NCBI GenBank assembly: GCA_963796685.1
Contig: CAWCMR010000025.1
Span: 1,888,001-1,952,000 of the forward strand
DNA: 64,000 bases
Direction of reading: 5' to 3'
DNA from: an uncultured delta proteobacterium
Lineage (GTDB): Bacteria; Myxococcota_A; Polyangia; Fen-1088
Every line of letters starts with the position of its first letter. The stretch's first letter is position 1. The notes beneath the pieces are model-generated. The model was not told where the DNA came from. It saw nothing but the letters and a program-made list of their open reading frames with translations, and did not search any database. The position numbers were made by a program, and so were the translations under genes. Positions 1 to 64,000 of this stretch are shown here, one piece after another.

Positions 1-127
1 GAAGCGGCTACGGTCGAGGGCCAGAAAGACGTTGCGCGCCGAGAGCAGGGAGACCTCGTGCTCCGCCGAGCGGCCGCCGAAAAGAATGATCACGCGTGTT
101 CTTTTCACGTTTGCTTCCTTTGTGTGC

Positions 128-2227
128 TCATCGCCCTTCGCCTGCTGTCGCCGAAATTCCGAGCTCTTCGAACAGGAACGAAAGCTCGTCGGTGTACTGC
201 TCCACGATCTTGGCCATGGGCTTGCCCACGCCATGCCCGGCCTTGCCCTCGATGCGCAGGAGGATGGGCGCCTTGCCCGAGGTGGCGGCCTGCAGGCGCG
301 CGGCGAATTTGCGCGCGTGCATGGGATCCACGCGGGTGTCGGATTCGGCCGAAAAGATCAGGGTCGCGGGATAGGCGGTCCCATCCTTCACGTGGTGATA
401 GGGGGAATAGGCATAGAGGAAGGGAAACTGCTCCGGGTTTTCGGCCGAGCCGTACTCGGGGATCCACAAGCGCGCGATCTGCAGCAGGTGGTAGCGAACC
501 ATGTCGGTAAGCGGCACGCCGCACACGGCGGCCTTGAACAGATCCGGATGCTGGACGATGGTCGCCGCCACCAGCAGGCCACCGTTGGAACGGCCCGAGA
601 TGGCCAGGCGACTGGAGGAGGTGATCTTCTCGCGAATCAGGTACTCGGCGGCGGCGGCGAAATCGTCGAAGACGTTTTGCTTGCGTTCCAGCATGCCGGC
701 CCGGTGCCAGGCCTCGCCGTACTCGCCCCCACCGCGCAGGTTGGCCACCGCGTACACGCCGCCACGTTCGATGAACGGCCCCACCCACGCGGCGAACCCC
801 GGGGTCAGGCTTACGTTGAAGCCGCCATAGCCATAAAGCAGCGTCGGGTTGTTTCCGTCGTGCGCGAGGTTCTTCTTGTGCACGAGGAACATGGGCACGC
901 GCGTCCCGTCCTTCGACGGGTAGCGCACCTGCTCGACGGTGAAGGGGGTGGTGTCGATGGGCGCGGTCAGCTCCTGCCACAGGTCAGTTTTGCCCGTGCT
1001 CACATCGTGGCGCAGCACCTTGGTCGGGGTCAGGAACGAGGTGAAGGGAAGGTAGACCTCGCGCCGATCGTGACGGGCATGGATGGACGAAACCGAGCCC
1101 AGCCCGGGCAGCGCGATGTCGCGCAAGAGCTTGCCCCCGTTTGAGAAGACGCGCACGCGTGAGGACGCGTCCTGGAGGTAGAGCGCGACCAGCTTGCCGC
1201 CAGCGGCGGCCACGGATTCCAGGATGTCCTCGCCCTCGGGAATCACCAGTTTCCAGTGCTCGCGCTCGGGCTTTCGCGGATCGATCTGCCACAGCTGGTA
1301 GCGAGGCGCGCCTTCGTTGGCGACGACCAGCAGCCGGTCGTCGAGCACCTCGACCAGGTTGAAGATGGCGCTCCTGCCCGTGACCACCGGAATCGGCCCC
1401 TCGTGCGTGCGCGTGTCGAACAGGAAGATCTCGCTGTTGCTCCACCCCTCCGAAACTTCCACGGCCAGCCAGCGCCCGTCGGGCGACAGGTCCAGGTTCG
1501 GCCACGACGAAAAGCCGAGCCCTTCGCCGAAGATCCTCGGATCCGCGGCGGGATCGGTACCGAGGCGGTGCAGGTAGACCTGCCGATGGTAGTGCTCTTC
1601 GCCCGCCGGCACCGAGCCCGGCGTCGGGTAGCGTGTGTAGTAAAACCCGTCGCCCGCGGGCAGCCAGGCTAGCGAGCAGGCGCGCGCATAGGGGATGGTG
1701 TCTTCGCGGTCGCGGCCGGTGAGGACGTCGCGCACGCGCAGGGTCGAATTCTCGTCGCCGCTCGATGAAACGCCGTAGGCGAGCAGCGCGCCGTCTTCCG
1801 ACGGGTACCACCAGTCGAGGGACTGGGTTCCGTCGGCGGCAAGTTGGTTCACGTCGAGAAGGACGCGATCCTTGCCGCGCGTGCCCTCGCGCACGTAGAG
1901 CACGGGCTGGTTCTGCTTGCCTGCGCGCCGGGTGTGGAAGAGCCGCACCGTCTTGCCCTTGCCGCGTACCTCGGGTGCGCCCAGGCTGCCGGTTTCCTGC
2001 CAGCGCCACAGTCGCTCTTCCAGCCACGTGCGGCCTGGCACGGCGTCCAGGCGCTCACGCATGCGTCGATTCTGCTCTGCGGTCCAGGCCTTGACCTCGG
2101 CCGACTCGCCGTTTTCCAGCCAGCGATAGGGATCGCGCACCGCCACCCCGTGGATATTCTCGACCACGTTCTCGGTGCGCGTCGGTGCGGCAGCGACAAG
2201 CAGGGTGAAAGCCATGATGGTAAGCAA
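128..2227 (-). CDS. Prolyl oligopeptidase (S9A family), probably exported
   Basis: 699 aa; N-terminal DPYRWLE, beta-propeller region, [14 protein letters not shown], nucleophile GRSNGG, D(TRV) and C-terminal GHG catalytic motifs; hydrophobic N-terminus. Confidence 0.93.
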
Positions 2228-2233
2228 TTCCTA

Positions 2234-3595
2234 TCACGCCCTCCCGGCCATGAGACGTTTTACGATGGGCGTGAGCGCCAGCAGCGCCGTCCCCGCGACG
2301 AAGGTAGAGACCACGAACATCAGGAAGAAGTCGGCCTGCCCGCCGAGCAGGTGGAAGACCTGCCCCTTTTCGACCTCCTCGACCGCGCCGGCGATGAAGC
2401 CGGCCAGCAGATCCGAGATGAACATGGAGAAGAACCAGGCCCCCATGGCCAGGGAGGCGAAGCGCGCGGGCGCGAGCTTGGTGACCATGGACAGTCCTAT
2501 GGGCGACAGGCACAGCTCGCCGCAGGTGTGCAGCACGTAGGTGACGATGAGCCAAAGGGGGCTCACGCGAACGCCGGTGTCGGAGATGCGCGCGCCCACG
2601 ACCAGCACGATGAACCCCGAACCGAGGAGGAACAGGCCGAGGGCGAAGCGCACCGGCGTGCTCGGCGCGCGCCTGCGTGCCTCGAGGGTCGTCCACAACC
2701 AGGCAAAGACCGGCGCCAGCAGGATCACCGAGATCGAGTTCACCGATTGAAAGTAGGGCGCCAGAAGATTGAAGCCGAGGAACATGCGCCGGGTGCGCTC
2801 CTCGGCGAAGAAGGTCATGGACGATCCCGCCTGCTCGAAGGCCATCCAGAAGAAGATGTTGAAGAAGGCCAGCACGGCGATGGCGGCGATGCCCTTCTTC
2901 TCGAGGGCCGTGAGCGGCTCCTTGGCCGTGCTCGTCTGCTTGGTCTGATGGGCTCGCTTGGCGGGAACATCGCCGATGGTGCCGAGAAAGCGCCGCTTGA
3001 GCAGCAGGTACACAATCAAGCCGAGCACCATGCCGAAGCCGGCGGCGGAAAAACCGACGTGCCAGTTGAAGGCATCGGCCAGCTTGGGGCAGACGATCTG
3101 GCCCATCGACGCGCCCAGGTTGATGCCCATGTAGAAGATGGTGAAGGCGGCGTCGCGGCGGCGATCCTTTTCGCTGTAGAGCTGACCCACCATGGTCGAG
3201 ATGTTCGACTTGAAGAACCCCGTGCCGAGGATGATGAGCGCCAGCCCGAGGAAGAAGGTTGGCTTGGCGGGCACGGCCAGGCAGAAGTGGCCGGAAGCGA
3301 TGATGATGCCGCCGATGATGATCGAACGATGGGTGCCGATGAGGCGATCGGCCAGATAGCCGCCGAGCAGCGGCGTGAGATACACCAGGCCCTGGTACCA
3401 GCCATAGAGGTGGCTCGCCTGCTCCTTGCTCCAGCCGAAGCCGCCCGCGCTGCTGATGAGAAACAGGGTCAGGAAGGCGCGCATGCCGTAGAACGAAAAA
3501 CGCTCCCACATCTCGACGCTGAAAAGCAGGAACAGGCCGGGCGGCTGCTTGGCTTGGCCCGCGTCCGGGCTGGCTGGCGCCACGTCGTGGTTCAT
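2234..3595 (-). CDS. Proton-dependent oligopeptide transporter (POT/PTR, MFS)
   Basis: EMWERFSFYGMR (ExxERFxYY-like) and FYMGINLG PTR motifs, GELCLSPIGLS; start placed at ATG 3595 (MNHDV), overlapping the upstream stop (ATGA). Confidence 0.92.
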   Translation of the reverse strand: MNHDVAPASPDAGQAKQPPGLFLLFSVEMWERFSFYGMRAFLTLFLISSAGGFGWSKEQASHLYGWYQGLVYLTPLLGGYLADRLIGTHRSIIIGGIIIASGHFCLAVPAKPTFFLGLALIILGTGFFKSNISTMVGQLYSEKDRRRDAAFTIFYMGINLGASMGQIVCPKLADAFNWHVGFSAAGFGMVLGLIVYLLLKRRFLGTIGDVPAKRAHQTKQTSTAKEPLTALEKKGIAAIAVLAFFNIFFWMAFEQAGSSMTFFAEERTRRMFLGFNLLAPYFQSVNSISVILLAPVFAWLWTTLEARRRAPSTPVRFALGLFLLGSGFIVLVVGARISDTGVRVSPLWLIVTYVLHTCGELCLSPIGLSMVTKLAPARFASLAMGAWFFSMFISDLLAGFIAGAVEEVEKGQVFHLLGGQADFFLMFVVSTFVAGTALLALTPIVKRLMAGRA

Positions 3596-3708
3596 CGCCT
3601 CGACTCTGCTCCCGTCATGCACGCTTGCCACCACGCCCTGGCCTTGGCGTGGAAGGGAGAATCGGCATCGTAAGCGTAAAGCAGGAGATTGATGTCGGGG
3701 ACAATCAT
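3592..3708 (-). pseudogene. vapC: Truncated VapC (PIN-domain toxin), first 38 aa only
   Basis: MIVPDINLLLYAYDADSPFHAKARAWW is a typical PIN-toxin N-terminus; stops after 38 codons; ATGA overlap with vapB stop. Confidence 0.8.
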
Positions 3709-3977
3709 CCACCCGCCCTGCGACGGCTCTTGGCAAGGATGCCATCCACCTCCAGGTCGTCGGCCAGCTTGTTGAGGCCGGTTGGAGCGATGCCGGGACG
3801 CAAGCTCATAGGGCGAGCCTCGATGACAAAGCGCGGGCGGCGGCTTGACGCCGGCTTGGTGCCAAGCCCCGAGCGGATGGCGTCGTTGAGCGTCTCCTTG
3901 AAGGACTTGTGGCGGCTGTGCATGGCGGTGCGCAGAAGCCGTTCCGCGTCCTTGTCCAAGGTTACCGTCGTTCGCAT
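3705..3977 (-). CDS. vapB: VapB-type ribbon-helix-helix antitoxin
   Basis: MRTTVTLDKD...SFKETLNDAIRSGL RHH signature, 90 aa, directly upstream of the PIN fragment. Confidence 0.85.
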   Translation of the reverse strand: MRTTVTLDKDAERLLRTAMHSRHKSFKETLNDAIRSGLGTKPASSRRPRFVIEARPMSLRPGIAPTGLNKLADDLEVDGILAKSRRRAGG

Positions 3978-3979
3978 GG

Positions 3980-4021
3980 TGACAGCATGATGCGCGCAAG
4001 GATGCTGTCAAGATGACAGCA
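3980..4021 (-). promoter_or_regulatory. vapB promoter/operator (leaderless)
   Basis: Perfect 9-bp inverted repeat TGACAGCAT (3980-3988)/ATGCTGTCA (4002-4010) plus a third half site at 4014-4021; minus-strand TTGACA (4011-4006)-N16-CATGCT (3989-3984), 6 nt before the ATG. Confidence 0.65.
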
Positions 4022-4060
4022 GACGCTGGGCGCAGGATAGGTACCCGCGCGGCAGCCGCT

Positions 4061-4945
4061 TCACATCGCGCAGGTTCCGGGCGAGTCGGCCATGATGCAG
4101 AGGGCGGTGCACCCGCACACGCGCGCCCCGCGACACGTCGGCCTGGACGACGGACAATCCGAATCACGCCAGCACCTGGCCTGCCCGAGATCCGCCTTCG
4201 CCTTGCACGACCCCTCTTTTGCCGGATCTTGGGCCGTGCACGTGGAGCCCACGCACTCCTCGCCAGTTCCGCAGTCCTCGTCGAGGTAGCAGCAGGCGCT
4301 ACTGGCGCTGGGGAGTGGGCACTGCCTGCCTCCGTCGGCCCCTTGCGTTCCGCCTGTTCCTGTGGAGCCGCCCGTGCCGGTCTCGCCGCCGGTCGCAATC
4401 GTTCCGCCCGTGCTGATCGCACCACCGGTCTCGATCGCGCCCCCGGTCGCGGTCGTGCCGCCCAGGCTGCTCGCTCCGCCGGTTGCCGCTATCCCACCCG
4501 TGCCGATCGTCCCCCCTGTCGCAGGCAACCCGCTGTTTCCGCCTGTGGCGTTTCCGCCGGTTCCCATCCGGCCTCCGGTTCCGCCGACCATCGTGCCGCC
4601 GGTCCCCGGTCCGCCACCCGTTCCCAGGGTGCCCGTGCCACCTGTTCCAATCGTCGTCGTTCCTCCGGTCCCAGCTCGTCCACCTGTACCGCTGTTACCT
4701 CCGGTCCCTGGCACCCCGCCTGTCGCTGTTGCTCCTCCGGTTGCGCTTGCTCCATCAGGGCCGGGCGCACCACCGGTTTGGGTCGGTCGATCCCTGGCCA
4801 CGGCATCCCCTGGGGCTGTCGGTGCTGTCGCCGCGTCATCCTGTGGGCCTCCGAGCCCGCTCTTGTCCGTGCTGCATCGGGTTGAGAGCGCGGAAACCGC
4901 GAGCAAGGCGGCAATCCGACAGATGCCCAGGGTACCTTTGGTCAT
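4061..4945 (-). CDS. Putative lipoprotein with Gly/Thr-rich (TGG) linker and Cys-rich C-terminal domain
   Basis: GGAGGAG RBS before ATG 4945; signal-like N-terminus ending in Cys; many TGG repeats; Cys-rich tail. Confidence 0.72.
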   Translation of the reverse strand: MTKGTLGICRIAALLAVSALSTRCSTDKSGLGGPQDDAATAPTAPGDAVARDRPTQTGGAPGPDGASATGGATATGGVPGTGGNSGTGGRAGTGGTTTIGTGGTGTLGTGGGPGTGGTMVGGTGGRMGTGGNATGGNSGLPATGGTIGTGGIAATGGASSLGGTTATGGAIETGGAISTGGTIATGGETGTGGSTGTGGTQGADGGRQCPLPSASSACCYLDEDCGTGEECVGSTCTAQDPAKEGSCKAKADLGQARCWRDSDCPSSRPTCRGARVCGCTALCIMADSPGTCAM

Positions 4946-5204
4946 GTCTCCTCCGGTAATGATGAATACACACTCGTAAGGGGATCGAGAACGGCCCAAT
5001 TGGGCAAGGCAACTACCCTCTCCATGGTCGTCGCATGGGTAGCACACTCGCCTTCAGTGACCCCCATGACCGGACATTTCCCACAAAACCCGCTATGAAT
5101 GTTTTGGAGAAGGAACTATTCTCCGCCCGGATCCCCTCTCAGCCCCGCGGGGAGGACGGGTAGGAGGACGGCAGAACCCAATCTTCCAGGAGCACCCCAC
5201 CAAG

Positions 5205-7646
5205 ATGAACCCCTTTGGCCATTTTGACGACAGCAAGCGCGAGTATGTAATCACCAGGCCTGACACGCCGCTGCCATGGCTCAACTACCTCGGGCAGGAC
5301 GAGTTTTTCGGACTCTGCACCAACACGGCGGGGGGATACACCTTCTGGAAGGACGCCAAGCTGCGGCGGCTCACGCGTTACCGCTACAACAATGTCCCAT
5401 ACGACTTGGGTGGCCGCTACATCTATGTGAACGACGGCGGCTCGGTGTGGAACCCGGGCTGGAAGCCGATCAAGGCCACCCTTGACAGCTACGAGTGCCG
5501 CCACGGGCTCGGCTATACGCGCATCATCGGGCAAAAGGACGGCTTGGAAGTCGAAATGCTGTTCTTCGTGCCGCCCGGCGAGAACCTGGAGCTGTGGAAG
5601 GTCACGGTTCGCAACAAGTCGAAGGTGGCCAAGCAGCCCAAGATTTTCACCTTCCAGGAGTTCTGCCTGTTCGATGCGGCCAACGACATGAACAACCTGC
5701 AACGCACCTACTCGATCGGCGAGGTCGAGATCGAGGGCAGCGCGATTTACCACAAGACGGAATACCGCGAGCGTCGCGATCACTACACGTTGTTCGCGTG
5801 CACGCGCCCCGTGGACGGCTTCGACACCAGCCGCGATGCCTTCGTCGGCATTCACGAGGGCCTGCACGATCCCAAGGTTCCGTTCGCCGGCAAGTGCACG
5901 GGCAGCAAGGCCTTCGGCTGGAACCCCATCGGCGCACACCAGATCGACTTGAACCTGGCACCCGGTCAGGAAGAGACCTTCTCGTTCATCCTGGCCTATG
6001 TCGAACAGGGCAGCGAGCCTAAGTACGACAAGGTCTACGTGATGAACAAGAAGGTGGGCAAGGCCATCGTCGCCAAGTACGGCAAGCCCGGCGCCGTCGA
6101 CGCCGCCTTTGCCAAGCTGGGCACGGTGTGGGGCGACCTGCTGTCGAACTTCCAGGCGCGAAGCCCGGATCCGCACGCCAACCGCATGCTCAACGTGTGG
6201 AACCAGTACCAGTGCATGGCCACCTTCAACATGAGTCGGTCGGCCAGCATGTACGAGACCGGCATCGGCCGCGGCATGGGCTTCCGTGACAGCAACCAGG
6301 ATCTGCTCGGCTTCGTGCACATGATCCCGTCGCGCGCCCGCGAGCGCATTCTCGATATCGCCGCGACCCAACTTTCCGACGGAACCTGCTTCCACCAGTA
6401 CCAGCCGCTGACCAAGAAGGGCAACGCAGAGATCGGCGGCGACTTCTACGACGACCACCTGTGGCTCATCCTGTCGACCTGCCAATACATCAAGGAGACC
6501 GGCGACCTCGGCATCCTGCAGGCGCCGTGCAGCTACGCCGACAAACCGGACGCCAAGACGGATCTCTTGCACCACCTGGAAGTCAGCATCGCGTACACGC
6601 TGAAGAAGCGCGGCCCGCACGGGCTGCCGCTGATCGGCCACGCCGACTGGAACGACTGCCTGAATCTGAACTGCTTCTCCACCGAGCCCAACGAGAGCTT
6701 CCAGTGCGCGGGTGACGTGAAGGGCAGCAACGCCGAGAGCGTGATGATCGCCGGCCTGTTCCTGTACGCCAGCCGCGAGATGGCGGCGCTGTACGACTTC
6801 ATGGGCAAGGGCGCGGACGCGAAACGCATGCGCGCCGGTTACGACGACATGCTCAACGTCATCGAGACCCACGCCTGGGACGGCGAATGGTACCGCCGCG
6901 CCTACGCCGCCGACGGCACGCCGGTGGGCAGCAAAGAGAACCCCGAGGGCAAGATCTTCATCGAGAGCCAGGGCTGGTGCGTGCTCGGCGGTGCCGGGCA
7001 GAACAACGGCCGCGCCAAGCAAGCCATGGAGAGCGTACACAAGCACCTCTTCACCAAGAACGGCGTGGTCTTGCAGCAGCCGCCCTATTCCACGTATCAC
7101 GTCGAGCTCGGCGAAGTGACCAGCTATCCGCCGGGCGTGAAGGAAAACGCCGGCATCTTCTGCCACAACAACACGTGGATCAATCTCGGCTGGTGTTTGC
7201 TCGGCGACGGCGACCGCGCCCTCGAGTACTACCTGTCCATCTGCCCGTCGGCCAAGGAAGACCAGATTGAGACCTACCGCAGCGAACCCTACGTCTACGC
7301 GCAGATGATCGCCGGCAAGGACGCCGTGTGCTTCGGCGAGGCCAAGAACAGCTGGCTCACCGGTACTGCGGCCTGGACCTTCGTCAGCGTCGCCGAGGGC
7401 CTGCTCGGCATCAAGGCCGACTACAGGGGCCTGAGCATCAATCCGTGCATTCCCAAGGCCTGGAAGGGCTTCACCGCCACCCGCAAGTTCCGCGGCGTCG
7501 AATACCAGATCGAGGTCAAGAACCCCGGCGGTATCTGCAAAGGCGTGAAGAAGGTCACCGTCGACGGCAAGTCAGTCGCCGGCAACGTGATCCCCTTCGA
7601 GGCCGGCAAGAAGGTGGTCAAGGTAGAGATCACCCTCGAGGCGTAG
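5205..7646 (+). CDS. GH94 phosphorylase (cellobiose phosphorylase-like)
   Basis: 813 aa; PDTPLPWLNYLG, GIGRGMGFRDSNQDLLG, catalytic DWNDCL, KENAGIFCH, NSWLTGTAAW; AGGAG RBS. Confidence 0.93.
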   Translation: MNPFGHFDDSKREYVITRPDTPLPWLNYLGQDEFFGLCTNTAGGYTFWKDAKLRRLTRYRYNNVPYDLGGRYIYVNDGGSVWNPGWKPIKATLDSYECRHGLGYTRIIGQKDGLEVEMLFFVPPGENLELWKVTVRNKSKVAKQPKIFTFQEFCLFDAANDMNNLQRTYSIGEVEIEGSAIYHKTEYRERRDHYTLFACTRPVDGFDTSRDAFVGIHEGLHDPKVPFAGKCTGSKAFGWNPIGAHQIDLNLAPGQEETFSFILAYVEQGSEPKYDKVYVMNKKVGKAIVAKYGKPGAVDAAFAKLGTVWGDLLSNFQARSPDPHANRMLNVWNQYQCMATFNMSRSASMYETGIGRGMGFRDSNQDLLGFVHMIPSRARERILDIAATQLSDGTCFHQYQPLTKKGNAEIGGDFYDDHLWLILSTCQYIKETGDLGILQAPCSYADKPDAKTDLLHHLEVSIAYTLKKRGPHGLPLIGHADWNDCLNLNCFSTEPNESFQCAGDVKGSNAESVMIAGLFLYASREMAALYDFMGKGADAKRMRAGYDDMLNVIETHAWDGEWYRRAYAADGTPVGSKENPEGKIFIESQGWCVLGGAGQNNGRAKQAMESVHKHLFTKNGVVLQQPPYSTYHVELGEVTSYPPGVKENAGIFCHNNTWINLGWCLLGDGDRALEYYLSICPSAKEDQIETYRSEPYVYAQMIAGKDAVCFGEAKNSWLTGTAAWTFVSVAEGLLGIKADYRGLSINPCIPKAWKGFTATRKFRGVEYQIEVKNPGGICKGVKKVTVDGKSVAGNVIPFEAGKKVVKVEITLEA

Positions 7647-7678
7647 GACGCTGGAGGGCGCAGAGGCGCCACTTCCAG

Positions 7679-7737
7679 CCTCGCCCCGCGTCCGCGCGGG
7701 GAGAGGCCGCTGCGCGGAGCGCAGCGGGTGAGGGGCG
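7679..7737. repeat. Short palindromic intergenic (REP-like) element
   Basis: CCTCGCCCCGCG..CGCGGGGAGAGG and CCGCTGCGC-GGA-GCGCAGCGG hairpins followed by GTGAGGGG; reverse complement nearly matches 62732-62787. Confidence 0.7.
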
Positions 7738-7929
7738 ACGGTCAGTCGGTGTACTCGTTCCATCGCATCATCTGCAGGAGCCTGGTCGTGACCCTCGCGT
7801 GCACGTTGGGGTAACGTTTGGCCATGAATCGGGCGACTACCTCGGCGTCGTCCGGCAATGTGAACTGCGAGGACGAGCTATGTGCCATGCGAAGCTGCTG
7901 GAGTCCGATCATGTTAGTCTGGATTTTCC

Positions 7930-8640
7930 ATGTTGCTGGACAGCGTTCAGGCGATTCGCTTCGTGGCCGAGCGGCTGGACGCGCTCGCTGAACGGGTGGT
8001 CTTTCTCGGGGGAGCGACCCTCGGCATCTTCATCACCGAGCCCGGCGCGGCCCCTCCGAGGCCGACGAAGGACGTCGATCTCATCGTGGAAATCACGATG
8101 CAGGAATACCTCGACAACAGTTTCCGCTCCCAGTTGCTGAGTCGAGGTTTTCGAGAAGTTACCGACGAACGAGTGATCTGCCGCTGGGAAATAGAAGGCA
8201 CGAAGGTGGACATCATGCCCGCCACGGCCACAATTTTCGGCTTTAGCAATCGCTGGTATCCGACGGCGGTTGCCCAGGCACAACGCTACCAGTTTCCCGA
8301 CGGACCGAGTATTCGACTGATATCCCCGGCTTGCTTTCTGGCGACCAAGCTCGAGGCCTTTGCCAATCGTGGCCAAGGCGATTTCTTCGGCAGTCACGAT
8401 CTCGAAGACGTCATCTCTGTCATTGATGGGCGCCCCACCATAGTCGAGGAGGTCGCGTCGGCGACACCTGAGATCCGGGACTACCTCGGCAGGGAGATCG
8501 CGCGACTCCTGACCAACGAGGCGTTCCTTGAGTCGCTTCCTGGCCAACTACGCGGTGACAGCGCGAGCCAAGCGCGTCTTCCAGGACTGAGAGCCCGGCT
8601 TCACAGGATCGCCCGCATGACTCCTCCGGTAGCGATATAG
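7930..8640 (+). CDS. Nucleotidyltransferase (AbiEii/DUF1814-like superfamily)
   Basis: VFLGG...RPTKDVDL Pol-beta NTase motif, KVDIMP, ATKLEAF..RG, SHDLEDVI. Confidence 0.75.
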   Translation: MLLDSVQAIRFVAERLDALAERVVFLGGATLGIFITEPGAAPPRPTKDVDLIVEITMQEYLDNSFRSQLLSRGFREVTDERVICRWEIEGTKVDIMPATATIFGFSNRWYPTAVAQAQRYQFPDGPSIRLISPACFLATKLEAFANRGQGDFFGSHDLEDVISVIDGRPTIVEEVASATPEIRDYLGREIARLLTNEAFLESLPGQLRGDSASQARLPGLRARLHRIARMTPPVAI

Positions 8641-8642
8641 TT

Positions 8643-8677
8643 TTGCATTTCGCGAAACGCGAAACTATAATAAATCC
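8643..8677 (+). promoter_or_regulatory. Sigma70-type leaderless promoter with internal operator
   Basis: TTGCAT (8643-8648)-17 bp-TATAAT (8666-8671), then 6 nt to ATG 8678; spacer holds palindrome TTTCGCGAAA and tandem CGCGAAA x2. Confidence 0.75.
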
Positions 8678-11600
8678 ATGTCGATGCGGCCACAGGATGT
8701 TGTCGTCGCGGTGAAGCTCGCACTTGTCTCGCCGCAGGCCCGACCAACCTACCCTGAATTGGCTGCTGCGCTCGAGATGAGCCTTTCAGAGGTCCACGGC
8801 GCCGTAAAACGCGCCACAGCCGCTGGTCTCGTCGATGCCAACCGACGGGCGAATCGCGTCGCTCTGCTGGATTTTCTCGTTCAAGGTCTGAAGAGTGCGT
8901 TCGTTCCCGAGCGCGGCCCGCTTACGCGCGGCATGCCCACAGCGCATGGAGCCCCGCCGCTCGACCAACTCGTCGGCCTCGGAGCCGAGCCGCCTCCCGT
9001 GTGGCCGGATCCCGACGGCACGGTACGGGGCGAGTCGTTCGCACCGCTCTACCGTTCGGTTCCGAAGGCGGCCAAGAAAGATCCCAGGCTTTATGGAGCG
9101 CTCTGCCTCGTTGATGCGCTTCGCGGTGGACGGCCGCGCGACCGCGCGCTCGCCGAGGAACACCTTCGTAAGCTGCTTGTCCCTGCAGGCGCGGCTGGGA
9201 CGCCATCCGCAAAACAGTTTTCGCTGGATGATCCCCGCCGAAGACGAATCATCAATGGACTCGCCAAAGTCGGTGGCCCCGAAGATTACTACCGTTCCGC
9301 TCTCGAGATTCTTGCCACGCAGCCGCAGCTTCCGGCGGCAAGTCATCTAGTAGCTCACTTGGCTCGCGAGATCGAAAGCTCGCTCCGGCAGATACTAAAC
9401 GGGATGGATGGGATCGTGTCCGGTAGTGGACATGGGGCCGATCGGTCCTCACAAAGCGAGAAACACCGCGAATCAATCCAGGCTGCGTTGTCCGCGTTCG
9501 GAATACCGATGGATGGCCCGATAGCGCACGCGTGGTTTGCGCTCATCACGAAGAAGAAGAATCAGCGCCCCCTACACGCCCGAGCCCATCGCAACGAGCT
9601 GGCACCGCCACGTCCCATCGATGTGGGCTTTCTTCAGTTTTGGGAGACCTTTGAATTCGAGTTTCTCGATCCAGTTCTGAATGCGTTGGATGAAAGATTC
9701 CTCATCGTCTTTCAGCGGCTGGACGATATGCTGGCAAATCCGGCTCCAACCAAGAAAGACGCACAAAGGCTACGGGGAAGCATCCCCCAAGATCCCATCG
9801 CCCTATCCTACTTCTTCGGCAGGCTGAGCGGACCGGCTTGGATCAAGCCACTTGAGAAGGCCGAATTCTTTGCGAGGCCGCCCGATCCCATCCGACGTCC
9901 AGACAGCGTGGAGTATCCTGGCTGGCCCGCGCTTCACTATCTCTGCCAGATGGCTGCGGTGAACCCCCGCGACGTGGCTCGTATCGCGCTGGCCGTTCCG
10001 AAAACGGAAAATATCTCCGTATGCGCGTCTCTTGCCGGGATCGCCCGGTCGTTGCCCGGAAAGCTGGCGGAGCCTTTCGCTGAGCGGGTCGACGACTGGT
10101 TGGATATCGATGCAAGCCACTCCATGGCGTACCCGCTGGAAGACAATGTCGTCGGTCTCTTCGAGAAGCTCGCGGGTGAAGGCTGCGAACCGGCCGCGCT
10201 TCGCGTGCTTGCCGCTCTGTTGCGTCCCGCTCCATCGCCGGAAGATGAAGATCATGGCCCTTCCCGATGGAATCCGGAAGCTCGACTACCTTACCGGGAT
10301 CTAGATCGAACGATGGAAAGGCTCTTGCCGACCATCCACAAGTTGGGAGAACCCGCCCTTGCCGTACTTGCCGAGTTGCTGGGTCAGACCCTTGCCATGA
10401 TTCATCGGAACGGCAGCGACGCGTGGGTGGACTATTCGTGGAACTGGAGAAAAGTGATCGATGAACATGGGGAGAATCACAACGGCGACCTCCGCGCTCA
10501 TCTTGTGTCCGCGATTCGAGACTCGGCGATCCGGCTGGTTGAATCGAACCCATCACGTCTATCGGACCTCGTTACGTCGTTTGAAAAGCGACGCTGGGTG
10601 TTCTTCCGCCGTCTTGTGCTTTTTCTCCTGCAGCGGTTCCAGACTGTTGCTCCCGATGTTGCGATCCCACGGATTCTCAACCGATCGTATTTCGACCTGT
10701 CGGGGCCCGAGTACGCGCGGCTGCTGCGGGCTTGCTTCAAGACACTCAGCGAGGAACAGCAAGGAACCATCCTTTCCTGGATTCGACGGCGGCCCCAAGT
10801 TGCCGGATGCTCCAGACGCCTATGCCGATACCTGGAGACTGGAATGGCTTGCCACCATCGCAGAGCTCTTGCCCAAGGACTGGCGGCAAAGATACGAGTC
10901 GCTCAAGGCCAAGTATCCGGATGTGCCCGCCGCGGACGCCGAGCCTTCCATTCCCCGGCTCTTCGTCGGGCCGACTTCTCCATTCCGAGACGAAGAGCTT
11001 CGCCCAGATGCCGCCCACCCAGGTGGTCGACACCATCGCGTCGTGGAAGCCACCTTCCGAATTCGGCAGTCCGGAGCCGGAGGGGCTGTCACGTACCCTC
11101 GAGAGGGTGGTAGGGCAGAAACCCGAGAGCTACGCGGCGGCTGCCGAGGATCTCAAGCGTCTTCAGCCAATCTACATCCCCGGCGCTCTCCGCGGTTTCG
11201 GGGCGGCTGTCAAGGCCGGACGGCCTTTCGATTGGAAGCCGGTCGTCGTTCTTTGCGCTTGGGCCACGTCCCACCCACGCAAGCTCTCTAACCCGAAGGG
11301 ACCCCCTTTCGATGACGATGCCCACTGGGGCAATGCGCGCTTCGCCGCCCTTTGGCTTCTGTCGGACGCCATGAATTCAGATGGAGTGCCGATCCCGATC
11401 GAGATTCACAACGTCGTCTGGGCCGCGATCGCACCAACGCTCGACGATCCGAACGGTGTGGAGGCAGAAGGCGAGTCAAACGACACGATGTCCCTCGCAC
11501 TCAACCGCGTGCGAGCGGTGGCGGTTCGCGCAGCCATAGACTATGCCCGTTGGCTTGCTGGAAAGAGTGCCTCAAAGGGTCTCCCCGACGAGGTTCGCCA

Positions 11601-12483
11601 AGCGCTGGAGGCGAAGGTCAGGGAACGCTCCACTTCGGTTCGCGCTGCTCTCGTAGATCGGATACATGCACTCGCGTACCTGGACGATGCTTGGTGCGAA
11701 TCGTATGTCAGGCAGCTGTTCCAGCCCGACGAGCAAGGGCGTGACATCGCGTGGGAGACCTATTTGAAATACGAGAGGCTCCTCACTCTGGACGTCTTCC
11801 ACATGCTGCGTTGGCGCTACCTTATCGCGATCGACGAACTGAGAAGCGACGCCAGCCTCGACAAACGCGGTCAGGAATTGGCTGAGGCCATCGGGAACCA
11901 TCTTGCACGTCTCTATTGGCACGGCCAGATCGCCTTCAATGAGCGGGACAAGCTGCTCGACAAGTTTCTTTCCAATGCCCCCGCCTCCGTGACCGGGAAG
12001 TTCATCAAAGACATCGGCCGGTGGCTCCACACCGATGGTCCGCCAAAAGCGGATGTCCTCGTTCGTCTGAAGGCCCTTTGGGCCAGACGCTTCACAATCG
12101 GGCGCCCAGAAGAATTGGCAACATTCAGCTGGTGGTTCTCGTCCGGGTGTTTCGACGAAAGTTGGTCCATCGACAACTTCCTCGCCGCCCTCCGGACCCT
12201 CGACACTCCCGCCGCCGGCTTCTTTCCACCGAAGTTCGCTCCGAAGGACGTCGAGCGACTAGCGGAGCTCGCGCCACGGCACCTCGCCAAGGTTGTCTCG
12301 TGCTTGGATCTGATCGTGAAAGCCCATCAAAACCAAGGTGCCATCTTCAGTCTTCGCATTCCCGCGAGAACCATCCTCGCTGCCGCACGGACCTCCGACG
12401 ACAACGAGGTGAGGAAAGTTGCGGAGACGACCATCAACCGCCTGGCCAGGAAGGGCTATCTTGAATTCAGGGATCTCTTGTGA
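8678..12483 (+). CDS. Large HTH + HEPN-like + alpha-helical protein (~1267 aa if two +1 frameshifts at ~10783 and ~11000 are removed)
   Basis: N-terminal RPQDVVV..LAAALEMSLSEV winged HTH of the family usually paired with this NTase; SHLVAHLAREIE and LHARAH motifs; coherent protein continues through ORFs 8678, 10461 and 10732; 3806-2 nt is divisible by 3. Confidence 0.7.
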
Positions 12484-12513
12484 GCATCGCCCCGAGGACG
12501 CGATCAGGATTCG

Positions 12514-13470
12514 CTAGTTCCCGAATTCGACCTTGGTCAGGCACAGCTTGTCGACGGTGGCGGCCGTCGCGGTCGAGGTCACCTGCACGCTCACCTTGTC
12601 GATGTTGGGCACATCGGCGTCGGTCAGGTCGTCGCCGCTGCTGTCCCAGCACTTGTTGTTGAAGCTCGTGAGGGGAATGGCGGTGCCTGAGGTCAAGGGG
12701 GCACAGTAGCTCGTGCCATCGCCGTCACCGCTCCGGTGGAGCAGGGCGCGCAGGCCGGTCGACGGACTACCGGTCACGGTGAAGGTGATGGTCTTGTACC
12801 CGTGGTCGCCCATTGCCGCGTTGGGATCCTTGGCATTCACGCCGATCTGGACGCCCCAGTTGCTGGAGTATTCTGAATCCGTCGGCGTGTCGGACAAGGC
12901 CGGAACCGTGCCCGACATGCAAAGGGCATCGGACTGGTTCCAGTTCGTGGCGGTCAGGCAGGCCGCGTCGCTGGTGATGGCGGCCTTGCTGGTGTCGCAG
13001 GTCGGGTCGGTGATGGTGTCGGCGGAGCCGAGCGCAACCCAGCCCCAGCCGGTCATCGCCCCGGCGGCCTGGCCGTTGCAGAACGCGACGGCGTTGTCGG
13101 CGGGGGAGACGCCGCACGTGTTGCTTCCGCTCCCACCGGCCCCGGCATTGCTTGACGAACCGCCTGTGGAGCTGCCGCCGTTGCCCTGCGAGCCGCCCGA
13201 ATCGCCGTTGCCCCCGGTGTCCTGGTTGCCACCGGAGGAAGAGTCGCCACCCGATCCGGAAACTCCGCCGGAGCTGGGGTCGCCGCCGGAACCATCGTTG
13301 CCGCCTGTCTCGTTCGAGCCGCTCTGTCCGCCGGAGGCGTTGTCGCCACCGCTGCCGCCGTTGCCGTTGCTTCCGCCCGAGGGCTCGTTGCCCGGCGTAC
13401 TCCTCGGAGCCGGGCTACATGCGAACACGAGCAACATCGAAGCAAACAAGGATAGGGCGGACCATTTCAT
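12514..13470 (-). CDS. Lipoprotein with Gly/Ser-rich linker and Cys-containing beta-rich domain
   Basis: MKWSALSLFASMLLVFAC lipobox; GGSSG low-complexity linker; globular C-terminus. Confidence 0.8.
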   Translation of the reverse strand: MKWSALSLFASMLLVFACSPAPRSTPGNEPSGGSNGNGGSGGDNASGGQSGSNETGGNDGSGGDPSSGGVSGSGGDSSSGGNQDTGGNGDSGGSQGNGGSSTGGSSSNAGAGGSGSNTCGVSPADNAVAFCNGQAAGAMTGWGWVALGSADTITDPTCDTSKAAITSDAACLTATNWNQSDALCMSGTVPALSDTPTDSEYSSNWGVQIGVNAKDPNAAMGDHGYKTITFTVTGSPSTGLRALLHRSGDGDGTSYCAPLTSGTAIPLTSFNNKCWDSSGDDLTDADVPNIDKVSVQVTSTATAATVDKLCLTKVEFGN

Positions 13471-13560
13471 GTGAGAACCTCTGTTGCAGCAAGGCGATAG
13501 CGATTGAATTCGGCGGCATTCCTACCCCAACCGCGCGCCAGGATCTACGGCCTTGGTGCC

Positions 13561-14712
13561 CTAGGGTTTTTCCAGCTGCGCCGCCGGCAGGGCACGATTG
13601 AAGAACTCCACATCGCGCATGCAACCGGCGAAGTAGTATTGCCCATTCTGGCGAGTCGCGAGCGATGTCGTGCCGGTGGTCATGGGACCGAACGTCAGGT
13701 TGGCCGAGTCTTCGAGCACGGCGTTGACATACAGGCTGGCGGTCTGGCCATCGTAGGTCACGGCCACCCAGTACCACTGGTCGGGTGCATGGATAGCCGT
13801 GGCGTCCTCGATCGTCGTCAGGGTGTTGCCCCAGTACAAGACCACGGCGGCATGCCAGTTACCGGAGGCATCGGAGCTCATCTGCATGACCAGGCGCGGG
13901 GTGTTGTTGGCGGAGCCTCCGATATGGAGGAACCGAGGCTGTGAAGCCCCCGCGAGCGCGGGATAGAGAAGCGCTTGGATGGTGAACCTCTGCATGCCCT
14001 GGATGGGGTTGTTGTCGAGCAGCAGTCCGTCCCGGGCGCCGTCGAAGCACACGGCTGTCCCCGCATCCATGGGGGTGACGGTGGGCGATCCCATGACCGT
14101 GGGGGTGAAGCCACCGATGCTGGTGGTGCTGTCGACGACCCAGTTGGTGGTGGGCTGGGGCCCGAGGTCGGGCGGGGGTAAATCGGGCGTAGGCAAGTCC
14201 GGCCCTGGCACATCCGCAAGGAGATCAGGGCCCTCATCTGCCGGCGCCGCATCGGGTTGCGGCAAATCGGAGGGTGCCGTATCGAGGGACGGCACATAGG
14301 GACCGTCCGCCGAGAGAGCACCAGGGCCATCGCTTACCATCGGCGCGTCGCCGGGCGAGGTCTGGGCGTCGAAGGCAGTCGGCGTATCGGCGGATATTCG
14401 GGAGTCGGCGAGAAGCAAGTCCGGGTTTGCTTGCCCACCCTCGGGGGAGCCCCAATCTGGGCCGGCGTCCTGTGCGACCACGGCCGTCGCCTGGTCGATG
14501 CCGCCGTCTGCGATAGCAGGCGGCTCGGACCTCGCTTCCGCAGACTCCGCGTCGAGCTTTGCCGCTGGCGTGGTATCGGGCGCCCGTTGGGGACCATCCG
14601 CGGCGCCATCGCCCAGGTTGCCAAGTCCGCTACCGCTGACGCCGCAGCCGGCGGTCGGCAGGATCAGCGGGACAAGGCAGCCGAGTGCGAGCGCGGGCAG
14701 AAAATACTTCAT
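13561..14712 (-). CDS. Secreted/lipo-protein with Pro/Asp-rich linker and C-terminal LamG-like domain
   Basis: Signal peptide MKYFLPALALGC..AGC; PD-rich linker; WYWVAVTYDGQTASLYVN...YFAGCMRDV LamG signature; start approximate. Confidence 0.75.
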   Translation of the reverse strand: MKYFLPALALGCLVPLILPTAGCGVSGSGLGNLGDGAADGPQRAPDTTPAAKLDAESAEARSEPPAIADGGIDQATAVVAQDAGPDWGSPEGGQANPDLLLADSRISADTPTAFDAQTSPGDAPMVSDGPGALSADGPYVPSLDTAPSDLPQPDAAPADEGPDLLADVPGPDLPTPDLPPPDLGPQPTTNWVVDSTTSIGGFTPTVMGSPTVTPMDAGTAVCFDGARDGLLLDNNPIQGMQRFTIQALLYPALAGASQPRFLHIGGSANNTPRLVMQMSSDASGNWHAAVVLYWGNTLTTIEDATAIHAPDQWYWVAVTYDGQTASLYVNAVLEDSANLTFGPMTTGTTSLATRQNGQYYFAGCMRDVEFFNRALPAAQLEKP

Positions 14713-14983
14713 CTGCGTCATCCGCAGAGAGGATCGCACAGTCGCGCATGCGCGACAAGGCTCGAACCGGCGCCGTAATCCCGCGACAAGCTCAGCGACG
14801 TCGGGAGGCGTCGGGCTAAAGGCCCAAGCCTCTCGCCTGGCAGGGCGACGAAAGGTGGTCGTGACAATAGACGTCACCGTGACCGTGGCCCGCTTGCGCG
14901 GACGGGTCCATGTGCTAGGGCACTGTCATGCCGCCATGCCTTCCATCCATGGATAGGCTGGGGCCGAGAGAGGAGACTCGACC

Positions 14984-15712
14984 ATGAACTGGCCAGGTTC
15001 ACAGTATTTCCCCCATACCCCGGGTTACTTGCTGCTCTTCGCGTTGATCCTGGCAGCGCTGATGCTGCTCCTCCGCTTCGTCCTGCTGGACTACGCTCTG
15101 CTCGGCCTGGGGGTCAGTCGCCGAAGCGCGGTCCTCCTGCTCTGGGCCTCGCTCGTCGGTAGCAGCATCAACATCCCCGTGGCACGGATGCCGGCCGAGC
15201 ATCTCGAACAGGATACGACGGTGGACTTCTTCGGCATGACCTACGTCGTTCCTCACATCGTGGAGCGCGGTCGCACGATCATCGCCGTGAACGTCGGCGG
15301 CGCCGTCATCCCCACGCTGCTCTCGATCTATTTCGTGGCCCGTTTCGGCCTGCCGCTCGGCATGCTGCTCGCGATTGCCATCGTGACCTGGGTGGTTCAC
15401 GCCATCGCCTACCCGGTCGCAGGCGTGGGCATCACCATGCCGCCCTTCGTGGCGGCGCTGGTGTCGGCCGGAGCAGCCTTGCTGCTCGATCGGCCGAGGG
15501 CGCCGCGCACCGCCTTCGTGGCGGGGACCATGGGAACGTTGATTGGCGCGGATCTGCTGAACCTGGGTAAGCTGAACACGATGGGTGCCCCCATTGCGTC
15601 CATCGGTGGCGCGGGCACCTTCGATGGCGTGTTCGTCACCGGAATCACGGCCGTCCTGCTCACGGGCATTTCCTACGTGGGTCGGGGAAAGCAGCCCTGG
15701 ACAACCGAGTAG
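14984..15712 (+). CDS. DUF1614 family membrane protein
   Basis: GSSINIPV, AVNVGGAVIP, GTLIGADLLNL, SIGGAGTFDG motifs; GAGGAG RBS. Confidence 0.85.
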   Translation: MNWPGSQYFPHTPGYLLLFALILAALMLLLRFVLLDYALLGLGVSRRSAVLLLWASLVGSSINIPVARMPAEHLEQDTTVDFFGMTYVVPHIVERGRTIIAVNVGGAVIPTLLSIYFVARFGLPLGMLLAIAIVTWVVHAIAYPVAGVGITMPPFVAALVSAGAALLLDRPRAPRTAFVAGTMGTLIGADLLNLGKLNTMGAPIASIGGAGTFDGVFVTGITAVLLTGISYVGRGKQPWTTE

Positions 15713-15731
15713 GCCGCGTGGCGCTGCCGAT

Positions 15732-17255
15732 TTAGAGCCGGCCCTCGCTTTTCAAGTAGCTCGAGAAGTCTGGGCTCGAGACGGACAGGGGTGGAAGCCA
15801 GGTGCCCAGGGCTTGCCTTTTCCACCAATTGCCTTGCGGGTTCCCAGGCGGGGCGAACTGGTAGCGATAGAGCACGGCCCGGATGTAGCGGGGCGGCCTT
15901 TGCGGAAAGGGGTTCGGTCCGAGAAGACTCAGCGCACCGGGATCGTTGTGCAGCAGCTTCCACACGAGGTCAAGGGTCCAGGGATAGTCGTCCGGCGTGG
16001 ACATGGCCGCGAACCACATCTGCCAGTCCAGCCGTGGCTGGTAGGGTGCGACTTGCGGAGGCCGGCGATCCAGCGCCGCGGGCAAGGCCCGGTAGGGGTA
16101 GGCCTTCCACACCGCGCTCGCGTCGGGCTCGGCCGCCTCGGTGCCCTCGAACACGACGTTCATCCGCTCCTTGCCCACCCATCCGAAGGCACCGTAGGTG
16201 TTGACCAGATCCAGCGGAATGAAGGACGTGTTCATGATCTGGCCTGGCGAAATGAGGTTGAGCACGGGCTCGACACTGAGGATCCCCACCAGCACCGCCA
16301 GCACCCGTGCCGTCACCTCCAGGGGCCGGCTTTCGCGCGCGTTGGCGGCGGCGGTCGTGGCGCGAGCCACCAGCGCGCTTGGCATGATCTTGGTCCACAG
16401 GCTGTCGTCGAAACAAGCCAGCGCCGGTACGATGGTCAACCAATTGAGGAAGGAAAGATTCCCGCTGAGGATGAGCGTGCATTGGAACAGCACGATGATC
16501 ACGCCGGCGCCATGCCGGGCGATGCGGGGTGCGAAGGCGAACCAGGGCGCGATCAGCTCGGCGAGAAACGTGAAGAGCACCCCCGCCTTCAAGATCCAAT
16601 GCGGCAGGAAGTGAAACCAACGGCTCAAGGGGTTGGGGATGGGCTGGGTCTCGAAGTGGTAGAAAAGCGCGGTCAGATCGCGCCAGACCTCATCGCCGCG
16701 CAGCTTGATCAGCGCCGAGCCCAGCATGATGCGAAAGATGAGCCAGCGAAAGAGCCAGATCACCAACCGTGGCGGCGCGCGTTTGGGGAAAGGGCGACCA
16801 TCGAGCAGGGGACACAGGAAGATGGCGAGGAAACCGGTTTCGAGCAATTGGATCTCCCAGCCGTACCCGTACCAATCCTGGCCCACGTGGACGAACGACA
16901 TGTACATCGCCCAGAGCACTGCCATGAGGATGGCGTTGGCGTAGCCGGCGGCCACCAGGCAGGCGAGAACGAAGCCGACCCAGGCTGCTCCTCGCAACAT
17001 CGAATCCGAGGACGATAGCCAGAAGAGCGAGGGCAGCTCGAAGAAGGCGGCGAGCCGGGAGCCGTATAGCCGTTGGACGTGGCCGAGGAACGAATCCACC
17101 GGCAACAGTCCATGCGCGCCGACGAGAGGAACGATTTGCTCGGCGGCGACGAGGAAGGCCACCGCATACACCAAACCCAGCAAGCGCAAGATGGCGAACC
17201 GCGCCAGCCAGTAGCTATCCTTGCGCTGCGATGGAGACGGGATGCCTTCCGCCAT
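15732..17255 (-). CDS. Lipase maturation factor family membrane protein
   Basis: YGWEIQLLETGF, KLRGD..WRDLTAL.YHFETQPIPNP, SGNLSFLNWLT, PYQPRLDWQMWFAA. Confidence 0.9.
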   Translation of the reverse strand: MAEGIPSPSQRKDSYWLARFAILRLLGLVYAVAFLVAAEQIVPLVGAHGLLPVDSFLGHVQRLYGSRLAAFFELPSLFWLSSSDSMLRGAAWVGFVLACLVAAGYANAILMAVLWAMYMSFVHVGQDWYGYGWEIQLLETGFLAIFLCPLLDGRPFPKRAPPRLVIWLFRWLIFRIMLGSALIKLRGDEVWRDLTALFYHFETQPIPNPLSRWFHFLPHWILKAGVLFTFLAELIAPWFAFAPRIARHGAGVIIVLFQCTLILSGNLSFLNWLTIVPALACFDDSLWTKIMPSALVARATTAAANARESRPLEVTARVLAVLVGILSVEPVLNLISPGQIMNTSFIPLDLVNTYGAFGWVGKERMNVVFEGTEAAEPDASAVWKAYPYRALPAALDRRPPQVAPYQPRLDWQMWFAAMSTPDDYPWTLDLVWKLLHNDPGALSLLGPNPFPQRPPRYIRAVLYRYQFAPPGNPQGNWWKRQALGTWLPPLSVSSPDFSSYLKSEGRL

Positions 17256-17276
17256 TGGGGCACCTTGATGGAGCCT

Positions 17277-18327
17277 CTAACCTGCCGCGTCGACGCGGAG
17301 CCCTGTCCTGCGAGGCCCAGGGAGAAGCCGGCCGGCATCTGCCCAAGGCCTCGGCTGCGGCCCATTCCTGGCAAAGGCGGCGAGCACGTCGAGCACGGTA
17401 GCGAGTGCACCCTGGGATGACGGATACGAAAGATAGATGGGCTGCCACTCGGTGGGACGAAACTTGGCCTTGAAGTGGCGAAGTCCGTCAAAGTTGTACA
17501 GAAAGGCCATTCGTTTGCGAGCGACACGCAACAGCAGGGGAACATCGCCCGAGAGCGGGGCAAGACCGAGCGTGAGCCATGCACAGCCTTGCTTGCTCGC
17601 CCAGCGCATGACGGCATCCACGAGAAGCTCGACCGTGCCGTTCGGTGCGGACGGTGCCCGCACCATGTGCTCGATGAACCAACCGCGTCGCTGGGGCACC
17701 GGGATGACGTAGACCAGCCCGACCAGGTGTCCTTCGTGTTCGGCCAGAAAACACTGTCGTTGCTCGGGAAACCGATGCGGCTCCACGCGCACCAGGAATC
17801 CCATGGGTGGCATCCGTCGGGTCGCAAGCCACCGGCCCACGAGCTCGTCGGTGGCGGCCCCCAGGTCGCCGCTATGCGCGCATGTGCCGTCGACGAGATG
17901 GCGAACCCGCACTCCCTTGGCCCACGTGCGGCGCAGTCTGTTCGCGCAGCCGCGCATGTCGTTCGAGCGTGTGGTCCCAATCGCGCGGATCCCAGACTGG
18001 CTGCTCGCCGATAGGCAGAGCCACGAGGGCATCGGAGGTTGCGCGCACGAACCGTTCTTCGCTGCCGAAGAAGCAGCAGCGTCGGCCCGCTTGTTGGGCC
18101 GCCTTCATGAACGCGCTGGCGAGCCCAGGCAAATTCTCGTCGGCCGCGATGGGCGGTCCGGCCGCTACCCATGCCGACCCTGTATCGACATACGCAACGC
18201 AGCCGTCGTCTCGAAATAGATACTGGTATCCTTCGCCCAGGGTCTGGAATGCCGTCGCATTCCAGCCGTGTCGCAAGACAAGCTCGAGTACCCTTCGGCG
18301 TCCATCGTCCATGCATGCGGATGCCAT
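17277..18327 (-). CDS. DUF2156 / aminoacyl-phosphatidylglycerol synthase C-terminal-like domain protein (one +1 frameshift at ~17937)
   Basis: GWNATAFQ..WVAAGPP in ORF 17872-18351 continues as LRRTWAKGV..APNGTVELL..LGLAPL..YNFDGLRHFKAKF in ORF 17277-18032 after one extra base. Confidence 0.75.
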
Positions 18328-18389
18328 GTCCATGCTCCTGAAGCATGCCACACGTTCGCGACCGGCTCAGGCGAAGGCGCCGCTGGGGG

Positions 18390-18872
18390 TCACCTCCCGC
18401 TGCCCTCGCGAGCGGACGCGGCCACATGTCCTTCGACTCCGCGTGCGATGGGAGAGTGCTGGCACCTCACCCAGGCTTGCTGGCCGTCGCCATAGCTCTC
18501 CCTCTTCCAGATGGGAACGCTCGCCTTCACCTCGTCGATGATGAACGAGCAGGCGGCGAACGCCGCACCTCTGTGGGCCGCGGCGGCCCAGACCTTCACG
18601 GCCGTCTCTCCGATCTCCAGCGTTCCGATGCGATGCACGCAGGCGGCGGCCAACAACCCGAATCGGGCGACGGCATCGAGCACGATGCGCGTGCCTTCGC
18701 GCTCGGCAAGCTTCTCGTAGGCCGTGTATTCCAAACGGAGAACGGGCTTGCCCTCGTTGTTGTCGCGCACGATTCCCTCGAAGCAAACCGTCGCCCCGGC
18801 AGTGGTCGGAAGGGCAAACGGCGGCGTGGCCGGCGGTGGATCCAGGGATAGGACGAAGGATGATTCTGCCAT
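18390..18872 (-). CDS. moaE: Molybdopterin synthase catalytic subunit
   Basis: GATVCFEGIVR, LEYTAY, HRIG.L, AHRGAAF, K..VPIWKRE. Confidence 0.9.
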   Translation of the reverse strand: MAESSFVLSLDPPPATPPFALPTTAGATVCFEGIVRDNNEGKPVLRLEYTAYEKLAEREGTRIVLDAVARFGLLAAACVHRIGTLEIGETAVKVWAAAAHRGAAFAACSFIIDEVKASVPIWKRESYGDGQQAWVRCQHSPIARGVEGHVAASAREGSGR

Positions 18873-18882
18873 GGCTCTTTCG

Positions 18883-19128
18883 TCAGCCACCGGCGACGGG
18901 CGGCACGAAAACGACCACGTCACCCTCGGCCAGGGGGCGGTCCCAGTCGCAGAACTGGTCGTTGACGGCTGGCCGAACATGTTCTTCGCCCAGCGAGAGT
19001 CCGTGCAAATGGACGAGGTCGCGATAGAGCTGCCGCAGGTCGCGGCTTTCGATGCGAAGGGTTTCTTTCGCCAATCCTCGCTGCTCGCGCAAGATGGCGT
19101 AGTAGCTCACGCAAATGTTCATGGACAT
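18883..19128 (-). CDS. moaD: Molybdopterin synthase sulfur carrier
   Basis: ~81 aa ubiquitin-like, AVN..., C-terminal PPVAGG. Confidence 0.9.
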   Translation of the reverse strand: MSMNICVSYYAILREQRGLAKETLRIESRDLRQLYRDLVHLHGLSLGEEHVRPAVNDQFCDWDRPLAEGDVVVFVPPVAGG

Positions 19129-19138
19129 CCTCCAGCAG

Positions 19139-20392
19139 TCACGGCCATGGAAAGAATCGTAGGGGGGCTCCCTCGGGCAAGTCGCCGTCCCCCGGTGAAA
19201 GCTCGGCAATTCCGTCGGAAGGGACCAGCCCGGCGAAGTTGCCCGAGCCCTTGCCCTTGCGAATCCTCAGCGCCGAGCTTCCGTCAGGGCGAGATGCGAC
19301 CAAGGCAGGCAGAAGCAGGGCGTATGCGGACTGCCTCTCGGCGCGGCTTCGCAGCGGCAGCGAGAGACTTCCGGCAAGAGGCTCGCCGGCCGCGTGCGGC
19401 TCGCCCCACGTACGCAGTCTCGGCAGCACATAGCGGAGAAAGCATACGAGCGAGGACACGGGATTGCCCGGCAAAGCGAAGATGACCCCGCCGTGTGGCG
19501 AAGCGCCGAACCACATGGGTTTGCCGGGTTTGTGCGCGACCCCGTGGAAGACACGCGTGCAGCCCAAGGACAGCAGCGTGGGTGGAACGAGATCCTTGCT
19601 TCCCTTCGAGACGCCGCCGCTGAGCAGCAGCACGTCGCTCTCGGCGAGGGCCTTGGCCAAGACGCCACGCATGGATTCTTCTCTATCCGGCACGTGCAGG
19701 GCTTCCGCGACAGGAAAACCGGCGCGTCGCAGGCAGGCTTGCAGTGCCACCATGTTCGACCTGCGGATTTGATACGGCAACGGCGTCGCCTGGATGTCGA
19801 CCAGCTCGTCCCCGGTTCCGATCAAGATCACGCGTGGGAAGGGAACCACGGGAACGCCAGCACAACCGACAGTGGCCAAGATGTGAATGTGGGGCGTGCC
19901 AATCCGCGTGCCGGACGGGATCAGGAGATCGCCCTTGCGGTAGTCGCTGGCGCGGGGGTGGACGTTCATTCCGTGCACAAGTCGGGTGCCCGCGCGCAGA
20001 CGCCAATGGGTGCCGTCCCTGTCGGACTCGAGGCTCTCCCAGGGCACGACTGCGTTCCAAGGTCCGGGCAGCGCGGCGCCGGTCATGACCTCGATGACGC
20101 CACCCGATTCCGACCGAGCAAGTCCCTCGGGTTTCGCCACGCCGGCGGGCAGTCTGCCCTCGATGCTGAAGTCTGCGCGTGCAACCGCGCTGTCCCTCGC
20201 ATGGTCGAGAACCAGGGCGACACCGTCCATGGCGACGCGGTCGAAGGGCGGCTGATCGTTGTCGGCGAAGATGTCGCGAGCCAGGACGCGACCGATGGAC
20301 GCGGCCAGGGAGGTTTCCTCGCAGGCCCTCGGCGTCTCCCGATTGGCCAGGGTCTCGTCGATCAGCCGGTCAGCTTCCAGGGTGGAGATCAT
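19139..20392 (-). CDS. moeA: Molybdopterin molybdotransferase
   Basis: PPFDRVAMDG, MTGA, TGDEL, SGGVSKG..D, KPGKP, LPGNPVS. Confidence 0.92.
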   Translation of the reverse strand: MISTLEADRLIDETLANRETPRACEETSLAASIGRVLARDIFADNDQPPFDRVAMDGVALVLDHARDSAVARADFSIEGRLPAGVAKPEGLARSESGGVIEVMTGAALPGPWNAVVPWESLESDRDGTHWRLRAGTRLVHGMNVHPRASDYRKGDLLIPSGTRIGTPHIHILATVGCAGVPVVPFPRVILIGTGDELVDIQATPLPYQIRRSNMVALQACLRRAGFPVAEALHVPDREESMRGVLAKALAESDVLLLSGGVSKGSKDLVPPTLLSLGCTRVFHGVAHKPGKPMWFGASPHGGVIFALPGNPVSSLVCFLRYVLPRLRTWGEPHAAGEPLAGSLSLPLRSRAERQSAYALLLPALVASRPDGSSALRIRKGKGSGNFAGLVPSDGIAELSPGDGDLPEGAPLRFFPWP

Positions 20393-21557
20393 CGCGAATC
20401 CTGTGGAAGTCGGTCGGGTCGTTGCCGTTGTCGAGGATGGTTGGCGAGGGCGGATCCAGGAGAGTCACCGGTGAGTTGATGAGGCATTTGCGAGGGCAGG
20501 CGTAGCCCATGCCGAGAAACTGCAACAGGCGAGGGTAGGATTTGGGCTCCCAGATGGCGCACAGAGGCTCAGGAAATCCATCGTGGCCGATGAACGCCGT
20601 GGCGAAGCGGTACGGGTTGCGTCCGGCGAGCAAGCGCTCGAGGACCGCCCCGTCCACCCGCGGCAGATCGCAGGCCAGGACCAGCCAGGCGTGACCGGCC
20701 CCCTCGTCGCTCGCCAAGGCGCTCAAGATGCCGCCGGTCGGCCCCATTTCCAGAAAGCGGTCGAAGAGCATCGGGTGGTTGCGACGCGCGGATTCGCCAC
20801 CCTGGTCCGGCCGGCAAGAAACCCACGCCTCGGAGCAGTACCGCGAAAGCAGGCGGAAGCCCTGTTCGATCTGCGTACACCCGTGATAGTCGAGGAGCGC
20901 CTTGTCCCGCCCCATTCGGGTGGAGTGTCCACCGGTCAGAACGAGGCCGCGCAACGGAGCTTGCCGGCTCGACCAGAATTGGCGAACGAAGTCCGCGATG
21001 GACGAGATGTCGTCGCGGTCGAACCACGGCGTCTCGCCGAATCGTCGTCGCGCGACGGTCCGGGCGGCGGTCTCCTCGGGACTGTGTGCACGCCAAGGAT
21101 GGACCATGGCCAGCGGCGGGCTGGCGAGCCATGCCGGGTCGTCCAGAATCGACAGATTCTCGTCGAGGACCATGATGCGAGGCAGGTCGCTCGACTTGTA
21201 GCCTTCGACCAGCAACGCGTCGGCGGCGAGCAGGGCGTAGGGCACCATCGGCTCGCTATCGCCGTGGGCGTCGAGCCGGGCAAATCCGCCGTCGCCGGTG
21301 ATGACGATGGTTTGTGCTCCGGCGTTGTGCAGGCGATCGGTATCTTTCCCTGGATGATCCATGGAGAACTTGTGGGCATCGTGTTTCAGGTAGGCCAGGC
21401 GCAGATCCTTGGCGAGGTGGCCGGCCAGTCCCTCCAGCAACGTGGTCTTGCCGCTGTTCTTGTAACCGCAGACGGCGACTTCGAAGGGATTGAATCGCCA
21501 GGTTCGACGAACCTTGGCCGAGGCATGCTCGTTGTGCTCAGGGCCGTGCATAGTCAT
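20370..21557 (-). CDS. MobB-MobA fusion (molybdopterin-guanine dinucleotide biosynthesis)
   Basis: N-terminal GYKNSGKTTL, KHDAH, PGKDT, LVEGYK (MobB); C-terminal GGHSTRMGRDKALL, GPTGGI, ACDLP, EPLCAIW (MobA). Confidence 0.88.
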   Translation of the reverse strand: MTMHGPEHNEHASAKVRRTWRFNPFEVAVCGYKNSGKTTLLEGLAGHLAKDLRLAYLKHDAHKFSMDHPGKDTDRLHNAGAQTIVITGDGGFARLDAHGDSEPMVPYALLAADALLVEGYKSSDLPRIMVLDENLSILDDPAWLASPPLAMVHPWRAHSPEETAARTVARRRFGETPWFDRDDISSIADFVRQFWSSRQAPLRGLVLTGGHSTRMGRDKALLDYHGCTQIEQGFRLLSRYCSEAWVSCRPDQGGESARRNHPMLFDRFLEMGPTGGILSALASDEGAGHAWLVLACDLPRVDGAVLERLLAGRNPYRFATAFIGHDGFPEPLCAIWEPKSYPRLLQFLGMGYACPRKCLINSPVTLLDPPSPTILDNGNDPTDFHRIRDDLHPGS

Positions 21558-22044
21558 GGTTGCCGCCGGACTTGGACAGAAGAAACAGCGAGCGGATTTC
21601 GATGGCATGGGACAGGGCCTTGCACATGTCGTAGACCGTCAGCGCCGCCACGCTGGCCGCGGTCAAGGCCTCCATCTCGACCCCGGTGCGATGGGTGGCC
21701 CGGCAATCGCTGATGATCTCCACAACGCCCGCTCCGGCCGCGCGAAGATGGACCGCCACCTCGTCGAGCGGCAAGGGATGGCAAAGCGGGATAAGCTCGT
21801 GGGTGCGCTTGGCGGCCATGATGCCGGCCAGGCTGGCGGTGTGAAACACGGAGCCCTTGGGACCGAGCACGTCCTGCGTGTCTGACGCGCGATCCAAGCC
21901 GAGCCGAGCCGCCACGTCGGCGGGAAACCAGACCTCCGCGCGAGCCCGCGCCGTTCTTCGCGTCGCGGTCTTGTCTGAAACATCGACCATCCGGGCTCGA
22001 CCGTTCGGGTCGACGTGGCTGAGCACAAGGGGTTCGCCTGTCAA
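21538..22044 (-). CDS. moaC: Cyclic pyranopterin monophosphate synthase
   Basis: LSHVD..G.ARMVDVS.K, LIPLCHP, TGVEMEAL, YDMCKA, KSGG; TTG start after GGAGG. Confidence 0.92.
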   Translation of the reverse strand: MTGEPLVLSHVDPNGRARMVDVSDKTATRRTARARAEVWFPADVAARLGLDRASDTQDVLGPKGSVFHTASLAGIMAAKRTHELIPLCHPLPLDEVAVHLRAAGAGVVEIISDCRATHRTGVEMEALTAASVAALTVYDMCKALSHAIEIRSLFLLSKSGGNHDYARP

Positions 22045-22045
22045 T

Positions 22046-23095
22046 TCAACCTCCGATGTAGAACATTTCGATCTTATCTTGCGCCACGGTGTGGGTTCGT
22101 TCGACGGAATATTGGTCGGCGCGCTTCGACCACAGATGGACAAGCGCCGCACGGACCGCGCTTGGTCCGCCGCTGTCTCTCAGCAGAGAGCGGATGTCGG
22201 TTCCCTGCTTGGAAAAGAGGCAGGTGTAAAGCCTTCCGTCGGCGGAGAGGCGAAGCCGGCTGCAATCGCCGCAGAACGGCTGCGTGATGCTGGCGATGAA
22301 TCCGATCTCGCCCGAACCATCGGCGTAGCGGTAGCGTTTGGCCGTTTCTCCACGATAGGCCCGATCGAAAGGTTCCAGCGCGGTGACCTGGCGCAGCCGC
22401 GCGAGGATCTCGGCGCTGGGAACCACGTCCGCCCTTCGCCAACCATTGCGGGTGCCAACGTCCATGTATTCGATGAAGCGCACGATGGTGTCGGGCTGGT
22501 GAAAGTAGCTCGCCATGGCTTCGACCTCGTCGTCGTTGGTGCCGCGGATGACCACCATGTTGATCTTCAACGGGTTGAACCCCGCGCGCCGGGCGGCGGC
22601 GATGCCGGCCAAGACCTTGTCGAGCTGATGCCCGCGGCCGCTCATGGACGCGAATCGGTCGGGCATGAGGGTGTCGAGACTGATGGTCAGCCGGTCGAGC
22701 CCGGCTTCCCGCAGTTGCTCGGCGAGCGGCGCGAGCAGGAGGCCGTTGGTGATGAGGTTGACCTCGATCTCGGGAGCCGCCTCGCGCAACATCTGGATGA
22801 GCCTGGCCAAGAAGGGCCTGGTCAGCGGCTCACCCCCGGTGAGCTTGACCTTGCGCACCCCGAGCCCGGCGAGGATCTGCACGAGCGTGGCGATCTCCTC
22901 GAAGGTCAGCAGCTTGTCCGACGGCAGGAAGGCATACCCTGGCCCGAACGCTTCCTTGGGCATGCAGTAGGTGCAGCGCAGATTGCAATGGTCGGTCAGC
23001 GAGATGCGTATGTCGCGCAAGGGGCGATTCCGCGCGTCCAGCAACGCGGGCGCGGATTCCGGCGTCGGCGGTCGTCGCCTCAGTTGCGTGATCAC
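22046..23095 (-). CDS. moaA: GTP 3',8-cyclase (radical SAM)
   Basis: CNLRCTYCM, LTGGEP, FCGDCSRLRLSADG.LYTCLF, C-terminal IGG; GTG overlaps the nitrate reductase stop. Confidence 0.94.
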   Translation of the reverse strand: MITQLRRRPPTPESAPALLDARNRPLRDIRISLTDHCNLRCTYCMPKEAFGPGYAFLPSDKLLTFEEIATLVQILAGLGVRKVKLTGGEPLTRPFLARLIQMLREAAPEIEVNLITNGLLLAPLAEQLREAGLDRLTISLDTLMPDRFASMSGRGHQLDKVLAGIAAARRAGFNPLKINMVVIRGTNDDEVEAMASYFHQPDTIVRFIEYMDVGTRNGWRRADVVPSAEILARLRQVTALEPFDRAYRGETAKRYRYADGSGEIGFIASITQPFCGDCSRLRLSADGRLYTCLFSKQGTDIRSLLRDSGGPSAVRAALVHLWSKRADQYSVERTHTVAQDKIEMFYIGG

Positions 23096-26000
23096 GACAC
23101 GTTCTCCAGGGCACCGTGGCGAGGGATCGGCTTTTCCATGCGCGCCTTGAGCAAGGATGCGATCTCCGGGCGGCAGCTTCCACAACCCGTGCCGGCGCCG
23201 GTCGCATCCATTACCTTCTGCATCGTCGACGCGCCTCCTTCGCAGGCCTGGTGCAGGCTGCCCTCGTCCACGGACGTGCAACTGCAAACGATCTTGCCCC
23301 CGCCACGCGATGAAGCCGCCGCGCCCGTCCTCAACAGGGTTGCTCGCCGGGCGCCGAGCTCTTCGCCGCTGCGGATCAGGTCACGCAACGGCACGAAATC
23401 CGCGCTGTCGCCCACCAAGAGAGCGCCCACCAGGCGGTCGCCGCGAATCACGCACTTCTTGTAGATGCGGGCGGTGCGGTCCAGGAAGACGATCTCCTCG
23501 AAGCTCAAGTCGTCGGCGGGCGGCCTGGACACGCCCAGGCTGACGACCGAAAGACCGGCCACCTTCACGATGTTCTGGGCCATGGAGCCGCTGTAGACCG
23601 CCTGGGCGTCCCCGGCCAGCGCAGCCGCCGCGACCCGCGCTTGTTCTTCGGCCGCGGCGGTAACGCCGTACAGCTTGCCATCGACCTCGGCGACCTCGCC
23701 CAACGCGAGAATGTCGGGATCGCTCGACCGCATGGCTTCGTCGACCACGACGCCGCGGTTGACCATGAGGCCGCACGCGCTCGCCAGCTCGACATTGGGC
23801 ACCGTTCCCATGGCATAAATCAGGGTCACGTCGCGCAGGCACTCGCCTGAAGCGAGGAACACCTCGTCGATCCAGGTTTCCCCCTTCCACATGACCACCT
23901 GGTCCAGGAAGTGAATCCTGATGTCACGGTCGAGTAGCTCGTCGCGAAGGATCTCGGCGGCGACTTCATCGAGCTGCTTGTTCATCAGCTGGGCCGAGCG
24001 CTGGATGATGTGGACGGGAAGCCCCTTGTTTCGCAGCGCCGTCCCGAGCTCGATTCCGATCAATCCGCCGCCCACGATGACCACGGTTCGGCCGGTTGCC
24101 GCCGATTGCAGAATTTCCCGTGCGTCCGCGTAGCTTCGCAGTGCGTGCAGGCCGCGTTGGTTGCGCGGGGTGCCCTTGGGCCATGCTGCCCGGCTGCCCG
24201 TGGCCAGCACGAGCACGTCGTAGTCGTGCCACATCCCTCGTGCATCGAGGACACGCTTGCTCGCGCGCGCCACTTCGACGACGGCCCGCTGGCTGAAGAC
24301 CTGCACGCCGAGAGATTCCAATTCGTCCCGGCTCGACACGACCAGGGATTGCCAATCGACCTCGCTTTCGACGACCCCTGGCAGGCGAACGCGGTCGTAG
24401 AACGGCACTTCTTCCTTGCTGAACACCGCAATTTCATCCTCCCCATTGTCCTGCCGGTAGGCACGCAGGAAGGCCAAGGCGGCGGCACCCGCCCCGACCA
24501 CCAGGATCTTCCGTTTGGGGGTGCGCAGTCGTTCCACCTCGACCGCGGTGAATTTCAGGTCCGGCTCTTTGGAGACGGGATCCCAACGCGCCTCGGTGAG
24601 GTTGTTCGCGCGCACGGCATCGTCATCGAGAACACGGCCCCAGTGCATGGGGAGAAACACCACCCCCGGCTTGAGGTCCTCGACCAAGCGCGCCCGGATG
24701 CGCACCTCGCCGTGCCCGCCGCGCACGACCACGACCTTTCCGTCGACGATGCCGCGGGCCTTGGCGTCCTGCGGGTGGATGTCGAGGCGGGACTGCGGCT
24801 CGTGGCTGCGCAGCTTGGCCACCTTCCCGGTCCGGGTCATGGTGTGCCATTGATCGCGAATCCGCCCGGTGGTGAGAATGAGGGGGAACGCAGGTCCCGG
24901 CGGTACGGAAGTATTCCCGTCGGGGACCGCGTGGAGCTTGGCGCGTCCATTGGGGCGAAGGAATTTCCCGTCGGTGAACAAGCGAGGTGTGCCCGGATGG
25001 CCGGCGTGAGGGACGGGCCACTGCATGGAGCCTTCCGATTGCAGGCGGCGGTAGTCGAGCCCGCTGATGTCGATGGACGTGCCTTGCGTCAGCGCCGCGT
25101 GCTCGCGGTAGACGTCCGCCATGCTTCGGTAGTCGAAGTGCTTGCGCCAACCCATCTTGCGCGCGAAGCGGAGCAAGATCTCTGCGTCGGGAAGGGCTTC
25201 TCCGGGCGGCTCGACGGCGGGCGATAGATAGGTGATCCGCCGCTCGGAGTTGGTCATGGTTCCCTCCTTTTCCAACCATCCGGCCGCCGGAAGCACCACG
25301 TCGGCGAAGCGCAAGGTGTCGGAACGGCTCGAAATGTCCTGGACGATCACCAATTCCGCGTTTGCCAAGGCGCGCTCGGCTTTCGCCGAATCGGGCCAGC
25401 TTACGAGGGGATTGGTGCAAATCACCCACAATACCTTCAGGCGTCCCTCGCAAAGCGCATCCATCATCTCGCCCGCGGTGAGACCCGGTGATTCCGGGAC
25501 ACTGGGCACGCCCCAGAAGCGCGCAATCTCTTCGCGGTGGGCGGGGTTCTTCAGGTCGCGGTGGGCGCTCATCAGGTTTGCCATCCCGCCCACCTCCCTG
25601 CCGCCCATGGCGTTCGGCTGTCCGGTCAGGCTGAACGGGCCGTGGCCCGGTTTGCCGATCTTTCCCGTCATCAGATGCAGATTGATCAAGGCGAGATTCT
25701 TGTTCACCCCGATGGTGCTCTGGTTGAGCCCCATGGCCCACAGCGAGACGAAGCCCTTGGACGCTCCTATCCACTCGGCCGCGGTTTCGATGGCCAAGGC
25801 TTCAACGCGGCAAAGGTCGGCCGCCTCGGCCAGGGTGCGTTCAAAAGCCTTGGCACGAAGCTCGTCGAAACCCTCGGTGTGGTCGCGCACGAACGCGTCG
25901 TCGACACGGCCTTTCTCGATGAGCCTGCGCGCAATGGCGTGAAAGAGGACAATGTCCGTTCCCGGCTGGATCTGAAGATGCAGATCCGCCATGGCCGCGC

Positions 26001-26655
26001 TTTGCGTGCGTCGCGGGTCGACGACGATCATGCGCGCGGATTTGGGCTCGCGCTGCAGGCGCTCTTCGATGCGGCGAAAGAGAATGGGATGGCACCAAGC
26101 CGGGTTGGCCCCGGCCACGAAGAAGAGGTCGGCGATGTCCAAATCCTCATAGCATCCGGGAACACTGTCTTCTCCCAGGGCTTGCCGATAGCCGACCACC
26201 GCCGAGCTCATGCACAGGCGTGAATTGGTGTCGATGTTGTTGGTGCCGAGAAAGCCCTTCGCGATCTTGTTGGCCAGGTAGTACTCCTCGGTCAGGCACT
26301 GCCCCGACACATAGAGCGCCACCGCGTCCGGACCGTGCTTGTCTCGCGTCGTCCGGAATACCGTGGCCACCCGCTCAAGCGCCTCATCCCAGCCAACCCG
26401 TCGGCGCGGCAGGGTTCGCCCATCGCGCAGCTCGGGATAGAGAAGACGGTCAGAGCGGTCGTAAACCGTGTGGTGCAGGTTGAGGCCCTTGGCGCACAGC
26501 TTGCCCTGGTTGACCGGATGGTCTGGATCCCCGGTGAGAGAGAGTGAACCGGTCCGATTTTGGTGGATGAGGACGCCACAACCGACACCGCAGTAGCAAC
26601 AGGTCGTTCGATAGGTCGTGGTGGTCGTGGTGATACCCCTTCGGCGCTCAGGAAT
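23092..26655 (-). CDS. nasA: Assimilatory nitrate reductase fused to an FAD/NAD(P)H oxidoreductase domain and a BFD-like [2Fe-2S] domain
   Basis: In-frame N-terminal TTCCYCGVGC..GKLCAKG upstream of the tool start; NSRLCM, TGQPNAMGGRE, TTGRIRDQWHTMTRTG; GAG/GGG Rossmann motifs; CSC..GTGCGSC. Start uncertain because there is no ATG/GTG/TTG upstream of the Fe-S motif. Confidence 0.88.
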   Translation of the reverse strand: MPERRRGITTTTTTYRTTCCYCGVGCGVLIHQNRTGSLSLTGDPDHPVNQGKLCAKGLNLHHTVYDRSDRLLYPELRDGRTLPRRRVGWDEALERVATVFRTTRDKHGPDAVALYVSGQCLTEEYYLANKIAKGFLGTNNIDTNSRLCMSSAVVGYRQALGEDSVPGCYEDLDIADLFFVAGANPAWCHPILFRRIEERLQREPKSARMIVVDPRRTQSAAMADLHLQIQPGTDIVLFHAIARRLIEKGRVDDAFVRDHTEGFDELRAKAFERTLAEAADLCRVEALAIETAAEWIGASKGFVSLWAMGLNQSTIGVNKNLALINLHLMTGKIGKPGHGPFSLTGQPNAMGGREVGGMANLMSAHRDLKNPAHREEIARFWGVPSVPESPGLTAGEMMDALCEGRLKVLWVICTNPLVSWPDSAKAERALANAELVIVQDISSRSDTLRFADVVLPAAGWLEKEGTMTNSERRITYLSPAVEPPGEALPDAEILLRFARKMGWRKHFDYRSMADVYREHAALTQGTSIDISGLDYRRLQSEGSMQWPVPHAGHPGTPRLFTDGKFLRPNGRAKLHAVPDGNTSVPPGPAFPLILTTGRIRDQWHTMTRTGKVAKLRSHEPQSRLDIHPQDAKARGIVDGKVVVVRGGHGEVRIRARLVEDLKPGVVFLPMHWGRVLDDDAVRANNLTEARWDPVSKEPDLKFTAVEVERLRTPKRKILVVGAGAAALAFLRAYRQDNGEDEIAVFSKEEVPFYDRVRLPGVVESEVDWQSLVVSSRDELESLGVQVFSQRAVVEVARASKRVLDARGMWHDYDVLVLATGSRAAWPKGTPRNQRGLHALRSYADAREILQSAATGRTVVIVGGGLIGIELGTALRNKGLPVHIIQRSAQLMNKQLDEVAAEILRDELLDRDIRIHFLDQVVMWKGETWIDEVFLASGECLRDVTLIYAMGTVPNVELASACGLMVNRGVVVDEAMRSSDPDILALGEVAEVDGKLYGVTAAAEEQARVAAAALAGDAQAVYSGSMAQNIVKVAGLSVVSLGVSRPPADDLSFEEIVFLDRTARIYKKCVIRGDRLVGALLVGDSADFVPLRDLIRSGEELGARRATLLRTGAAASSRGGGKIVCSCTSVDEGSLHQACEGGASTMQKVMDATGAGTGCGSCRPEIASLLKARMEKPIPRHGALENVS

Positions 26656-26824
26656 GCAGAGGATTCTCCTCGATGGATAGCAAACGGATGTCCCATCTTC
26701 TACTAAATCATACCGCCGCGGTCCGGCTTGTGCCCAAGATTAGCCGCGGCGAAACGGTAGCGAAACCTTTGCCGTGGTAGGTGGCTTGGGTCGCCAGGAA
26801 ATCATGAATTGCGGAGGAGCGCCC

Positions 26825-27196
26825 ATGCCGGATCTTACCCACGGCTGCCAGACCTGTTACGGCACCGGCGAAATCGTCACCGAACATGGGGCCGTGAGTT
26901 GTCCTGACTGCTATGGCGATGGAAGGCCGGCGAACAGCGGAAACAAGCTCGAGTGGCGGCTGCGCGAGATCGAGCGAACCTATCGCGCGTCCCACCAAGA
27001 GTGCCTGTCCGATGTGATGTGGCTGGCCCACGAGCTTCGCCAAGCCCGAGACGCCCTGGTCCTGATCCTCACCCGATGTCAGGACGCCGATGATGACGAT
27101 GACATGGCCAAGTACGTGCGCAACCGCGCCATGGAGGCGCTGGGACTTTACCATCGGACTCCCGCACCCGTGCTTAGCCCGCCGGAGAAGGCATGA
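26825..27196 (+). CDS. Small protein with a CxxCxGxG double zinc-finger motif and helical C-terminus
   Basis: CQTCYGTG..CPDCYGDG; GGAG RBS; ATGA overlap with nirB. Confidence 0.7.
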   Translation: MPDLTHGCQTCYGTGEIVTEHGAVSCPDCYGDGRPANSGNKLEWRLREIERTYRASHQECLSDVMWLAHELRQARDALVLILTRCQDADDDDDMAKYVRNRAMEALGLYHRTPAPVLSPPEKA

Positions 27197-30063
27197 GTTC
27201 TGGATCGCTGCTCGTCATCGGAAACGGGATGGTGGGCCATCGCTTTTGCGAGAAAGTCATCGAATACGACCGTTCGCGCCGCCTTCGCATCACAGTTCTG
27301 GGCGAGGAGCCGCGACCGGCGTACGACAGGGTTCATCTCACGGACTTCTTCAAGGACCGTTCGGCCGATGGTCTGATGCTCGGGACCAAGGAATGGTACG
27401 CAGAGCGTGGCATCCAGCTTCACGTCGGGACGCAGGTCGCGGACATCGATCGGACCGGTTGCGAAGTCACGACGGCACATGGACAACGGCATTCCTACGA
27501 TTGGCTCGTGCTCGCCACGGGGTCGGCGCCCTTCGTTCCCCCGGTGCCCGGGATCGACAAGCAAGGCGTCTATGTCTACCGCACCATCGAGGATCTCGAA
27601 GCCATCTTGGCGAGGACCTCGATGTGCCGCAGCGCTGCCGTGATCGGCGGCGGGCTCTTGGGGCTGGAGGCGGCCAGGGCGGTGAAGGATTGCGGGTTGC
27701 AAACCCATGTCGTCGAGGTGGCAACGCGCCTCATGCCGCGCCAGCTTGACAGCGCCGCCTCGGCCTTGCTGGAACAGTCCATTCGCGACCTCGGTGTAAC
27801 GGTACACATCGACAAGCGGATTGCCCGCTTCACGGGCGAGGAGTCGGTCACCGGGGTGGAGCTTTCCGACGGCGAGGTCCTCGCGGTGGACATGGTCATC
27901 GTTTCAGCCGGCATCCGGCCGCGCGACGAGCTGGCGAGAAAGGCGGCCATCGCAGTCGGGCCGCGCGGCGGGGTGGTCGTGGACGACCAATTGTGCACGA
28001 GCGACCGGCGCATCTTCGCCATCGGCGAAGTCGCTCTTCATCAGGGGATGATCTATGGCCTCGTGGCGCCGGGCTACGAAATGGCGGATGTGCTGGCCAA
28101 GTCGCTCACCGGTGAATCGGCGGCCTTCACGGGGGGCGACCTGTCCGCCAAGCTCAAGCTCATGGGCATGGACGTCGCGTCGTTCGGTGATCCATTCGTG
28201 ACGTCACCGGGCGTTCGCGTGCTCTCCTTCGAAGACCAGATAAGGCGCACCTACAAGAAGCTCGTCGTCGATGTCGAAAGCAAGCATCTGCTCGGGGGCA
28301 TCTTGGTCGGCGACGCGAGGGACTATGGTCGGTTGCAATACCTGACACGCTCCCGTACGGCGCTCTCCGACGGATTCGATGAATTGGGGATGACGCCCGG
28401 ATTGACCGCGGCCCAGTCGTTCGTCCTGCCCGACGAAGCGCAGGTCTGCTCGTGCAACAACGTCTCGGCCGGGCACCTACGCGCGTGCGTCCGCGACGCG
28501 GATTGTGTCAGCGTGGATTTGTTGAAGAAGCAAACGCGCGCGGGCACGGGATGCGGCGGATGCTTACCCGTGGTTGGTGACCTGCTGGCGGCCCAACTCA
28601 AGGCCTTGGGCAAGGCCGTCCGGCCCCGCTTGTGCGAGCACTTCGCGCTGACGCGCCAGGATCTGTTCCAAATCATCGCCGTCAAACGCATCCGCACCTT
28701 CGACCAGCTCATTCGCGAGTATGGCCAAGGAAACGGTTGCGAGGTGTGCAAGCCCACGGTGGCGTCGATCCTGGCCAGCCTGTTCAACGAGCCCATACTC
28801 AAGGAAGAACACCGAACGCTGCAAGACACCAACGACCGGTTCTTGGCCAATGTGCAAAGAAACGGAACCTACTCGGTGATTCCTCGAGTCCCGGGCGGGG
28901 AGATTACACCCAAGAAGCTCGTCGTTCTGGGCCAGGTCGCCAGCAAGTACGGGCTCTATAGCAAGATCACCGGCGGCCAAAGGGTGGATCTGCTCGGCGC
29001 CAACCTCGAGGATTTGCCCAGCATTTGGGAGGAACTGGTGGCCGCCGGCTTCGAGAGCGGGCACGCCTACGGCAAGGCCCTGCGCACCGTCAAGAGCTGC
29101 GTCGGGACGACGTGGTGTCGCTTTGGTGTGCAGGACTCCACCGCCATGGCCATACGGCTCGAGCAACGCTACAAGGGCATCCGTTCGCCCCACAAGTTGA
29201 AGAGTGCCGTGAGTGGATGCATTCGAGAATGCGCCGAGGCCCAAGGCAAGGACTTTGGCCTCATCGCCACCGAAAAGGGCTGGAACATCTTCGTCTGCGG
29301 AAACGGTGGCGCGCATCCGCGCCACGCGGATTTACTGGTCAAGGATGTCGACGCGGAGACCGCCGTTCGCTATCTCGACCGCTTCATCATGTTCTACATC
29401 CGCACGGCGGACCGACTTACCCGCACTTCGGTTTGGCTCGAGAAGATGGAGGGTGGCATCGAGCGTCTGCGCGAAATCATCGTTGACGACGCCCTCGGGA
29501 TTGCTTCGGAATTGGAACGCGATCTGCAATACCTCGTCGATACCTACGAGTGCGAATGGGCAGGGGTTCTCTCCAGCCCAGAACGCCGGGCGCAGTTTCA
29601 GCGCTACGCCCGAGCGACGTCGACACCGGTGGAGAAGCCATCCGAGAAGAGCCGCAGATGGGTTCCGATGGCCAAGGTTTCCGAGGTGCCGAAGAACGGT
29701 GGAATCGCCGCCCGCTACGGAGAAACAGAGATTGCCATCTTCAACTTCGCCGCGCGCGGGGAATGGTTCGCAAGCGAGAACCTCTGTCCCCACAAACGAC
29801 AGATGGTCCTGGCGCGTGGGATCCTCGGTGACGCCGCCGGCTTGCCCAAGGTCGCATGTCCATTGCACAAGAACACCTTCGATCTGCGCAGTGGCGCGTG
29901 TCTAAACGGTGATTTGGCCGCAATTGCGACGTTCTCGGTGAAGATCGAAGGTGACGACGTGCTTGTGGAGCTGCCACCGGCCGAGGAATTACGGGCCATC
30001 GCGGTCCGGACCGAGCCGCAAAGGAATGCGCCGATTCACGCCGTGCAGCCGTTGATCCAGTAG
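27193..30063 (+). CDS. nirB: NADH nitrite reductase large subunit fused to a NirD Rieske domain
   Basis: IGNGMVG, GGGLLGLEAA, CSCN..GTGCGGC, KSCVGTTWC, SGCIRECAE; C-terminal NLCPH...VACPLH Rieske motif. Confidence 0.93.
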   Translation: MSSGSLLVIGNGMVGHRFCEKVIEYDRSRRLRITVLGEEPRPAYDRVHLTDFFKDRSADGLMLGTKEWYAERGIQLHVGTQVADIDRTGCEVTTAHGQRHSYDWLVLATGSAPFVPPVPGIDKQGVYVYRTIEDLEAILARTSMCRSAAVIGGGLLGLEAARAVKDCGLQTHVVEVATRLMPRQLDSAASALLEQSIRDLGVTVHIDKRIARFTGEESVTGVELSDGEVLAVDMVIVSAGIRPRDELARKAAIAVGPRGGVVVDDQLCTSDRRIFAIGEVALHQGMIYGLVAPGYEMADVLAKSLTGESAAFTGGDLSAKLKLMGMDVASFGDPFVTSPGVRVLSFEDQIRRTYKKLVVDVESKHLLGGILVGDARDYGRLQYLTRSRTALSDGFDELGMTPGLTAAQSFVLPDEAQVCSCNNVSAGHLRACVRDADCVSVDLLKKQTRAGTGCGGCLPVVGDLLAAQLKALGKAVRPRLCEHFALTRQDLFQIIAVKRIRTFDQLIREYGQGNGCEVCKPTVASILASLFNEPILKEEHRTLQDTNDRFLANVQRNGTYSVIPRVPGGEITPKKLVVLGQVASKYGLYSKITGGQRVDLLGANLEDLPSIWEELVAAGFESGHAYGKALRTVKSCVGTTWCRFGVQDSTAMAIRLEQRYKGIRSPHKLKSAVSGCIRECAEAQGKDFGLIATEKGWNIFVCGNGGAHPRHADLLVKDVDAETAVRYLDRFIMFYIRTADRLTRTSVWLEKMEGGIERLREIIVDDALGIASELERDLQYLVDTYECEWAGVLSSPERRAQFQRYARATSTPVEKPSEKSRRWVPMAKVSEVPKNGGIAARYGETEIAIFNFAARGEWFASENLCPHKRQMVLARGILGDAAGLPKVACPLHKNTFDLRSGACLNGDLAAIATFSVKIEGDDVLVELPPAEELRAIAVRTEPQRNAPIHAVQPLIQ

Positions 30064-30096
30064 TCGGAGCCTAGCCAATGATTGGAGTATTCGAAC

Positions 30097-31542
30097 ATGT
30101 CAACCATGATTCAAGAAGAACGCCTCGATTTGCGGGATGACCTCAAGTCGGTCTCACCCTATACCATCGAGCATTGGGAACCCGAGGACGATACCTTCTG
30201 GAATTCGACTGGGAGGAGGGTCGCAACGCGGAACCTGATATGCTCCATCTTCGTCGAGTTCCTGGGCTTCTCGGTGTGGCAGGTGTGGAGTGCCGTGGCC
30301 GCCCAGCTGCCCAGTATCGGCTACGCATTCACGGTCAATCAGCTGTTTTGGCTGGCGGCGTTGCCCGGTCTTTCCGGAGCAACGTTACGCATCCCGTATG
30401 GCCTTGCCGTATCCATATTCGGCGGTCGGAATTGGACGTTGGTCAGCGCCGCGCTGCTGTTGATCCCGGCGACGGGGTTGGCCTTCGCCGTGCAAAACGC
30501 GGATACCCCGTACTGGCTCTTCCTGTTCTTGGCCCTCGTCACAGGTTTCGGCGGGGGCAATTTTGCTTCGAGCATGGCGAATATCCAGTTCTTCTACCCG
30601 CAAAAGAGAAAGGGACTGGCGCTTGGCCTGAACGCGGCGGGCGGAAACGTCGGCGTCTCCGTGGTTCAATTCGTCGTTCCCTTGGTCATTGCCGGTTCGA
30701 TCTTCGGCTCCCTTGGCGGCGGCCCGGAGACCGCGCACATCAAGGGGGTGGAGAAGAGTCTGTACCTGCAGAACGCAGCCCTGATCTGGATCCCGTTCAT
30801 CTTGGTGGCGATCATCACCTCGTGGTTCTTCATGAATAACCTGCGCGTGGCCAAAGCGTCACTGAGGGAGCAATTGCCCATTCTCAAGAACAAGCACAAC
30901 TGGATCATGAGTTGGCTCTACCTTGGCACCTTCGGCTCGTTCATCGGGTATTCGGCAGGGTTTCCGCTGCTCATCAGGTCCCAATTTCCGGGCGTGAACC
31001 CATTGCAGTATGCGTTTCTCGGTCCCCTGGTCGGCTCCGTCGTTCGTCCCGTGGGAGGATGGTTGGCCGACAAGATAGGAGGCGCTGTCGTCACCTTCTG
31101 GAATTTCGCGGGGATGTCCGTCGCCCTTTCCGGCGTCATCTATTTCGTCGCGCACAAGACCGAGCCCGGCGCATTTACCGGCTTCTTCGTGATGTTCCTG
31201 ATCCTCTTCGTCGGCTCGGGAATCGGGAACGGCTCGACGTTTCGCATGATTCCGATCATCTTCCGGACGCTCAAGCTGCGCTCCCATGAAGGGGTGGTGG
31301 AAGGTTCGGGTGCCTATCAGGCCGCCATCAAGCTGGCCAACAAGGAATCATCCACCATCATCGGGTTCGTCTCGGCCATGGCTGCTTACGGAGCGTTCTT
31401 CGTCCCCAAGAGCTATGGAACCTCCATCACCCTGACAGGCAGTCCCGTGCTCGCGCTTGCCACGTTCCTCGCGTTCTACATCAGTTGTCTCTACATCACC
31501 TGGTCGTACTATTCGCGCAAGGGGGCCAAGATACCCTGCTGA
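30097..31542 (+). CDS. narK: NarK-family nitrate/nitrite transporter (MFS)
   Basis: WEPED..FW, GFGGGNFASSM, GLNAAGGN.G, FGSFIG, GIGNGSTF nitrate signatures. Confidence 0.92.
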   Translation: MSTMIQEERLDLRDDLKSVSPYTIEHWEPEDDTFWNSTGRRVATRNLICSIFVEFLGFSVWQVWSAVAAQLPSIGYAFTVNQLFWLAALPGLSGATLRIPYGLAVSIFGGRNWTLVSAALLLIPATGLAFAVQNADTPYWLFLFLALVTGFGGGNFASSMANIQFFYPQKRKGLALGLNAAGGNVGVSVVQFVVPLVIAGSIFGSLGGGPETAHIKGVEKSLYLQNAALIWIPFILVAIITSWFFMNNLRVAKASLREQLPILKNKHNWIMSWLYLGTFGSFIGYSAGFPLLIRSQFPGVNPLQYAFLGPLVGSVVRPVGGWLADKIGGAVVTFWNFAGMSVALSGVIYFVAHKTEPGAFTGFFVMFLILFVGSGIGNGSTFRMIPIIFRTLKLRSHEGVVEGSGAYQAAIKLANKESSTIIGFVSAMAAYGAFFVPKSYGTSITLTGSPVLALATFLAFYISCLYITWSYYSRKGAKIPC

Positions 31543-31575
31543 CCGTGGCGCAGCCGCTTCGCCGGTGGACATCGA

Positions 31576-32670
31576 CTATTCAGTCATGCGCCAGGCGCGC
31601 ATCCCGCCGCGCAGGCTGGTGGCCCGGCGAAAGTCGTAGCGCTCGCGCAAGATGGCCACGGCGGCAAGGCTGCGCACGCCTGCGGCACAGTAGACGACGG
31701 TAGGACTGTCGGCGCGCCATCCCGCAAGCAGTTGTTCCGTCGAAGCCTGTTCCAAGGCGGCCAAGGGAATGTGAAGGGACGGCTGGATCGCGTCCGCTTC
31801 CCGCTCCCAGTCCTCGCGTACGTCGAGAAGCTGGACGGAGCCTGCTTCGAGCAAGGACCGCAACTCGGTGGAGTCGATCTCCCAAGGCTCGCTCGGGCAG
31901 GCTGCAGGCTTCGCGTCGACTGGAAGCTCGAGGATGGGCCGGCTCTTGGGATCCGCGGCCAAGCGCAGGGTTTGCACATGCATGGTCAGCGCGTTCCACA
32001 AGAGCAACTTGCCCGACAGCGGCTCGCCCACACCGGCCAGCATCTTGATGGCCTCGCCGGCCTGCCAGGTTCCCACGATTCCCGGCAAGACCCCGAGCAC
32101 GCCCGCCGTCGCACAATTCGGCACCAGCTCGGCCGGCGGTGGCGAGGGGAACAGACAGCGGTAGGTCGGGCCACCGCGCCAGTTGAACACGCTCAACTGG
32201 CCCTCGAAGCCCTGGATGGCGCCGTAGACGAACGGGCGATCCGCCATGACACACGCGTCGTTGACCAGGTAGCGGGTGGGGAAATTGTCCGAGCCGTCGA
32301 TGACCACGTCGCAGGCGCCAACCAGCTCCAGGGCGTTTTCCCGACGCAAGCACTCGCCGACGGCGACGACATCGACAAACGAGCTCAGGGCGCGCAATCG
32401 TTTTGCCGCGACCTCGGCCTTGGGCTGGCCGATGTCCGCCTCGGTATACAGCACCTGGCGTTGCAAATTGCTGCCCTCCACGGTGTCCGGATCCACCAGC
32501 ACGATGCGCCCCACCCCGGCGGCGGCAAGGTAGAGCAGGGCCGGACAGCCGAGGCCGCCCGCGCCCACCACCAGGACCTTGCCGGCCCTGAGCCGCTCTT
32601 GCCCGACTTTTCCGAAGCCGGGCAGCGCGAGATGGCGCTGGTAGCGGCGCAACTCCGCTGCGCTCAGCAC
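31576..32670 (-). CDS. ThiF/MoeB adenylyltransferase with C-terminal rhodanese (MoeZ-like)
   Basis: RYQRHL, GAGGLG, SNLQRQ, DGSDNF.TRY, C...GVLG; rhodanese LLDVRE..YCAAGVRS. Confidence 0.9.
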   Translation of the reverse strand: MLSAAELRRYQRHLALPGFGKVGQERLRAGKVLVVGAGGLGCPALLYLAAAGVGRIVLVDPDTVEGSNLQRQVLYTEADIGQPKAEVAAKRLRALSSFVDVVAVGECLRRENALELVGACDVVIDGSDNFPTRYLVNDACVMADRPFVYGAIQGFEGQLSVFNWRGGPTYRCLFPSPPPAELVPNCATAGVLGVLPGIVGTWQAGEAIKMLAGVGEPLSGKLLLWNALTMHVQTLRLAADPKSRPILELPVDAKPAACPSEPWEIDSTELRSLLEAGSVQLLDVREDWEREADAIQPSLHIPLAALEQASTEQLLAGWRADSPTVVYCAAGVRSLAAVAILRERYDFRRATSLRGGMRAWRMTE

Positions 32671-33824
32671 GGCCGCACCTCGCGCGCGGGGCGCTCGACG
32701 ACCTGGCCGTCGTAGGTTCCGTCCCAATCCTTCCACACCGGTTCATACCCTTGCGCGCCCAGGAAGGCCGCGACCGCGGCGGGGCTGCGCGAATCGTCGA
32801 TGGCGAACTGCTCGAGCGATGCTTGGCCGCGTGCGTACCCGCCCGGGTTGGTACGCGAGCCCGCGCTCATCGACGTGATGCCGAGGCGGAAGGCGTGGTT
32901 GCGGAAACGGGCGCTCTCGCGCGTGGAAAGCGACAGCTCCACTTCTTGACTGAACAAGCGGAAGGCGCACATCGTCTGCACCAGATCCCGCTCGCCGAAT
33001 GCGGACAGCGCCGAATCGCTGTCACCCTCGTGCGGGCGCAGGCGCGGAAACGAGATGCTGGTGCGGGCGCGCCAATAGCGCTCTTCGAGATAGCGCAGGT
33101 GGAGCCCGACGAACCAAGCATCCGCCCGCCAGTCGGACAATCCGTAGAGCGCGCCGAGGCCGATCTTCTTGACCCCGGCCCGGCCCAGGCGATCCGACGT
33201 CTCCAGTCGGTAGACCATGTTCGACTTGGGCCCGCGCAGGTGGCAATGCGCGTAGGCGATGGGATCGTAGGTTTCCTGGTAGACCATGACCGCGTTCATA
33301 CCCTCTTCGCCAAAGCGAAGGTAGTCGCCCACGTCGAGCGGCTGGACTTCGAAAGACAGACTGGCGAAACGCGGTCGCAGCAGGCGCAGGGCGTGTACGA
33401 GATAGTCGGGTCCCACGCGCGGGCTTTCGCCGGTGAGCAGCAGGACATGTTGCATCCCCATCGCGGCCAGGACCGCGGCCTCGGCGAGGATCGCCTCGTC
33501 GTCCAGAATCAGGCGCTCGACATGATTTTGGGCGCTGAACCCGCAGTAGGTGCAGATGTTGCCGCACACGTTCGACAGGTAGAGCGGCGCGTAGAGTTGC
33601 ATGGTTCGGCCGAAGCGCTCGACCGTTCGCTGGTGGCTGGCGTGTGCCATCTGCTCCAGGAACGGGGCCGCGGCCGGGGACAGCAGGGCCGCAAGATCTT
33701 CCAAGGACAGGTCGCCTCGCGCGCGCCCGAGCGCGCGTCGCACGTCTTGCGCGGTCTTGCCCGCGATGCGAGCCGCGACGGTCCGAAAGTCGTGCGCGCG
33801 CCATACCGTCTCGAAGCTGGTCAC
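32664..33824 (-). CDS. thiH: 2-iminoacetate synthase (radical SAM)
   Basis: YAPLYLSNVCGNICTYCGF, YQETY, ISFPRLRP, SAGSRT.PGGY, PVWKDWD. Confidence 0.94.
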   Translation of the reverse strand: MTSFETVWRAHDFRTVAARIAGKTAQDVRRALGRARGDLSLEDLAALLSPAAAPFLEQMAHASHQRTVERFGRTMQLYAPLYLSNVCGNICTYCGFSAQNHVERLILDDEAILAEAAVLAAMGMQHVLLLTGESPRVGPDYLVHALRLLRPRFASLSFEVQPLDVGDYLRFGEEGMNAVMVYQETYDPIAYAHCHLRGPKSNMVYRLETSDRLGRAGVKKIGLGALYGLSDWRADAWFVGLHLRYLEERYWRARTSISFPRLRPHEGDSDSALSAFGERDLVQTMCAFRLFSQEVELSLSTRESARFRNHAFRLGITSMSAGSRTNPGGYARGQASLEQFAIDDSRSPAAVAAFLGAQGYEPVWKDWDGTYDGQVVERPAREVRPC

Positions 33825-33827
33825 GCG

Positions 33828-34607
33828 CTATCCCTCCTGGGCAAGAAAGGCCGTGAGCGGCGACGACGCGTGCGCTTCCTCCGCCACCGACGGAAGGCCG
33901 GCTTCGTAGCCCAGGCGTCCCGCCTCGACGGCCAGAGCAAAGGCGCGGGCCATGGCCACCGCGTCCGGGGCGGTGGCGATGGCGGTGTTGACCAACACCG
34001 CGTCGGCGCCCATTTCCATGGCCGCAGCGGCGTGCGAAGGCGCACCCAGCCCGGCGTCGATCACCACCGGCACCTGGCGCTGGGCCAGGATGATCTTCAG
34101 GAACGCGTGCGAGGCCAGCCCCTGGTTGCTGCCGATGGGCGCGCCCAGCGGCATGACCGCGGCGGCGCCGGCCTCGGCCAGCTGGCGGCACAAAACCGGA
34201 TCCGCGTGGACGTAGGGCAACACCACGAACCCGCGCCGGGCCAGCTCTTCCGTGGCTGCCAAGGTTTCGATCGGATCCGGCATCAGGTACTTGGGGTCGG
34301 GATGGATTTCCAGCTTCAGCCAATGGGTTTGCAAAGCCTCGCGCGCCAGCTCCGCCGCCAGGATCGCCTCGCGGCGATTGCGCACCCCGGAGGTGTTGGG
34401 CAGCAGGCGGTAGCGATCGGTTTCCAGGTGCGCCAGCAGGTCGTCTATCGCACCGTCGGTGCGAACCCGGCGCAGCGCCACCGTCACGAGCTGGGTGCCC
34501 GACGCGGCTAGGCTATCGCGCATGAGCGGGCCTGATGCGAATTTTCCGGTACCGAGAAACAGACGCGAGGTCAGCTCGACGCCGGCGATGGAAAGGGGTG
34601 GTGTCAT
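33828..34607 (-). CDS. thiG: Thiazole synthase
   Basis: [40 protein letters not shown]. Confidence 0.95.
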
Positions 34608-35257
34608 CGAGAGGCTCCTTGGTCGTCGGAAACGAGGCCTACGTGGCGACGGCTCGCGTCCTGAAATTGGAGAAACGCTGCCACCGGGTCGGCGGCGTTC
34701 CAGACCGCACCCAGGATGGCAACGCCGTCAAAACCCAAGGCGCGGCAGGCGTGAATCCGCTGCGCGGTCACGCCCCCGAGCGCGAAGATCCGGGTCCGTT
34801 TTTCCGCCGGGCCACGGGCAGCGAGGGCGGCACCCAACCCTTCGAGGACGTCCTGGGGAACGGGGCCGTACCCTGGCTTGCTGAGCGACGGAAAAACCGG
34901 GCCGAAGAAGATCGAATCGTAGCGCCCGAGAGCCGCGCTGACCGCGGCCACGTCGTGACAGGAACGACTGGTCAGGCAGCCGGGCGGCACGCGCGGCGAG
35001 GGTAGCTCGGGCGCGTTCCCGTCGTCGCGAAAGTGAATCCCCCCCACGCGAAAGCCGGCTGACAGATCCGCGTGGGAATGCAGGACGATGAGGCTGCGCC
35101 AGCGTGCCGGCATCGACTCTAGCCACAGGGTCACCCGCGCGCTCTTCCAGCCGGGTTTGCGCAGGTGATACCGTTCAAGCCCGGCGGCGAACAGCGCCGC
35201 GACGGTCGCAATCTCGTTCGGCCGCTCGTCGGGCGGCGAGATCAGCACGACCTTCAT
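34604..35257 (-). CDS. thiE: Thiamine phosphate synthase (ThiE/TenI-like)
   Basis: [26 protein letters not shown]; position in the thi operon with ATGA overlaps. Confidence 0.8.
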
Positions 35258-35475
35258 CCGCCCTGACTCGCTTGAATGACGAGCACCCGATCGCCTTCCT
35301 GCAGCCTTCGCTCGGCCCAACGCGAGCACGGCACCACCTCGGCGTTGACCGCAACCGCCAAGCCCTGGCGACCGGCCAAGGCCATCTCCTCGAGCAGAGA
35401 CAGCAGGCCGGTGCCACAGGTCACGGAGCGGTCGGCGTCATTGACATGGATGTGTATGGTTTCGGCGGGGACCAT
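35254..35475 (-). CDS. thiS: Sulfur carrier protein
   Basis: 73 aa, AVAVN.EVVP..W, C-terminal QGG. Confidence 0.92.
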   Translation of the reverse strand: MVPAETIHIHVNDADRSVTCGTGLLSLLEEMALAGRQGLAVAVNAEVVPCSRWAERRLQEGDRVLVIQASQGG

Positions 35476-35540
35476 GCGCTGGGCCTTTCCGCGCCCGAGC
35501 CGACCCTCGGGCCCAAGCTTCCTCCGCGCTGGCGGCGAAA

Positions 35541-35642
35541 CCTGTTTTCCCTACGGCGGCGCGACACGCATCAGGTTCGAAGGCTTCCGGGACGGCTCCT
35601 GTCCCAATCTCAGCCCAGTGCCCCAGGCTCGCCTAAACAAGG
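35541..35642 (-). promoter_or_regulatory. TPP riboswitch
   Basis: Minus strand: P1 CCUUGUUU/AAACAGG, P2 AGGC/GCCU, GCUGAGA, UUCGAACCUGAU...CGUAGGGAA; directly upstream of thiS. Confidence 0.88.
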
Positions 35643-35910
35643 TACGCACAACTAGGACTCACGGGTGCGGGCTTTTCAAGCCAAAAGAACCGCCGTGGTC
35701 GAGGAATCGTCCGCCCCTTGCCTGGCCGCCAAGCCAAGGGCGCCTAGGATACGAGTCGTCGTCGCTCCTGCCTTCAAGCGCCGCACGTGCGAGGTCCGCA
35801 TCCATCAACGGCAGGATCCGCAGCGGATGCCGCAGAAAGCCTCGCCGAATCCACGCCCAAGAGGTCGGCACGAAAATTGATTGTCCAATGTTGCGAGCTG
35901 GAGGGGTGCC

Positions 35911-36702
35911 ATGACCAATTGCATGACCATTGTCGCTTGTACGTTGCTGATCATCGGCGGGGTCGCGCACGCCCAAGGGCCAACTGCCTCGCAAGAGGCT
36001 TGGACTGCCCAGGAGGACACCCAGTCGGAGCCCACTCAGGCGGCAGTCACCGAGCCGACAGGGCTTCCGCCAGCGCCGCCCTTGTTGCCCCCGCCACCGC
36101 CCCAAGCCCAAGCCCAAGCCCAAGCGGAAGAGGAGGAGACCCCAGCGCCGCCCTCCGATGGGACAGAGGCGAGCGGCCAATGGGTCTACACCGACCAGTA
36201 CGGTTGGGTCTTCGTGCCATACGGGGATCAGTACGTGTCTCCGGCAGCGGGCTTCGATGAGACCGCGCTCTGCTACGTCTACCAGCCGGGCACGGGATGG
36301 GTGTGGCTGGCAGCACCCTGGACCCAGGAGCCCGAAGCCTACCCGTTCCTTGGCATCGTCGAGCCCGTACAGGTTGGCTGGCACCACGGACATTCACACG
36401 GGGATGGGCACGGCGACCAGCGCGGCAACGACCAGCGCGGGAACGGCCCGCGCGGGAACGGCCAGCGCGGGAACGGCCAGCGCGGGAATGGCGAGAACGG
36501 AACGATCGGTGGTGGCCACGCAGGACCGCCACGGATGGCGCGACCCGGGCCAGTGCGGGATCCGCGCAATATCCCCACCCGTCCCGCGCCCAGCGGCACT
36601 GCCGCCGGTCACGCGATGGGGGCGGCGCCCAGCGTGCGCGGAAATCCTGGTCGAGCGCAGCCCGGCGCTTCGGCTGGCAGCCAGTCCAGGGAGCATCGCT
36701 AG
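35911..36702 (+). CDS. Secreted Pro/Gln-rich protein with a Trp/Tyr-rich core and QRGNG repeats
   Basis: GGAGGGG RBS, signal peptide ending AHA, WVYTDQYGWVFVPY..GWVWLAAPW core. Confidence 0.65.
   Translation: MTNCMTIVACTLLIIGGVAHAQGPTASQEAWTAQEDTQSEPTQAAVTEPTGLPPAPPLLPPPPPQAQAQAQAEEEETPAPPSDGTEASGQWVYTDQYGWVFVPYGDQYVSPAAGFDETALCYVYQPGTGWVWLAAPWTQEPEAYPFLGIVEPVQVGWHHGHSHGDGHGDQRGNDQRGNGPRGNGQRGNGQRGNGENGTIGGGHAGPPRMARPGPVRDPRNIPTRPAPSGTAAGHAMGAAPSVRGNPGRAQPGASAGSQSREHR
36415..36489 (+). repeat. Five tandem 15-bp units encoding (D/G)(Q/P)RGN
   Basis: gaccagcgcggcaac, gaccagcgcgggaac, ggcccgcgcgggaac, ggccagcgcgggaac, ggccagcgcgggaat. Confidence 0.85.
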
Positions 36703-36834
36703 CCATTCGGGAAGGCAGCCGAGCGGGAGGTTGCTCAATACCAAGGGCATCGGGGCAGAGCCCGGTGCCCTATGTTTCCACTCAAGGGCCACCGCAAACG
36801 ACAGCTCGACCACGAATCTCAGTAGTCCCGGCTT

Positions 36835-37167
36835 TCAGCCCTTGAGCAAACGCTCCATGAGGATGTCCTCGAGGTTGCGACGTCCGTCCAGCACGGCATG
36901 GATCTGAACCACGTCATCGAGCCGGCGGTAGATGATTCTCCACGGATGCTCCTGCAGCTCACGCCAGGTGCGGTCACCGATCGATCGTAGCTCCGGTGGG
37001 GTGCGGCCGCGGTTGGGCAGGCTGGCCAGGGATTCGGCGCGCTCAACGATGCGATCGACGACGGCCGTTGCGCGCAGAGGAGACTCGCTGGCCAGGTAGC
37101 CGGCGATGCGTTCCAGGTCGGAAGCCGCGACCGCCGTCCAGACGACCTTCAGATCGCGCGTCTTCAT
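36835..37167 (-). CDS. RelE/ParE family toxin
   Basis: VVWT..A.SDLERI..Y, L...P.RGR..PEL, WRIIYR, V.IHAVLDGRR. Confidence 0.88.
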   Translation of the reverse strand: MKTRDLKVVWTAVAASDLERIAGYLASESPLRATAVVDRIVERAESLASLPNRGRTPPELRSIGDRTWRELQEHPWRIIYRRLDDVVQIHAVLDGRRNLEDILMERLLKG

Positions 37168-37448
37168 CGCTTGCTGGCGCGCCCGATGGCCGCGTGCGCC
37201 CTGCGCCTGACGTCACCGCTCGAGTAGGTCTTGTCGCCGCGGGCCAGCGAATCCTGGCTCTGCGCCAATAGTTTCAGCATGGCCAGGGTCGCCTGCGCAT
37301 CGTCGTGGCGCTTGGCATCGATGACCACCACACGGGCACGGCCGTTCTGCGTGATGAGAACCGGTTCGCCGCTATGGATGGCCTGGTCGATGACGTCCTT
37401 GGTGTGTGTCTTCAGGTCGGTGATCGGGCGGACGCTGGTGGCGCGCAT
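37164..37448 (-). CDS. Phd/YefM family antitoxin
   Basis: VRPITDLK......I......EPVLITQNGRARVVV; ATGA overlap with the toxin. Confidence 0.88.
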   Translation of the reverse strand: MRATSVRPITDLKTHTKDVIDQAIHSGEPVLITQNGRARVVVIDAKRHDDAQATLAMLKLLAQSQDSLARGDKTYSSGDVRRRAHAAIGRASKR

Positions 37449-37726
37449 GGACCTGAATATAGCACTTAATTCCGTGCGGGTGCTGGCCCGAGATTTTCGC
37501 ATTGCCGCCAAAATCGTCGAAAGTGCCCTGCGCTGGGAGATGAGTGCCGCGGCCGCTTGATCCGCCGGCGTTCTTCGTGGACCACTGCCTGGGCACGGAA
37601 GTCGTAGCGGAACGACTTCGAAAAGTGGGCGCGACGGTTCACGTTCTGGCGGCGCAGTCACGATGAAATTCGGCGGTGCACGGCTGGGCGGCGTGAGGAG
37701 GGGCTGAGCGGCCGCGACCGGAATCG

Positions 37727-37748
37727 TGTCAGTCCCCTGTGCCACCCT
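37727..37748 (+). promoter_or_regulatory. Putative PafBC-type promoter site 1
   Basis: TGTCAG (37727-37732)-N10-CACCCT (37743-37748), 8 nt before in-frame GTG 37757. Confidence 0.6.
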
Positions 37749-37756
37749 CGGCGATT

Positions 37757-38080
37757 GTGACCCTCGAAGAGCTCCGCAAGAAATTCTGGTGGCTTGGGCC
37801 AAGCCCGAAGGACTCCTACATCGTGGCTCTGGAGGGAGACACTGTGACCATCAAGGTGATCCAGTGCACCTGGAATCGCCGCACGCAGAAGTACGAGGAG
37901 GCGGTGGCGGCAGACTTCCGCGCACTGGGTTTGCAGGTGGTGTGGCAGCCATTCTTTTCGGAGAAGCTGCGCGCCGAGATCGAGAAGGCGCGCGAAAAGG
38001 ACGGCGCCAACTTCGACGAGGGAAGGTTCCTGGACGAGCAGCGCGCGGCGGAGGTCCGACGGGAGGCACGTGAGCGATGA
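37757..38080 (+). CDS. Hypothetical protein (~107 aa)
   Basis: Protein-like composition (MTLEELRKKFWW...); sits behind the conserved motif and just before pafB-like gene. Confidence 0.65.
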   Translation: MTLEELRKKFWWLGPSPKDSYIVALEGDTVTIKVIQCTWNRRTQKYEEAVAADFRALGLQVVWQPFFSEKLRAEIEKAREKDGANFDEGRFLDEQRAAEVRREARER

Positions 38081-38110
38081 GCGTTGCGAGGCCGTCACCC
38101 CGCGCGCTGA

Positions 38111-38145
38111 TTGATGTCCACCCGCCAGACGCCTACAATGACGCT
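38111..38145 (+). promoter_or_regulatory. Sigma70-type leaderless promoter of the WYL pair
   Basis: TTGATG (38111-38116)-17 bp-TACAAT (38134-38139)-6 nt-ATG 38146. Confidence 0.6.
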
Positions 38146-39243
38146 ATGGCGAGCAGGAAGCTGTCATCGCGGGTGGCGAGCGAAGATCGTTCGCGACAAC
38201 CGCCCGACGAGCGGATCCTGTCCTTGCTCATGCTGTTGCTCGAGGCGAATCGGCCCGTGTCGCGCGCCGAGATATTCCAGCGCATCGACGCCTACCGCAA
38301 GGTAAAACCGGCCGCGGCCGAGCGCAAGTTCGAGCGCGACAAGAAGGACCTGCGCACCCTGGGCGTGCCCATCGAAGAGCACGAGGAAAAGGGCCAGGAT
38401 GCGGAGCACCTGTACTGCGTTCGCAGGCGCGAGTACGAGCTGCGGCCGGTGCAGCTCGACGACGAGGAGCGAGTGGCGCTGATCCTGGCGGCCGAGGCGT
38501 TGCGCGGCACCGAGGGTCTGGTCTACGGCGAGCTGGTCGACGATGCCCTGCGGAAGCTGTCCTTCGACAGCGGCCGATCCCACCACGCCTTCACGCCCGC
38601 CAACCTTGGAATCATGCTGCCCTCGCGCGAGCACGGCGCGCGGCTGCGGCGCACGATGGCGGCCCTGGTCACGGCCATCGAGGGCCGTAAGCGCGTGACT
38701 ATCACCTACCCTTCGCCCGGCGGCGAGGCGACCGTGCGCGAGGTCGACCCGTACGCGGTCGTCTACTCGGGCGGCAACTGGCAACTGGTCGGCCACTGTC
38801 ACCTGCGCGACAAGCCGCGCACCTTCCGCGTCGACCGCATCGTCAAGGTCAAGCTGGCGCCCAAACCCGGCACCCCCGACTTCCAGCGCCCCGAGAGCTG
38901 GAACCTGGCGACCTACGTGCAGCGCTCGCCCTGGGTCTTCCAGGCCGGCGACACCCAGGCCGCATTCGACGTGGTGCTGGACATCGGACCCGAGCGCGGC
39001 TGGATGGCCGACGAGGACTTCGGCCCCGGCTCGTCGCGCGAGCCGCTGGCCCAGGCCGTGACCGGCGAGGAGGGCTGGACGCGCGTTCGCTTCCGCTCGG
39101 GCAACAGTGGCTACATCATCACGCGCGTGCTGGACGCCGCCGGGCACCTGTTGGTCGTCGAGCCGCGCGAGCTGCGCGCGCGCATCCGCGACATCACAGC
39201 CAGCATCGCTGCCGCCAACCGGACGGCAGGGGGTGCGCCATGA
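38146..39243 (+). CDS. PafB-like HTH-WYL-WCX transcription factor
   Basis: ERILSLLMLLL..AERKFERDKKDLRTLGVPI resembles the PafB N-terminus; WYL core REVDPY..WQLVGHCHLR...RTFRVDRI; C-terminal VVEPRELRARI. Confidence 0.87.
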   Translation: MASRKLSSRVASEDRSRQPPDERILSLLMLLLEANRPVSRAEIFQRIDAYRKVKPAAAERKFERDKKDLRTLGVPIEEHEEKGQDAEHLYCVRRREYELRPVQLDDEERVALILAAEALRGTEGLVYGELVDDALRKLSFDSGRSHHAFTPANLGIMLPSREHGARLRRTMAALVTAIEGRKRVTITYPSPGGEATVREVDPYAVVYSGGNWQLVGHCHLRDKPRTFRVDRIVKVKLAPKPGTPDFQRPESWNLATYVQRSPWVFQAGDTQAAFDVVLDIGPERGWMADEDFGPGSSREPLAQAVTGEEGWTRVRFRSGNSGYIITRVLDAAGHLLVVEPRELRARIRDITASIAAANRTAGGAP

Positions 39244-40245
39244 AGAAGCAAGAGCAGCGGCTGCGGCGCGCCCTGTACCTGGTGCCCTACGTGACCAAGC
39301 ACGAAGGTGGTGTGCGGCTGTCCGAGCTGGCGGAGATCGTTGGCGCCAAACCGGCCGAGCTGGAGAAGGAAATACGGGCGCTGCTCTACGTCGGCGTGCC
39401 GCAGGGATGCGACCACGTGAACATCTTCATCGACGGAAAGGGCCCTCAGGCGGTGGTTTCGGCCTTGCCGTGCCGGCTCTTGAACCGGCCGCCACGCCTG
39501 ACCACGCAGGAAGCGCTGGCCCTGCTCATCGGCGCCGAGGCCGTGAAGGCCACCGGGATACGCACCTACGAGGAAGCCATCGCTCGCGCCGCGAAGAAGA
39601 TCCGCGCGGCGCTCGGGCAGAGCGACAACGGGCTGGCCGGCGGGGATGGCATCGTCCTGGCCATGCCCGCCGCCGGCAAACAGAATGCGCTCGCCACGCT
39701 CTCCCGCGCGTGCCGCGAGCACCGCACCGTTGAGATGGACTACGCCTCGCTCTCGAGCCAGCACCGGCGCCCCGTCCGGCTGGAACCGTACGGCTTGCTC
39801 AACCACACCGGCGCCTGGTACGTGCTCGGCCGCAGCCTGACCCACCAGGAAGACTGCATCTTCGTCTTCAAGGTCGAGCGCATCCTCGGCGTCACCGTCC
39901 TTCCCACGACCTTCACCGTGCCCAAGGACTTCGACGTCAACAAGTACCGCGGCGACCGTATGTTCATCAGCGACTGGAAGCCCGCCAAGGTCACGCTCCG
40001 CCTGCGCGGGCCGGCGGCAGCGCGCATGCAGGGCTGGTTCGGGAAAGTCGGAGAAGCAGCGAGACGGCAGCCTGGTGGTTCACTTCAAGGACCACATCAC
40101 CGGCTGGCTGGCGGCGTGGGTGCTACGGCAAGGGGAGGGTGTGGAGGTCGTGGAGCCGGTGGAGTTGCGGGCGTGGGTGGGGCGGCTGGCGAAGAGGGTG
40201 GGGGAGGGGCACACCCGCACGTCCCTTCCTTGCCAAAGTGCCTGA
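39240..40245 (+). CDS. PafC-like HTH-WYL-WCX transcription factor (one +1 frameshift at ~40050; ~334 aa repaired)
   Basis: RLRRALYLVPYV..LLYVGVP resembles the PafC N-terminus; LEPYGL..WYVLG..FKVERI; WCX tail WLAAWVLRQGEGVEVVEPVELR in the shifted frame, stop 40243-40245; ATGA overlap with the PafB-like gene. Confidence 0.83.
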
Positions 40246-42559
40246 GGAACTCCATGAGCACCCGCCGCTGTGCTCGGCTCGGCTCGTTGTTGGCGTTGGT
40301 CTTGGCCTCGACCAGCCGGTAGCCCCAGGGCGACGACTCGATCTGGATGGTCAATCCCCTGCCGGCGACCTCGCCGTGGTACAGGGCCGCCTTGCCGGTC
40401 AGCACATCGGGGATGCGGCTGGCGACGCAGTTGTGCATCTTGGCCCCCTCGGACAACATCTCCTCGAGCGTACGCAGGGGCATGATGACGTCGTCGCCCG
40501 ATCGCCATCCCGCGCAGGGCGGCTCGGGAAGCACCAGCTCCTTCCCGTCGGCATTGACGATCGGCTTGCCGATTGCCTGGGCGACGTCGGCCAGTTGCTG
40601 GAGTTGTGCCATCCGTTCGTGCCAGGCATCCACCGCCCCGATGTAGCGAGCAGGCGAGGTGCTCCGCCGTGGATAGTCATCCATGGCGACGGCGTAGTCG
40701 AGCATCTCCTGGATGCGCGATCGCACGGCGAAGCGTTTTCGCCAGCAAACCGCCAACGCGGCCGCATGGTGTGACACGAAGGTGGCGAAGTCTTCGCCGA
40801 GATCGGGGACGTCACAGCAGGGCGGTACCAGCGTGATGGTGTGGCCCTTCACCAAGCGGAACCAGCGCGCATTGGCCAGCTTCTTGGATGGGATGTCCTC
40901 GGGGGCAAAGCGTAGCGGGGGTGGCAGCCACAGCGTGTAGCTGGGCACGCCGGCGCCCGCTCGGCGGATGAGGAGGCGCTGGGCGCTCAGTATGGACCGC
41001 AGCTCGTGCGGGCTAGCGTCTACGAGGCGCCGCCAGAGCGGTCGCTGCCTCTCCGACAGGCGCGCGTCTTGTGCCAGCTTCGCAGCGCCAATGGCCCAAG
41101 CCGCAACGGCGTCATCGAGCGCATCGTTGAGCCCACGTCCGGCTACCACGTTTCGCAAGAGCTTCTCGCCAGCCGCTCTCGTGCCAGCGCGATGGCCGAG
41201 CGCCGACAGCGCGTAGGCGAAGGTCAGCGCGCCGGGACAGGTGTCTACGACCTGCGCCAGCCGACCGCTCTTGTCCTTGGCGAGCCTCGCGTATAGCCAC
41301 GGACGCATATGGTTCGGAAAGCGCAACGCGATCTTCCGTGCTGTAGGATCGAGCATGGCAGCGGCGCTGACCGCGGCTTGCCGAATGGCCGCGCGCACGG
41401 TGCGCATGGTTTCACCGAGGTTCCCCTGTCTGGCGTGTTTTCTGCCCCGCGCCCCGTGCGGATTGCGAGGGACCAGTGCGCAGAACACCCAGTAGCGAGC
41501 GGCGCGGAAGGGATCTTGATCCAACCGCGGCAGGCCAGCCGTCAGTGCCCAGCGCTCCGATGCCCATCCGGCCTGGCTGCGAACCTTCAGCGAGTAGCGC
41601 GGCTCGAGGCACAGGTCCAGCTCGAAGCGGGACGGCACGCGGCCCTGGTGGTCGGAACGGAGCTCGAGCAGCAGACGGTCCGGCCAGCGGCGCAGGCGCA
41701 TCTCGACCGAGCGGCAGTAGTAATGGAAGACGGCCGTCTTGATTTCGTCGGGCGGGCGCACGCCTGGGGCATCGGCCGGCCAGCGGCCTGGCGCCAGCGT
41801 CGCCCGCAGACGATAGCGGCAGCAAGGCACCAGCGCGCGCGCCGCCGCGATGTCCAGTCCGCGCCGGCCGAGGGACTCGCACAGCCGACGGACCATTGCG
41901 GGTTTCAGCGTGCCGCCCTGCGAATACGCGGCATGGACCAGTTGCTCGCCCAGGGCCTCGATGTCGACGGCGCTCTCCCAGGGGATGAACGTCAAGGCCA
42001 GGCTGGCCGCCTTCTCGACGGCGACGTCGTGCTCGCGCAGATGGCGCAGCAGGATCTCCCTACGCGTGTCGGCGCTCGGCGGCATGAGCTCGGCCATGAG
42101 GCCGTCCGGAAAAGATCGCGAGCAGAAACGCAGAAGCACGTTCCCCTGGCTGGCGTCCAGCGCCAACACCGTCAATCGGCCAGCCTCAGCCCGGTCGCAG
42201 AGCAGCCCCTTCAGCCGCTGCAGAGCTCGCCCTCCCAGGCCTGCCGGCTCGTCGAGAAGGAGCAGGTCGGGCTCGAGCTGGCCATCAAGGCTGTCCGCGA
42301 GGCGCAGGTCCGTGCCTGCCTTCAGAGGCACATTCATCGCGGGCGCCACCCGTAGGCACTCGGCCCGGATCGTGTCGAGCAACAGGGTCTTGCCAGCGCC
42401 CTGGACGCCACGAATCACCAGCGGGTTGAAGCGCGGTCGCCCCGACCGCGAGAGCATCTTCGCCGCCGACGCGGCAAAGTGATTCTCCGGCCCGATGACA
42501 AACCGGTCGAAGGTCAGTTGGACCGGTGCCGGAGCGACGAGCAGATCTGTGCCAGGCAT
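40097..42559 (-). CDS. DnaA/Hda-type AAA+ domain fused to an unknown region and a C-terminal PcfJ-like domain
   Basis: LTFDRFVIGPENHFA, FNPLVIRGVQGAGKTLLL, LLLLDE, GLMAELMPPSADTRREIL; C-terminal LRTLEEMLSEGAKMHNCV..LTIQI..VEAKTNAN..PS. Confidence 0.7.
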   Translation of the reverse strand: MPGTDLLVAPAPVQLTFDRFVIGPENHFAASAAKMLSRSGRPRFNPLVIRGVQGAGKTLLLDTIRAECLRVAPAMNVPLKAGTDLRLADSLDGQLEPDLLLLDEPAGLGGRALQRLKGLLCDRAEAGRLTVLALDASQGNVLLRFCSRSFPDGLMAELMPPSADTRREILLRHLREHDVAVEKAASLALTFIPWESAVDIEALGEQLVHAAYSQGGTLKPAMVRRLCESLGRRGLDIAAARALVPCCRYRLRATLAPGRWPADAPGVRPPDEIKTAVFHYYCRSVEMRLRRWPDRLLLELRSDHQGRVPSRFELDLCLEPRYSLKVRSQAGWASERWALTAGLPRLDQDPFRAARYWVFCALVPRNPHGARGRKHARQGNLGETMRTVRAAIRQAAVSAAAMLDPTARKIALRFPNHMRPWLYARLAKDKSGRLAQVVDTCPGALTFAYALSALGHRAGTRAAGEKLLRNVVAGRGLNDALDDAVAAWAIGAAKLAQDARLSERQRPLWRRLVDASPHELRSILSAQRLLIRRAGAGVPSYTLWLPPPLRFAPEDIPSKKLANARWFRLVKGHTITLVPPCCDVPDLGEDFATFVSHHAAALAVCWRKRFAVRSRIQEMLDYAVAMDDYPRRSTSPARYIGAVDAWHERMAQLQQLADVAQAIGKPIVNADGKELVLPEPPCAGWRSGDDVIMPLRTLEEMLSEGAKMHNCVASRIPDVLTGKAALYHGEVAGRGLTIQIESSPWGYRLVEAKTNANNEPSRAQRRVLMEFLRHFGKEGTCGCAPPPPSSPAAPPTPATPPAPRPPHPPLAVAPTPPASR

Positions 42560-42565
42560 GGGGAC

Positions 42566-42587
42566 AGAATGCGATGGGAGACTGACA
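42566..42587 (-). promoter_or_regulatory. Putative PafBC-type promoter site 2
   Basis: Minus strand TGTCAG (42587-42582)-N10-CATTCT (42571-42566)-6 nt-ATG 42559. Confidence 0.7.
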
Positions 42588-42613
42588 GGAATTTTCGGAG
42601 ATGCGGTCCACCT

Positions 42614-44789
42614 TCAAAACCCGATCCGCCCCCGCGAGGTCGCCTTCACCCGAACCTCGGCCTCGATCTCGGCCAGCAATAGCTCGGCCGACACGGGCCG
42701 CCCACGGCCCGTCAAGCGCCGCTTCACCGCTGCGAAGTCGCCGGGGGCCAGGTTGGGGATGCGGGCGAGCGTGGATTCCACTGACGGCGAAACCTCGCCC
42801 GTGTAGCCGAGGTCGGCAAGCCCGCGGCGAAACGCCAGCAGGCTCTGCTCGGGCTTCAGAAAGCCGAGCTCGATCTTGAAGACAAAGCGGCGCAGCGACG
42901 CCGGGTCGAGCTTGTCGAACAGGTTGGTCGTGCAGGCGACCACGCCGGGGAATGCCTCGAGCTGCTGCAGGAACTCGTTGACCGCGGTCACCTCCCAGGA
43001 TCGCTGCGCGCCGGTGCGATCTTGCAGGAACGAATCCGCCTCGTCGAACAGCAGAACTGCTTCATCCCGCAGCGCGGACTCGAAGGCCGATGCGATGTTG
43101 TGCTCGGTGCCGCCGACCCACATGCTCAGAATGTCCGACGCGCGTTGGACGTCGAGCGGTCGCCCCGCCCGGTGCGCAAGGTACCGAACCAGCTCGGACT
43201 TGCCAGTGCCGGGCGGACCGTAGAGACACAGGGACACGCCCGCACCGTCGCCAGGTTGCCAGGTTTGGACCCGCCGCTCGACCTCCAGGAGATCGGCATC
43301 GGTGTTGACCAACTCGGGCAGGTAGCCGCCGGCGCGGAAGACCGGCGGGGCCATCCTGCGGCCGTGCAGCACGCGCTCGGCCGGTTTCAGGATGGTTTCC
43401 AGCGTACCCCGATCGATCGCCCCGTGCGACACGAGGCGCGCGGCCGACACCGCGGCACCGATGTGCGCCGGGCTCAGCTCGAAACGCTGGGCCAGCAGGT
43501 CCACGTCATCCGCAGGCAGGGTCGTATCGCTGCCCAGATGCTTGCGCCATGCCCGCCGGCGCTGCCCGGCGGTGAACTTGCCGACCTCGATGACGTAGGC
43601 GAAGCGCCGCAGGAACGCGGGATCGATGTCGTCCACGCGATTCGAGATCCAGATGGTTGGCACCGGGTTGGTCTCGAGCAGCAAGTTGAACCACTGCTTG
43701 GACATCGTACGTTGCTTGCGAGCAGCGTCGTCCTCGTCGCCCGTCACGCCCGCAAAGGGATTTCCCTGGAAAAGATCCTCGAGCTCGTCGAAGAGCAACA
43801 ACGCACGACCGTGAGACAGCAGCTTGTTGCCGAGCAGCAATGAACGTAGCCGCTGCTGCGACGTCGGCGACTCACCGGTGGAAGTCTCGCGCCCGGCCAC
43901 CATCAGCGACACGTCGAGCTTCTCCGCCGAGCAGGCGCGCCAGCTCGGTCTTTCCCGTGCCGGTTGGACCGTACACCAGCACGTTCACCCCGGCCTGTCG
44001 TGCGTCGAGCGCCGCGCGCAGGAGATTGCGCGCCGTTGCGACCTCGTTTCGCAGATGTGCGAAATCATCGGCCTCGAGTGACGACGCAGGCGCTGCCGGC
44101 AAGAATCGGTCGACGAACGCGGCCCCGTCGAGGCCGGGCGTGAACACGACGCCCTCGAGCCGTCTGTCGGCCTGGACTCGGTCATCGAGGTCACCGTGCT
44201 CGTTGAGCTCGATGAGCCCACTCGTCACCAGGCGGCTCTTGCGGTCGAGGACTGCGCAGACCGCGTCGGGTTTCTCGCCGGTGGCCGCCGCGATGAGAAT
44301 GCCGGGGCTGCGAAGCCCCACGCATGGGATCGGGTCGAGCAACTCCTGCATGTCACGACGGTTGGCAGCGATCGCGAATTGCAGGACGACGGCCTCGACT
44401 TGGTCCAGCCCGAGCGTACTCGCGATGACCTGCAGGCAGGCGGCCGCTGGTGCGCGCGGGGAAGCGGGCTTGCGGATCTTCTGCCCCCTCCGTTGCAGAA
44501 GTGACTGCAGCGCGCTGACAACCGCCTCGTCCATTCGCTTCTTGTTCGCCAGGGCTCTCCGCTCCGACGGCGTGGCGTTCCGTCCCACCAGCATGCGCAT
44601 GAGGCTCCGCTGATTGTCGACCATCATCTCGACGTGCTCCGGTATCAGCAGCGCGCCGGATGCCGCCAGGTTGTAGGCGTAGTCGAGCACGGTGTCGGTG
44701 AACGGGTCGGTCGCAGGGTCGATGACGTGATATCCCCTGCCCCGCCTTGATTTCTTGCATTGGTTGCACACGGTTCTGTCTCCCTTCAC
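42614..44789 (-). CDS. Tandem AAA+ ATPase (~724 aa; one +1 frameshift at ~43928)
   Basis: Module 1 YGPTGTGKTE..LLLFDE..DPAFLRRF; module 2 YGPPGTGKSE..LLFDEADSF..LDPASLRRF; C-terminal RIGF. Confidence 0.85.
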
Positions 44790-44794
44790 CAGCC

Positions 44795-44816
44795 AGAATG
44801 GCGCGTGGGTCTGACA
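44795..44816 (-). promoter_or_regulatory. Putative PafBC-type promoter site 3
   Basis: Minus strand TGTCAG (44816-44811)-N10-CATTCT (44800-44795)-5 nt-GTG 44789. Confidence 0.7.
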
Positions 44817-44847
44817 TGATTTTTCCCTGCAGCACCAACGCAGGTCG

Positions 44848-44869
44848 TGTCAGACCCCTGTTCCATGAT
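44848..44869 (+). promoter_or_regulatory. Putative PafBC-type promoter site 4
   Basis: TGTCAG (44848-44853)-N10-CATGAT (44864-44869)-6 nt-ATG 44876. Confidence 0.7.
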
Positions 44870-44875
44870 CAGCGC

Positions 44876-45484
44876 ATGATCATCGAGAACGACTCCTGCG
44901 ACGGGTTCACGCCCCCAACCCAGAGCCGCCTCTCCGTGAAGCGCGGCGGCCACCTCGTCATCCGCAAGTGGAACATCCCCAAGCCCGTGGTTCTGGTCGA
45001 CACGCGCGAGCAGGCGCCCTGGCCCTTGCACGAGAACCACCCGAGCTGGATCGGCGGCGAGAAGCGCGTCGCCTTGCCCGCCGGCGACTACTCCATCGAG
45101 GGCATGCAGGACCTCCTAGCCATCGAGCGCAAGACCCTGCCCGACGTCGTTCGCAGCACCATCGGCAACCGGGCGCGCTTCCTGCGTTCGTGCGAGCGCC
45201 TGGCGAAGCTACGCTGGAAGGCGATCCTGATCGAGGCCACCTACGAGGAGATGAAGCTTCCGTACAGCGAGACCATCGGTCCCGAGACCCAGGCGCACCC
45301 GAACGCCGTGCTCGGCACGCTCGATGCCATCGAGGCCAGGCTCGGGATCCCGGTCATCTACACCTCGCAGATCGCCGACCTGGCCACCGAGCGCGCCGCG
45401 AGCTGGCTGTCCAAGCACTTCACCTACTGGTGGCTTGAGCAGCACGGCCATGGCCGCGTACTGGACGATGAGGATGGGCTGTAG
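44876..45484 (+). CDS. ERCC4/XPF-family nuclease domain protein
   Basis: VLVDTREQ, LPAGDYSI, AIERKTLPD (GD..ERKxxxD) signature. Confidence 0.85.
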   Translation: MIIENDSCDGFTPPTQSRLSVKRGGHLVIRKWNIPKPVVLVDTREQAPWPLHENHPSWIGGEKRVALPAGDYSIEGMQDLLAIERKTLPDVVRSTIGNRARFLRSCERLAKLRWKAILIEATYEEMKLPYSETIGPETQAHPNAVLGTLDAIEARLGIPVIYTSQIADLATERAASWLSKHFTYWWLEQHGHGRVLDDEDGL

Positions 45485-45487
45485 ACG

Positions 45488-46300
45488 ATGACGACAGAAT
45501 CGAGCACAGCTCCGAGGCAGCAGGTCACCCGCGACGTCAGCCTGACCTACGGACAGGTCCGCGAAGCTGTGACCACGCTGGCTCGCGAGGTCGACCGCGT
45601 GAAGCGCGACGCCGGCTTCACCGCCGTGCTCGATACCATGTCGAAGTTCTGGGAATACTCGCCCTTCAACGAGTACCTGATCCACCTGCAGTTCCCACGC
45701 GCAACCAGGGTCGCGAGCCGCAAGACCTGGGAGAGCGTCGGCCGCAAGGTCAAACCCGCTGAGCGCCCCATCCACATCTTCGCCCCGGTGGCCATGCAGC
45801 AGCCCTTCATCGCGGTGCCGGTCTACGACATCTCACAGACCTGCGGCCGACGGCTGCCATCGCTCGACCTAGCCCTGCGCGGGCCCACCGACGTCGCCAA
45901 CGGCCTCGAGCGTGCTGCCGCCAGGTTGGGCATTCGAGTCGCGCGTTTCAACGGCCCGCAAGGGTCGCAGGGCCACTCCGGTGGGGGCGTGATCTTCCTT
46001 CGCCGCCGGCTGCCCGGCCTGGAACGCGCCGCCACCATCGTGCACGAGCTGGCGCACGAGATCCTGCACGACATGCGTTCGCGTGGCGAGATGGTGCAGC
46101 GCCAGCCCGAAACCGAGGCCGAAGCCACCAGCTACGTGGTCCTGCGCGCCCTCGGCCTGCCCTCCAAAGCACCTGCGTACATCGCCTGGTATGGCGGCGA
46201 CGGCAAGCTCGTGCTCCAGTCACTGAAGCGAGTGCAGCGGGCGGCGAGGAGAATTCTGCGGGTGTACGAAATTCCCCGGTCACGTGAGCTAGCGGCGTAA
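45488..46300 (+). CDS. ArdC-like protein (ssDNA-binding N-terminus + zincin metallopeptidase)
   Basis: YSPFNEYLI..Q...ATRVAS..TW...GR.VK, VYDISQT.G; HELAHE..H and EAEATSYVV. Confidence 0.82.
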   Translation: MTTESSTAPRQQVTRDVSLTYGQVREAVTTLAREVDRVKRDAGFTAVLDTMSKFWEYSPFNEYLIHLQFPRATRVASRKTWESVGRKVKPAERPIHIFAPVAMQQPFIAVPVYDISQTCGRRLPSLDLALRGPTDVANGLERAAARLGIRVARFNGPQGSQGHSGGGVIFLRRRLPGLERAATIVHELAHEILHDMRSRGEMVQRQPETEAEATSYVVLRALGLPSKAPAYIAWYGGDGKLVLQSLKRVQRAARRILRVYEIPRSRELAA

Positions 46301-46308
46301 AATGAACT

Positions 46309-46584
46309 ATGGCCCGCACCACTAAGGCCCAAATCCTGGCGTTGCTCGGTGGTATCCAACGTCCCGGATTATATCGCTTGATTGCGTTCCTCGACTCATC
46401 GGACTTCTTCACCGCGCCGGCCTCGACCATGTTTCACGCCGCCTATCCCGGCGGACTAGCCCACCACTCCATCAGCACGCTGTTCACGCAGAAGGTGCCT
46501 CCCCGCTCATCCAAGCTTGGATCAGGGATCGTAGTGCCTGGTCTGGATCAGGATCTCAAATCGGAGACGGTGGCACCTGCGTGA
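46309..46584 (+). pseudogene. Truncated HD-domain (YhaM-like) hydrolase
   Basis: SDFFTAPAS..FH.AYPGGLAHHS N-terminal motif, then similarity ends (~46475) before the HD motif. Confidence 0.65.
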
Positions 46585-46660
46585 AGCCACGAGGCCAGGA
46601 GGGCCGGGGAACCAAGACAGCGCTCTCTAGCCGGGACGATCCGGAATCGGGCCCGGCAAT

Positions 46661-47686
46661 CTAGAGGTCGATTATTTGCTTGAAACGTTTGACAGTCATC
46701 GGCCTCCGATTCGGACGGCTTTGGCGATGGAGGGCCCTGTGACAAGTGGGGCAGAGAGCAGCCAAATCCCCCTCAGTTATCTCCCGTCCCTTCTTGGGCG
46801 GTTGTCCGGCAAGGTGGTGTGCTTCAAGCACATTGGCGCCGTATCGCTTCACGACATTGGCCCCGCAAGCGTCACATATACCGCCTGCATTGTTGCGTAC
46901 GCGAGCTGCCAGTTGGGGATTGCGCTTGAAGATGGAAGCCACTTCTCTTTCGACCATGTACTCCCGGAACTTCTGTGTATGGCCCTTCGAGCGGGTGGAA
47001 ATGCTGAGCTTCTTGCTATCGTCCCCTTTTCCATAGTTCAGAATACACCTGATGACCGCGCGCTTCCATGCTAGACCTCGATCATCCTTCCGGTCCTTTC
47101 GATAGTATGTGAACTTGGCTCGTCCGAAGGCACCAGGCGACTTTCCTCCCGGGATTTCCCAGCAGCGTTCTTGAGGTGGTAGCAGAATGCCCGAAGTGGT
47201 CGGAGCTTTGCAGCAGTAGAGGGCGGAGCTAGTGCGCGAGGTTCCTTTCTTGAATTCCGGCCAATAGGTAGCGTCTGAATACCAGCCCACTACCACTTGC
47301 TTCTTGGTATTGAATCTAGCCATTGCTCCAACCGCGGCCTCAGCTGTTCGAAAAGCCTTCTCTTCGGGCGGTGGCCACGATGCTACGAATACAATCAGGA
47401 GACCATTGACTGCGATGCCCTTGCAGTGAGGCTCAAGCTTCTCTAGCTTTGGAAGGCCGCCATTGTTGGGGGGAAAGTAGCCGTAGAAGTGTCCGTTCCG
47501 TGGCGCAAAATTGAAGTCTTCAGCGCCGTTCTTCTTCCTCTTGACCCACTCCATCTCGGAGTAGATGGGATCCATTGGGGCGGGCCCGCGATATCGGAGC
47601 ATCCATCCAATCTTGACAAACAGGGCCTTCGTCGGAGGTGAGGGACGAGACACGCCAGCTTTCGTCATGGGCAGATATTGTACCAT
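46661..47686 (-). CDS. HNH endonuclease (McrA-like C-terminus) with uncharacterised N-terminal domain
   Basis: RN..L, CDACG, LEAHH, DLAALCPTCHRALH; visibly lower GC than flanks; start may be ATG 47668. Confidence 0.78.
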   Translation of the reverse strand: MVQYLPMTKAGVSRPSPPTKALFVKIGWMLRYRGPAPMDPIYSEMEWVKRKKNGAEDFNFAPRNGHFYGYFPPNNGGLPKLEKLEPHCKGIAVNGLLIVFVASWPPPEEKAFRTAEAAVGAMARFNTKKQVVVGWYSDATYWPEFKKGTSRTSSALYCCKAPTTSGILLPPQERCWEIPGGKSPGAFGRAKFTYYRKDRKDDRGLAWKRAVIRCILNYGKGDDSKKLSISTRSKGHTQKFREYMVEREVASIFKRNPQLAARVRNNAGGICDACGANVVKRYGANVLEAHHLAGQPPKKGREITEGDLAALCPTCHRALHRQSRPNRRPMTVKRFKQIIDL

Positions 47687-48112
47687 GAGGCATGCATGCC
47701 TGGAACCGCCATGTTGAGGGACCCTCCCATGTTGAAGACTGCCGATGAAGGACGCCCCGGTTAACGTGAACCAACGGGCGGTGCTGTCATTGCTCGGCCT
47801 GCCTTTCCATTCGAAGACCTGCAGCAGGGCGGAACACTGCCCACCACCCTCTCGCTCTTTGTCATGCCTCTGGGGAGGGCCATGTCCGTGATGGATAGAA
47901 GCGCGTCGCTATAGTGCAGCAACGCCTCCAGCAATTCGATCTCTTCCTCGGCGGCACCAATCTCACGCTGGAAGACCCTTCTCCTGTCCACGCCGAACAA
48001 CTCCAAGCCAAGGTCCTCGCCGCGCCCGCAAATCGCTTGCCGGGCTGTCCCTCGCCGTTCACCAATAGCCTGGCTGGTGAGTCGGCGCCAACGTGTCTGA
48101 TGCACGCCAACG

Positions 48113-49402
48113 CTAGGACCCGCCTCCAACGCCGCAGGCCAGGGCCTGCGCAATTATCTCACCCTTCGCCGAGTCCCCTACCTCCACGATTCTGGCAACC
48201 CTGTTCAGATCAAACGGCCGTAGCGCCACCTCCGGCGACTTACTGCAATCTCCACATGGCCCAATCTCGATGATGGCCTCCCGACTCGCGCTATCAGCGC
48301 ACGGAAATACAATCGCCGCCTTCCCCCCTTGCCCTTGACTGAGGGCATACACCGCGAGCTGGTACAGCATCTCCCTCGGCAGCTCTGTCTCCCAGAGATC
48401 GCGGTACTTCGCATCGAGGAAGGTGACGATCTTCCCGCCTCGCCGAACGGTGAAATCTGGACGCGGCGAAGGTGAACGGCGGCCCCTCGGATTGTAATCG
48501 GGGAGGTATCGCATGAAAGCGGCGAGCGGCTCCTCTTCGGACACGTCGAAGTCGTGCAGGTGCTCGCGGAGAAACCGTGCGACCAGGGCTTGGAAGAAGC
48601 GGTTCATGTCGAAGAGGAAACCTGGAACCCGGACGCCGCGGCTCCCTTCGAGAGCAAGCCACGTCGAGGAGTGTAGAAGCTCGATCAGTCGAAGCGCGGA
48701 AGAATATGCGGAGGTCATGCGGGTAATCCCGCGCTCTGCTTGCACCAGCGTGTCGCGCGCAAGCTCGACTGGCTCGGCAAGCTGGGCCAGCGTCCTCGCC
48801 ACGCGCTTCAGCTCCCAAACGAGATCGCGATCGCTTGCAACCTCCGCGGCGAGCGTCACGCCGGAGCGCAGAATCCTGTTCAAAAGGTGATCGGTCGAGC
48901 GCGGGAATTCCTGGCACGGGACGCTCGCCTGGTCCCAATCCGGCCGCAGCGCGAACTGGCCGAAGTTGATTCGGCCCCGAGGAGCGGCAAGCTCGCAATC
49001 GCGTCGGATGTAGCGACGAGCCAAGCCTCTGTCGATGATTTCACGCGCCTCGCTGAGTAGCTGCGCCGCCAGCAGATCCTGAAATAGGCTACCGGCGGAT
49101 TGGTACTCCGCCATCCCGAACAGGCGAAGGTCGCGAAGCCCGTAGGCGTAGCGAACGAGTCGGAGCAGCTTTCCCGCCTCCAGCTTGGGCTCAATCGTGA
49201 TGGTCAGGTCGCCGACTTGTACTCGCCCGACGTGGGCGAATGCGCTCACCTCGAGGCCCCGGCGTAGCTCTCGTATGCGAAGTAGCCCCCGACGGCCGAG
49301 CTCGTCGACCAGATGTTGCGCCGCCACATCCTCGACGGTGCGTTCGCGCAGCTCGGCCGTGTCTGGTCCCTTCGTCTGCCATTCTGTCAGGCGAAGGTCC
49401 AC
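48113..49402 (-). CDS. mcrC: McrC-family restriction nuclease subunit
   Basis: VGRVQVG.LTI.IEPK, PRGRI, FLFDMNRFFQ, RPDF..FLDAKYR, YQLAVYA. Confidence 0.88.
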   Translation of the reverse strand: MDLRLTEWQTKGPDTAELRERTVEDVAAQHLVDELGRRGLLRIRELRRGLEVSAFAHVGRVQVGDLTITIEPKLEAGKLLRLVRYAYGLRDLRLFGMAEYQSAGSLFQDLLAAQLLSEAREIIDRGLARRYIRRDCELAAPRGRINFGQFALRPDWDQASVPCQEFPRSTDHLLNRILRSGVTLAAEVASDRDLVWELKRVARTLAQLAEPVELARDTLVQAERGITRMTSAYSSALRLIELLHSSTWLALEGSRGVRVPGFLFDMNRFFQALVARFLREHLHDFDVSEEEPLAAFMRYLPDYNPRGRRSPSPRPDFTVRRGGKIVTFLDAKYRDLWETELPREMLYQLAVYALSQGQGGKAAIVFPCADSASREAIIEIGPCGDCSKSPEVALRPFDLNRVARIVEVGDSAKGEIIAQALACGVGGGS

Positions 49403-49404
49403 GC

Positions 49405-49604
49405 TTACCCTCCGGTCCCGACCTCATCACCTTCGTCGTCGTCCGACTCTCCAGGCCCAGTAGGCCCATTCCCTCTGCCTTCCACCTCAGCCGCTTCCAT
49501 GGTTGCAGTAATCTCCGGGAAGCCTTCGAGAAGCCTCTCGCACAGAATCTCCAGTCTCGCCGGCTCGAACAAGGACTGGTCGATTCTTCGTTGCTTCACG
49601 TCGA
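49405..49604 (-). pseudogene. mcrB: Detached C-terminal ~66 codons of mcrB
   Basis: Joins in frame to 51646 once the IS and one CTAG copy are removed (LGPGL|VDVKQRRID...). Confidence 0.8.
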
Positions 49605-49843
49605 CTAGCGTGAGTTTACCGGACGAGCGCTGGTTTGAGCTCTGAGCCACCGCGCCAGGGCCACTGTTTTCCGTCGGTGACCATGGTGTGTGTCCACGCC
49701 CGCGCAGCGTATATACTAACTAATGTTGGTCAGCTTCTCGGCGTTTGTCCACCCGCAGACACAACATGTCGACGGTGACGCGGGAGAGGTTGGTCGCGCA
49801 TATTTGCTTGCCTTGATATGTTTTGCTGGTGTATATACTAACA

Positions 49844-51559
49844 ATGGCAAGCCTGCAGCGAGTCCACGTTCGCGGCCACACCTACTGGCGCATCGTCGAG
49901 TCCCACCGTGTTGGCGGAAAGCCCCGTCTCTCCGTGGTTGCCCACCTCGGCAAGGCCGATGATTTGCTCCTCAGGCTCAAGGCCGCCGATTCCCTTCGCA
50001 TCAAGTCCCTCTCCCATGGCGCCGTCGCGGCTATTCTCGCAGTGGCTCGCGAGCTCGACGTTGCCGGCACGATCGACCGTCACCTGGCCACCGGCGGGCG
50101 TCGAGACCGACATGCCTCGCGCCATGTCCCTGACCCACGGCGCCGCCCCGAACGCCATGATGGTCTCAGCGCTGGTCAGACCTTCGAGTTGGGCTGTGTC
50201 GGCAGGGCTTGTCATGCTACGAGTAAGCGAGCTTTTGCCGAGTGGGCACGCTCGACGACTCTGGGCGAGCTCGCCAAGATAGACGTCGACCTGCTTTCCA
50301 GTCAGCACTTCTGGGATCAGATGGACCAATTGCCGGTTGAGATCCTTGCATCCGTAGAACGCGAAATCGTAGGCCGTGCTTTGGAGCGCTTCGATCTCAA
50401 GCTCGACACAGTCCTCTACGACGCCACCAATTTTTTCACCTTCATCGATTCCACGAATACCCGCCCCAAGCTCCCCGCACGCGGCCACAACAAACAGAAG
50501 CGACATGACTTGCGCCAGCTTGGCGTTGCACTCTTGTGCACCCGCGATGAAGGGGTGCCGCTTTTCCACCGGACTTATGGCGGTGAAGTCCACGATGCGC
50601 GATCGTTTGCCGACCTCATCCCGACGATTCAGGAACGCCTCGTCGAGATTGGCCGAGATTTGCAGTCCATGACCATGGTGTACGACAAGGGCAACGTCTC
50701 GCGGGCGAACCAGGAGCGCGTGGATGCGTCGAGGATTCATTACGTTGCCTCTCTTGCTGTCTCGAATCAGCGTCCCCTTATCACGGAAGCGAATTCGCAC
50801 CTTGAGTCCGTCAAGCTCAGCGAGAAGGAATCCGTCCAGGCCTACCGCACCCGACGAAAGGTCTGGGGCGCTGAACGCACCGTCGTAGTCGTGGTCTCCG
50901 AATCGTTTCGTGCGGGGCAGCTGCGAGGGGTCCTCCAGCACATAGCCTCCGCGCAGAAGTGGCTCGACCATCTGGCCAACACGTTGGCGCGGGGCAGGCA
51001 ACGACGTTCGCGCGAGGCCATTGAGCGCGACATCCAGACCCGACTAATGGGACGCCAGCACCTGCAACAGGTCATCCGATGGGAGCTGACTGGAGACAAG
51101 CAGCTCTCGCTCAAGCACGAGGTCGATGCCCAAGCGATTGAGGCTCTGTCACGCGACGTGCTCGGTCACCTCATCCTCATGACCGATAGGGACACTTGGT
51201 CCACCGAGGACATCATCCGCGCTTACCGCGGTCAGGCCCACGTCGAGGCCGTCTTCGCTCATCTCAAGGATCCTATGCACGTGATGCTTCGGCCTCAGTA
51301 CCACTGGACCGACCAGAAACTCCATGTCCACGTCTTCATGTGCGTTGTCGCCTATCTGCTCGCCCGACTTCTTCATCTCCGCGCTCAGCGTGCAGGCTAC
51401 CGCCACTGCCAAGAGGCCTTGCTCGACGGCCTCGCACAGATCAGAAAGGCCACCGTCATCCGCACGACCTCCAAGAAATCACTACGCACGACCACCCAAC
51501 TCGAGGACATTCAACCTGATCTCCAGAGCCTCGTGGACCAGCTCGGGGTTGCCCTCTAA
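49844..51559 (+). CDS. DDE transposase (IS1634-like)
   Basis: TYWRIVES.RV.GKPR, LYDATN, GHNKQKR.DL.Q, VYDKG, Y..Q..VE..F..LK, RP.YHW....L..H. Confidence 0.9.
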   Translation: MASLQRVHVRGHTYWRIVESHRVGGKPRLSVVAHLGKADDLLLRLKAADSLRIKSLSHGAVAAILAVARELDVAGTIDRHLATGGRRDRHASRHVPDPRRRPERHDGLSAGQTFELGCVGRACHATSKRAFAEWARSTTLGELAKIDVDLLSSQHFWDQMDQLPVEILASVEREIVGRALERFDLKLDTVLYDATNFFTFIDSTNTRPKLPARGHNKQKRHDLRQLGVALLCTRDEGVPLFHRTYGGEVHDARSFADLIPTIQERLVEIGRDLQSMTMVYDKGNVSRANQERVDASRIHYVASLAVSNQRPLITEANSHLESVKLSEKESVQAYRTRRKVWGAERTVVVVVSESFRAGQLRGVLQHIASAQKWLDHLANTLARGRQRRSREAIERDIQTRLMGRQHLQQVIRWELTGDKQLSLKHEVDAQAIEALSRDVLGHLILMTDRDTWSTEDIIRAYRGQAHVEAVFAHLKDPMHVMLRPQYHWTDQKLHVHVFMCVVAYLLARLLHLRAQRAGYRHCQEALLDGLAQIRKATVIRTTSKKSLRTTTQLEDIQPDLQSLVDQLGVAL

Positions 51560-51570
51560 AATTAGTATAT

Positions 51571-51616
51571 ACGTCCAACTACACAGAATTGTCTGCAATT
51601 CTGTGTAGTTGGACGT
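51571..51616. repeat. Perfect 21-bp-arm hairpin downstream of the transposase
   Basis: ACGTCCAACTACACAGAATTG-TCTG-CAATTCTGTGTAGTTGGACGT. Confidence 0.85.
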
Positions 51617-51640
51617 CCCTTCTCCCCTCGTCCGGTAAAC

Positions 51641-54148
51641 TCACGCTAGGCCCGGACCGAGGAGCGTCGACAGCGTCTGGAAGTCCTCGTAGCAGTACTC
51701 CGACAGCAGTGGGATGATGTCGTCCCTGAGTATTTCGGCGAACCGCGCGAGTTGCGTCACAGGCGCGCCGCCCTCCAGCAGATACGAATGGCCAACCTGC
51801 AAATGACGGGCGTCGCGGCCAACGTGCTTCGCGATCCGCCGGTTCAGCTCATCCAGCCACGGGCCCAGCGGAATTCCTCCCACCGTGGCGCCTTTGAGCA
51901 AGTCCGTGTCGGGCATCAGCTCGATGAACGCGAACCGGCGACGGAGAGCCGCATCGAGAAGGGCGATCGATCGGTCCGCCGTGTTCATGGTTCCGATCAC
52001 GTACACGTTCTCCGGCACGACAAGTTGTTCGCCGCTAACCGGTAGCGTGACCGGCTGGCCGCGCTTGTCCTTCTCCAATGCCACCAGCAGCTCCCCGAAT
52101 ATTCTCGGGATGTCGCCGCGGTTAATCTCGTCGATGACCAGGAAGAACGAGCGCTGTTTCTCGGCACGCGCCCGCGCGCAAATCGCTTTGAAGATGCCGC
52201 TGCGAAGCTCGTAGCCGATGCGCCCATCCTGACGGGCGACGGGGCGATAGCCCTCGATGAAGTCCTCATAGCCGTATGCCGGGTGGAAGCAGCAAGTCTC
52301 CACGGACCTCGATTCGGCCAAGGCTTGGCGCTGCTCCGGTGTCAGCTCCTGCAACGTGGACTTGAAGCGATCGCGTACCGCCAGCTCGCTCGCCGTCCTC
52401 ATCGCCCAGTATGTCTTTCCGGTCCCGGGCGGCCCGTAGAGGATAACCTGACGCTTGCGGTCCAGTGCCGCCTGAATGTGAGCCTGCACTCCTTCGAGCG
52501 GCTGCGGTGCGCGGCGAACGCCGCCCATGCTAGACGGTCCCGTCTCGACTGTTCCCGAGGTCTGATCCAGAACCCGCCGCTCCGCCTCGACCAGATTCTC
52601 CGGATGGCGTCGCAGCGCCACGAAGGTCGTTCGCAGTCCCTCCGGATTCGGGCTCTGCCACTCGCCCAGATTCAACCAGCGGACAGGCCGTTGGTGCGGG
52701 CACTCCACGCCCGGCTTGTAGATGTATGGCCCGGCGATCTCCGCCACGCCCAACACGCGCCCGCCCTGCATCGCGAGCACGACATCGCGAGGCTCGGGGC
52801 GCTGGGCGAAGCGAAGAAGCTCGCTGACCTGTCGGCCGATGGATGTCGGCGTTGAAGGATAGGTCTCCTCCATCAGCTTGCGAAGGTCATCCTGCGGCTT
52901 CGGGCTCTCGAGTAGAGGTCGAAGGTCCGGAAGCTTTGCCCAACCAACCGCGATGACGTTCTCGACCTGCATGACCGGCCAGTACTCCCCAGCCTCGCCT
53001 GTACCCACACGCCAGTACGAGTATGGGGTACCGTGCAGCCGGTTCAGGACGGTTGTCAGCGTCGTCACCGCCCATCCAAGTTGGCGAGCAATGGCAAGGA
53101 AAAGCTCAGCGTTCCTATATCTGCCCCCTCTCGGCATTTGGAGAAGCTTGACGAGGTGGAATTCCTGATAGTGGAGCGCGTGGTAGTCGTCGAGAATCTC
53201 TGGGAACAGAACGCTGAAGTACTTGTGCCCCCATGCCGTGTCCGCGAGGTTGGGAGCTGCTTCGCTCAGACGCCGTTCGAGACTCTCGTAGTCGACCGAC
53301 GCCGGATTCGCATTGTACTCGGCCAGGACGGCGGCCCCTGCCACCAACTCGTTGCGTTGGCTGAGGGTCTGGGCAATCGCCTCGTCAACGGACACCGTCC
53401 TTTGCTGCTGGGCCGATCCAGCCATCCACAGCCTCGTCTCGGTGCTTTGATAGATGCCGAACTTCAGGGCGCTGCCACCAGAGATGCTGCCGAACTGCGC
53501 GGGGAACTCCTCGTCGTTCTTGAACTCCAGCCAATACACGAGGCTGTCCTTGTTTCCGCGGCTGTGCATTTTCAGCAGCAGATCTTCGCCTTGGATGCCC
53601 GACAGGATCTCCGGCCCGAACCGCCGACGGAAGTTGTCGTAGCACTGGCGCAGCCGCTCCCCAGTGAGGAGCTCGCCTTTCGCCTCCAACGCCTGATGGC
53701 GCCCGCGCAATCGCTCCAAGACCTTGGGTGCCAGCTCAGGTTCGGCGTCTCCCCGACGATCCGACGACGGCCGCGAACGGCCAGCGACTTCTGCCGACAG
53801 GGCGTACTCATCCACGTTGCCCGCCGTGGCCCCCTCCTCGGTGAGCTGCCATAAGCCACGGCTTGGGTTCGTCACCAACCCCGCCGCCTTCAAGTAGCTG
53901 CGCGCCCAGGCCATCCGGTACTCAACCTCGGACTGTCCGTCGGGCACCGCAGGATCATGTGGCACGCCCAGCACGCCCTCGGATAGCTTCAAGTCTCGCG
54001 TGACTCTTTCGTCGATGGCGGAGATCGGCCCGCCGCCGCCTAGGTCGCGCAGAGCCTTCAGAATGGGGTTCATGTACGTCTGGTACACGGGAACCGCTGG
54101 CCCCTCCCGATCGAAATGTGTCTCTCTATCCGTCATTTCGCTCTCCAT
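51641..54148 (-). CDS. mcrB: Mrr N-terminal domain-McrB GTPase fusion, truncated by the IS (900 aa when restored)
   Basis: VP.Y...MNPILKAL..RMAWARSYLK.AGL....RG.W.LT (Mrr_N); GPPGTGKT, FHP.YGYEDFIEG, DEINRG, MNTADRS, ALRRRF, GHSY. Confidence 0.88.
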   Translation of the reverse strand: MESEMTDRETHFDREGPAVPVYQTYMNPILKALRDLGGGGPISAIDERVTRDLKLSEGVLGVPHDPAVPDGQSEVEYRMAWARSYLKAAGLVTNPSRGLWQLTEEGATAGNVDEYALSAEVAGRSRPSSDRRGDAEPELAPKVLERLRGRHQALEAKGELLTGERLRQCYDNFRRRFGPEILSGIQGEDLLLKMHSRGNKDSLVYWLEFKNDEEFPAQFGSISGGSALKFGIYQSTETRLWMAGSAQQQRTVSVDEAIAQTLSQRNELVAGAAVLAEYNANPASVDYESLERRLSEAAPNLADTAWGHKYFSVLFPEILDDYHALHYQEFHLVKLLQMPRGGRYRNAELFLAIARQLGWAVTTLTTVLNRLHGTPYSYWRVGTGEAGEYWPVMQVENVIAVGWAKLPDLRPLLESPKPQDDLRKLMEETYPSTPTSIGRQVSELLRFAQRPEPRDVVLAMQGGRVLGVAEIAGPYIYKPGVECPHQRPVRWLNLGEWQSPNPEGLRTTFVALRRHPENLVEAERRVLDQTSGTVETGPSSMGGVRRAPQPLEGVQAHIQAALDRKRQVILYGPPGTGKTYWAMRTASELAVRDRFKSTLQELTPEQRQALAESRSVETCCFHPAYGYEDFIEGYRPVARQDGRIGYELRSGIFKAICARARAEKQRSFFLVIDEINRGDIPRIFGELLVALEKDKRGQPVTLPVSGEQLVVPENVYVIGTMNTADRSIALLDAALRRRFAFIELMPDTDLLKGATVGGIPLGPWLDELNRRIAKHVGRDARHLQVGHSYLLEGGAPVTQLARFAEILRDDIIPLLSEYCYEDFQTLSTLLGPGLA

Positions 54149-54163
54149 GGTCCCATGTCCAAG

Positions 54164-54652
54164 CTAGGGACCTGTGGCCGCATCTCGCAATGCCTGCAGC
54201 AAGTTCGCGATTCTCCGTGCAACCACGTCGATCTCCTGGCCCTCTCCGCAGTCCGCACCGACGGAGAAGATCGCCTGAGCGACTGCCTGGTCAAGGAACG
54301 GCCCCAGATCTTCACGGCTCTTCAATGCCGACACCCTGTTGACAACGCCACCTCCTGGTTGAGCCCCCGCCCAGGCGCGCAGGGTAAGTTTGCCAGGATG
54401 AACAATCGCAGGATCGTTAGCCCAGAACCACACATGGGGAACCTCAAAGGATTCGATTGTCCAATACCGGTACCGTGATCCGGGAAATCCGGTGGTCTTC
54501 TCCCGGATTTCCTCGCCAAGCACCCTAGCGGCTGCGTCTCTAAGGCTACTGAGCATTTCGTTCACGCATTTCTCGAACGCAGCGGCGGCCTCCTGAACGA
54601 CCTTCGCATGCTCACCGTAGAGACGTGCCAATTCTGTGAACTTGATTTGCAT
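54164..54652 (-). CDS. Hypothetical protein (162 aa)
   Basis: GGAGGG RBS, TAATG overlap with the upstream gene; inside the defence operon. Confidence 0.65.
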   Translation of the reverse strand: MQIKFTELARLYGEHAKVVQEAAAAFEKCVNEMLSSLRDAAARVLGEEIREKTTGFPGSRYRYWTIESFEVPHVWFWANDPAIVHPGKLTLRAWAGAQPGGGVVNRVSALKSREDLGPFLDQAVAQAIFSVGADCGEGQEIDVVARRIANLLQALRDAATGP

Positions 54653-55539
54653 TATGCCCTCCATCCAAGCAAGCGGACGATCGCGAACAGAGCGCCAAAG
54701 TCGATTCCAGCACAGGGAGCCGCGATTTTCCTCCCAGGGTCTGACTCCCATCGGGTGATGTCCTCCAGCGCGGGGAAAAGATCGCGCTGGGGGAGGTCGG
54801 CGTGCCGTACGAAGTGGGTAAGGACGATTCCGAAGGCAACTCGAAGATCGGCTGGCACCTGCTGACGTTCAAGTGCCTCCGCGAGACTCAGTACGACTCC
54901 GAAGAAACTGGCTGAGCGTGCCGCGGGGTTGGCAGCGGCTGCATTGTCCAGGGTTAGGAAGATCACCTCGACTTGCCGTGCCTCCCTCTGCAACCTTCGA
55001 AGCACCGCGTCCGCATAGGCGTAGGTCTGCATCCGACCGCTGGGAGTGGCATGCTCCGCGGTTCCAGTCTTAGCTTCGATGACGAGTGTGAAGTCGTCGA
55101 AGGCAAACACCAGATCGGGGATTCCGTCCTCCGTGGCGAGCCATGGCTGAGGCAGAACGGGTCTGTTGATCCGGTTCTCAATACCTACGTGCTGGAGCAG
55201 CGCCTGCTGTCGCAATAGCGCGGTTGGAGGATGGGTCGAGGGATCGAGGGCCCAGGCTATCAGCCGAGTGTAGGAGTTCTCGATGGAGGTTGCGCCGATG
55301 ACCGAGACGAGGTCGTGTTCAACTCGCCAGCGACAAGCAATCTCAGCCACGTTACGCAGTTGTTGCGCATGGCACACAGCTTGTCTTGTCAGACACTTGG
55401 TCGCTTCCTCGACGAAGCTTCGAAAGCTCTCGGTCTTGGGTCGGGATTGCGCGAGCTGCCGTTCCCTCGTGGCAGCCACAAGCGGCTCTGCCTTCGACAC
55501 AAAGGCCGCAAAAGCCGCAAATGTTCCTTGCGCGTTCAT
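54652..55539 (-). CDS. PD-(D/E)XK nuclease family protein
   Basis: ENSYTRLIAWALDP...H, GIPDLV, LVIEAK, Q...Y; ATGA overlap. Confidence 0.75.
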   Translation of the reverse strand: MNAQGTFAAFAAFVSKAEPLVAATRERQLAQSRPKTESFRSFVEEATKCLTRQAVCHAQQLRNVAEIACRWRVEHDLVSVIGATSIENSYTRLIAWALDPSTHPPTALLRQQALLQHVGIENRINRPVLPQPWLATEDGIPDLVFAFDDFTLVIEAKTGTAEHATPSGRMQTYAYADAVLRRLQREARQVEVIFLTLDNAAAANPAARSASFFGVVLSLAEALERQQVPADLRVAFGIVLTHFVRHADLPQRDLFPALEDITRWESDPGRKIAAPCAGIDFGALFAIVRLLGWRA

Positions 55540-56312
55540 GATCCCCTCCCCTTGAACTCCCACTCCCGATGCCACTTCAAATACCCCCGGTGCCCCTCCG
55601 CCAGCCGGCTCACCCGCAGAGGCAGCGCCAGCCCCAGGTGGTTCCGGTCAGGCGGGGCCAACTGCGCCGACACGACAACCTCCCCGTCATCCGTCACGGT
55701 GATGAACCCCGCGTCGAACGCAGCGTCCAGATGTGGTGCCAGCAGCAACCCGTTGAAGACGTCCAGCCGTTCGGCGTCGGTATCGCACTTGGCCCAGGGC
55801 TTGATGTGGCTCGCGCGCAGCAGCTCGGGCACTGCCAGCCCGGTCACGGCGCAGCGGCCGTCCCAGTAGTCGAGCAGGCCGGCGCGGAAGACGTCTTGGC
55901 CGACGCGCTGGATGACCAGGCGCTCGGCCTCGGTGGTGCGGGGCATGGCCGCGGTTCGATTCTCGAACTGAATCAGTAGCTCGTCTGGCAGGGTGCGGGA
56001 GAGCTGGAAGGAGCGGCGGACCAGGCGATGCAGGGCCGGGATGTCGACGACGGATCGGGCCGCGGCGGCGCCGGTGGGCAAGGGCGAGAGCACGGTGCTG
56101 CCCAGCTCGGCCAGGGCGCGGGCCACGTTGGCCTGCGAGAAGGCGGCGATGAACAGGGCGTCGCTGAAGGTGGACAGCCACAGGCGCAGCGGTGCCTGGG
56201 TGCTGGCGTAGGCGAGCCAGTTGCCCTCGCGCGGCAGCTCGCGGTCGAATCCGTTGTCGACGGCGACTTTCTCCAGCAGGGTGGCGATGGCGGGCGTCAG
56301 GGAGATGGTCAT
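55536..56312 (-). CDS. HNH endonuclease
   Basis: RVGQ..FR..L, CAVTG, LRASHIKPW, D..NGLLL...LD..FD.G. Confidence 0.88.
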   Translation of the reverse strand: MTISLTPAIATLLEKVAVDNGFDRELPREGNWLAYASTQAPLRLWLSTFSDALFIAAFSQANVARALAELGSTVLSPLPTGAAAARSVVDIPALHRLVRRSFQLSRTLPDELLIQFENRTAAMPRTTEAERLVIQRVGQDVFRAGLLDYWDGRCAVTGLAVPELLRASHIKPWAKCDTDAERLDVFNGLLLAPHLDAAFDAGFITVTDDGEVVVSAQLAPPDRNHLGLALPLRVSRLAEGHRGYLKWHREWEFKGRGS

Positions 56313-57388
56313 CGTCGCCGCCCTTTCTTGGCCATTGAGCTCGGGATGAGCGCCTTGGGTTTCTGCCCGCCCTCCAGACGGCGCGTTTCCTCGACGACAC
56401 GGTCGAAGTCCGAGAGGTACTCGGCGTCCTGCCGCTTGCGGTAGCTTTCGTACTCGCCCTCGGCTTTGAGCTTCGCCTCGAGCGCGCTGACCTTCCCCTT
56501 GTCAGCGAGGATCGGATAGCTCGACAACTCCAGGAAGCTGTCGAGGAAGCCGACCCAGTCGGCCATCTTCATCAGGATGCCCCGCTGTGCGCGGTTCTCG
56601 GCGAGGTCGAGGTACGCCGAGACGATGCGGTTGAGCTCCTTGACGTGCGCTTCGCCAAGGTAGTTCTTGGCCACCGTGACATCGGATTTCAGGATCTTGC
56701 CGTGGGGCGCATGCTTCCATGTCGTCAGGCCCATGAAGAGCTTCGCCGCGTCGGCCTTGGCATAGATCAGCTCGGCCGCGGTCTGGCCAGTGATCGCCCA
56801 GTGCAGCTTGTTCTGCACGTTCGCGAAGAAATCGCGCGTGAGCGCCGCGTTGGCATCGTAGTCGGCGGAGAGGGCATAGATGTCGGTGATCTTCTGGTAG
56901 AACCGCCGCTCGCTCGCGCGGATCTCGCGGATGCGCTCGAGCAACTCGTCGAAGTAGTCCTTGCCGAAGATCGCCCTGCCTTGCTTCAGACGGTCATCGT
57001 CCAGCACGAAGCCCTTGATGATAAATTCGCGCAGGGTCTTGGTCGCCCAGATGCGGAACTGCGTGGCCTGGTAGCTGTTAACCCGGTAGCCGACCGCAAT
57101 AATGGCGTCGAGGTTGTAGAACCGGGTCTGGTAGCTTTTCCCGTCGGCGGCAGTAGTTTCCAAAATGGAAACAACTGACCCTTGCTGCAGCTCCCCCGAC
57201 TCGAAGATGTTCTTCAGGTGCTTGGTGACAGCCGGCACCTTGACACCGAACAGCTCGGCCAGCGCCTTCTGGGTCAACCAGGCGGTCTCCTCCTTGAAGA
57301 GAACCCGCACCTTCACCGCGCCATCGGGCGCCGAGTAAAGAAAGAACTCGGCCGCGGCCGGGACCAGGCTCTTGGAATCGTCGGTCAT
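56309..57388 (-). CDS. RhuM family protein
   Basis: WLTQ..LAELF, HLKNIF..GEL, YNLDAIIAVGYRVNS..AT.FR.WA, RIREIRASERRFYQK, KNYL. Confidence 0.9.
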   Translation of the reverse strand: MTDDSKSLVPAAAEFFLYSAPDGAVKVRVLFKEETAWLTQKALAELFGVKVPAVTKHLKNIFESGELQQGSVVSILETTAADGKSYQTRFYNLDAIIAVGYRVNSYQATQFRIWATKTLREFIIKGFVLDDDRLKQGRAIFGKDYFDELLERIREIRASERRFYQKITDIYALSADYDANAALTRDFFANVQNKLHWAITGQTAAELIYAKADAAKLFMGLTTWKHAPHGKILKSDVTVAKNYLGEAHVKELNRIVSAYLDLAENRAQRGILMKMADWVGFLDSFLELSSYPILADKGKVSALEAKLKAEGEYESYRKRQDAEYLSDFDRVVEETRRLEGGQKPKALIPSSMAKKGRRR

Positions 57389-57422
57389 GGGGATGGCCCT
57401 CCGCAGTCCGGTGAGTTTGCGC

Positions 57423-57479
57423 TCATCGCTTGCTGCCTCGGCTGTCGGGGTGAACGATACGCCGGCCGGCGGGGGGCGG
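57423..57479 (-). repeat. Imperfect ~57-bp direct repeat of the methyltransferase 3' end (other copy 58640-58696)
   Basis: TCATCGCTTGCTGCCTCGG identical for 19 bp then ~80% identity overall; both proteins end PPPA.RxxHPDxRGSKR. Confidence 0.8.
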
Positions 57480-58643
57480 ATCCGCTGGATTCGCCGTGGG
57501 CTCGGCGGACTCGAGCTGCGCGTAGAGCTCGTGGAGCTTGCGGCGGAGCAGCGCCTTGGACGGAAGCGCGGTCTGATACTCTGCGACCAGCGTGGGCGAG
57601 GCCGTTCGTGCAAGGGCGTACTCGACGACCTCGTTATCCTTGGTCGCGCAGAGCAGGACGCCGATCGAGGGCTCTTCGTGCGACTTCTTCACGTCGCGGT
57701 CGAGGGCTTCGACGTAGAAGCTCAGCTTGCCGAGATCCTCGGGGCGGAAGTCGCGCACTTTCAGTTCGAACGCGACAAGGCAGGATAGGCCCCGGTGGAA
57801 GAAGACGAGGTCGATGGCGAAGTCCTGGTTGCCGACCTGCACCGGATACTCGGAGCCGACGAAGCAGAAGTCTCGGCCCAGCTCGGTGATGAATCGGCCA
57901 AGGTTGCGCAAGAGCGCACCATGCAGGTCGGCCTCGGAGTGGTCGTCCTGCAGGTCCAGGAACTCGAGGTTGTAGGCGTTCTTGAATTCCTCGAGAGCGG
58001 CCGGATGCGTTTGTGCCACCGCTGGTGACACTGTCTTCGCGGCCGCCGCATGACGCAGGATCGCGCCCGACTGGATCTGCCGCTCGAGCTCGCGCTTGGT
58101 CCAGTGCTCTTTGATGGCGGCGAGCATGTAGTACTCACGGGTCTCTGGCGGCTTGGCCTGGCCGAGGATGATGAGGTGATGGGTCCACGGCAAAAGTCGC
58201 ACCAGCGGTGCGACTTTTGTGTCGCGTTGGTACGCCTCATAGAACTGGCGCATACGGAAGAGATTCGAGCGCGTGTAGCCGCGCATGCCTGGGTATCTGC
58301 GCGCGATGGCGGCCGCCAGCTCGTCGACCACGCCTTCGCCCCACTCGGCGGATGCGATCTTCCCGCTGATGTACTCGCCGAGCTGCCAGTAGAGGCTGAC
58401 CAGCTCGGTGTTGATGGCCTGGTACGCGCGCCGCCTGGCAGCGTCGATGAGCGCGAGAACCTCGTCGAACCTCCGACTGGGCGCAAGAGTCTCGCTTTGT
58501 CGCACCAGTGGTGCGACTTTCTGCGCCCGAGGCTTTGCGAGAGCGAGGCCCTTCGGCCTGGGCATCTTCTTGCTGGCCGCTCGCGATTGTCTCCTCGGTG
58601 CGGAGACTTTCTTGGGGCGAGGGCTCCGTCGGGGCTTCTTCAT
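57423..58643 (-). CDS. YhcG/DUF1016 PD-(D/E)XK nuclease
   Basis: LYWQLG, NL.RM.QFY, LPWTHH, YNLEFL, ELG..F.FVG, IDLVF.HR, ELK, G.L.FY, IGVLLC. Confidence 0.9.
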   Translation of the reverse strand: MKKPRRSPRPKKVSAPRRQSRAASKKMPRPKGLALAKPRAQKVAPLVRQSETLAPSRRFDEVLALIDAARRRAYQAINTELVSLYWQLGEYISGKIASAEWGEGVVDELAAAIARRYPGMRGYTRSNLFRMRQFYEAYQRDTKVAPLVRLLPWTHHLIILGQAKPPETREYYMLAAIKEHWTKRELERQIQSGAILRHAAAAKTVSPAVAQTHPAALEEFKNAYNLEFLDLQDDHSEADLHGALLRNLGRFITELGRDFCFVGSEYPVQVGNQDFAIDLVFFHRGLSCLVAFELKVRDFRPEDLGKLSFYVEALDRDVKKSHEEPSIGVLLCATKDNEVVEYALARTASPTLVAEYQTALPSKALLRRKLHELYAQLESAEPTANPADPPPAGRRIVHPDSRGSKR

Positions 58644-61600
58644 CGCTTGCTGCCTCGGGTGTCGGGATGTGCGACGCGTGGGTCGGCCGGGGGCGGGGCG
58701 AGGCGGGTCTGGTAGGGCTTGCCGGTGCGGGCGGCCTCGACCATGGCGTCATAGATTTCGAGGATGACCCGCTTGGTGCGGTACTCGCCATGGGCTTTCT
58801 CGTCGTTCTTGCGAACGACGGGGAAGGTATCCATTACGTAGTCAGTGTCGTCCCGATTCAAGCCGTAGAGGTGGAAGAAGGCGGCGTCCAGCTCGCAGCG
58901 AAGCAGGAAGCGGCGCTCGGAATCCCAGCGGAAGGGCGGGCCATCGTAGCCGACGTCGTGGGCAAAGGGTTCGAGAGCCCAGGCGGTGTACGTGAGCTCG
59001 AGGACGCGGGGGAGAAGCCAGTCGCGGACAACAGTACCGCGCCGCCAGTCGGTATCGGCGGTGTACTTGTCGGGCGGAAGCACCGGGAGCTGTTTCACGA
59101 CGAAGTAGGTAAGGCTGGTTCCACCGACTTTCTGGCGTGCGGTGTAGTCGAGGGCGAAGCTGCATAGCGAGGCGTATAGACACGCGACCAGGACTGGTTC
59201 CCCCTCGGGCATTATGAGCGGGAACTTGTGGCCGACTGCCGCGAGCGGGATCAGAGACGCAATAACGGTCCGCTGATCGATGCTGCGACAAATGTCCCGC
59301 CAACCGAGAATCCACTCTCTTGCCCAGCAACCTCGAAGCCGTTTGCCCACCTCGGACTCGGCGACCCAGTATCGCGGAGTTGGTGAATACAGTGGATCCA
59401 GAAGCCGTGTCGCGGGGATGATCGGCAGGTTGCGAGTATCGGTTCCTTCCTTCTCTGCCGATCGGTCGGCGTAGTCGCCAAAGCGATGGTCAAAGTGATG
59501 CACCATCTTCGCTTCGATGAGCGGCAGGACCTCGCCGCCGCTCCCGACAGTGCTGGTGCGTTCCAGCCTGCGTCCGCTCGCCGCCAGCTCCGCGCGCGTC
59601 TTGAAGAGACCAGAGTCATTCGCCATATCGAGCATACGCATAAATCGCAGACTCCAAGGATTGCCCTTCGCTTCGTCGGACTCGCGCCACAGGATGCCTG
59701 CGCGGCGATACATGGCTAGGTTGATGTCGGCGTCCCGACGCGAACGGAACGTTGCGCAGGTTCGCGTGTTGGGATTAAGGACGACGATATCTGTGTCGCT
59801 GAGAGAGAAAGTCCGCTTCGGGTCTCGGAGGTCCATCGCGCTCAGCGCGTAGAACACGAACTCTGGTGCCTCGATATGCCCCGCGGCGATCGTTAGGAGT
59901 GCGAACTTGATGTTGTCGTGGCCGATGCCCCGAAAGAGATTGGCGCTCGCTACGTTCTGGAAGTCATACAGGCTCGCGAGTTGTCGAGACGAGACTAGCG
60001 TTCCGAAGTACTCCTTTGTCGTGTCGTCAGTCGCAATCCCCGTTGGTACGATGAACCCGGCCCGTCCATGCGGTCCGAGAACCGCACGGTTGTGCTCTGC
60101 GAAGACGGCGTAGGTGTTTATGTCCCCCTTTCCGCACAGGGGATAGCGACCTGACTGACGGATGTATTGGCTTTGTCCTTCGGCTTCGCGGCTGGCTAGG
60201 GACCATTCGTTCCACAGCAGCGTGTTTGTTTGAGGTAGTGCTGCGATTAACTTCTTCCGCGCCGCCGCGTTCACCGCGACAGAGATCTCTTCACTCCGTG
60301 AGGCGAAGAACTCCTGCTCCTGCAGCTTCACCCGCTCCCACGGCGGATTCCCCAGCACCACGTCAAATCCGCCCCTCGCAAATACCTGCGGGAACTGCAA
60401 GTGCCAGTGGAAAAATCGGTACTCGTTGGCCAACCTGCGGACCTCGATGACGAGCGCGGGCGACGCCAATTGCGGATCATGCCGAAGGCGCTCCCATTCC
60501 GCGTGGGTTGGAGCCATCGTCGCCAAGTCTCCCGGTTGCTTGCACCACACGAAGGCCGCGCACCAGGCGTCGGCGGCGAGACGGCGCGCTCGATAGAGTT
60601 GCGAGTCGAGCAGCCCCGCCCACGTCTGGCCCTTGCGTATAAGGTCCCCAAGGTTACCGTCAGGAGCGGCATCCAGCGACTGCACCTGTGTGGCGAGCGC
60701 TATTGTCCCACCTTCAACGACCGCGCTGAACTCGAAGGAGGCATTCTTGTCCTCTCGCTCGGCCTTGTTGCGCTTCTTGAGGGCGCTGGCGGTCTTCTTG
60801 TCGTCACCCTCAATCGGCTCCCAAGCAGCGTCGGGGATACCCTTGGCCATCAGCTCCGGCGTCGTGCCGAGCAGGGCATTGCCTTGCTGGACGTGCGAGT
60901 CGAGGAATGACAACGGTCGGCCGGGCTCGACGGCCTTCATCCACAGGCTGACCCGGCACAGCTCGACCGCCATGGGGTTGAGATCCACGCCGTACACACA
61001 ACGGCCGATAACCTGGCGAAAAGCGTGCCGATACTGCTCGCCCGAGGGCGTGCCGCCAGATTCCAATTGCGCCACCTGCGAAGGCCAACCTCTCGGCAGC
61101 GGCCAGCAGGAAGTGTCCCGAGCCGCAGGCGGGATCCACGATGGACAGGCTCAGCAATGCCTCGACGGGATTCTCGGGATGCTTGGCGATGGTGTCGGCG
61201 ATGACCGGATCGAGGGCGCTGTCGAGCAACACCTGCACCAAGCTGTCGGGCGTGTAGTAGCTGCCCGAGGTCTTGCGCGCGTTGCCTTTGGTCTCGCCGC
61301 CCTCGGCGAAACCGAAGGTCCGACCGCCGGAGATCTGCGGCACCAGCTCGAGCAGGCTCTCGTACACGCTGCCCAGCTCTTCCGGGCCCATGTCGCGCCA
61401 GTTGACCCGTTCCAGACCCCGCTGGTGTAGCCAAGCCAGCTTGAACACGGCAAGCAGGAAGGCATGGTTTTCCAGCTTGGACTTGTCGAGGGCCACGCAC
61501 TGGTCCGCGGCGAAGATGCCGGCCAGTGCCGGCAACCCGAGCCTGGGCTCGCCAAGCCCAAGCCCCTTGAACACGATCATGGTGACTTCCCAGAGATCCG

Positions 61601-62648
61601 AGTGGCGGTCGTGCGCGCTGCGCTTTACCGAGCGCTCGCGCATCCGCCGCATGCCGTAGCCCTGGGCATAGAGGCCCTTCGCCTTCTCATCGGTGCCGTC
61701 GGGATGGAGCAGCCCGCGCTCTTCAACGGTCAGCAGGAAGATCAGGCGGTAGATCAGGCGCAAGAGCTGGTTAAAGTAGTCCTTGATGGACAGCGCCCCG
61801 CTTTGCAGATCCGCCAGCAGCGCGCCGTTCGCGGGGTGGGAAAGGAAGCCTTGGCCGAGTGCCATCAGCGCCTGCTCGACCCCCTTGCGCAGATCCGCTC
61901 GTGCCCGGGTGCCCTCTTCGCGCCCAGCCTCGCGCCAAGCTTCGAGCGCGCAATCGGCGACAGGTTGGCCGGGCTTGCCGAAGCGAGTCTGGTGCGCGAG
62001 CAGCCACAACGCCGCGAAATCGGCGTAGCGGCCCTCGGTGAAGATGCGGCCGAGGTCGGCCTCGATCCAGGCCGGCCGGGTAAGGCTGGCGTTGTCGCGC
62101 AGGATCCGCAGGGTCTTTCCGTCGGAGACCAGACCCCACAGGGCTTCGTCGACGGCGTTCAGGTATTCCTGGGTCAGGCCAAAGGCGGTGCGGCGACGGC
62201 CGCTGTCTCCCAGCTCGGGAAGGGGTTCTTCCAGTCCCTGGCCGGCGGGCGCGATGACCACCGGGACGCGCTGGCCGTGGGCAGAGAAGCCGATGGTGAA
62301 GGTGCGCTCGCCAATTTGCACCGGAGCGACGGGCGCCAGGGTGGAGAAGCTAAAGCTGTCACGCAGGAGCGCGAGCACGAAACGCTCGGAGAGGGCACGC
62401 GCGTCGCCGCCAGCCGCGAGGCCGGCGTCGAAGTCCTTCCAGTTGGCCTGGGCAATGCGCCAGTAACGGCCGATCTCGTCGCGCAGATTCAGGCCCTTGG
62501 GCACGGCATAGTCGGCCTCGGTCTGCTGTGCAGCCTCGAGCTTTGCCACGCGCGCCAGCCATTCGGGAGAGAGGAGGCCGCCTTCGATGGAGAGAGCCTC
62601 GAAGGCGAGCTGCGCCTCTTGCTTTCGGGGTTTGCGTTGGGTGGCCAT
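58640..62648 (-). CDS. Type IIG/Eco57I-like N6-adenine methyltransferase (DISARM DrmMI-like); one +1 frameshift at ~61081; ~1335 aa repaired
   Basis: ELGSVYESLLE, RKTSGSYYTP, DPACGSGHFL, YGVDLN, FHW.L.FP.VF..GGFDVVLGNPPW; start ATG 62648. Confidence 0.88.
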
Positions 62649-62667
62649 GGCCTCAGAGCACTCCGGT

Positions 62668-62787
62668 CCCCTCGCCCCGCGTAGCGGGGAGAGGGTTAGG
62701 GTGAGGGGACGTGGCTGTGGGCGGAGAGTGGCGCCCCTCACCCGCCGCGCTTCGCGCGTCGGCCTCTCCCCGCTGCGCGGGGCGAGG
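62668..62787. repeat. Inverted pair of palindromic REP-like units
   Basis: CCCCTCGCCCCGC..GCGGGGAGAGGG..GGGTGAGGGG facing CCCCTCACCC..CCTCTCCCCGC..GCGGGGCGAGG; related to 7679-7737. Confidence 0.75.
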
Positions 62788-62816
62788 CGATTTCTGGTGC
62801 AGATACGACCTGGGCA

Positions 62817-64000
62817 TCAGTTCACTCTCGGCAGCAGGACGTAGAGGCCGATCACGTCGGCGGGAAGCAGTGCCTTCACGGTGTACTTGCCGAGGGCTTG
62901 GGAGGCAACGCGAACTCGGCGATGATCCTCGAGCAGAGCATCGGCCCGACTTCTTGCAAAGGATTCGAGATCGCCGGTGTGGTCGGCAAGCCACGCCAGG
63001 GCTTGTTCGAGGGTTCGGCGGCGCACGTGCGCGGGCGGATCGCTAACCGGCGGAGGAAGCAGCAACGCCAGGGCCTCCGCGCCCTGATGGATTGCACCTG
63101 GCGAGGATCCCCAAGCCATCGCGGTCGCTTCCTCGACTAGCAGGTCGCTCGTGCGCGCGGCCTTCTGCGTTTGCAGCTGGTGGCGCAAGCGCACGAGAGC
63201 CACAATGGTCCTCTCGCTCACGGTCGATGAGACCCAGCAACCGGCGCGGCCGAGCACGGATGGATCCGCCCCACCTTCCGTCACGGCTTCGGCCAACGAA
63301 CGCTCAAGCAAGGATTCGGCCAGCACGGAGACCAGGGGATGGCTGCGAAGGACCGGCCGACAGCGAGGCGCGGGAGGGATCTGGAAATCGATCAGTACGT
63401 TGCCAGACAGTCCCTCCACTTCCAGGCGCTCTTTCACCTCACCGGGCAGGGCCGCAAGCGGAGCCTTGAAGCCTCGACGAAGTGCTTCGAGGCCGGCGCC
63501 CAGACGTGCGAGCGCCCGGCTGGTGAAGCGCTGTACGTCTTCCTTGCCGCCGACCGCGGCCAGGGTCTTCTTCCACTCAGGCAGCACCTCGTCGGGCTTG
63601 AGGCGCCGCTGTGCGAATTTTGTGAGGTTGCGCTTGGCATTGTCGGCGGCATTTTGCCAGCAGTCGTCCATGGCCTTGCCTTCGGCGGACGAAGTGAAAT
63701 CCATCACCATCTGTTTCCCGTCGCCACGACCACGCAAGATCACCGCGCGCATCAGGGTCTGGGTCAGCGTATGGCCATCGTCCGGCAACGGCACCGGCAC
63801 GCCCAGCTCCTCTTTGATCTTGGCGGCCTTGCGCAGGATGACCTCGAGCACCGCACCATCGACGGGATTGTTCGCGCCGTACATCAGAGTGGTGCGCACG
63901 ACCTCGGCGTTCTGGCCAAAGCGGTCGACCCGGCCTTCGCGCTGTTCGTGACGGGTCGGGTTCCAGGACAGGTCGTAGTGGACGACGGCATCGAAGTGCT
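62817..64000 (-). CDS. SNF2-type helicase, C-terminal part (DISARM DrmD-like); runs off the window
   Basis: HFDAVVHYDLSWNPTRHEQREGRVDRFGQ helicase motif VI region at the window edge; directly upstream of the MTase. Confidence 0.82.
   Translation of the reverse strand, partial: HFDAVVHYDLSWNPTRHEQREGRVDRFGQNAEVVRTTLMYGANNPVDGAVLEVILRKAAKIKEELGVPVPLPDDGHTLTQTLMRAVILRGRGDGKQMVMDFTSSAEGKAMDDCWQNAADNAKRNLTKFAQRRLKPDEVLPEWKKTLAAVGGKEDVQRFTSRALARLGAGLEALRRGFKAPLAALPGEVKERLEVEGLSGNVLIDFQIPPAPRCRPVLRSHPLVSVLAESLLERSLAEAVTEGGADPSVLGRAGCWVSSTVSERTIVALVRLRHQLQTQKAARTSDLLVEEATAMAWGSSPGAIHQGAEALALLLPPPVSDPPAHVRRRTLEQALAWLADHTGDLESFARSRADALLEDHRRVRVASQALGKYTVKALLPADVIGLYVLLPRVN

Follow-up and report, generated by a model that had tools for sequence, protein, structure and literature searches.

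Do two adjacent WYL-domain genes of an uncultured delta proteobacterium switch on promoters of their own in the manner of mycobacterial PafBC? The genes lie in a 64,000-nucleotide stretch of DNA (the window). A preliminary description of it had proposed a mobile, non-actinobacterial PafBC module, self-contained between 37727 and 46584, in which four transcription units start 5-8 nt downstream of TGTCAG-N10-CAnnnT. In the published accounts available to us, the PafBC site is tGTCgg(N10)tA(N3)T, of which PafB reads -23 to -28; recA is among the roughly 150 genes of the reported mycobacterial regulon; sigma adaptation has been demonstrated for PafBC and no other regulator; and the literature on PafBC treats it as actinobacterial.

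The TGTCAG motif cluster is real, and stronger than first described. The window contains four exact matches, at 37727(+), 42587(-), 44816(-) and 44848(+) as originally given, against 0.37 expected, and none of 100 shuffles produced four or more. The whole genome (7,309,768 bases, both strands) holds 18 matches to TGTCAG-N10-CANNNT, four of them in a 7.1-kb part of the window. A weight matrix was built from 18 sites, all from other genomes with the window left out, and scanned over 14.6 million positions. It exceeded 20 bits at only six places, namely the four window sites and a divergent pair 7 kb past the window end (C25:1959026(-) and C25:1959062(+); Table 1). All six fit in a 33-kb span of one island, and the best score elsewhere was 16.1 bits, which gives no indication of a global regulon including recA. 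The regulon is thus self-contained on its island, as proposed, but reaches past 37727-46584, with two further promoters at 71.0 kb.

Table 1. Predicted features of the island, in window coordinates; "ext." marks window numbering continued past its end.
Feature	Position	Strand	Remarks
Left island junction	35716..35722	.	right junction is the tRNA-Ala 3' end, 87142 (ext.)
PafBC-type promoter 1	37721..37748	+	TGTCAG 37727-37732 as -26 element; CACCCT 37743-37748 -10-like; 32.1 bits
Small protein, 107 aa	37757..38080	+	first cassette gene; GTG (37757) 8 nt past -10 of promoter 1
Ordinary promoter of the pair, TTGATG-N17-TACAAT	38111..38139	+	6 nt ahead of PafB-like ATG
PafB-like HTH-WYL-WCX, 365 aa (WYL1)	38146..39243	+	Pfam WYL 2.9e-22, WCX 4e-7
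PafC-like HTH-WYL(-WCX) (WYL2)	39240..40245	+	Pfam HTH_PafC 7e-21, WYL 1.5e-15
DnaA/Hda-type AAA+ (N-terminal) with PcfJ-like domain (C-terminal), 820 aa	40097..42559	-	target of promoter 2
PafBC-type promoter 2	42566..42593	-	TGTCAG ... CATTCT; 25.5 bits; ATG (42559) 6 nt downstream
Tandem AAA+ ATPase, one gene	42614..44789	-	target of promoter 3
PafBC-type promoter 3	44795..44822	-	32.3 bits; GTG (44789) 5 nt downstream
PafBC-type promoter 4	44842..44869	+	26.6 bits; ATG (44876) 6 nt downstream; back to back with promoter 3
ERCC4 nuclease	44876-45484	+	Pfam ERCC4 3.5e-9; first gene of promoter-4 operon (44876..46584)
ArdC-N/M78 metallopeptidase protein	45488-46300	+	Peptidase_M78 3e-5; ArdcN 2.3e-3, below cut-off
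91-aa ORF	46309-46584	+	no family match; possibly a truncated remnant
Defence cluster	46661..64000	-	inside the same island; continues past window end to DruE-like helicase (promoter 5)
PafBC-type promoter 5	71026 (ext.)	-	precedes start of DruE-like helicase
PafBC-type promoter 6	71062 (ext.)	+	heads AddAB-like operon

The geometry of the sites equals that of the published PafBC promoter. Each joins a GTC-bearing -26 element across N10 to a -10 hexamer and lacks a -35: at spacers of 16-18, agreement with TTGACA never exceeds 2 of 6. Flanking bases outside the search pattern are also conserved (rAwyC[g/a]-TGTCAG-[A/T]CCC), in line with the similar flanks noted earlier.

The motif recurs well beyond this genome. 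We found 18 more sites across 10 related genome loci and further sites in 52 metagenome loci, mostly 5-8 nt ahead of start codons; the related loci belong to Myxococcales, Polyangiaceae or Deltaproteobacteria MAGs. The metagenome loci (319 kb) gave 47 matrix matches of at least 16 bits, against 0.04 expected at the background rate of this genome. A start codon 5-8 nt downstream opens an ORF of at least 100 aa at 16 of 24 sites, compared with 4.9% of 20,000 random positions. Among 66 distinct sites picked by their upstream half only, so that the bipartite test is free of circularity, 49 carry both A at position -11 and T at position -7 with the spacing at precisely N10. The CAnnnT form of the second hexamer is true of the window sites but does not generalize, the -12 base of the 66 being C in 32, T in 19, A in 8 and G in 7. 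Motif and regulator also tend to occur together: in a count over 40 relatives, noisy and drawn from kin, the eight with a strong PafC-like match hold 31 pattern matches against 10 for a reversed control, and the other 32 hold 47 against 46. We give almost no weight to the idea that the four sites have no regulatory meaning, having clustered by chance or marking the termini of a repeated mobile sequence. Two sites do form an inverted pair 32 nt apart, and an unrelated six-copy repeat that contains TGTCAG is known in one relative (G010), but the spacing to start codons is kept ahead of different genes at dozens of loci with differing surroundings, and the site counts already contradict this explanation.

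Reciprocal and specific best matches identify the two adjacent genes by sequence as one PafB-type and one PafC-type, as had been read from their N-termini. In a PDB comparison, the E values of WYL1 are 2.7e-20 against M. smegmatis PafB and 1e-6 against PafC; those of an intact WYL2 homolog are 3e-20 against the PafC half of 6sj9, 1e-11 against PafC and 3e-5 against PafB. WYL1 and WYL2 share 28% identity over the linker-WYL-WCX region. Published work describes PafB R46 and R50 as readers of the GTC triplet and R181, Y196, R204, R208, R211 and R214 as needed for ssDNA binding. The GTC readers correspond to R60 and R64 of WYL1, which also keeps the equivalents of PafB R8, A43, K52, R56 and Y76; the counterparts of S40 and E42 are K and A. 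All five ssDNA-binding arginines are kept, and Y196 is replaced by Q (WQL); the Y196A mutation in M. smegmatis is described as abolishing ssDNA binding. PafB W70, reported to insert into a sigma-3/beta-flap pocket in mycobacteria, is likewise Q in WYL1. Opposite the acidic PafC residue D62, which contacts sigma-4, stands an F followed two positions later by D, in a stretch where the alignment is uncertain. The changes at Y196, W70 and D62 speak against a PafBC mechanism, as does the -12 base, which is mostly C and not T. The pair itself has the ordinary promoter ascribed to it: a promoter scan recovered TTGATG-N17-TACAAT as one of two matches (0.8 expected), and TTGAYS-N17-TACnnT, 6-7 nt upstream of the start, is kept in five of the seven loci compared.

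We consider it likely that a PafBC-type heterodimer activates the island promoters by sigma adaptation upon ssDNA, which is the best explanation of these data. The PafB-like and PafC-like proteins would be made constitutively from their -35/-10 promoter and most likely form a heterodimer, whose WYL domains would bind ssDNA as the signal. The PafB-like HTH would then read the -26 element (rAwyCgTGTCAGwCCC), and the PafC-like HTH would substitute for the -35 that region 4 of the housekeeping sigma factor otherwise contacts. Transcription would start 6-7 nt past the nAnnnT -10, yielding mostly leaderless mRNAs. Promoter 1 would drive the small gene, probably with read-through into the WYL pair and hence positive feedback; the other five would drive the DnaA-AAA/PcfJ gene, the tandem AAA+ gene, the ERCC4/ArdC-like operon, the DruE-like operon and the AddAB-like operon.

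It is quite unlikely, by our estimate, that the motif is a real site served differently, either by the WYL pair as an ssDNA-released repressor of the BrxR/CapW kind or by another factor, be it the small protein, a host factor or an alternative sigma factor. Characterised WYL regulators beside defence systems are, in the descriptions available, mostly repressors; several PafBC-RNAP contact residues are not conserved; and no gene accompanies the motif more consistently than that of the small protein. However, the site is non-palindromic, sits where the -35 is missing and keeps a fixed N10 to nAnnnT, which fits an activator that replaces the -35 contact. Without an activator, these promoters would have no -35 at all and mostly a poor -12. 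The proteins, moreover, are specifically PafB- and PafC-like rather than BrxR- or CapW-like (E about 1e-20 versus 1e-4). As for an alternative sigma factor, no gene for one was found among the island ORFs scanned, and a -35/-10 pair of the sigma-70 family would need more than the 10 nt that separate TGTCAG from the -10.

The host is a Myxococcota MAG, a soil myxobacterium, so the module is non-actinobacterial as proposed. In keeping with the proposed mobility, the pair and all six promoters lie on a 51.4-kb island, inserted at tRNA-Ala and absent from the closest relative (G002): the alignment with that genome runs to window position 35718, gives way to 4.3 kb of unrelated DNA and resumes at 87142. 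An integrase gene (L089:1944-3122) abuts the tRNA-Ala (L089:3143-3216).

The genes behind the promoters point to damage- or invader-induced DNA repair and defence as the probable role of the regulon. Promoter 5 heads a Druantia/DISARM-like operon, in which a DruE-like helicase is followed by an SNF2 helicase and methylases; promoter 6 heads an AddAB-like nuclease-helicase followed by a ShosTA/PsyrTA-like pair. From 46661, the defence cluster comprises HNH, McrC, an IS on the plus strand, McrB-like, two ORFs with no family match (54164-54751 and 54652-55575), HNH_2, RhuM, YhcG, Eco57I-like and DrmMI-like methylases and the SNF2 helicase. The module had been placed beside a restriction island; in fact the cluster shares its island and has a PafBC-type promoter directed into it. 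The HD domain assigned earlier to the third gene of the ERCC4-ArdC operon was not confirmed, that gene, the 91-aa ORF, having no family match. Elsewhere, the DnaA-AAA/PcfJ fusion (L019, L018 and L102), the tandem AAA+ gene and an M78 peptidase recur behind the motif, as do DnaB-like helicases, an ADP-ribosylglycohydrolase and a type I cas gene.

Such a target list could also mean that the regulon serves the life cycle of the island (damage-induced replication, establishment or transfer) and not host repair or defence, which we regard as unlikely. The DnaA-type AAA+/PcfJ fusion, the ArdC-like protein, the DnaB-like helicases of related loci (some of them close to ParAB or to a fragment of Pol III alpha), the integrase beside the tRNA-Ala and the parallel with SOS-induced ICEs and prophages all lend themselves to this view. 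On the other hand, operons of defence or repair type stand behind two of the six promoters, no motif precedes the integrase, no att repeat was found, and the island ORFs scanned include no relaxase, type IV secretion, capsid or terminase genes.

The 107-aa small protein has no Pfam or NCBIfam match, yet its family comprises 63 clusters with 54-91% identity. Its gene lies directly ahead of the WYL pair in the window and in five other loci (L018, L019, L020, L022 and L026), and has the motif upstream in 35 of 49 metagenome loci. By this arrangement, it is predicted to form a three-gene cassette with the PafB-like and PafC-like genes, yet may be a target and not a cassette subunit, because in 14 of the 25 metagenome loci with room to see the pair no pair adjoins it.

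Actinobacterial PafBC (M. smegmatis and M. tuberculosis; PDB 6sj9, 7p5x, 9fnd) and the island system share adjacent paralogous HTH-WYL-WCX genes with separate PafB- and PafC-type identities, the GTC-reading and WYL arginines, a GTC element at -28 to -23 with N10, nAnnnT and no -35, and an ordinary promoter for the regulator itself. The name of the family goes back to a genomic link with the Pup-proteasome locus (pafA). The two systems differ in that the island system belongs to Myxococcota, in a genome (88.6% complete) where Pup ligase (Pup_ligase, PF03136) gave no match although the Corynebacterium glutamicum control was detected; has six promoters on one island instead of the mycobacterial regulon's many genes; uses a longer -26 element (about 16 nt conserved) with A, not g, as fifth base; has mostly C at -12 and Q for W70 and Y196; and begins with the small gene.

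The combination had been thought undescribed, but two papers already name PafB/PafC homologs in the pafB-pafC-cyaA operon of Myxococcus xanthus (MXAN_1359/1360), where 24 of 51 LexA-affected genes are said to have a putative 'PafBC-binding sequence'. As described there, that operon is likewise an adjacent WYL pair of the same phylum, but is chromosomal and LexA-repressed, unlike the island pair with its ordinary -35/-10 promoter and purely local regulon. Among other WYL regulators, again from the published descriptions available, SiwR of M. smegmatis is also an ssDNA-binding activator with a small adjacent regulon and a needed, conserved -26 region, but is a homodimer with a palindromic site, a GGA triplet and DinB-superfamily targets. 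DdaA (Moraxellaceae) and DriD (Caulobacter) are likewise activators turned on by DNA damage, and DdaA also raises restriction-modification and CRISPR-Cas immunity; both are homodimers and chromosomal global regulators, and DriD needs no RNAP to bind DNA and makes its contacts with the beta subunit and alpha-CTD, not sigma-4. BrxR and CapW also sit in defence islands, and CapW senses ssDNA, but they are single-gene homodimeric repressors, of a type that acts at a palindromic operator in the promoter of its own gene or of the defence system, and much more distant in the PDB comparison (E about 1e-4). The island pair did not match that repressor class, being two diverged paralogs with a non-palindromic site at -26 of six promoters.

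A diderm phylum thus shares the protein pair and promoter grammar of PafBC, with pair and promoters on one island, which suggests that PafBC-like gene switching is portable and not limited to actinobacteria. To our knowledge, sigma adaptation has been shown solely with actinobacterial RNAP, which carries RbpA and CarD. A more tentative reading, possible rather than probable, is that sigma adaptation is not exclusively actinobacterial and that a mobile PafBC cassette with its own promoter code acts as an ssDNA-inducible plug-in switch. Any gene behind a signal of about 28 nt (the -26 element and a bare -10, with leaderless mRNA) would then become ssDNA-inducible; myxobacterial islands would use the switch for Druantia/DISARM-like, ShosTA-like and type I cas systems and for repair enzymes, and the 107-aa protein would be a new circuit component or a first-response effector. 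If right, this reading would make the mechanism transferable between very different RNA polymerases, provide a compact and predictable ssDNA-inducible promoter module, and tie an activator-type sensor of DNA damage or invaders to large defence systems about whose control little has been established. Tests would be precise and cheap, because the six promoters, the pair and the small gene can be cloned together.

Two genes are split in the assembly by 1-base indels that are absent from near-identical strains. In the PafC-like gene, the annotated frame extends to 40322 because of an indel near 40049; WCX reads in the +1 frame to a stop at 40243-40245 and is present in intact homologs, and a soil-metagenome contig has one base fewer at 40049. 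Were this frameshift real in this strain, the system would be broken here. The tandem AAA+ target of promoter 3 is a single gene, broken into ORFs of 305 and 432 aa by an indel near 43920, such that Walker A ends the first ORF and the remainder of the AAA+ domain begins the second. It is a single ORF elsewhere (719 aa in L019 and 717 aa in L107), and contigs from two runs have one base fewer at 43920.

Four TGTCAG-N10-CANNNT sites had been reported around the pair of WYL regulators, and a pattern search of the window recovered all of them, at 37727(+), 42587(-), 44816(-) and 44848(+). The expected number was 0.37, none of 100 shuffles reached four, and long ORFs have their start codons 8, 6, 5 and 6 nt past the sites, respectively. 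Genome-wide, the pattern has 18 matches (7,309,768 bases in 26 contigs, the window being C25:1888001-1952000), 4 of which lie inside 7.1 kb of the window. We built a 28-position weight matrix from 18 sites of other genomes only, which avoids circularity, and scanned it over 14.6 M positions. The matrix exceeded 20 bits at six places in the genome: the four window sites and a back-to-back pair at C25:1959026(-) and C25:1959062(+), 7 kb past the window end (71026 and 71062 in window numbering continued). The genome-wide scan, which the preliminary description had proposed as a check, thus gave matches above 20 bits only at these six clustered sites, the next best score anywhere in the genome being 16.1 bits. 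By our own arithmetic, five further sites would fall by chance into the 33 kb around the first with a probability of about 6e-11.

The six sites have the geometry of PafBC promoters. Bases outside the search pattern are also conserved (rAwyC[g/a] upstream and [A/T]CCC downstream), and no -35 element was found at any of the six, since matches to TTGACA never exceed 2/6 at spacers of 16-18. When sites from the window, the related locus L088, ten genome loci and 52 metagenome loci were chosen by their upstream half alone, 49 of the 66 distinct sites had the hexamer bases A (-11) and T (-7) at a spacing of exactly N10; the -12 base of the 66 was C (32), T (19), A (8) or G (7). The published in vivo PafBC consensus is tGTCgg(N10)tA(N3)T without a -35 element, PafB contacting positions -23 to -28; here, TGTCAG likewise lies at -28 to -23 with respect to the hexamer. 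The pair itself has the ordinary promoter previously ascribed to it, TTGATG-N17-TACAAT, 6 nt ahead of the PafB-like ATG. TTGAYS-N17-TACnnT stands at the equivalent place in four related loci (L018, L019, L020 and L022) and is not evident at that position in L021 or L026.

The PafB-like and PafC-like identities proposed for the two proteins were borne out by separate and specific best matches among all PDB sequences. For WYL1, the E value was 2.7e-20 with M. smegmatis PafB, compared with 1e-6 for PafC and about 1e-4 for other WYL regulators. With P0002, an intact homolog 82% identical to WYL2, it was 3e-20 for the PafC half of the fused Arthrobacter PafBC, 1e-11 for M. smegmatis PafC and 3e-5 for PafB, and the N-terminal 268 residues of WYL2 itself gave the same ranking. 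Outside the HTH, the two proteins share 28% identity. According to the sigma-adaptation paper, R46 and R50 of PafB hydrogen-bond the two guanines of the GTC triplet, and W70 lies at the wing tip, which inserts into a sigma-3/beta-flap pocket. In our alignment, R60 and R64 of WYL1 correspond to R46 and R50, and R8, A43, K52, R56 and Y76 are retained, while W70 is replaced by Q. Among the residues named in the 2025 ssDNA paper, R181, R204, R208, R211 and R214 are all retained in WYL1 and Y196 is replaced by Q. PafC D62 lies opposite F in WYL2, in an uncertain stretch of the alignment. Judged by sequence, the pair and its promoters thus appear to belong with PafBC; they differ from it in that the link to the Pup-proteasome and the global regulon are missing and two RNAP-contact residues are changed. 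The host genome, 88.6% complete, yielded no Pup ligase gene.

Pfam and NCBIfam upheld most of the preliminary gene calls around the pair (see the table), except for the HD label and the division of the tandem AAA+ protein into two ORFs. The HD label had been given to the 91-aa ORF, for which neither database offers support; judging from its sequence and from the lower G+C that follows, this ORF may be a truncated remnant. The tandem AAA+ ORFs are a single gene split by a frameshift: Walker A ends the first ORF, the remainder of the domain opens the second, and L019 and L107 have the gene as one unbroken ORF (719 and 717 aa, respectively). A frameshift also deprives the assembled PafC-like ORF of its WCX domain. 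The WCX region in the +1 frame, with its stop at 40243-40245, matches the C-termini of intact homologs of 326-339 aa. Soil-metagenome contigs from runs of one study are 95-99% identical to the window; one of them has one base fewer at 40049, and contigs of two runs have one base fewer at 43920. Near-identical strains thus have both genes intact, and the indels in the host assembly are either errors or strain-specific. In its read-through frame, the PafC-like gene converges with the 820-aa gene, their 3' ends overlapping by about 150 nt (40097-40245), and the proline-rich tail of the 820-aa protein is encoded antisense to the WCX region.

Features of the island and its left flank, and of related loci (L) compared with it; coordinates without a prefix are those of the window, continued past its end
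Feature	Coordinates	Strand	Remarks
TPP riboswitch (RF00059, 56.6 bits)	35531-35644	-	ahead of thiamine genes; last core feature on the left
ParE toxin	36835-37167	-	island, just left of the cassette
Phd/YefM antitoxin domain	in ORF 37164-37802	-	island, just left of the cassette
Small protein, 107 aa	37757-38080	+	no family match (Pfam, NCBIfam)
WYL1 (PafB-like)	38146-39243	+	WYL and WCX domains (Pfam/NCBIfam)
WYL2 (PafC-like)	39240 onward	+	HTH_PafC and WYL domains (Pfam/NCBIfam)
DnaA/Hda-type AAA+ fused to PcfJ-like domain, 820 aa	40097-42559	-	Pfam/NCBIfam
Tandem AAA+ gene	42614-44789	-	AAA+ domains (Pfam/NCBIfam)
ERCC4 nuclease	44876-45484	+	Pfam/NCBIfam
Peptidase_M78 with sub-threshold ArdC-N match	45488-46300	+	Pfam/NCBIfam
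91-aa ORF	46309-46584	+	no family match (Pfam, NCBIfam)
McrC	48113-49402	-	defence cluster
DDE transposase gene	49823-51559	+	between McrC and McrB-like gene
McrB-like Mrr_N-AAA_5 gene	51641-54148	-	defence cluster
Eco57I-like methylase ORF	58640-61075	-	beside DrmMI-like ORF
DrmMI/type-IIG-like methylase ORF	60810-62741	-	after SNF2 helicase
SNF2 helicase, 930 aa	62817-65609	-	after DruE-like helicase
Cas_GSU0053 gene	L020:6447-7874	-	site within annotated 5' end
Cas3-like helicase	L020:2147-5299	-	
TGTCAG...TAGNNT site	L027, L034, L036 and L070 at ~8.08-8.11 kb	-	also in L038 and L083

The host is a Myxococcota MAG (6.5% contamination), because the related loci come from Myxococcales, Polyangiaceae and 'Deltaproteobacteria' MAGs and the named homologs agree. 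Its closest relative in the collection, G002, is 91% identical over thiG/thiE. The alignment of G002 with the window ends at 35718, about 75 nt beyond the TPP riboswitch, is followed in G002 by 4.3 kb of unrelated DNA, and restarts precisely where a tRNA-Ala gene has its 3' end (window-extended 87142); a tyrosine integrase adjoins this tRNA gene. From these two breaks, all six sites therefore lie inside one 51.4-kb island that is missing from G002. A BLAST comparison of the tRNA-Ala region with the island showed no att repeats, only a 23-nt match that falls in coding sequence and chance matches of 11-12 nt. PafC-like matches are patchy, occurring in 13 of 40 relatives (in 8 of these 13 at E <= 1e-30). 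Within ORFs without a family match (35659-36706), a 15-nt unit is repeated in four tandem copies at 36414-36492. Elsewhere in the window, a stretch of lower G+C (0.60, 8-12 kb) holds a weak match to the AbiEii nucleotidyltransferase-toxin at 7930-8640(+), adjoining two long ORFs without a family match.

The predicted targets in the window are the small gene, the DnaA-AAA/PcfJ protein, the tandem AAA+ protein and the operon of ERCC4, M78-ArdC-like and 91-aa genes, and read-through from the small gene into the pair is probable. The leftward promoter at 71026 lies 8 nt ahead of a 1798-aa DEAD/MZB helicase that matches PADLOC DruE at 8e-90. Behind this helicase lie the SNF2 helicase and the DrmMI/type-IIG-like and Eco57I-like methylase ORFs (see the table), and further along the same strand come YhcG, RhuM, HNH_2, McrB-like, an IS, McrC and HNH genes. 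The DDE transposase gene may mark an IS that inserted into the McrBC operon and split it. The Eco57I-like and DrmMI/type-IIG-like ORFs overlap by 266 nt in different frames, perhaps because a single long methylase or restriction gene has suffered a further indel. The rightward promoter at 71062 is followed by a short Shine-Dalgarno leader, AddB-like and AddA-like nuclease-helicases, and a phosphoribosyltransferase with a DprA-like gene, the last two matching PsyrT/ShosT and PsyrA/ShosA.

In other loci, the motif stands ahead of the same DnaA-AAA/PcfJ fusion, the tandem AAA+ gene, an M78 peptidase and a 377-aa AAA protein, and also of DnaB-like helicases, DUF2779, an ADP-ribosylglycohydrolase and a type I cas gene. 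The last is Cas_GSU0053, beside a Cas3-like gene, and the position of the site suggests that this cas operon of L020 is under the same PafBC-type control. Related islands with these targets also carry GmrSD, PLD-helicase and transposase genes. Across the loci, the predicted regulon is thus variable, yet consistently concerned with DNA transactions and with a clear defence component.

The promoter is conserved beyond the host. Ten close genome loci (L017-L026) hold 18 further TGTCAG-N10-YANNNT sites; at three additional ones the -12 base is G, and a start codon or a plausible hexamer comes next. At 16 of 24 sites in the window, L088 and L017-L026, a start codon 5-8 nt downstream opens an ORF of at least 100 aa, a placement found at 4.9% of 20,000 random positions. 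We collected 52 metagenome loci with the small protein as query, 49 of them with enough upstream sequence: TGTCAG-N10-NANNNT lies within 70 nt of the small gene in 27, a one-base variant retaining GTCA in 8, and neither in 14. Over 319 kb of metagenome loci, the matrix gave 47 matches of at least 16 bits against 0.04 expected from the background rate of the host genome. We also compared a tighter pattern with its reversed control across 40 relatives, a noisy test among genomes that are kin: the eight genomes with a strong PafC-like match had 31 pattern and 10 control matches, the 32 others 47 and 46, and the host itself 8 and 3. One relative (G010) has an identical 24-nt match to a loose pattern at six places on four contigs, which probably belongs to a multi-copy element that has nothing to do with the regulon. 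Among distant Anaeromyxobacter-type PafC-like loci (about 30% identity), a TGTCAG...TAGNNT site occurs in 6 of 61, and the remaining 55 are without it. In four of the six, the site is on the strand opposite to the PafC-like gene, about 1.9 kb upstream.

Taken together, sequence comparison establishes the anatomy of the cassette, its family assignments, the retained contact residues, the promoter geometry and the confinement of the sites to the island. By analogy with mycobacterial work, the pair would be made constitutively and activated by ssDNA lying across the WYL domains, possible sources being damage, phage or plasmid replication, and incoming DNA. The PafB-like HTH would read the -26 element, the PafC-like HTH would take over the -35 contact of sigma region 4, and transcription would start at, or just ahead of, the start codon. 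With a weak -12 base and no -35 element, the promoters would stay silent unless the activator is present. As far as the DNA goes, these data support the earlier interpretation as a mobile PafBC-like module with its own local targets.

The preliminary description had also known of no earlier account of this combination. The label PafBC has been used outside actinobacteria before, for adjacent WYL genes of M. xanthus were named pafB and pafC; these are reported to be LexA-repressed, and a 'PafBC-binding sequence' is noted in 24 of 51 genes. Defence-linked WYL regulators are known as repressors (BrxR, CapW) or homodimeric activators (DdaA, DriD, SiwR). Our searches of openly accessible papers turned up no island-borne PafBC pair with a local regulon, nor the combination as a whole, in which a mobile PafB/PafC cassette has an extended -26 code of its own, a conserved extra gene, an island-confined regulon and defence operons as some of its targets.

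The extra gene encodes a family without a Pfam entry (63 clusters, 54-91% identity), of which a profile gave a match in the host and one marginal match in a phylum-wide sample of 401 genomes. In the predicted structure (pLDDT 81.9), an alpha/beta unit comes first and two helices after it. Foldseek against the PDB returned nothing at E <= 0.001, a wide VIA-align search found only common alpha/beta folds (best Z 5.9), and an Atlas search gave no usable match. A predicted complex with the PafB-like protein and the intact PafC-like homolog scored 0.00 in a run without controls, which counts neither for nor against an interaction. The small gene lies directly ahead of the pair in the window, L018, L019, L020, L022 and L026; the L019 copy (L019:8451-8800) has an in-frame TGA at a tryptophan codon conserved in all other members. 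In metagenome loci with room to tell, the pair is right behind it in 11 of 25, and islands of the L022/L107 type carry a second, free-standing copy with the motif ahead. Because the pair is often not adjacent and free-standing copies are preceded by the motif, the small gene may be regulated by the system no less than it is a part of it.
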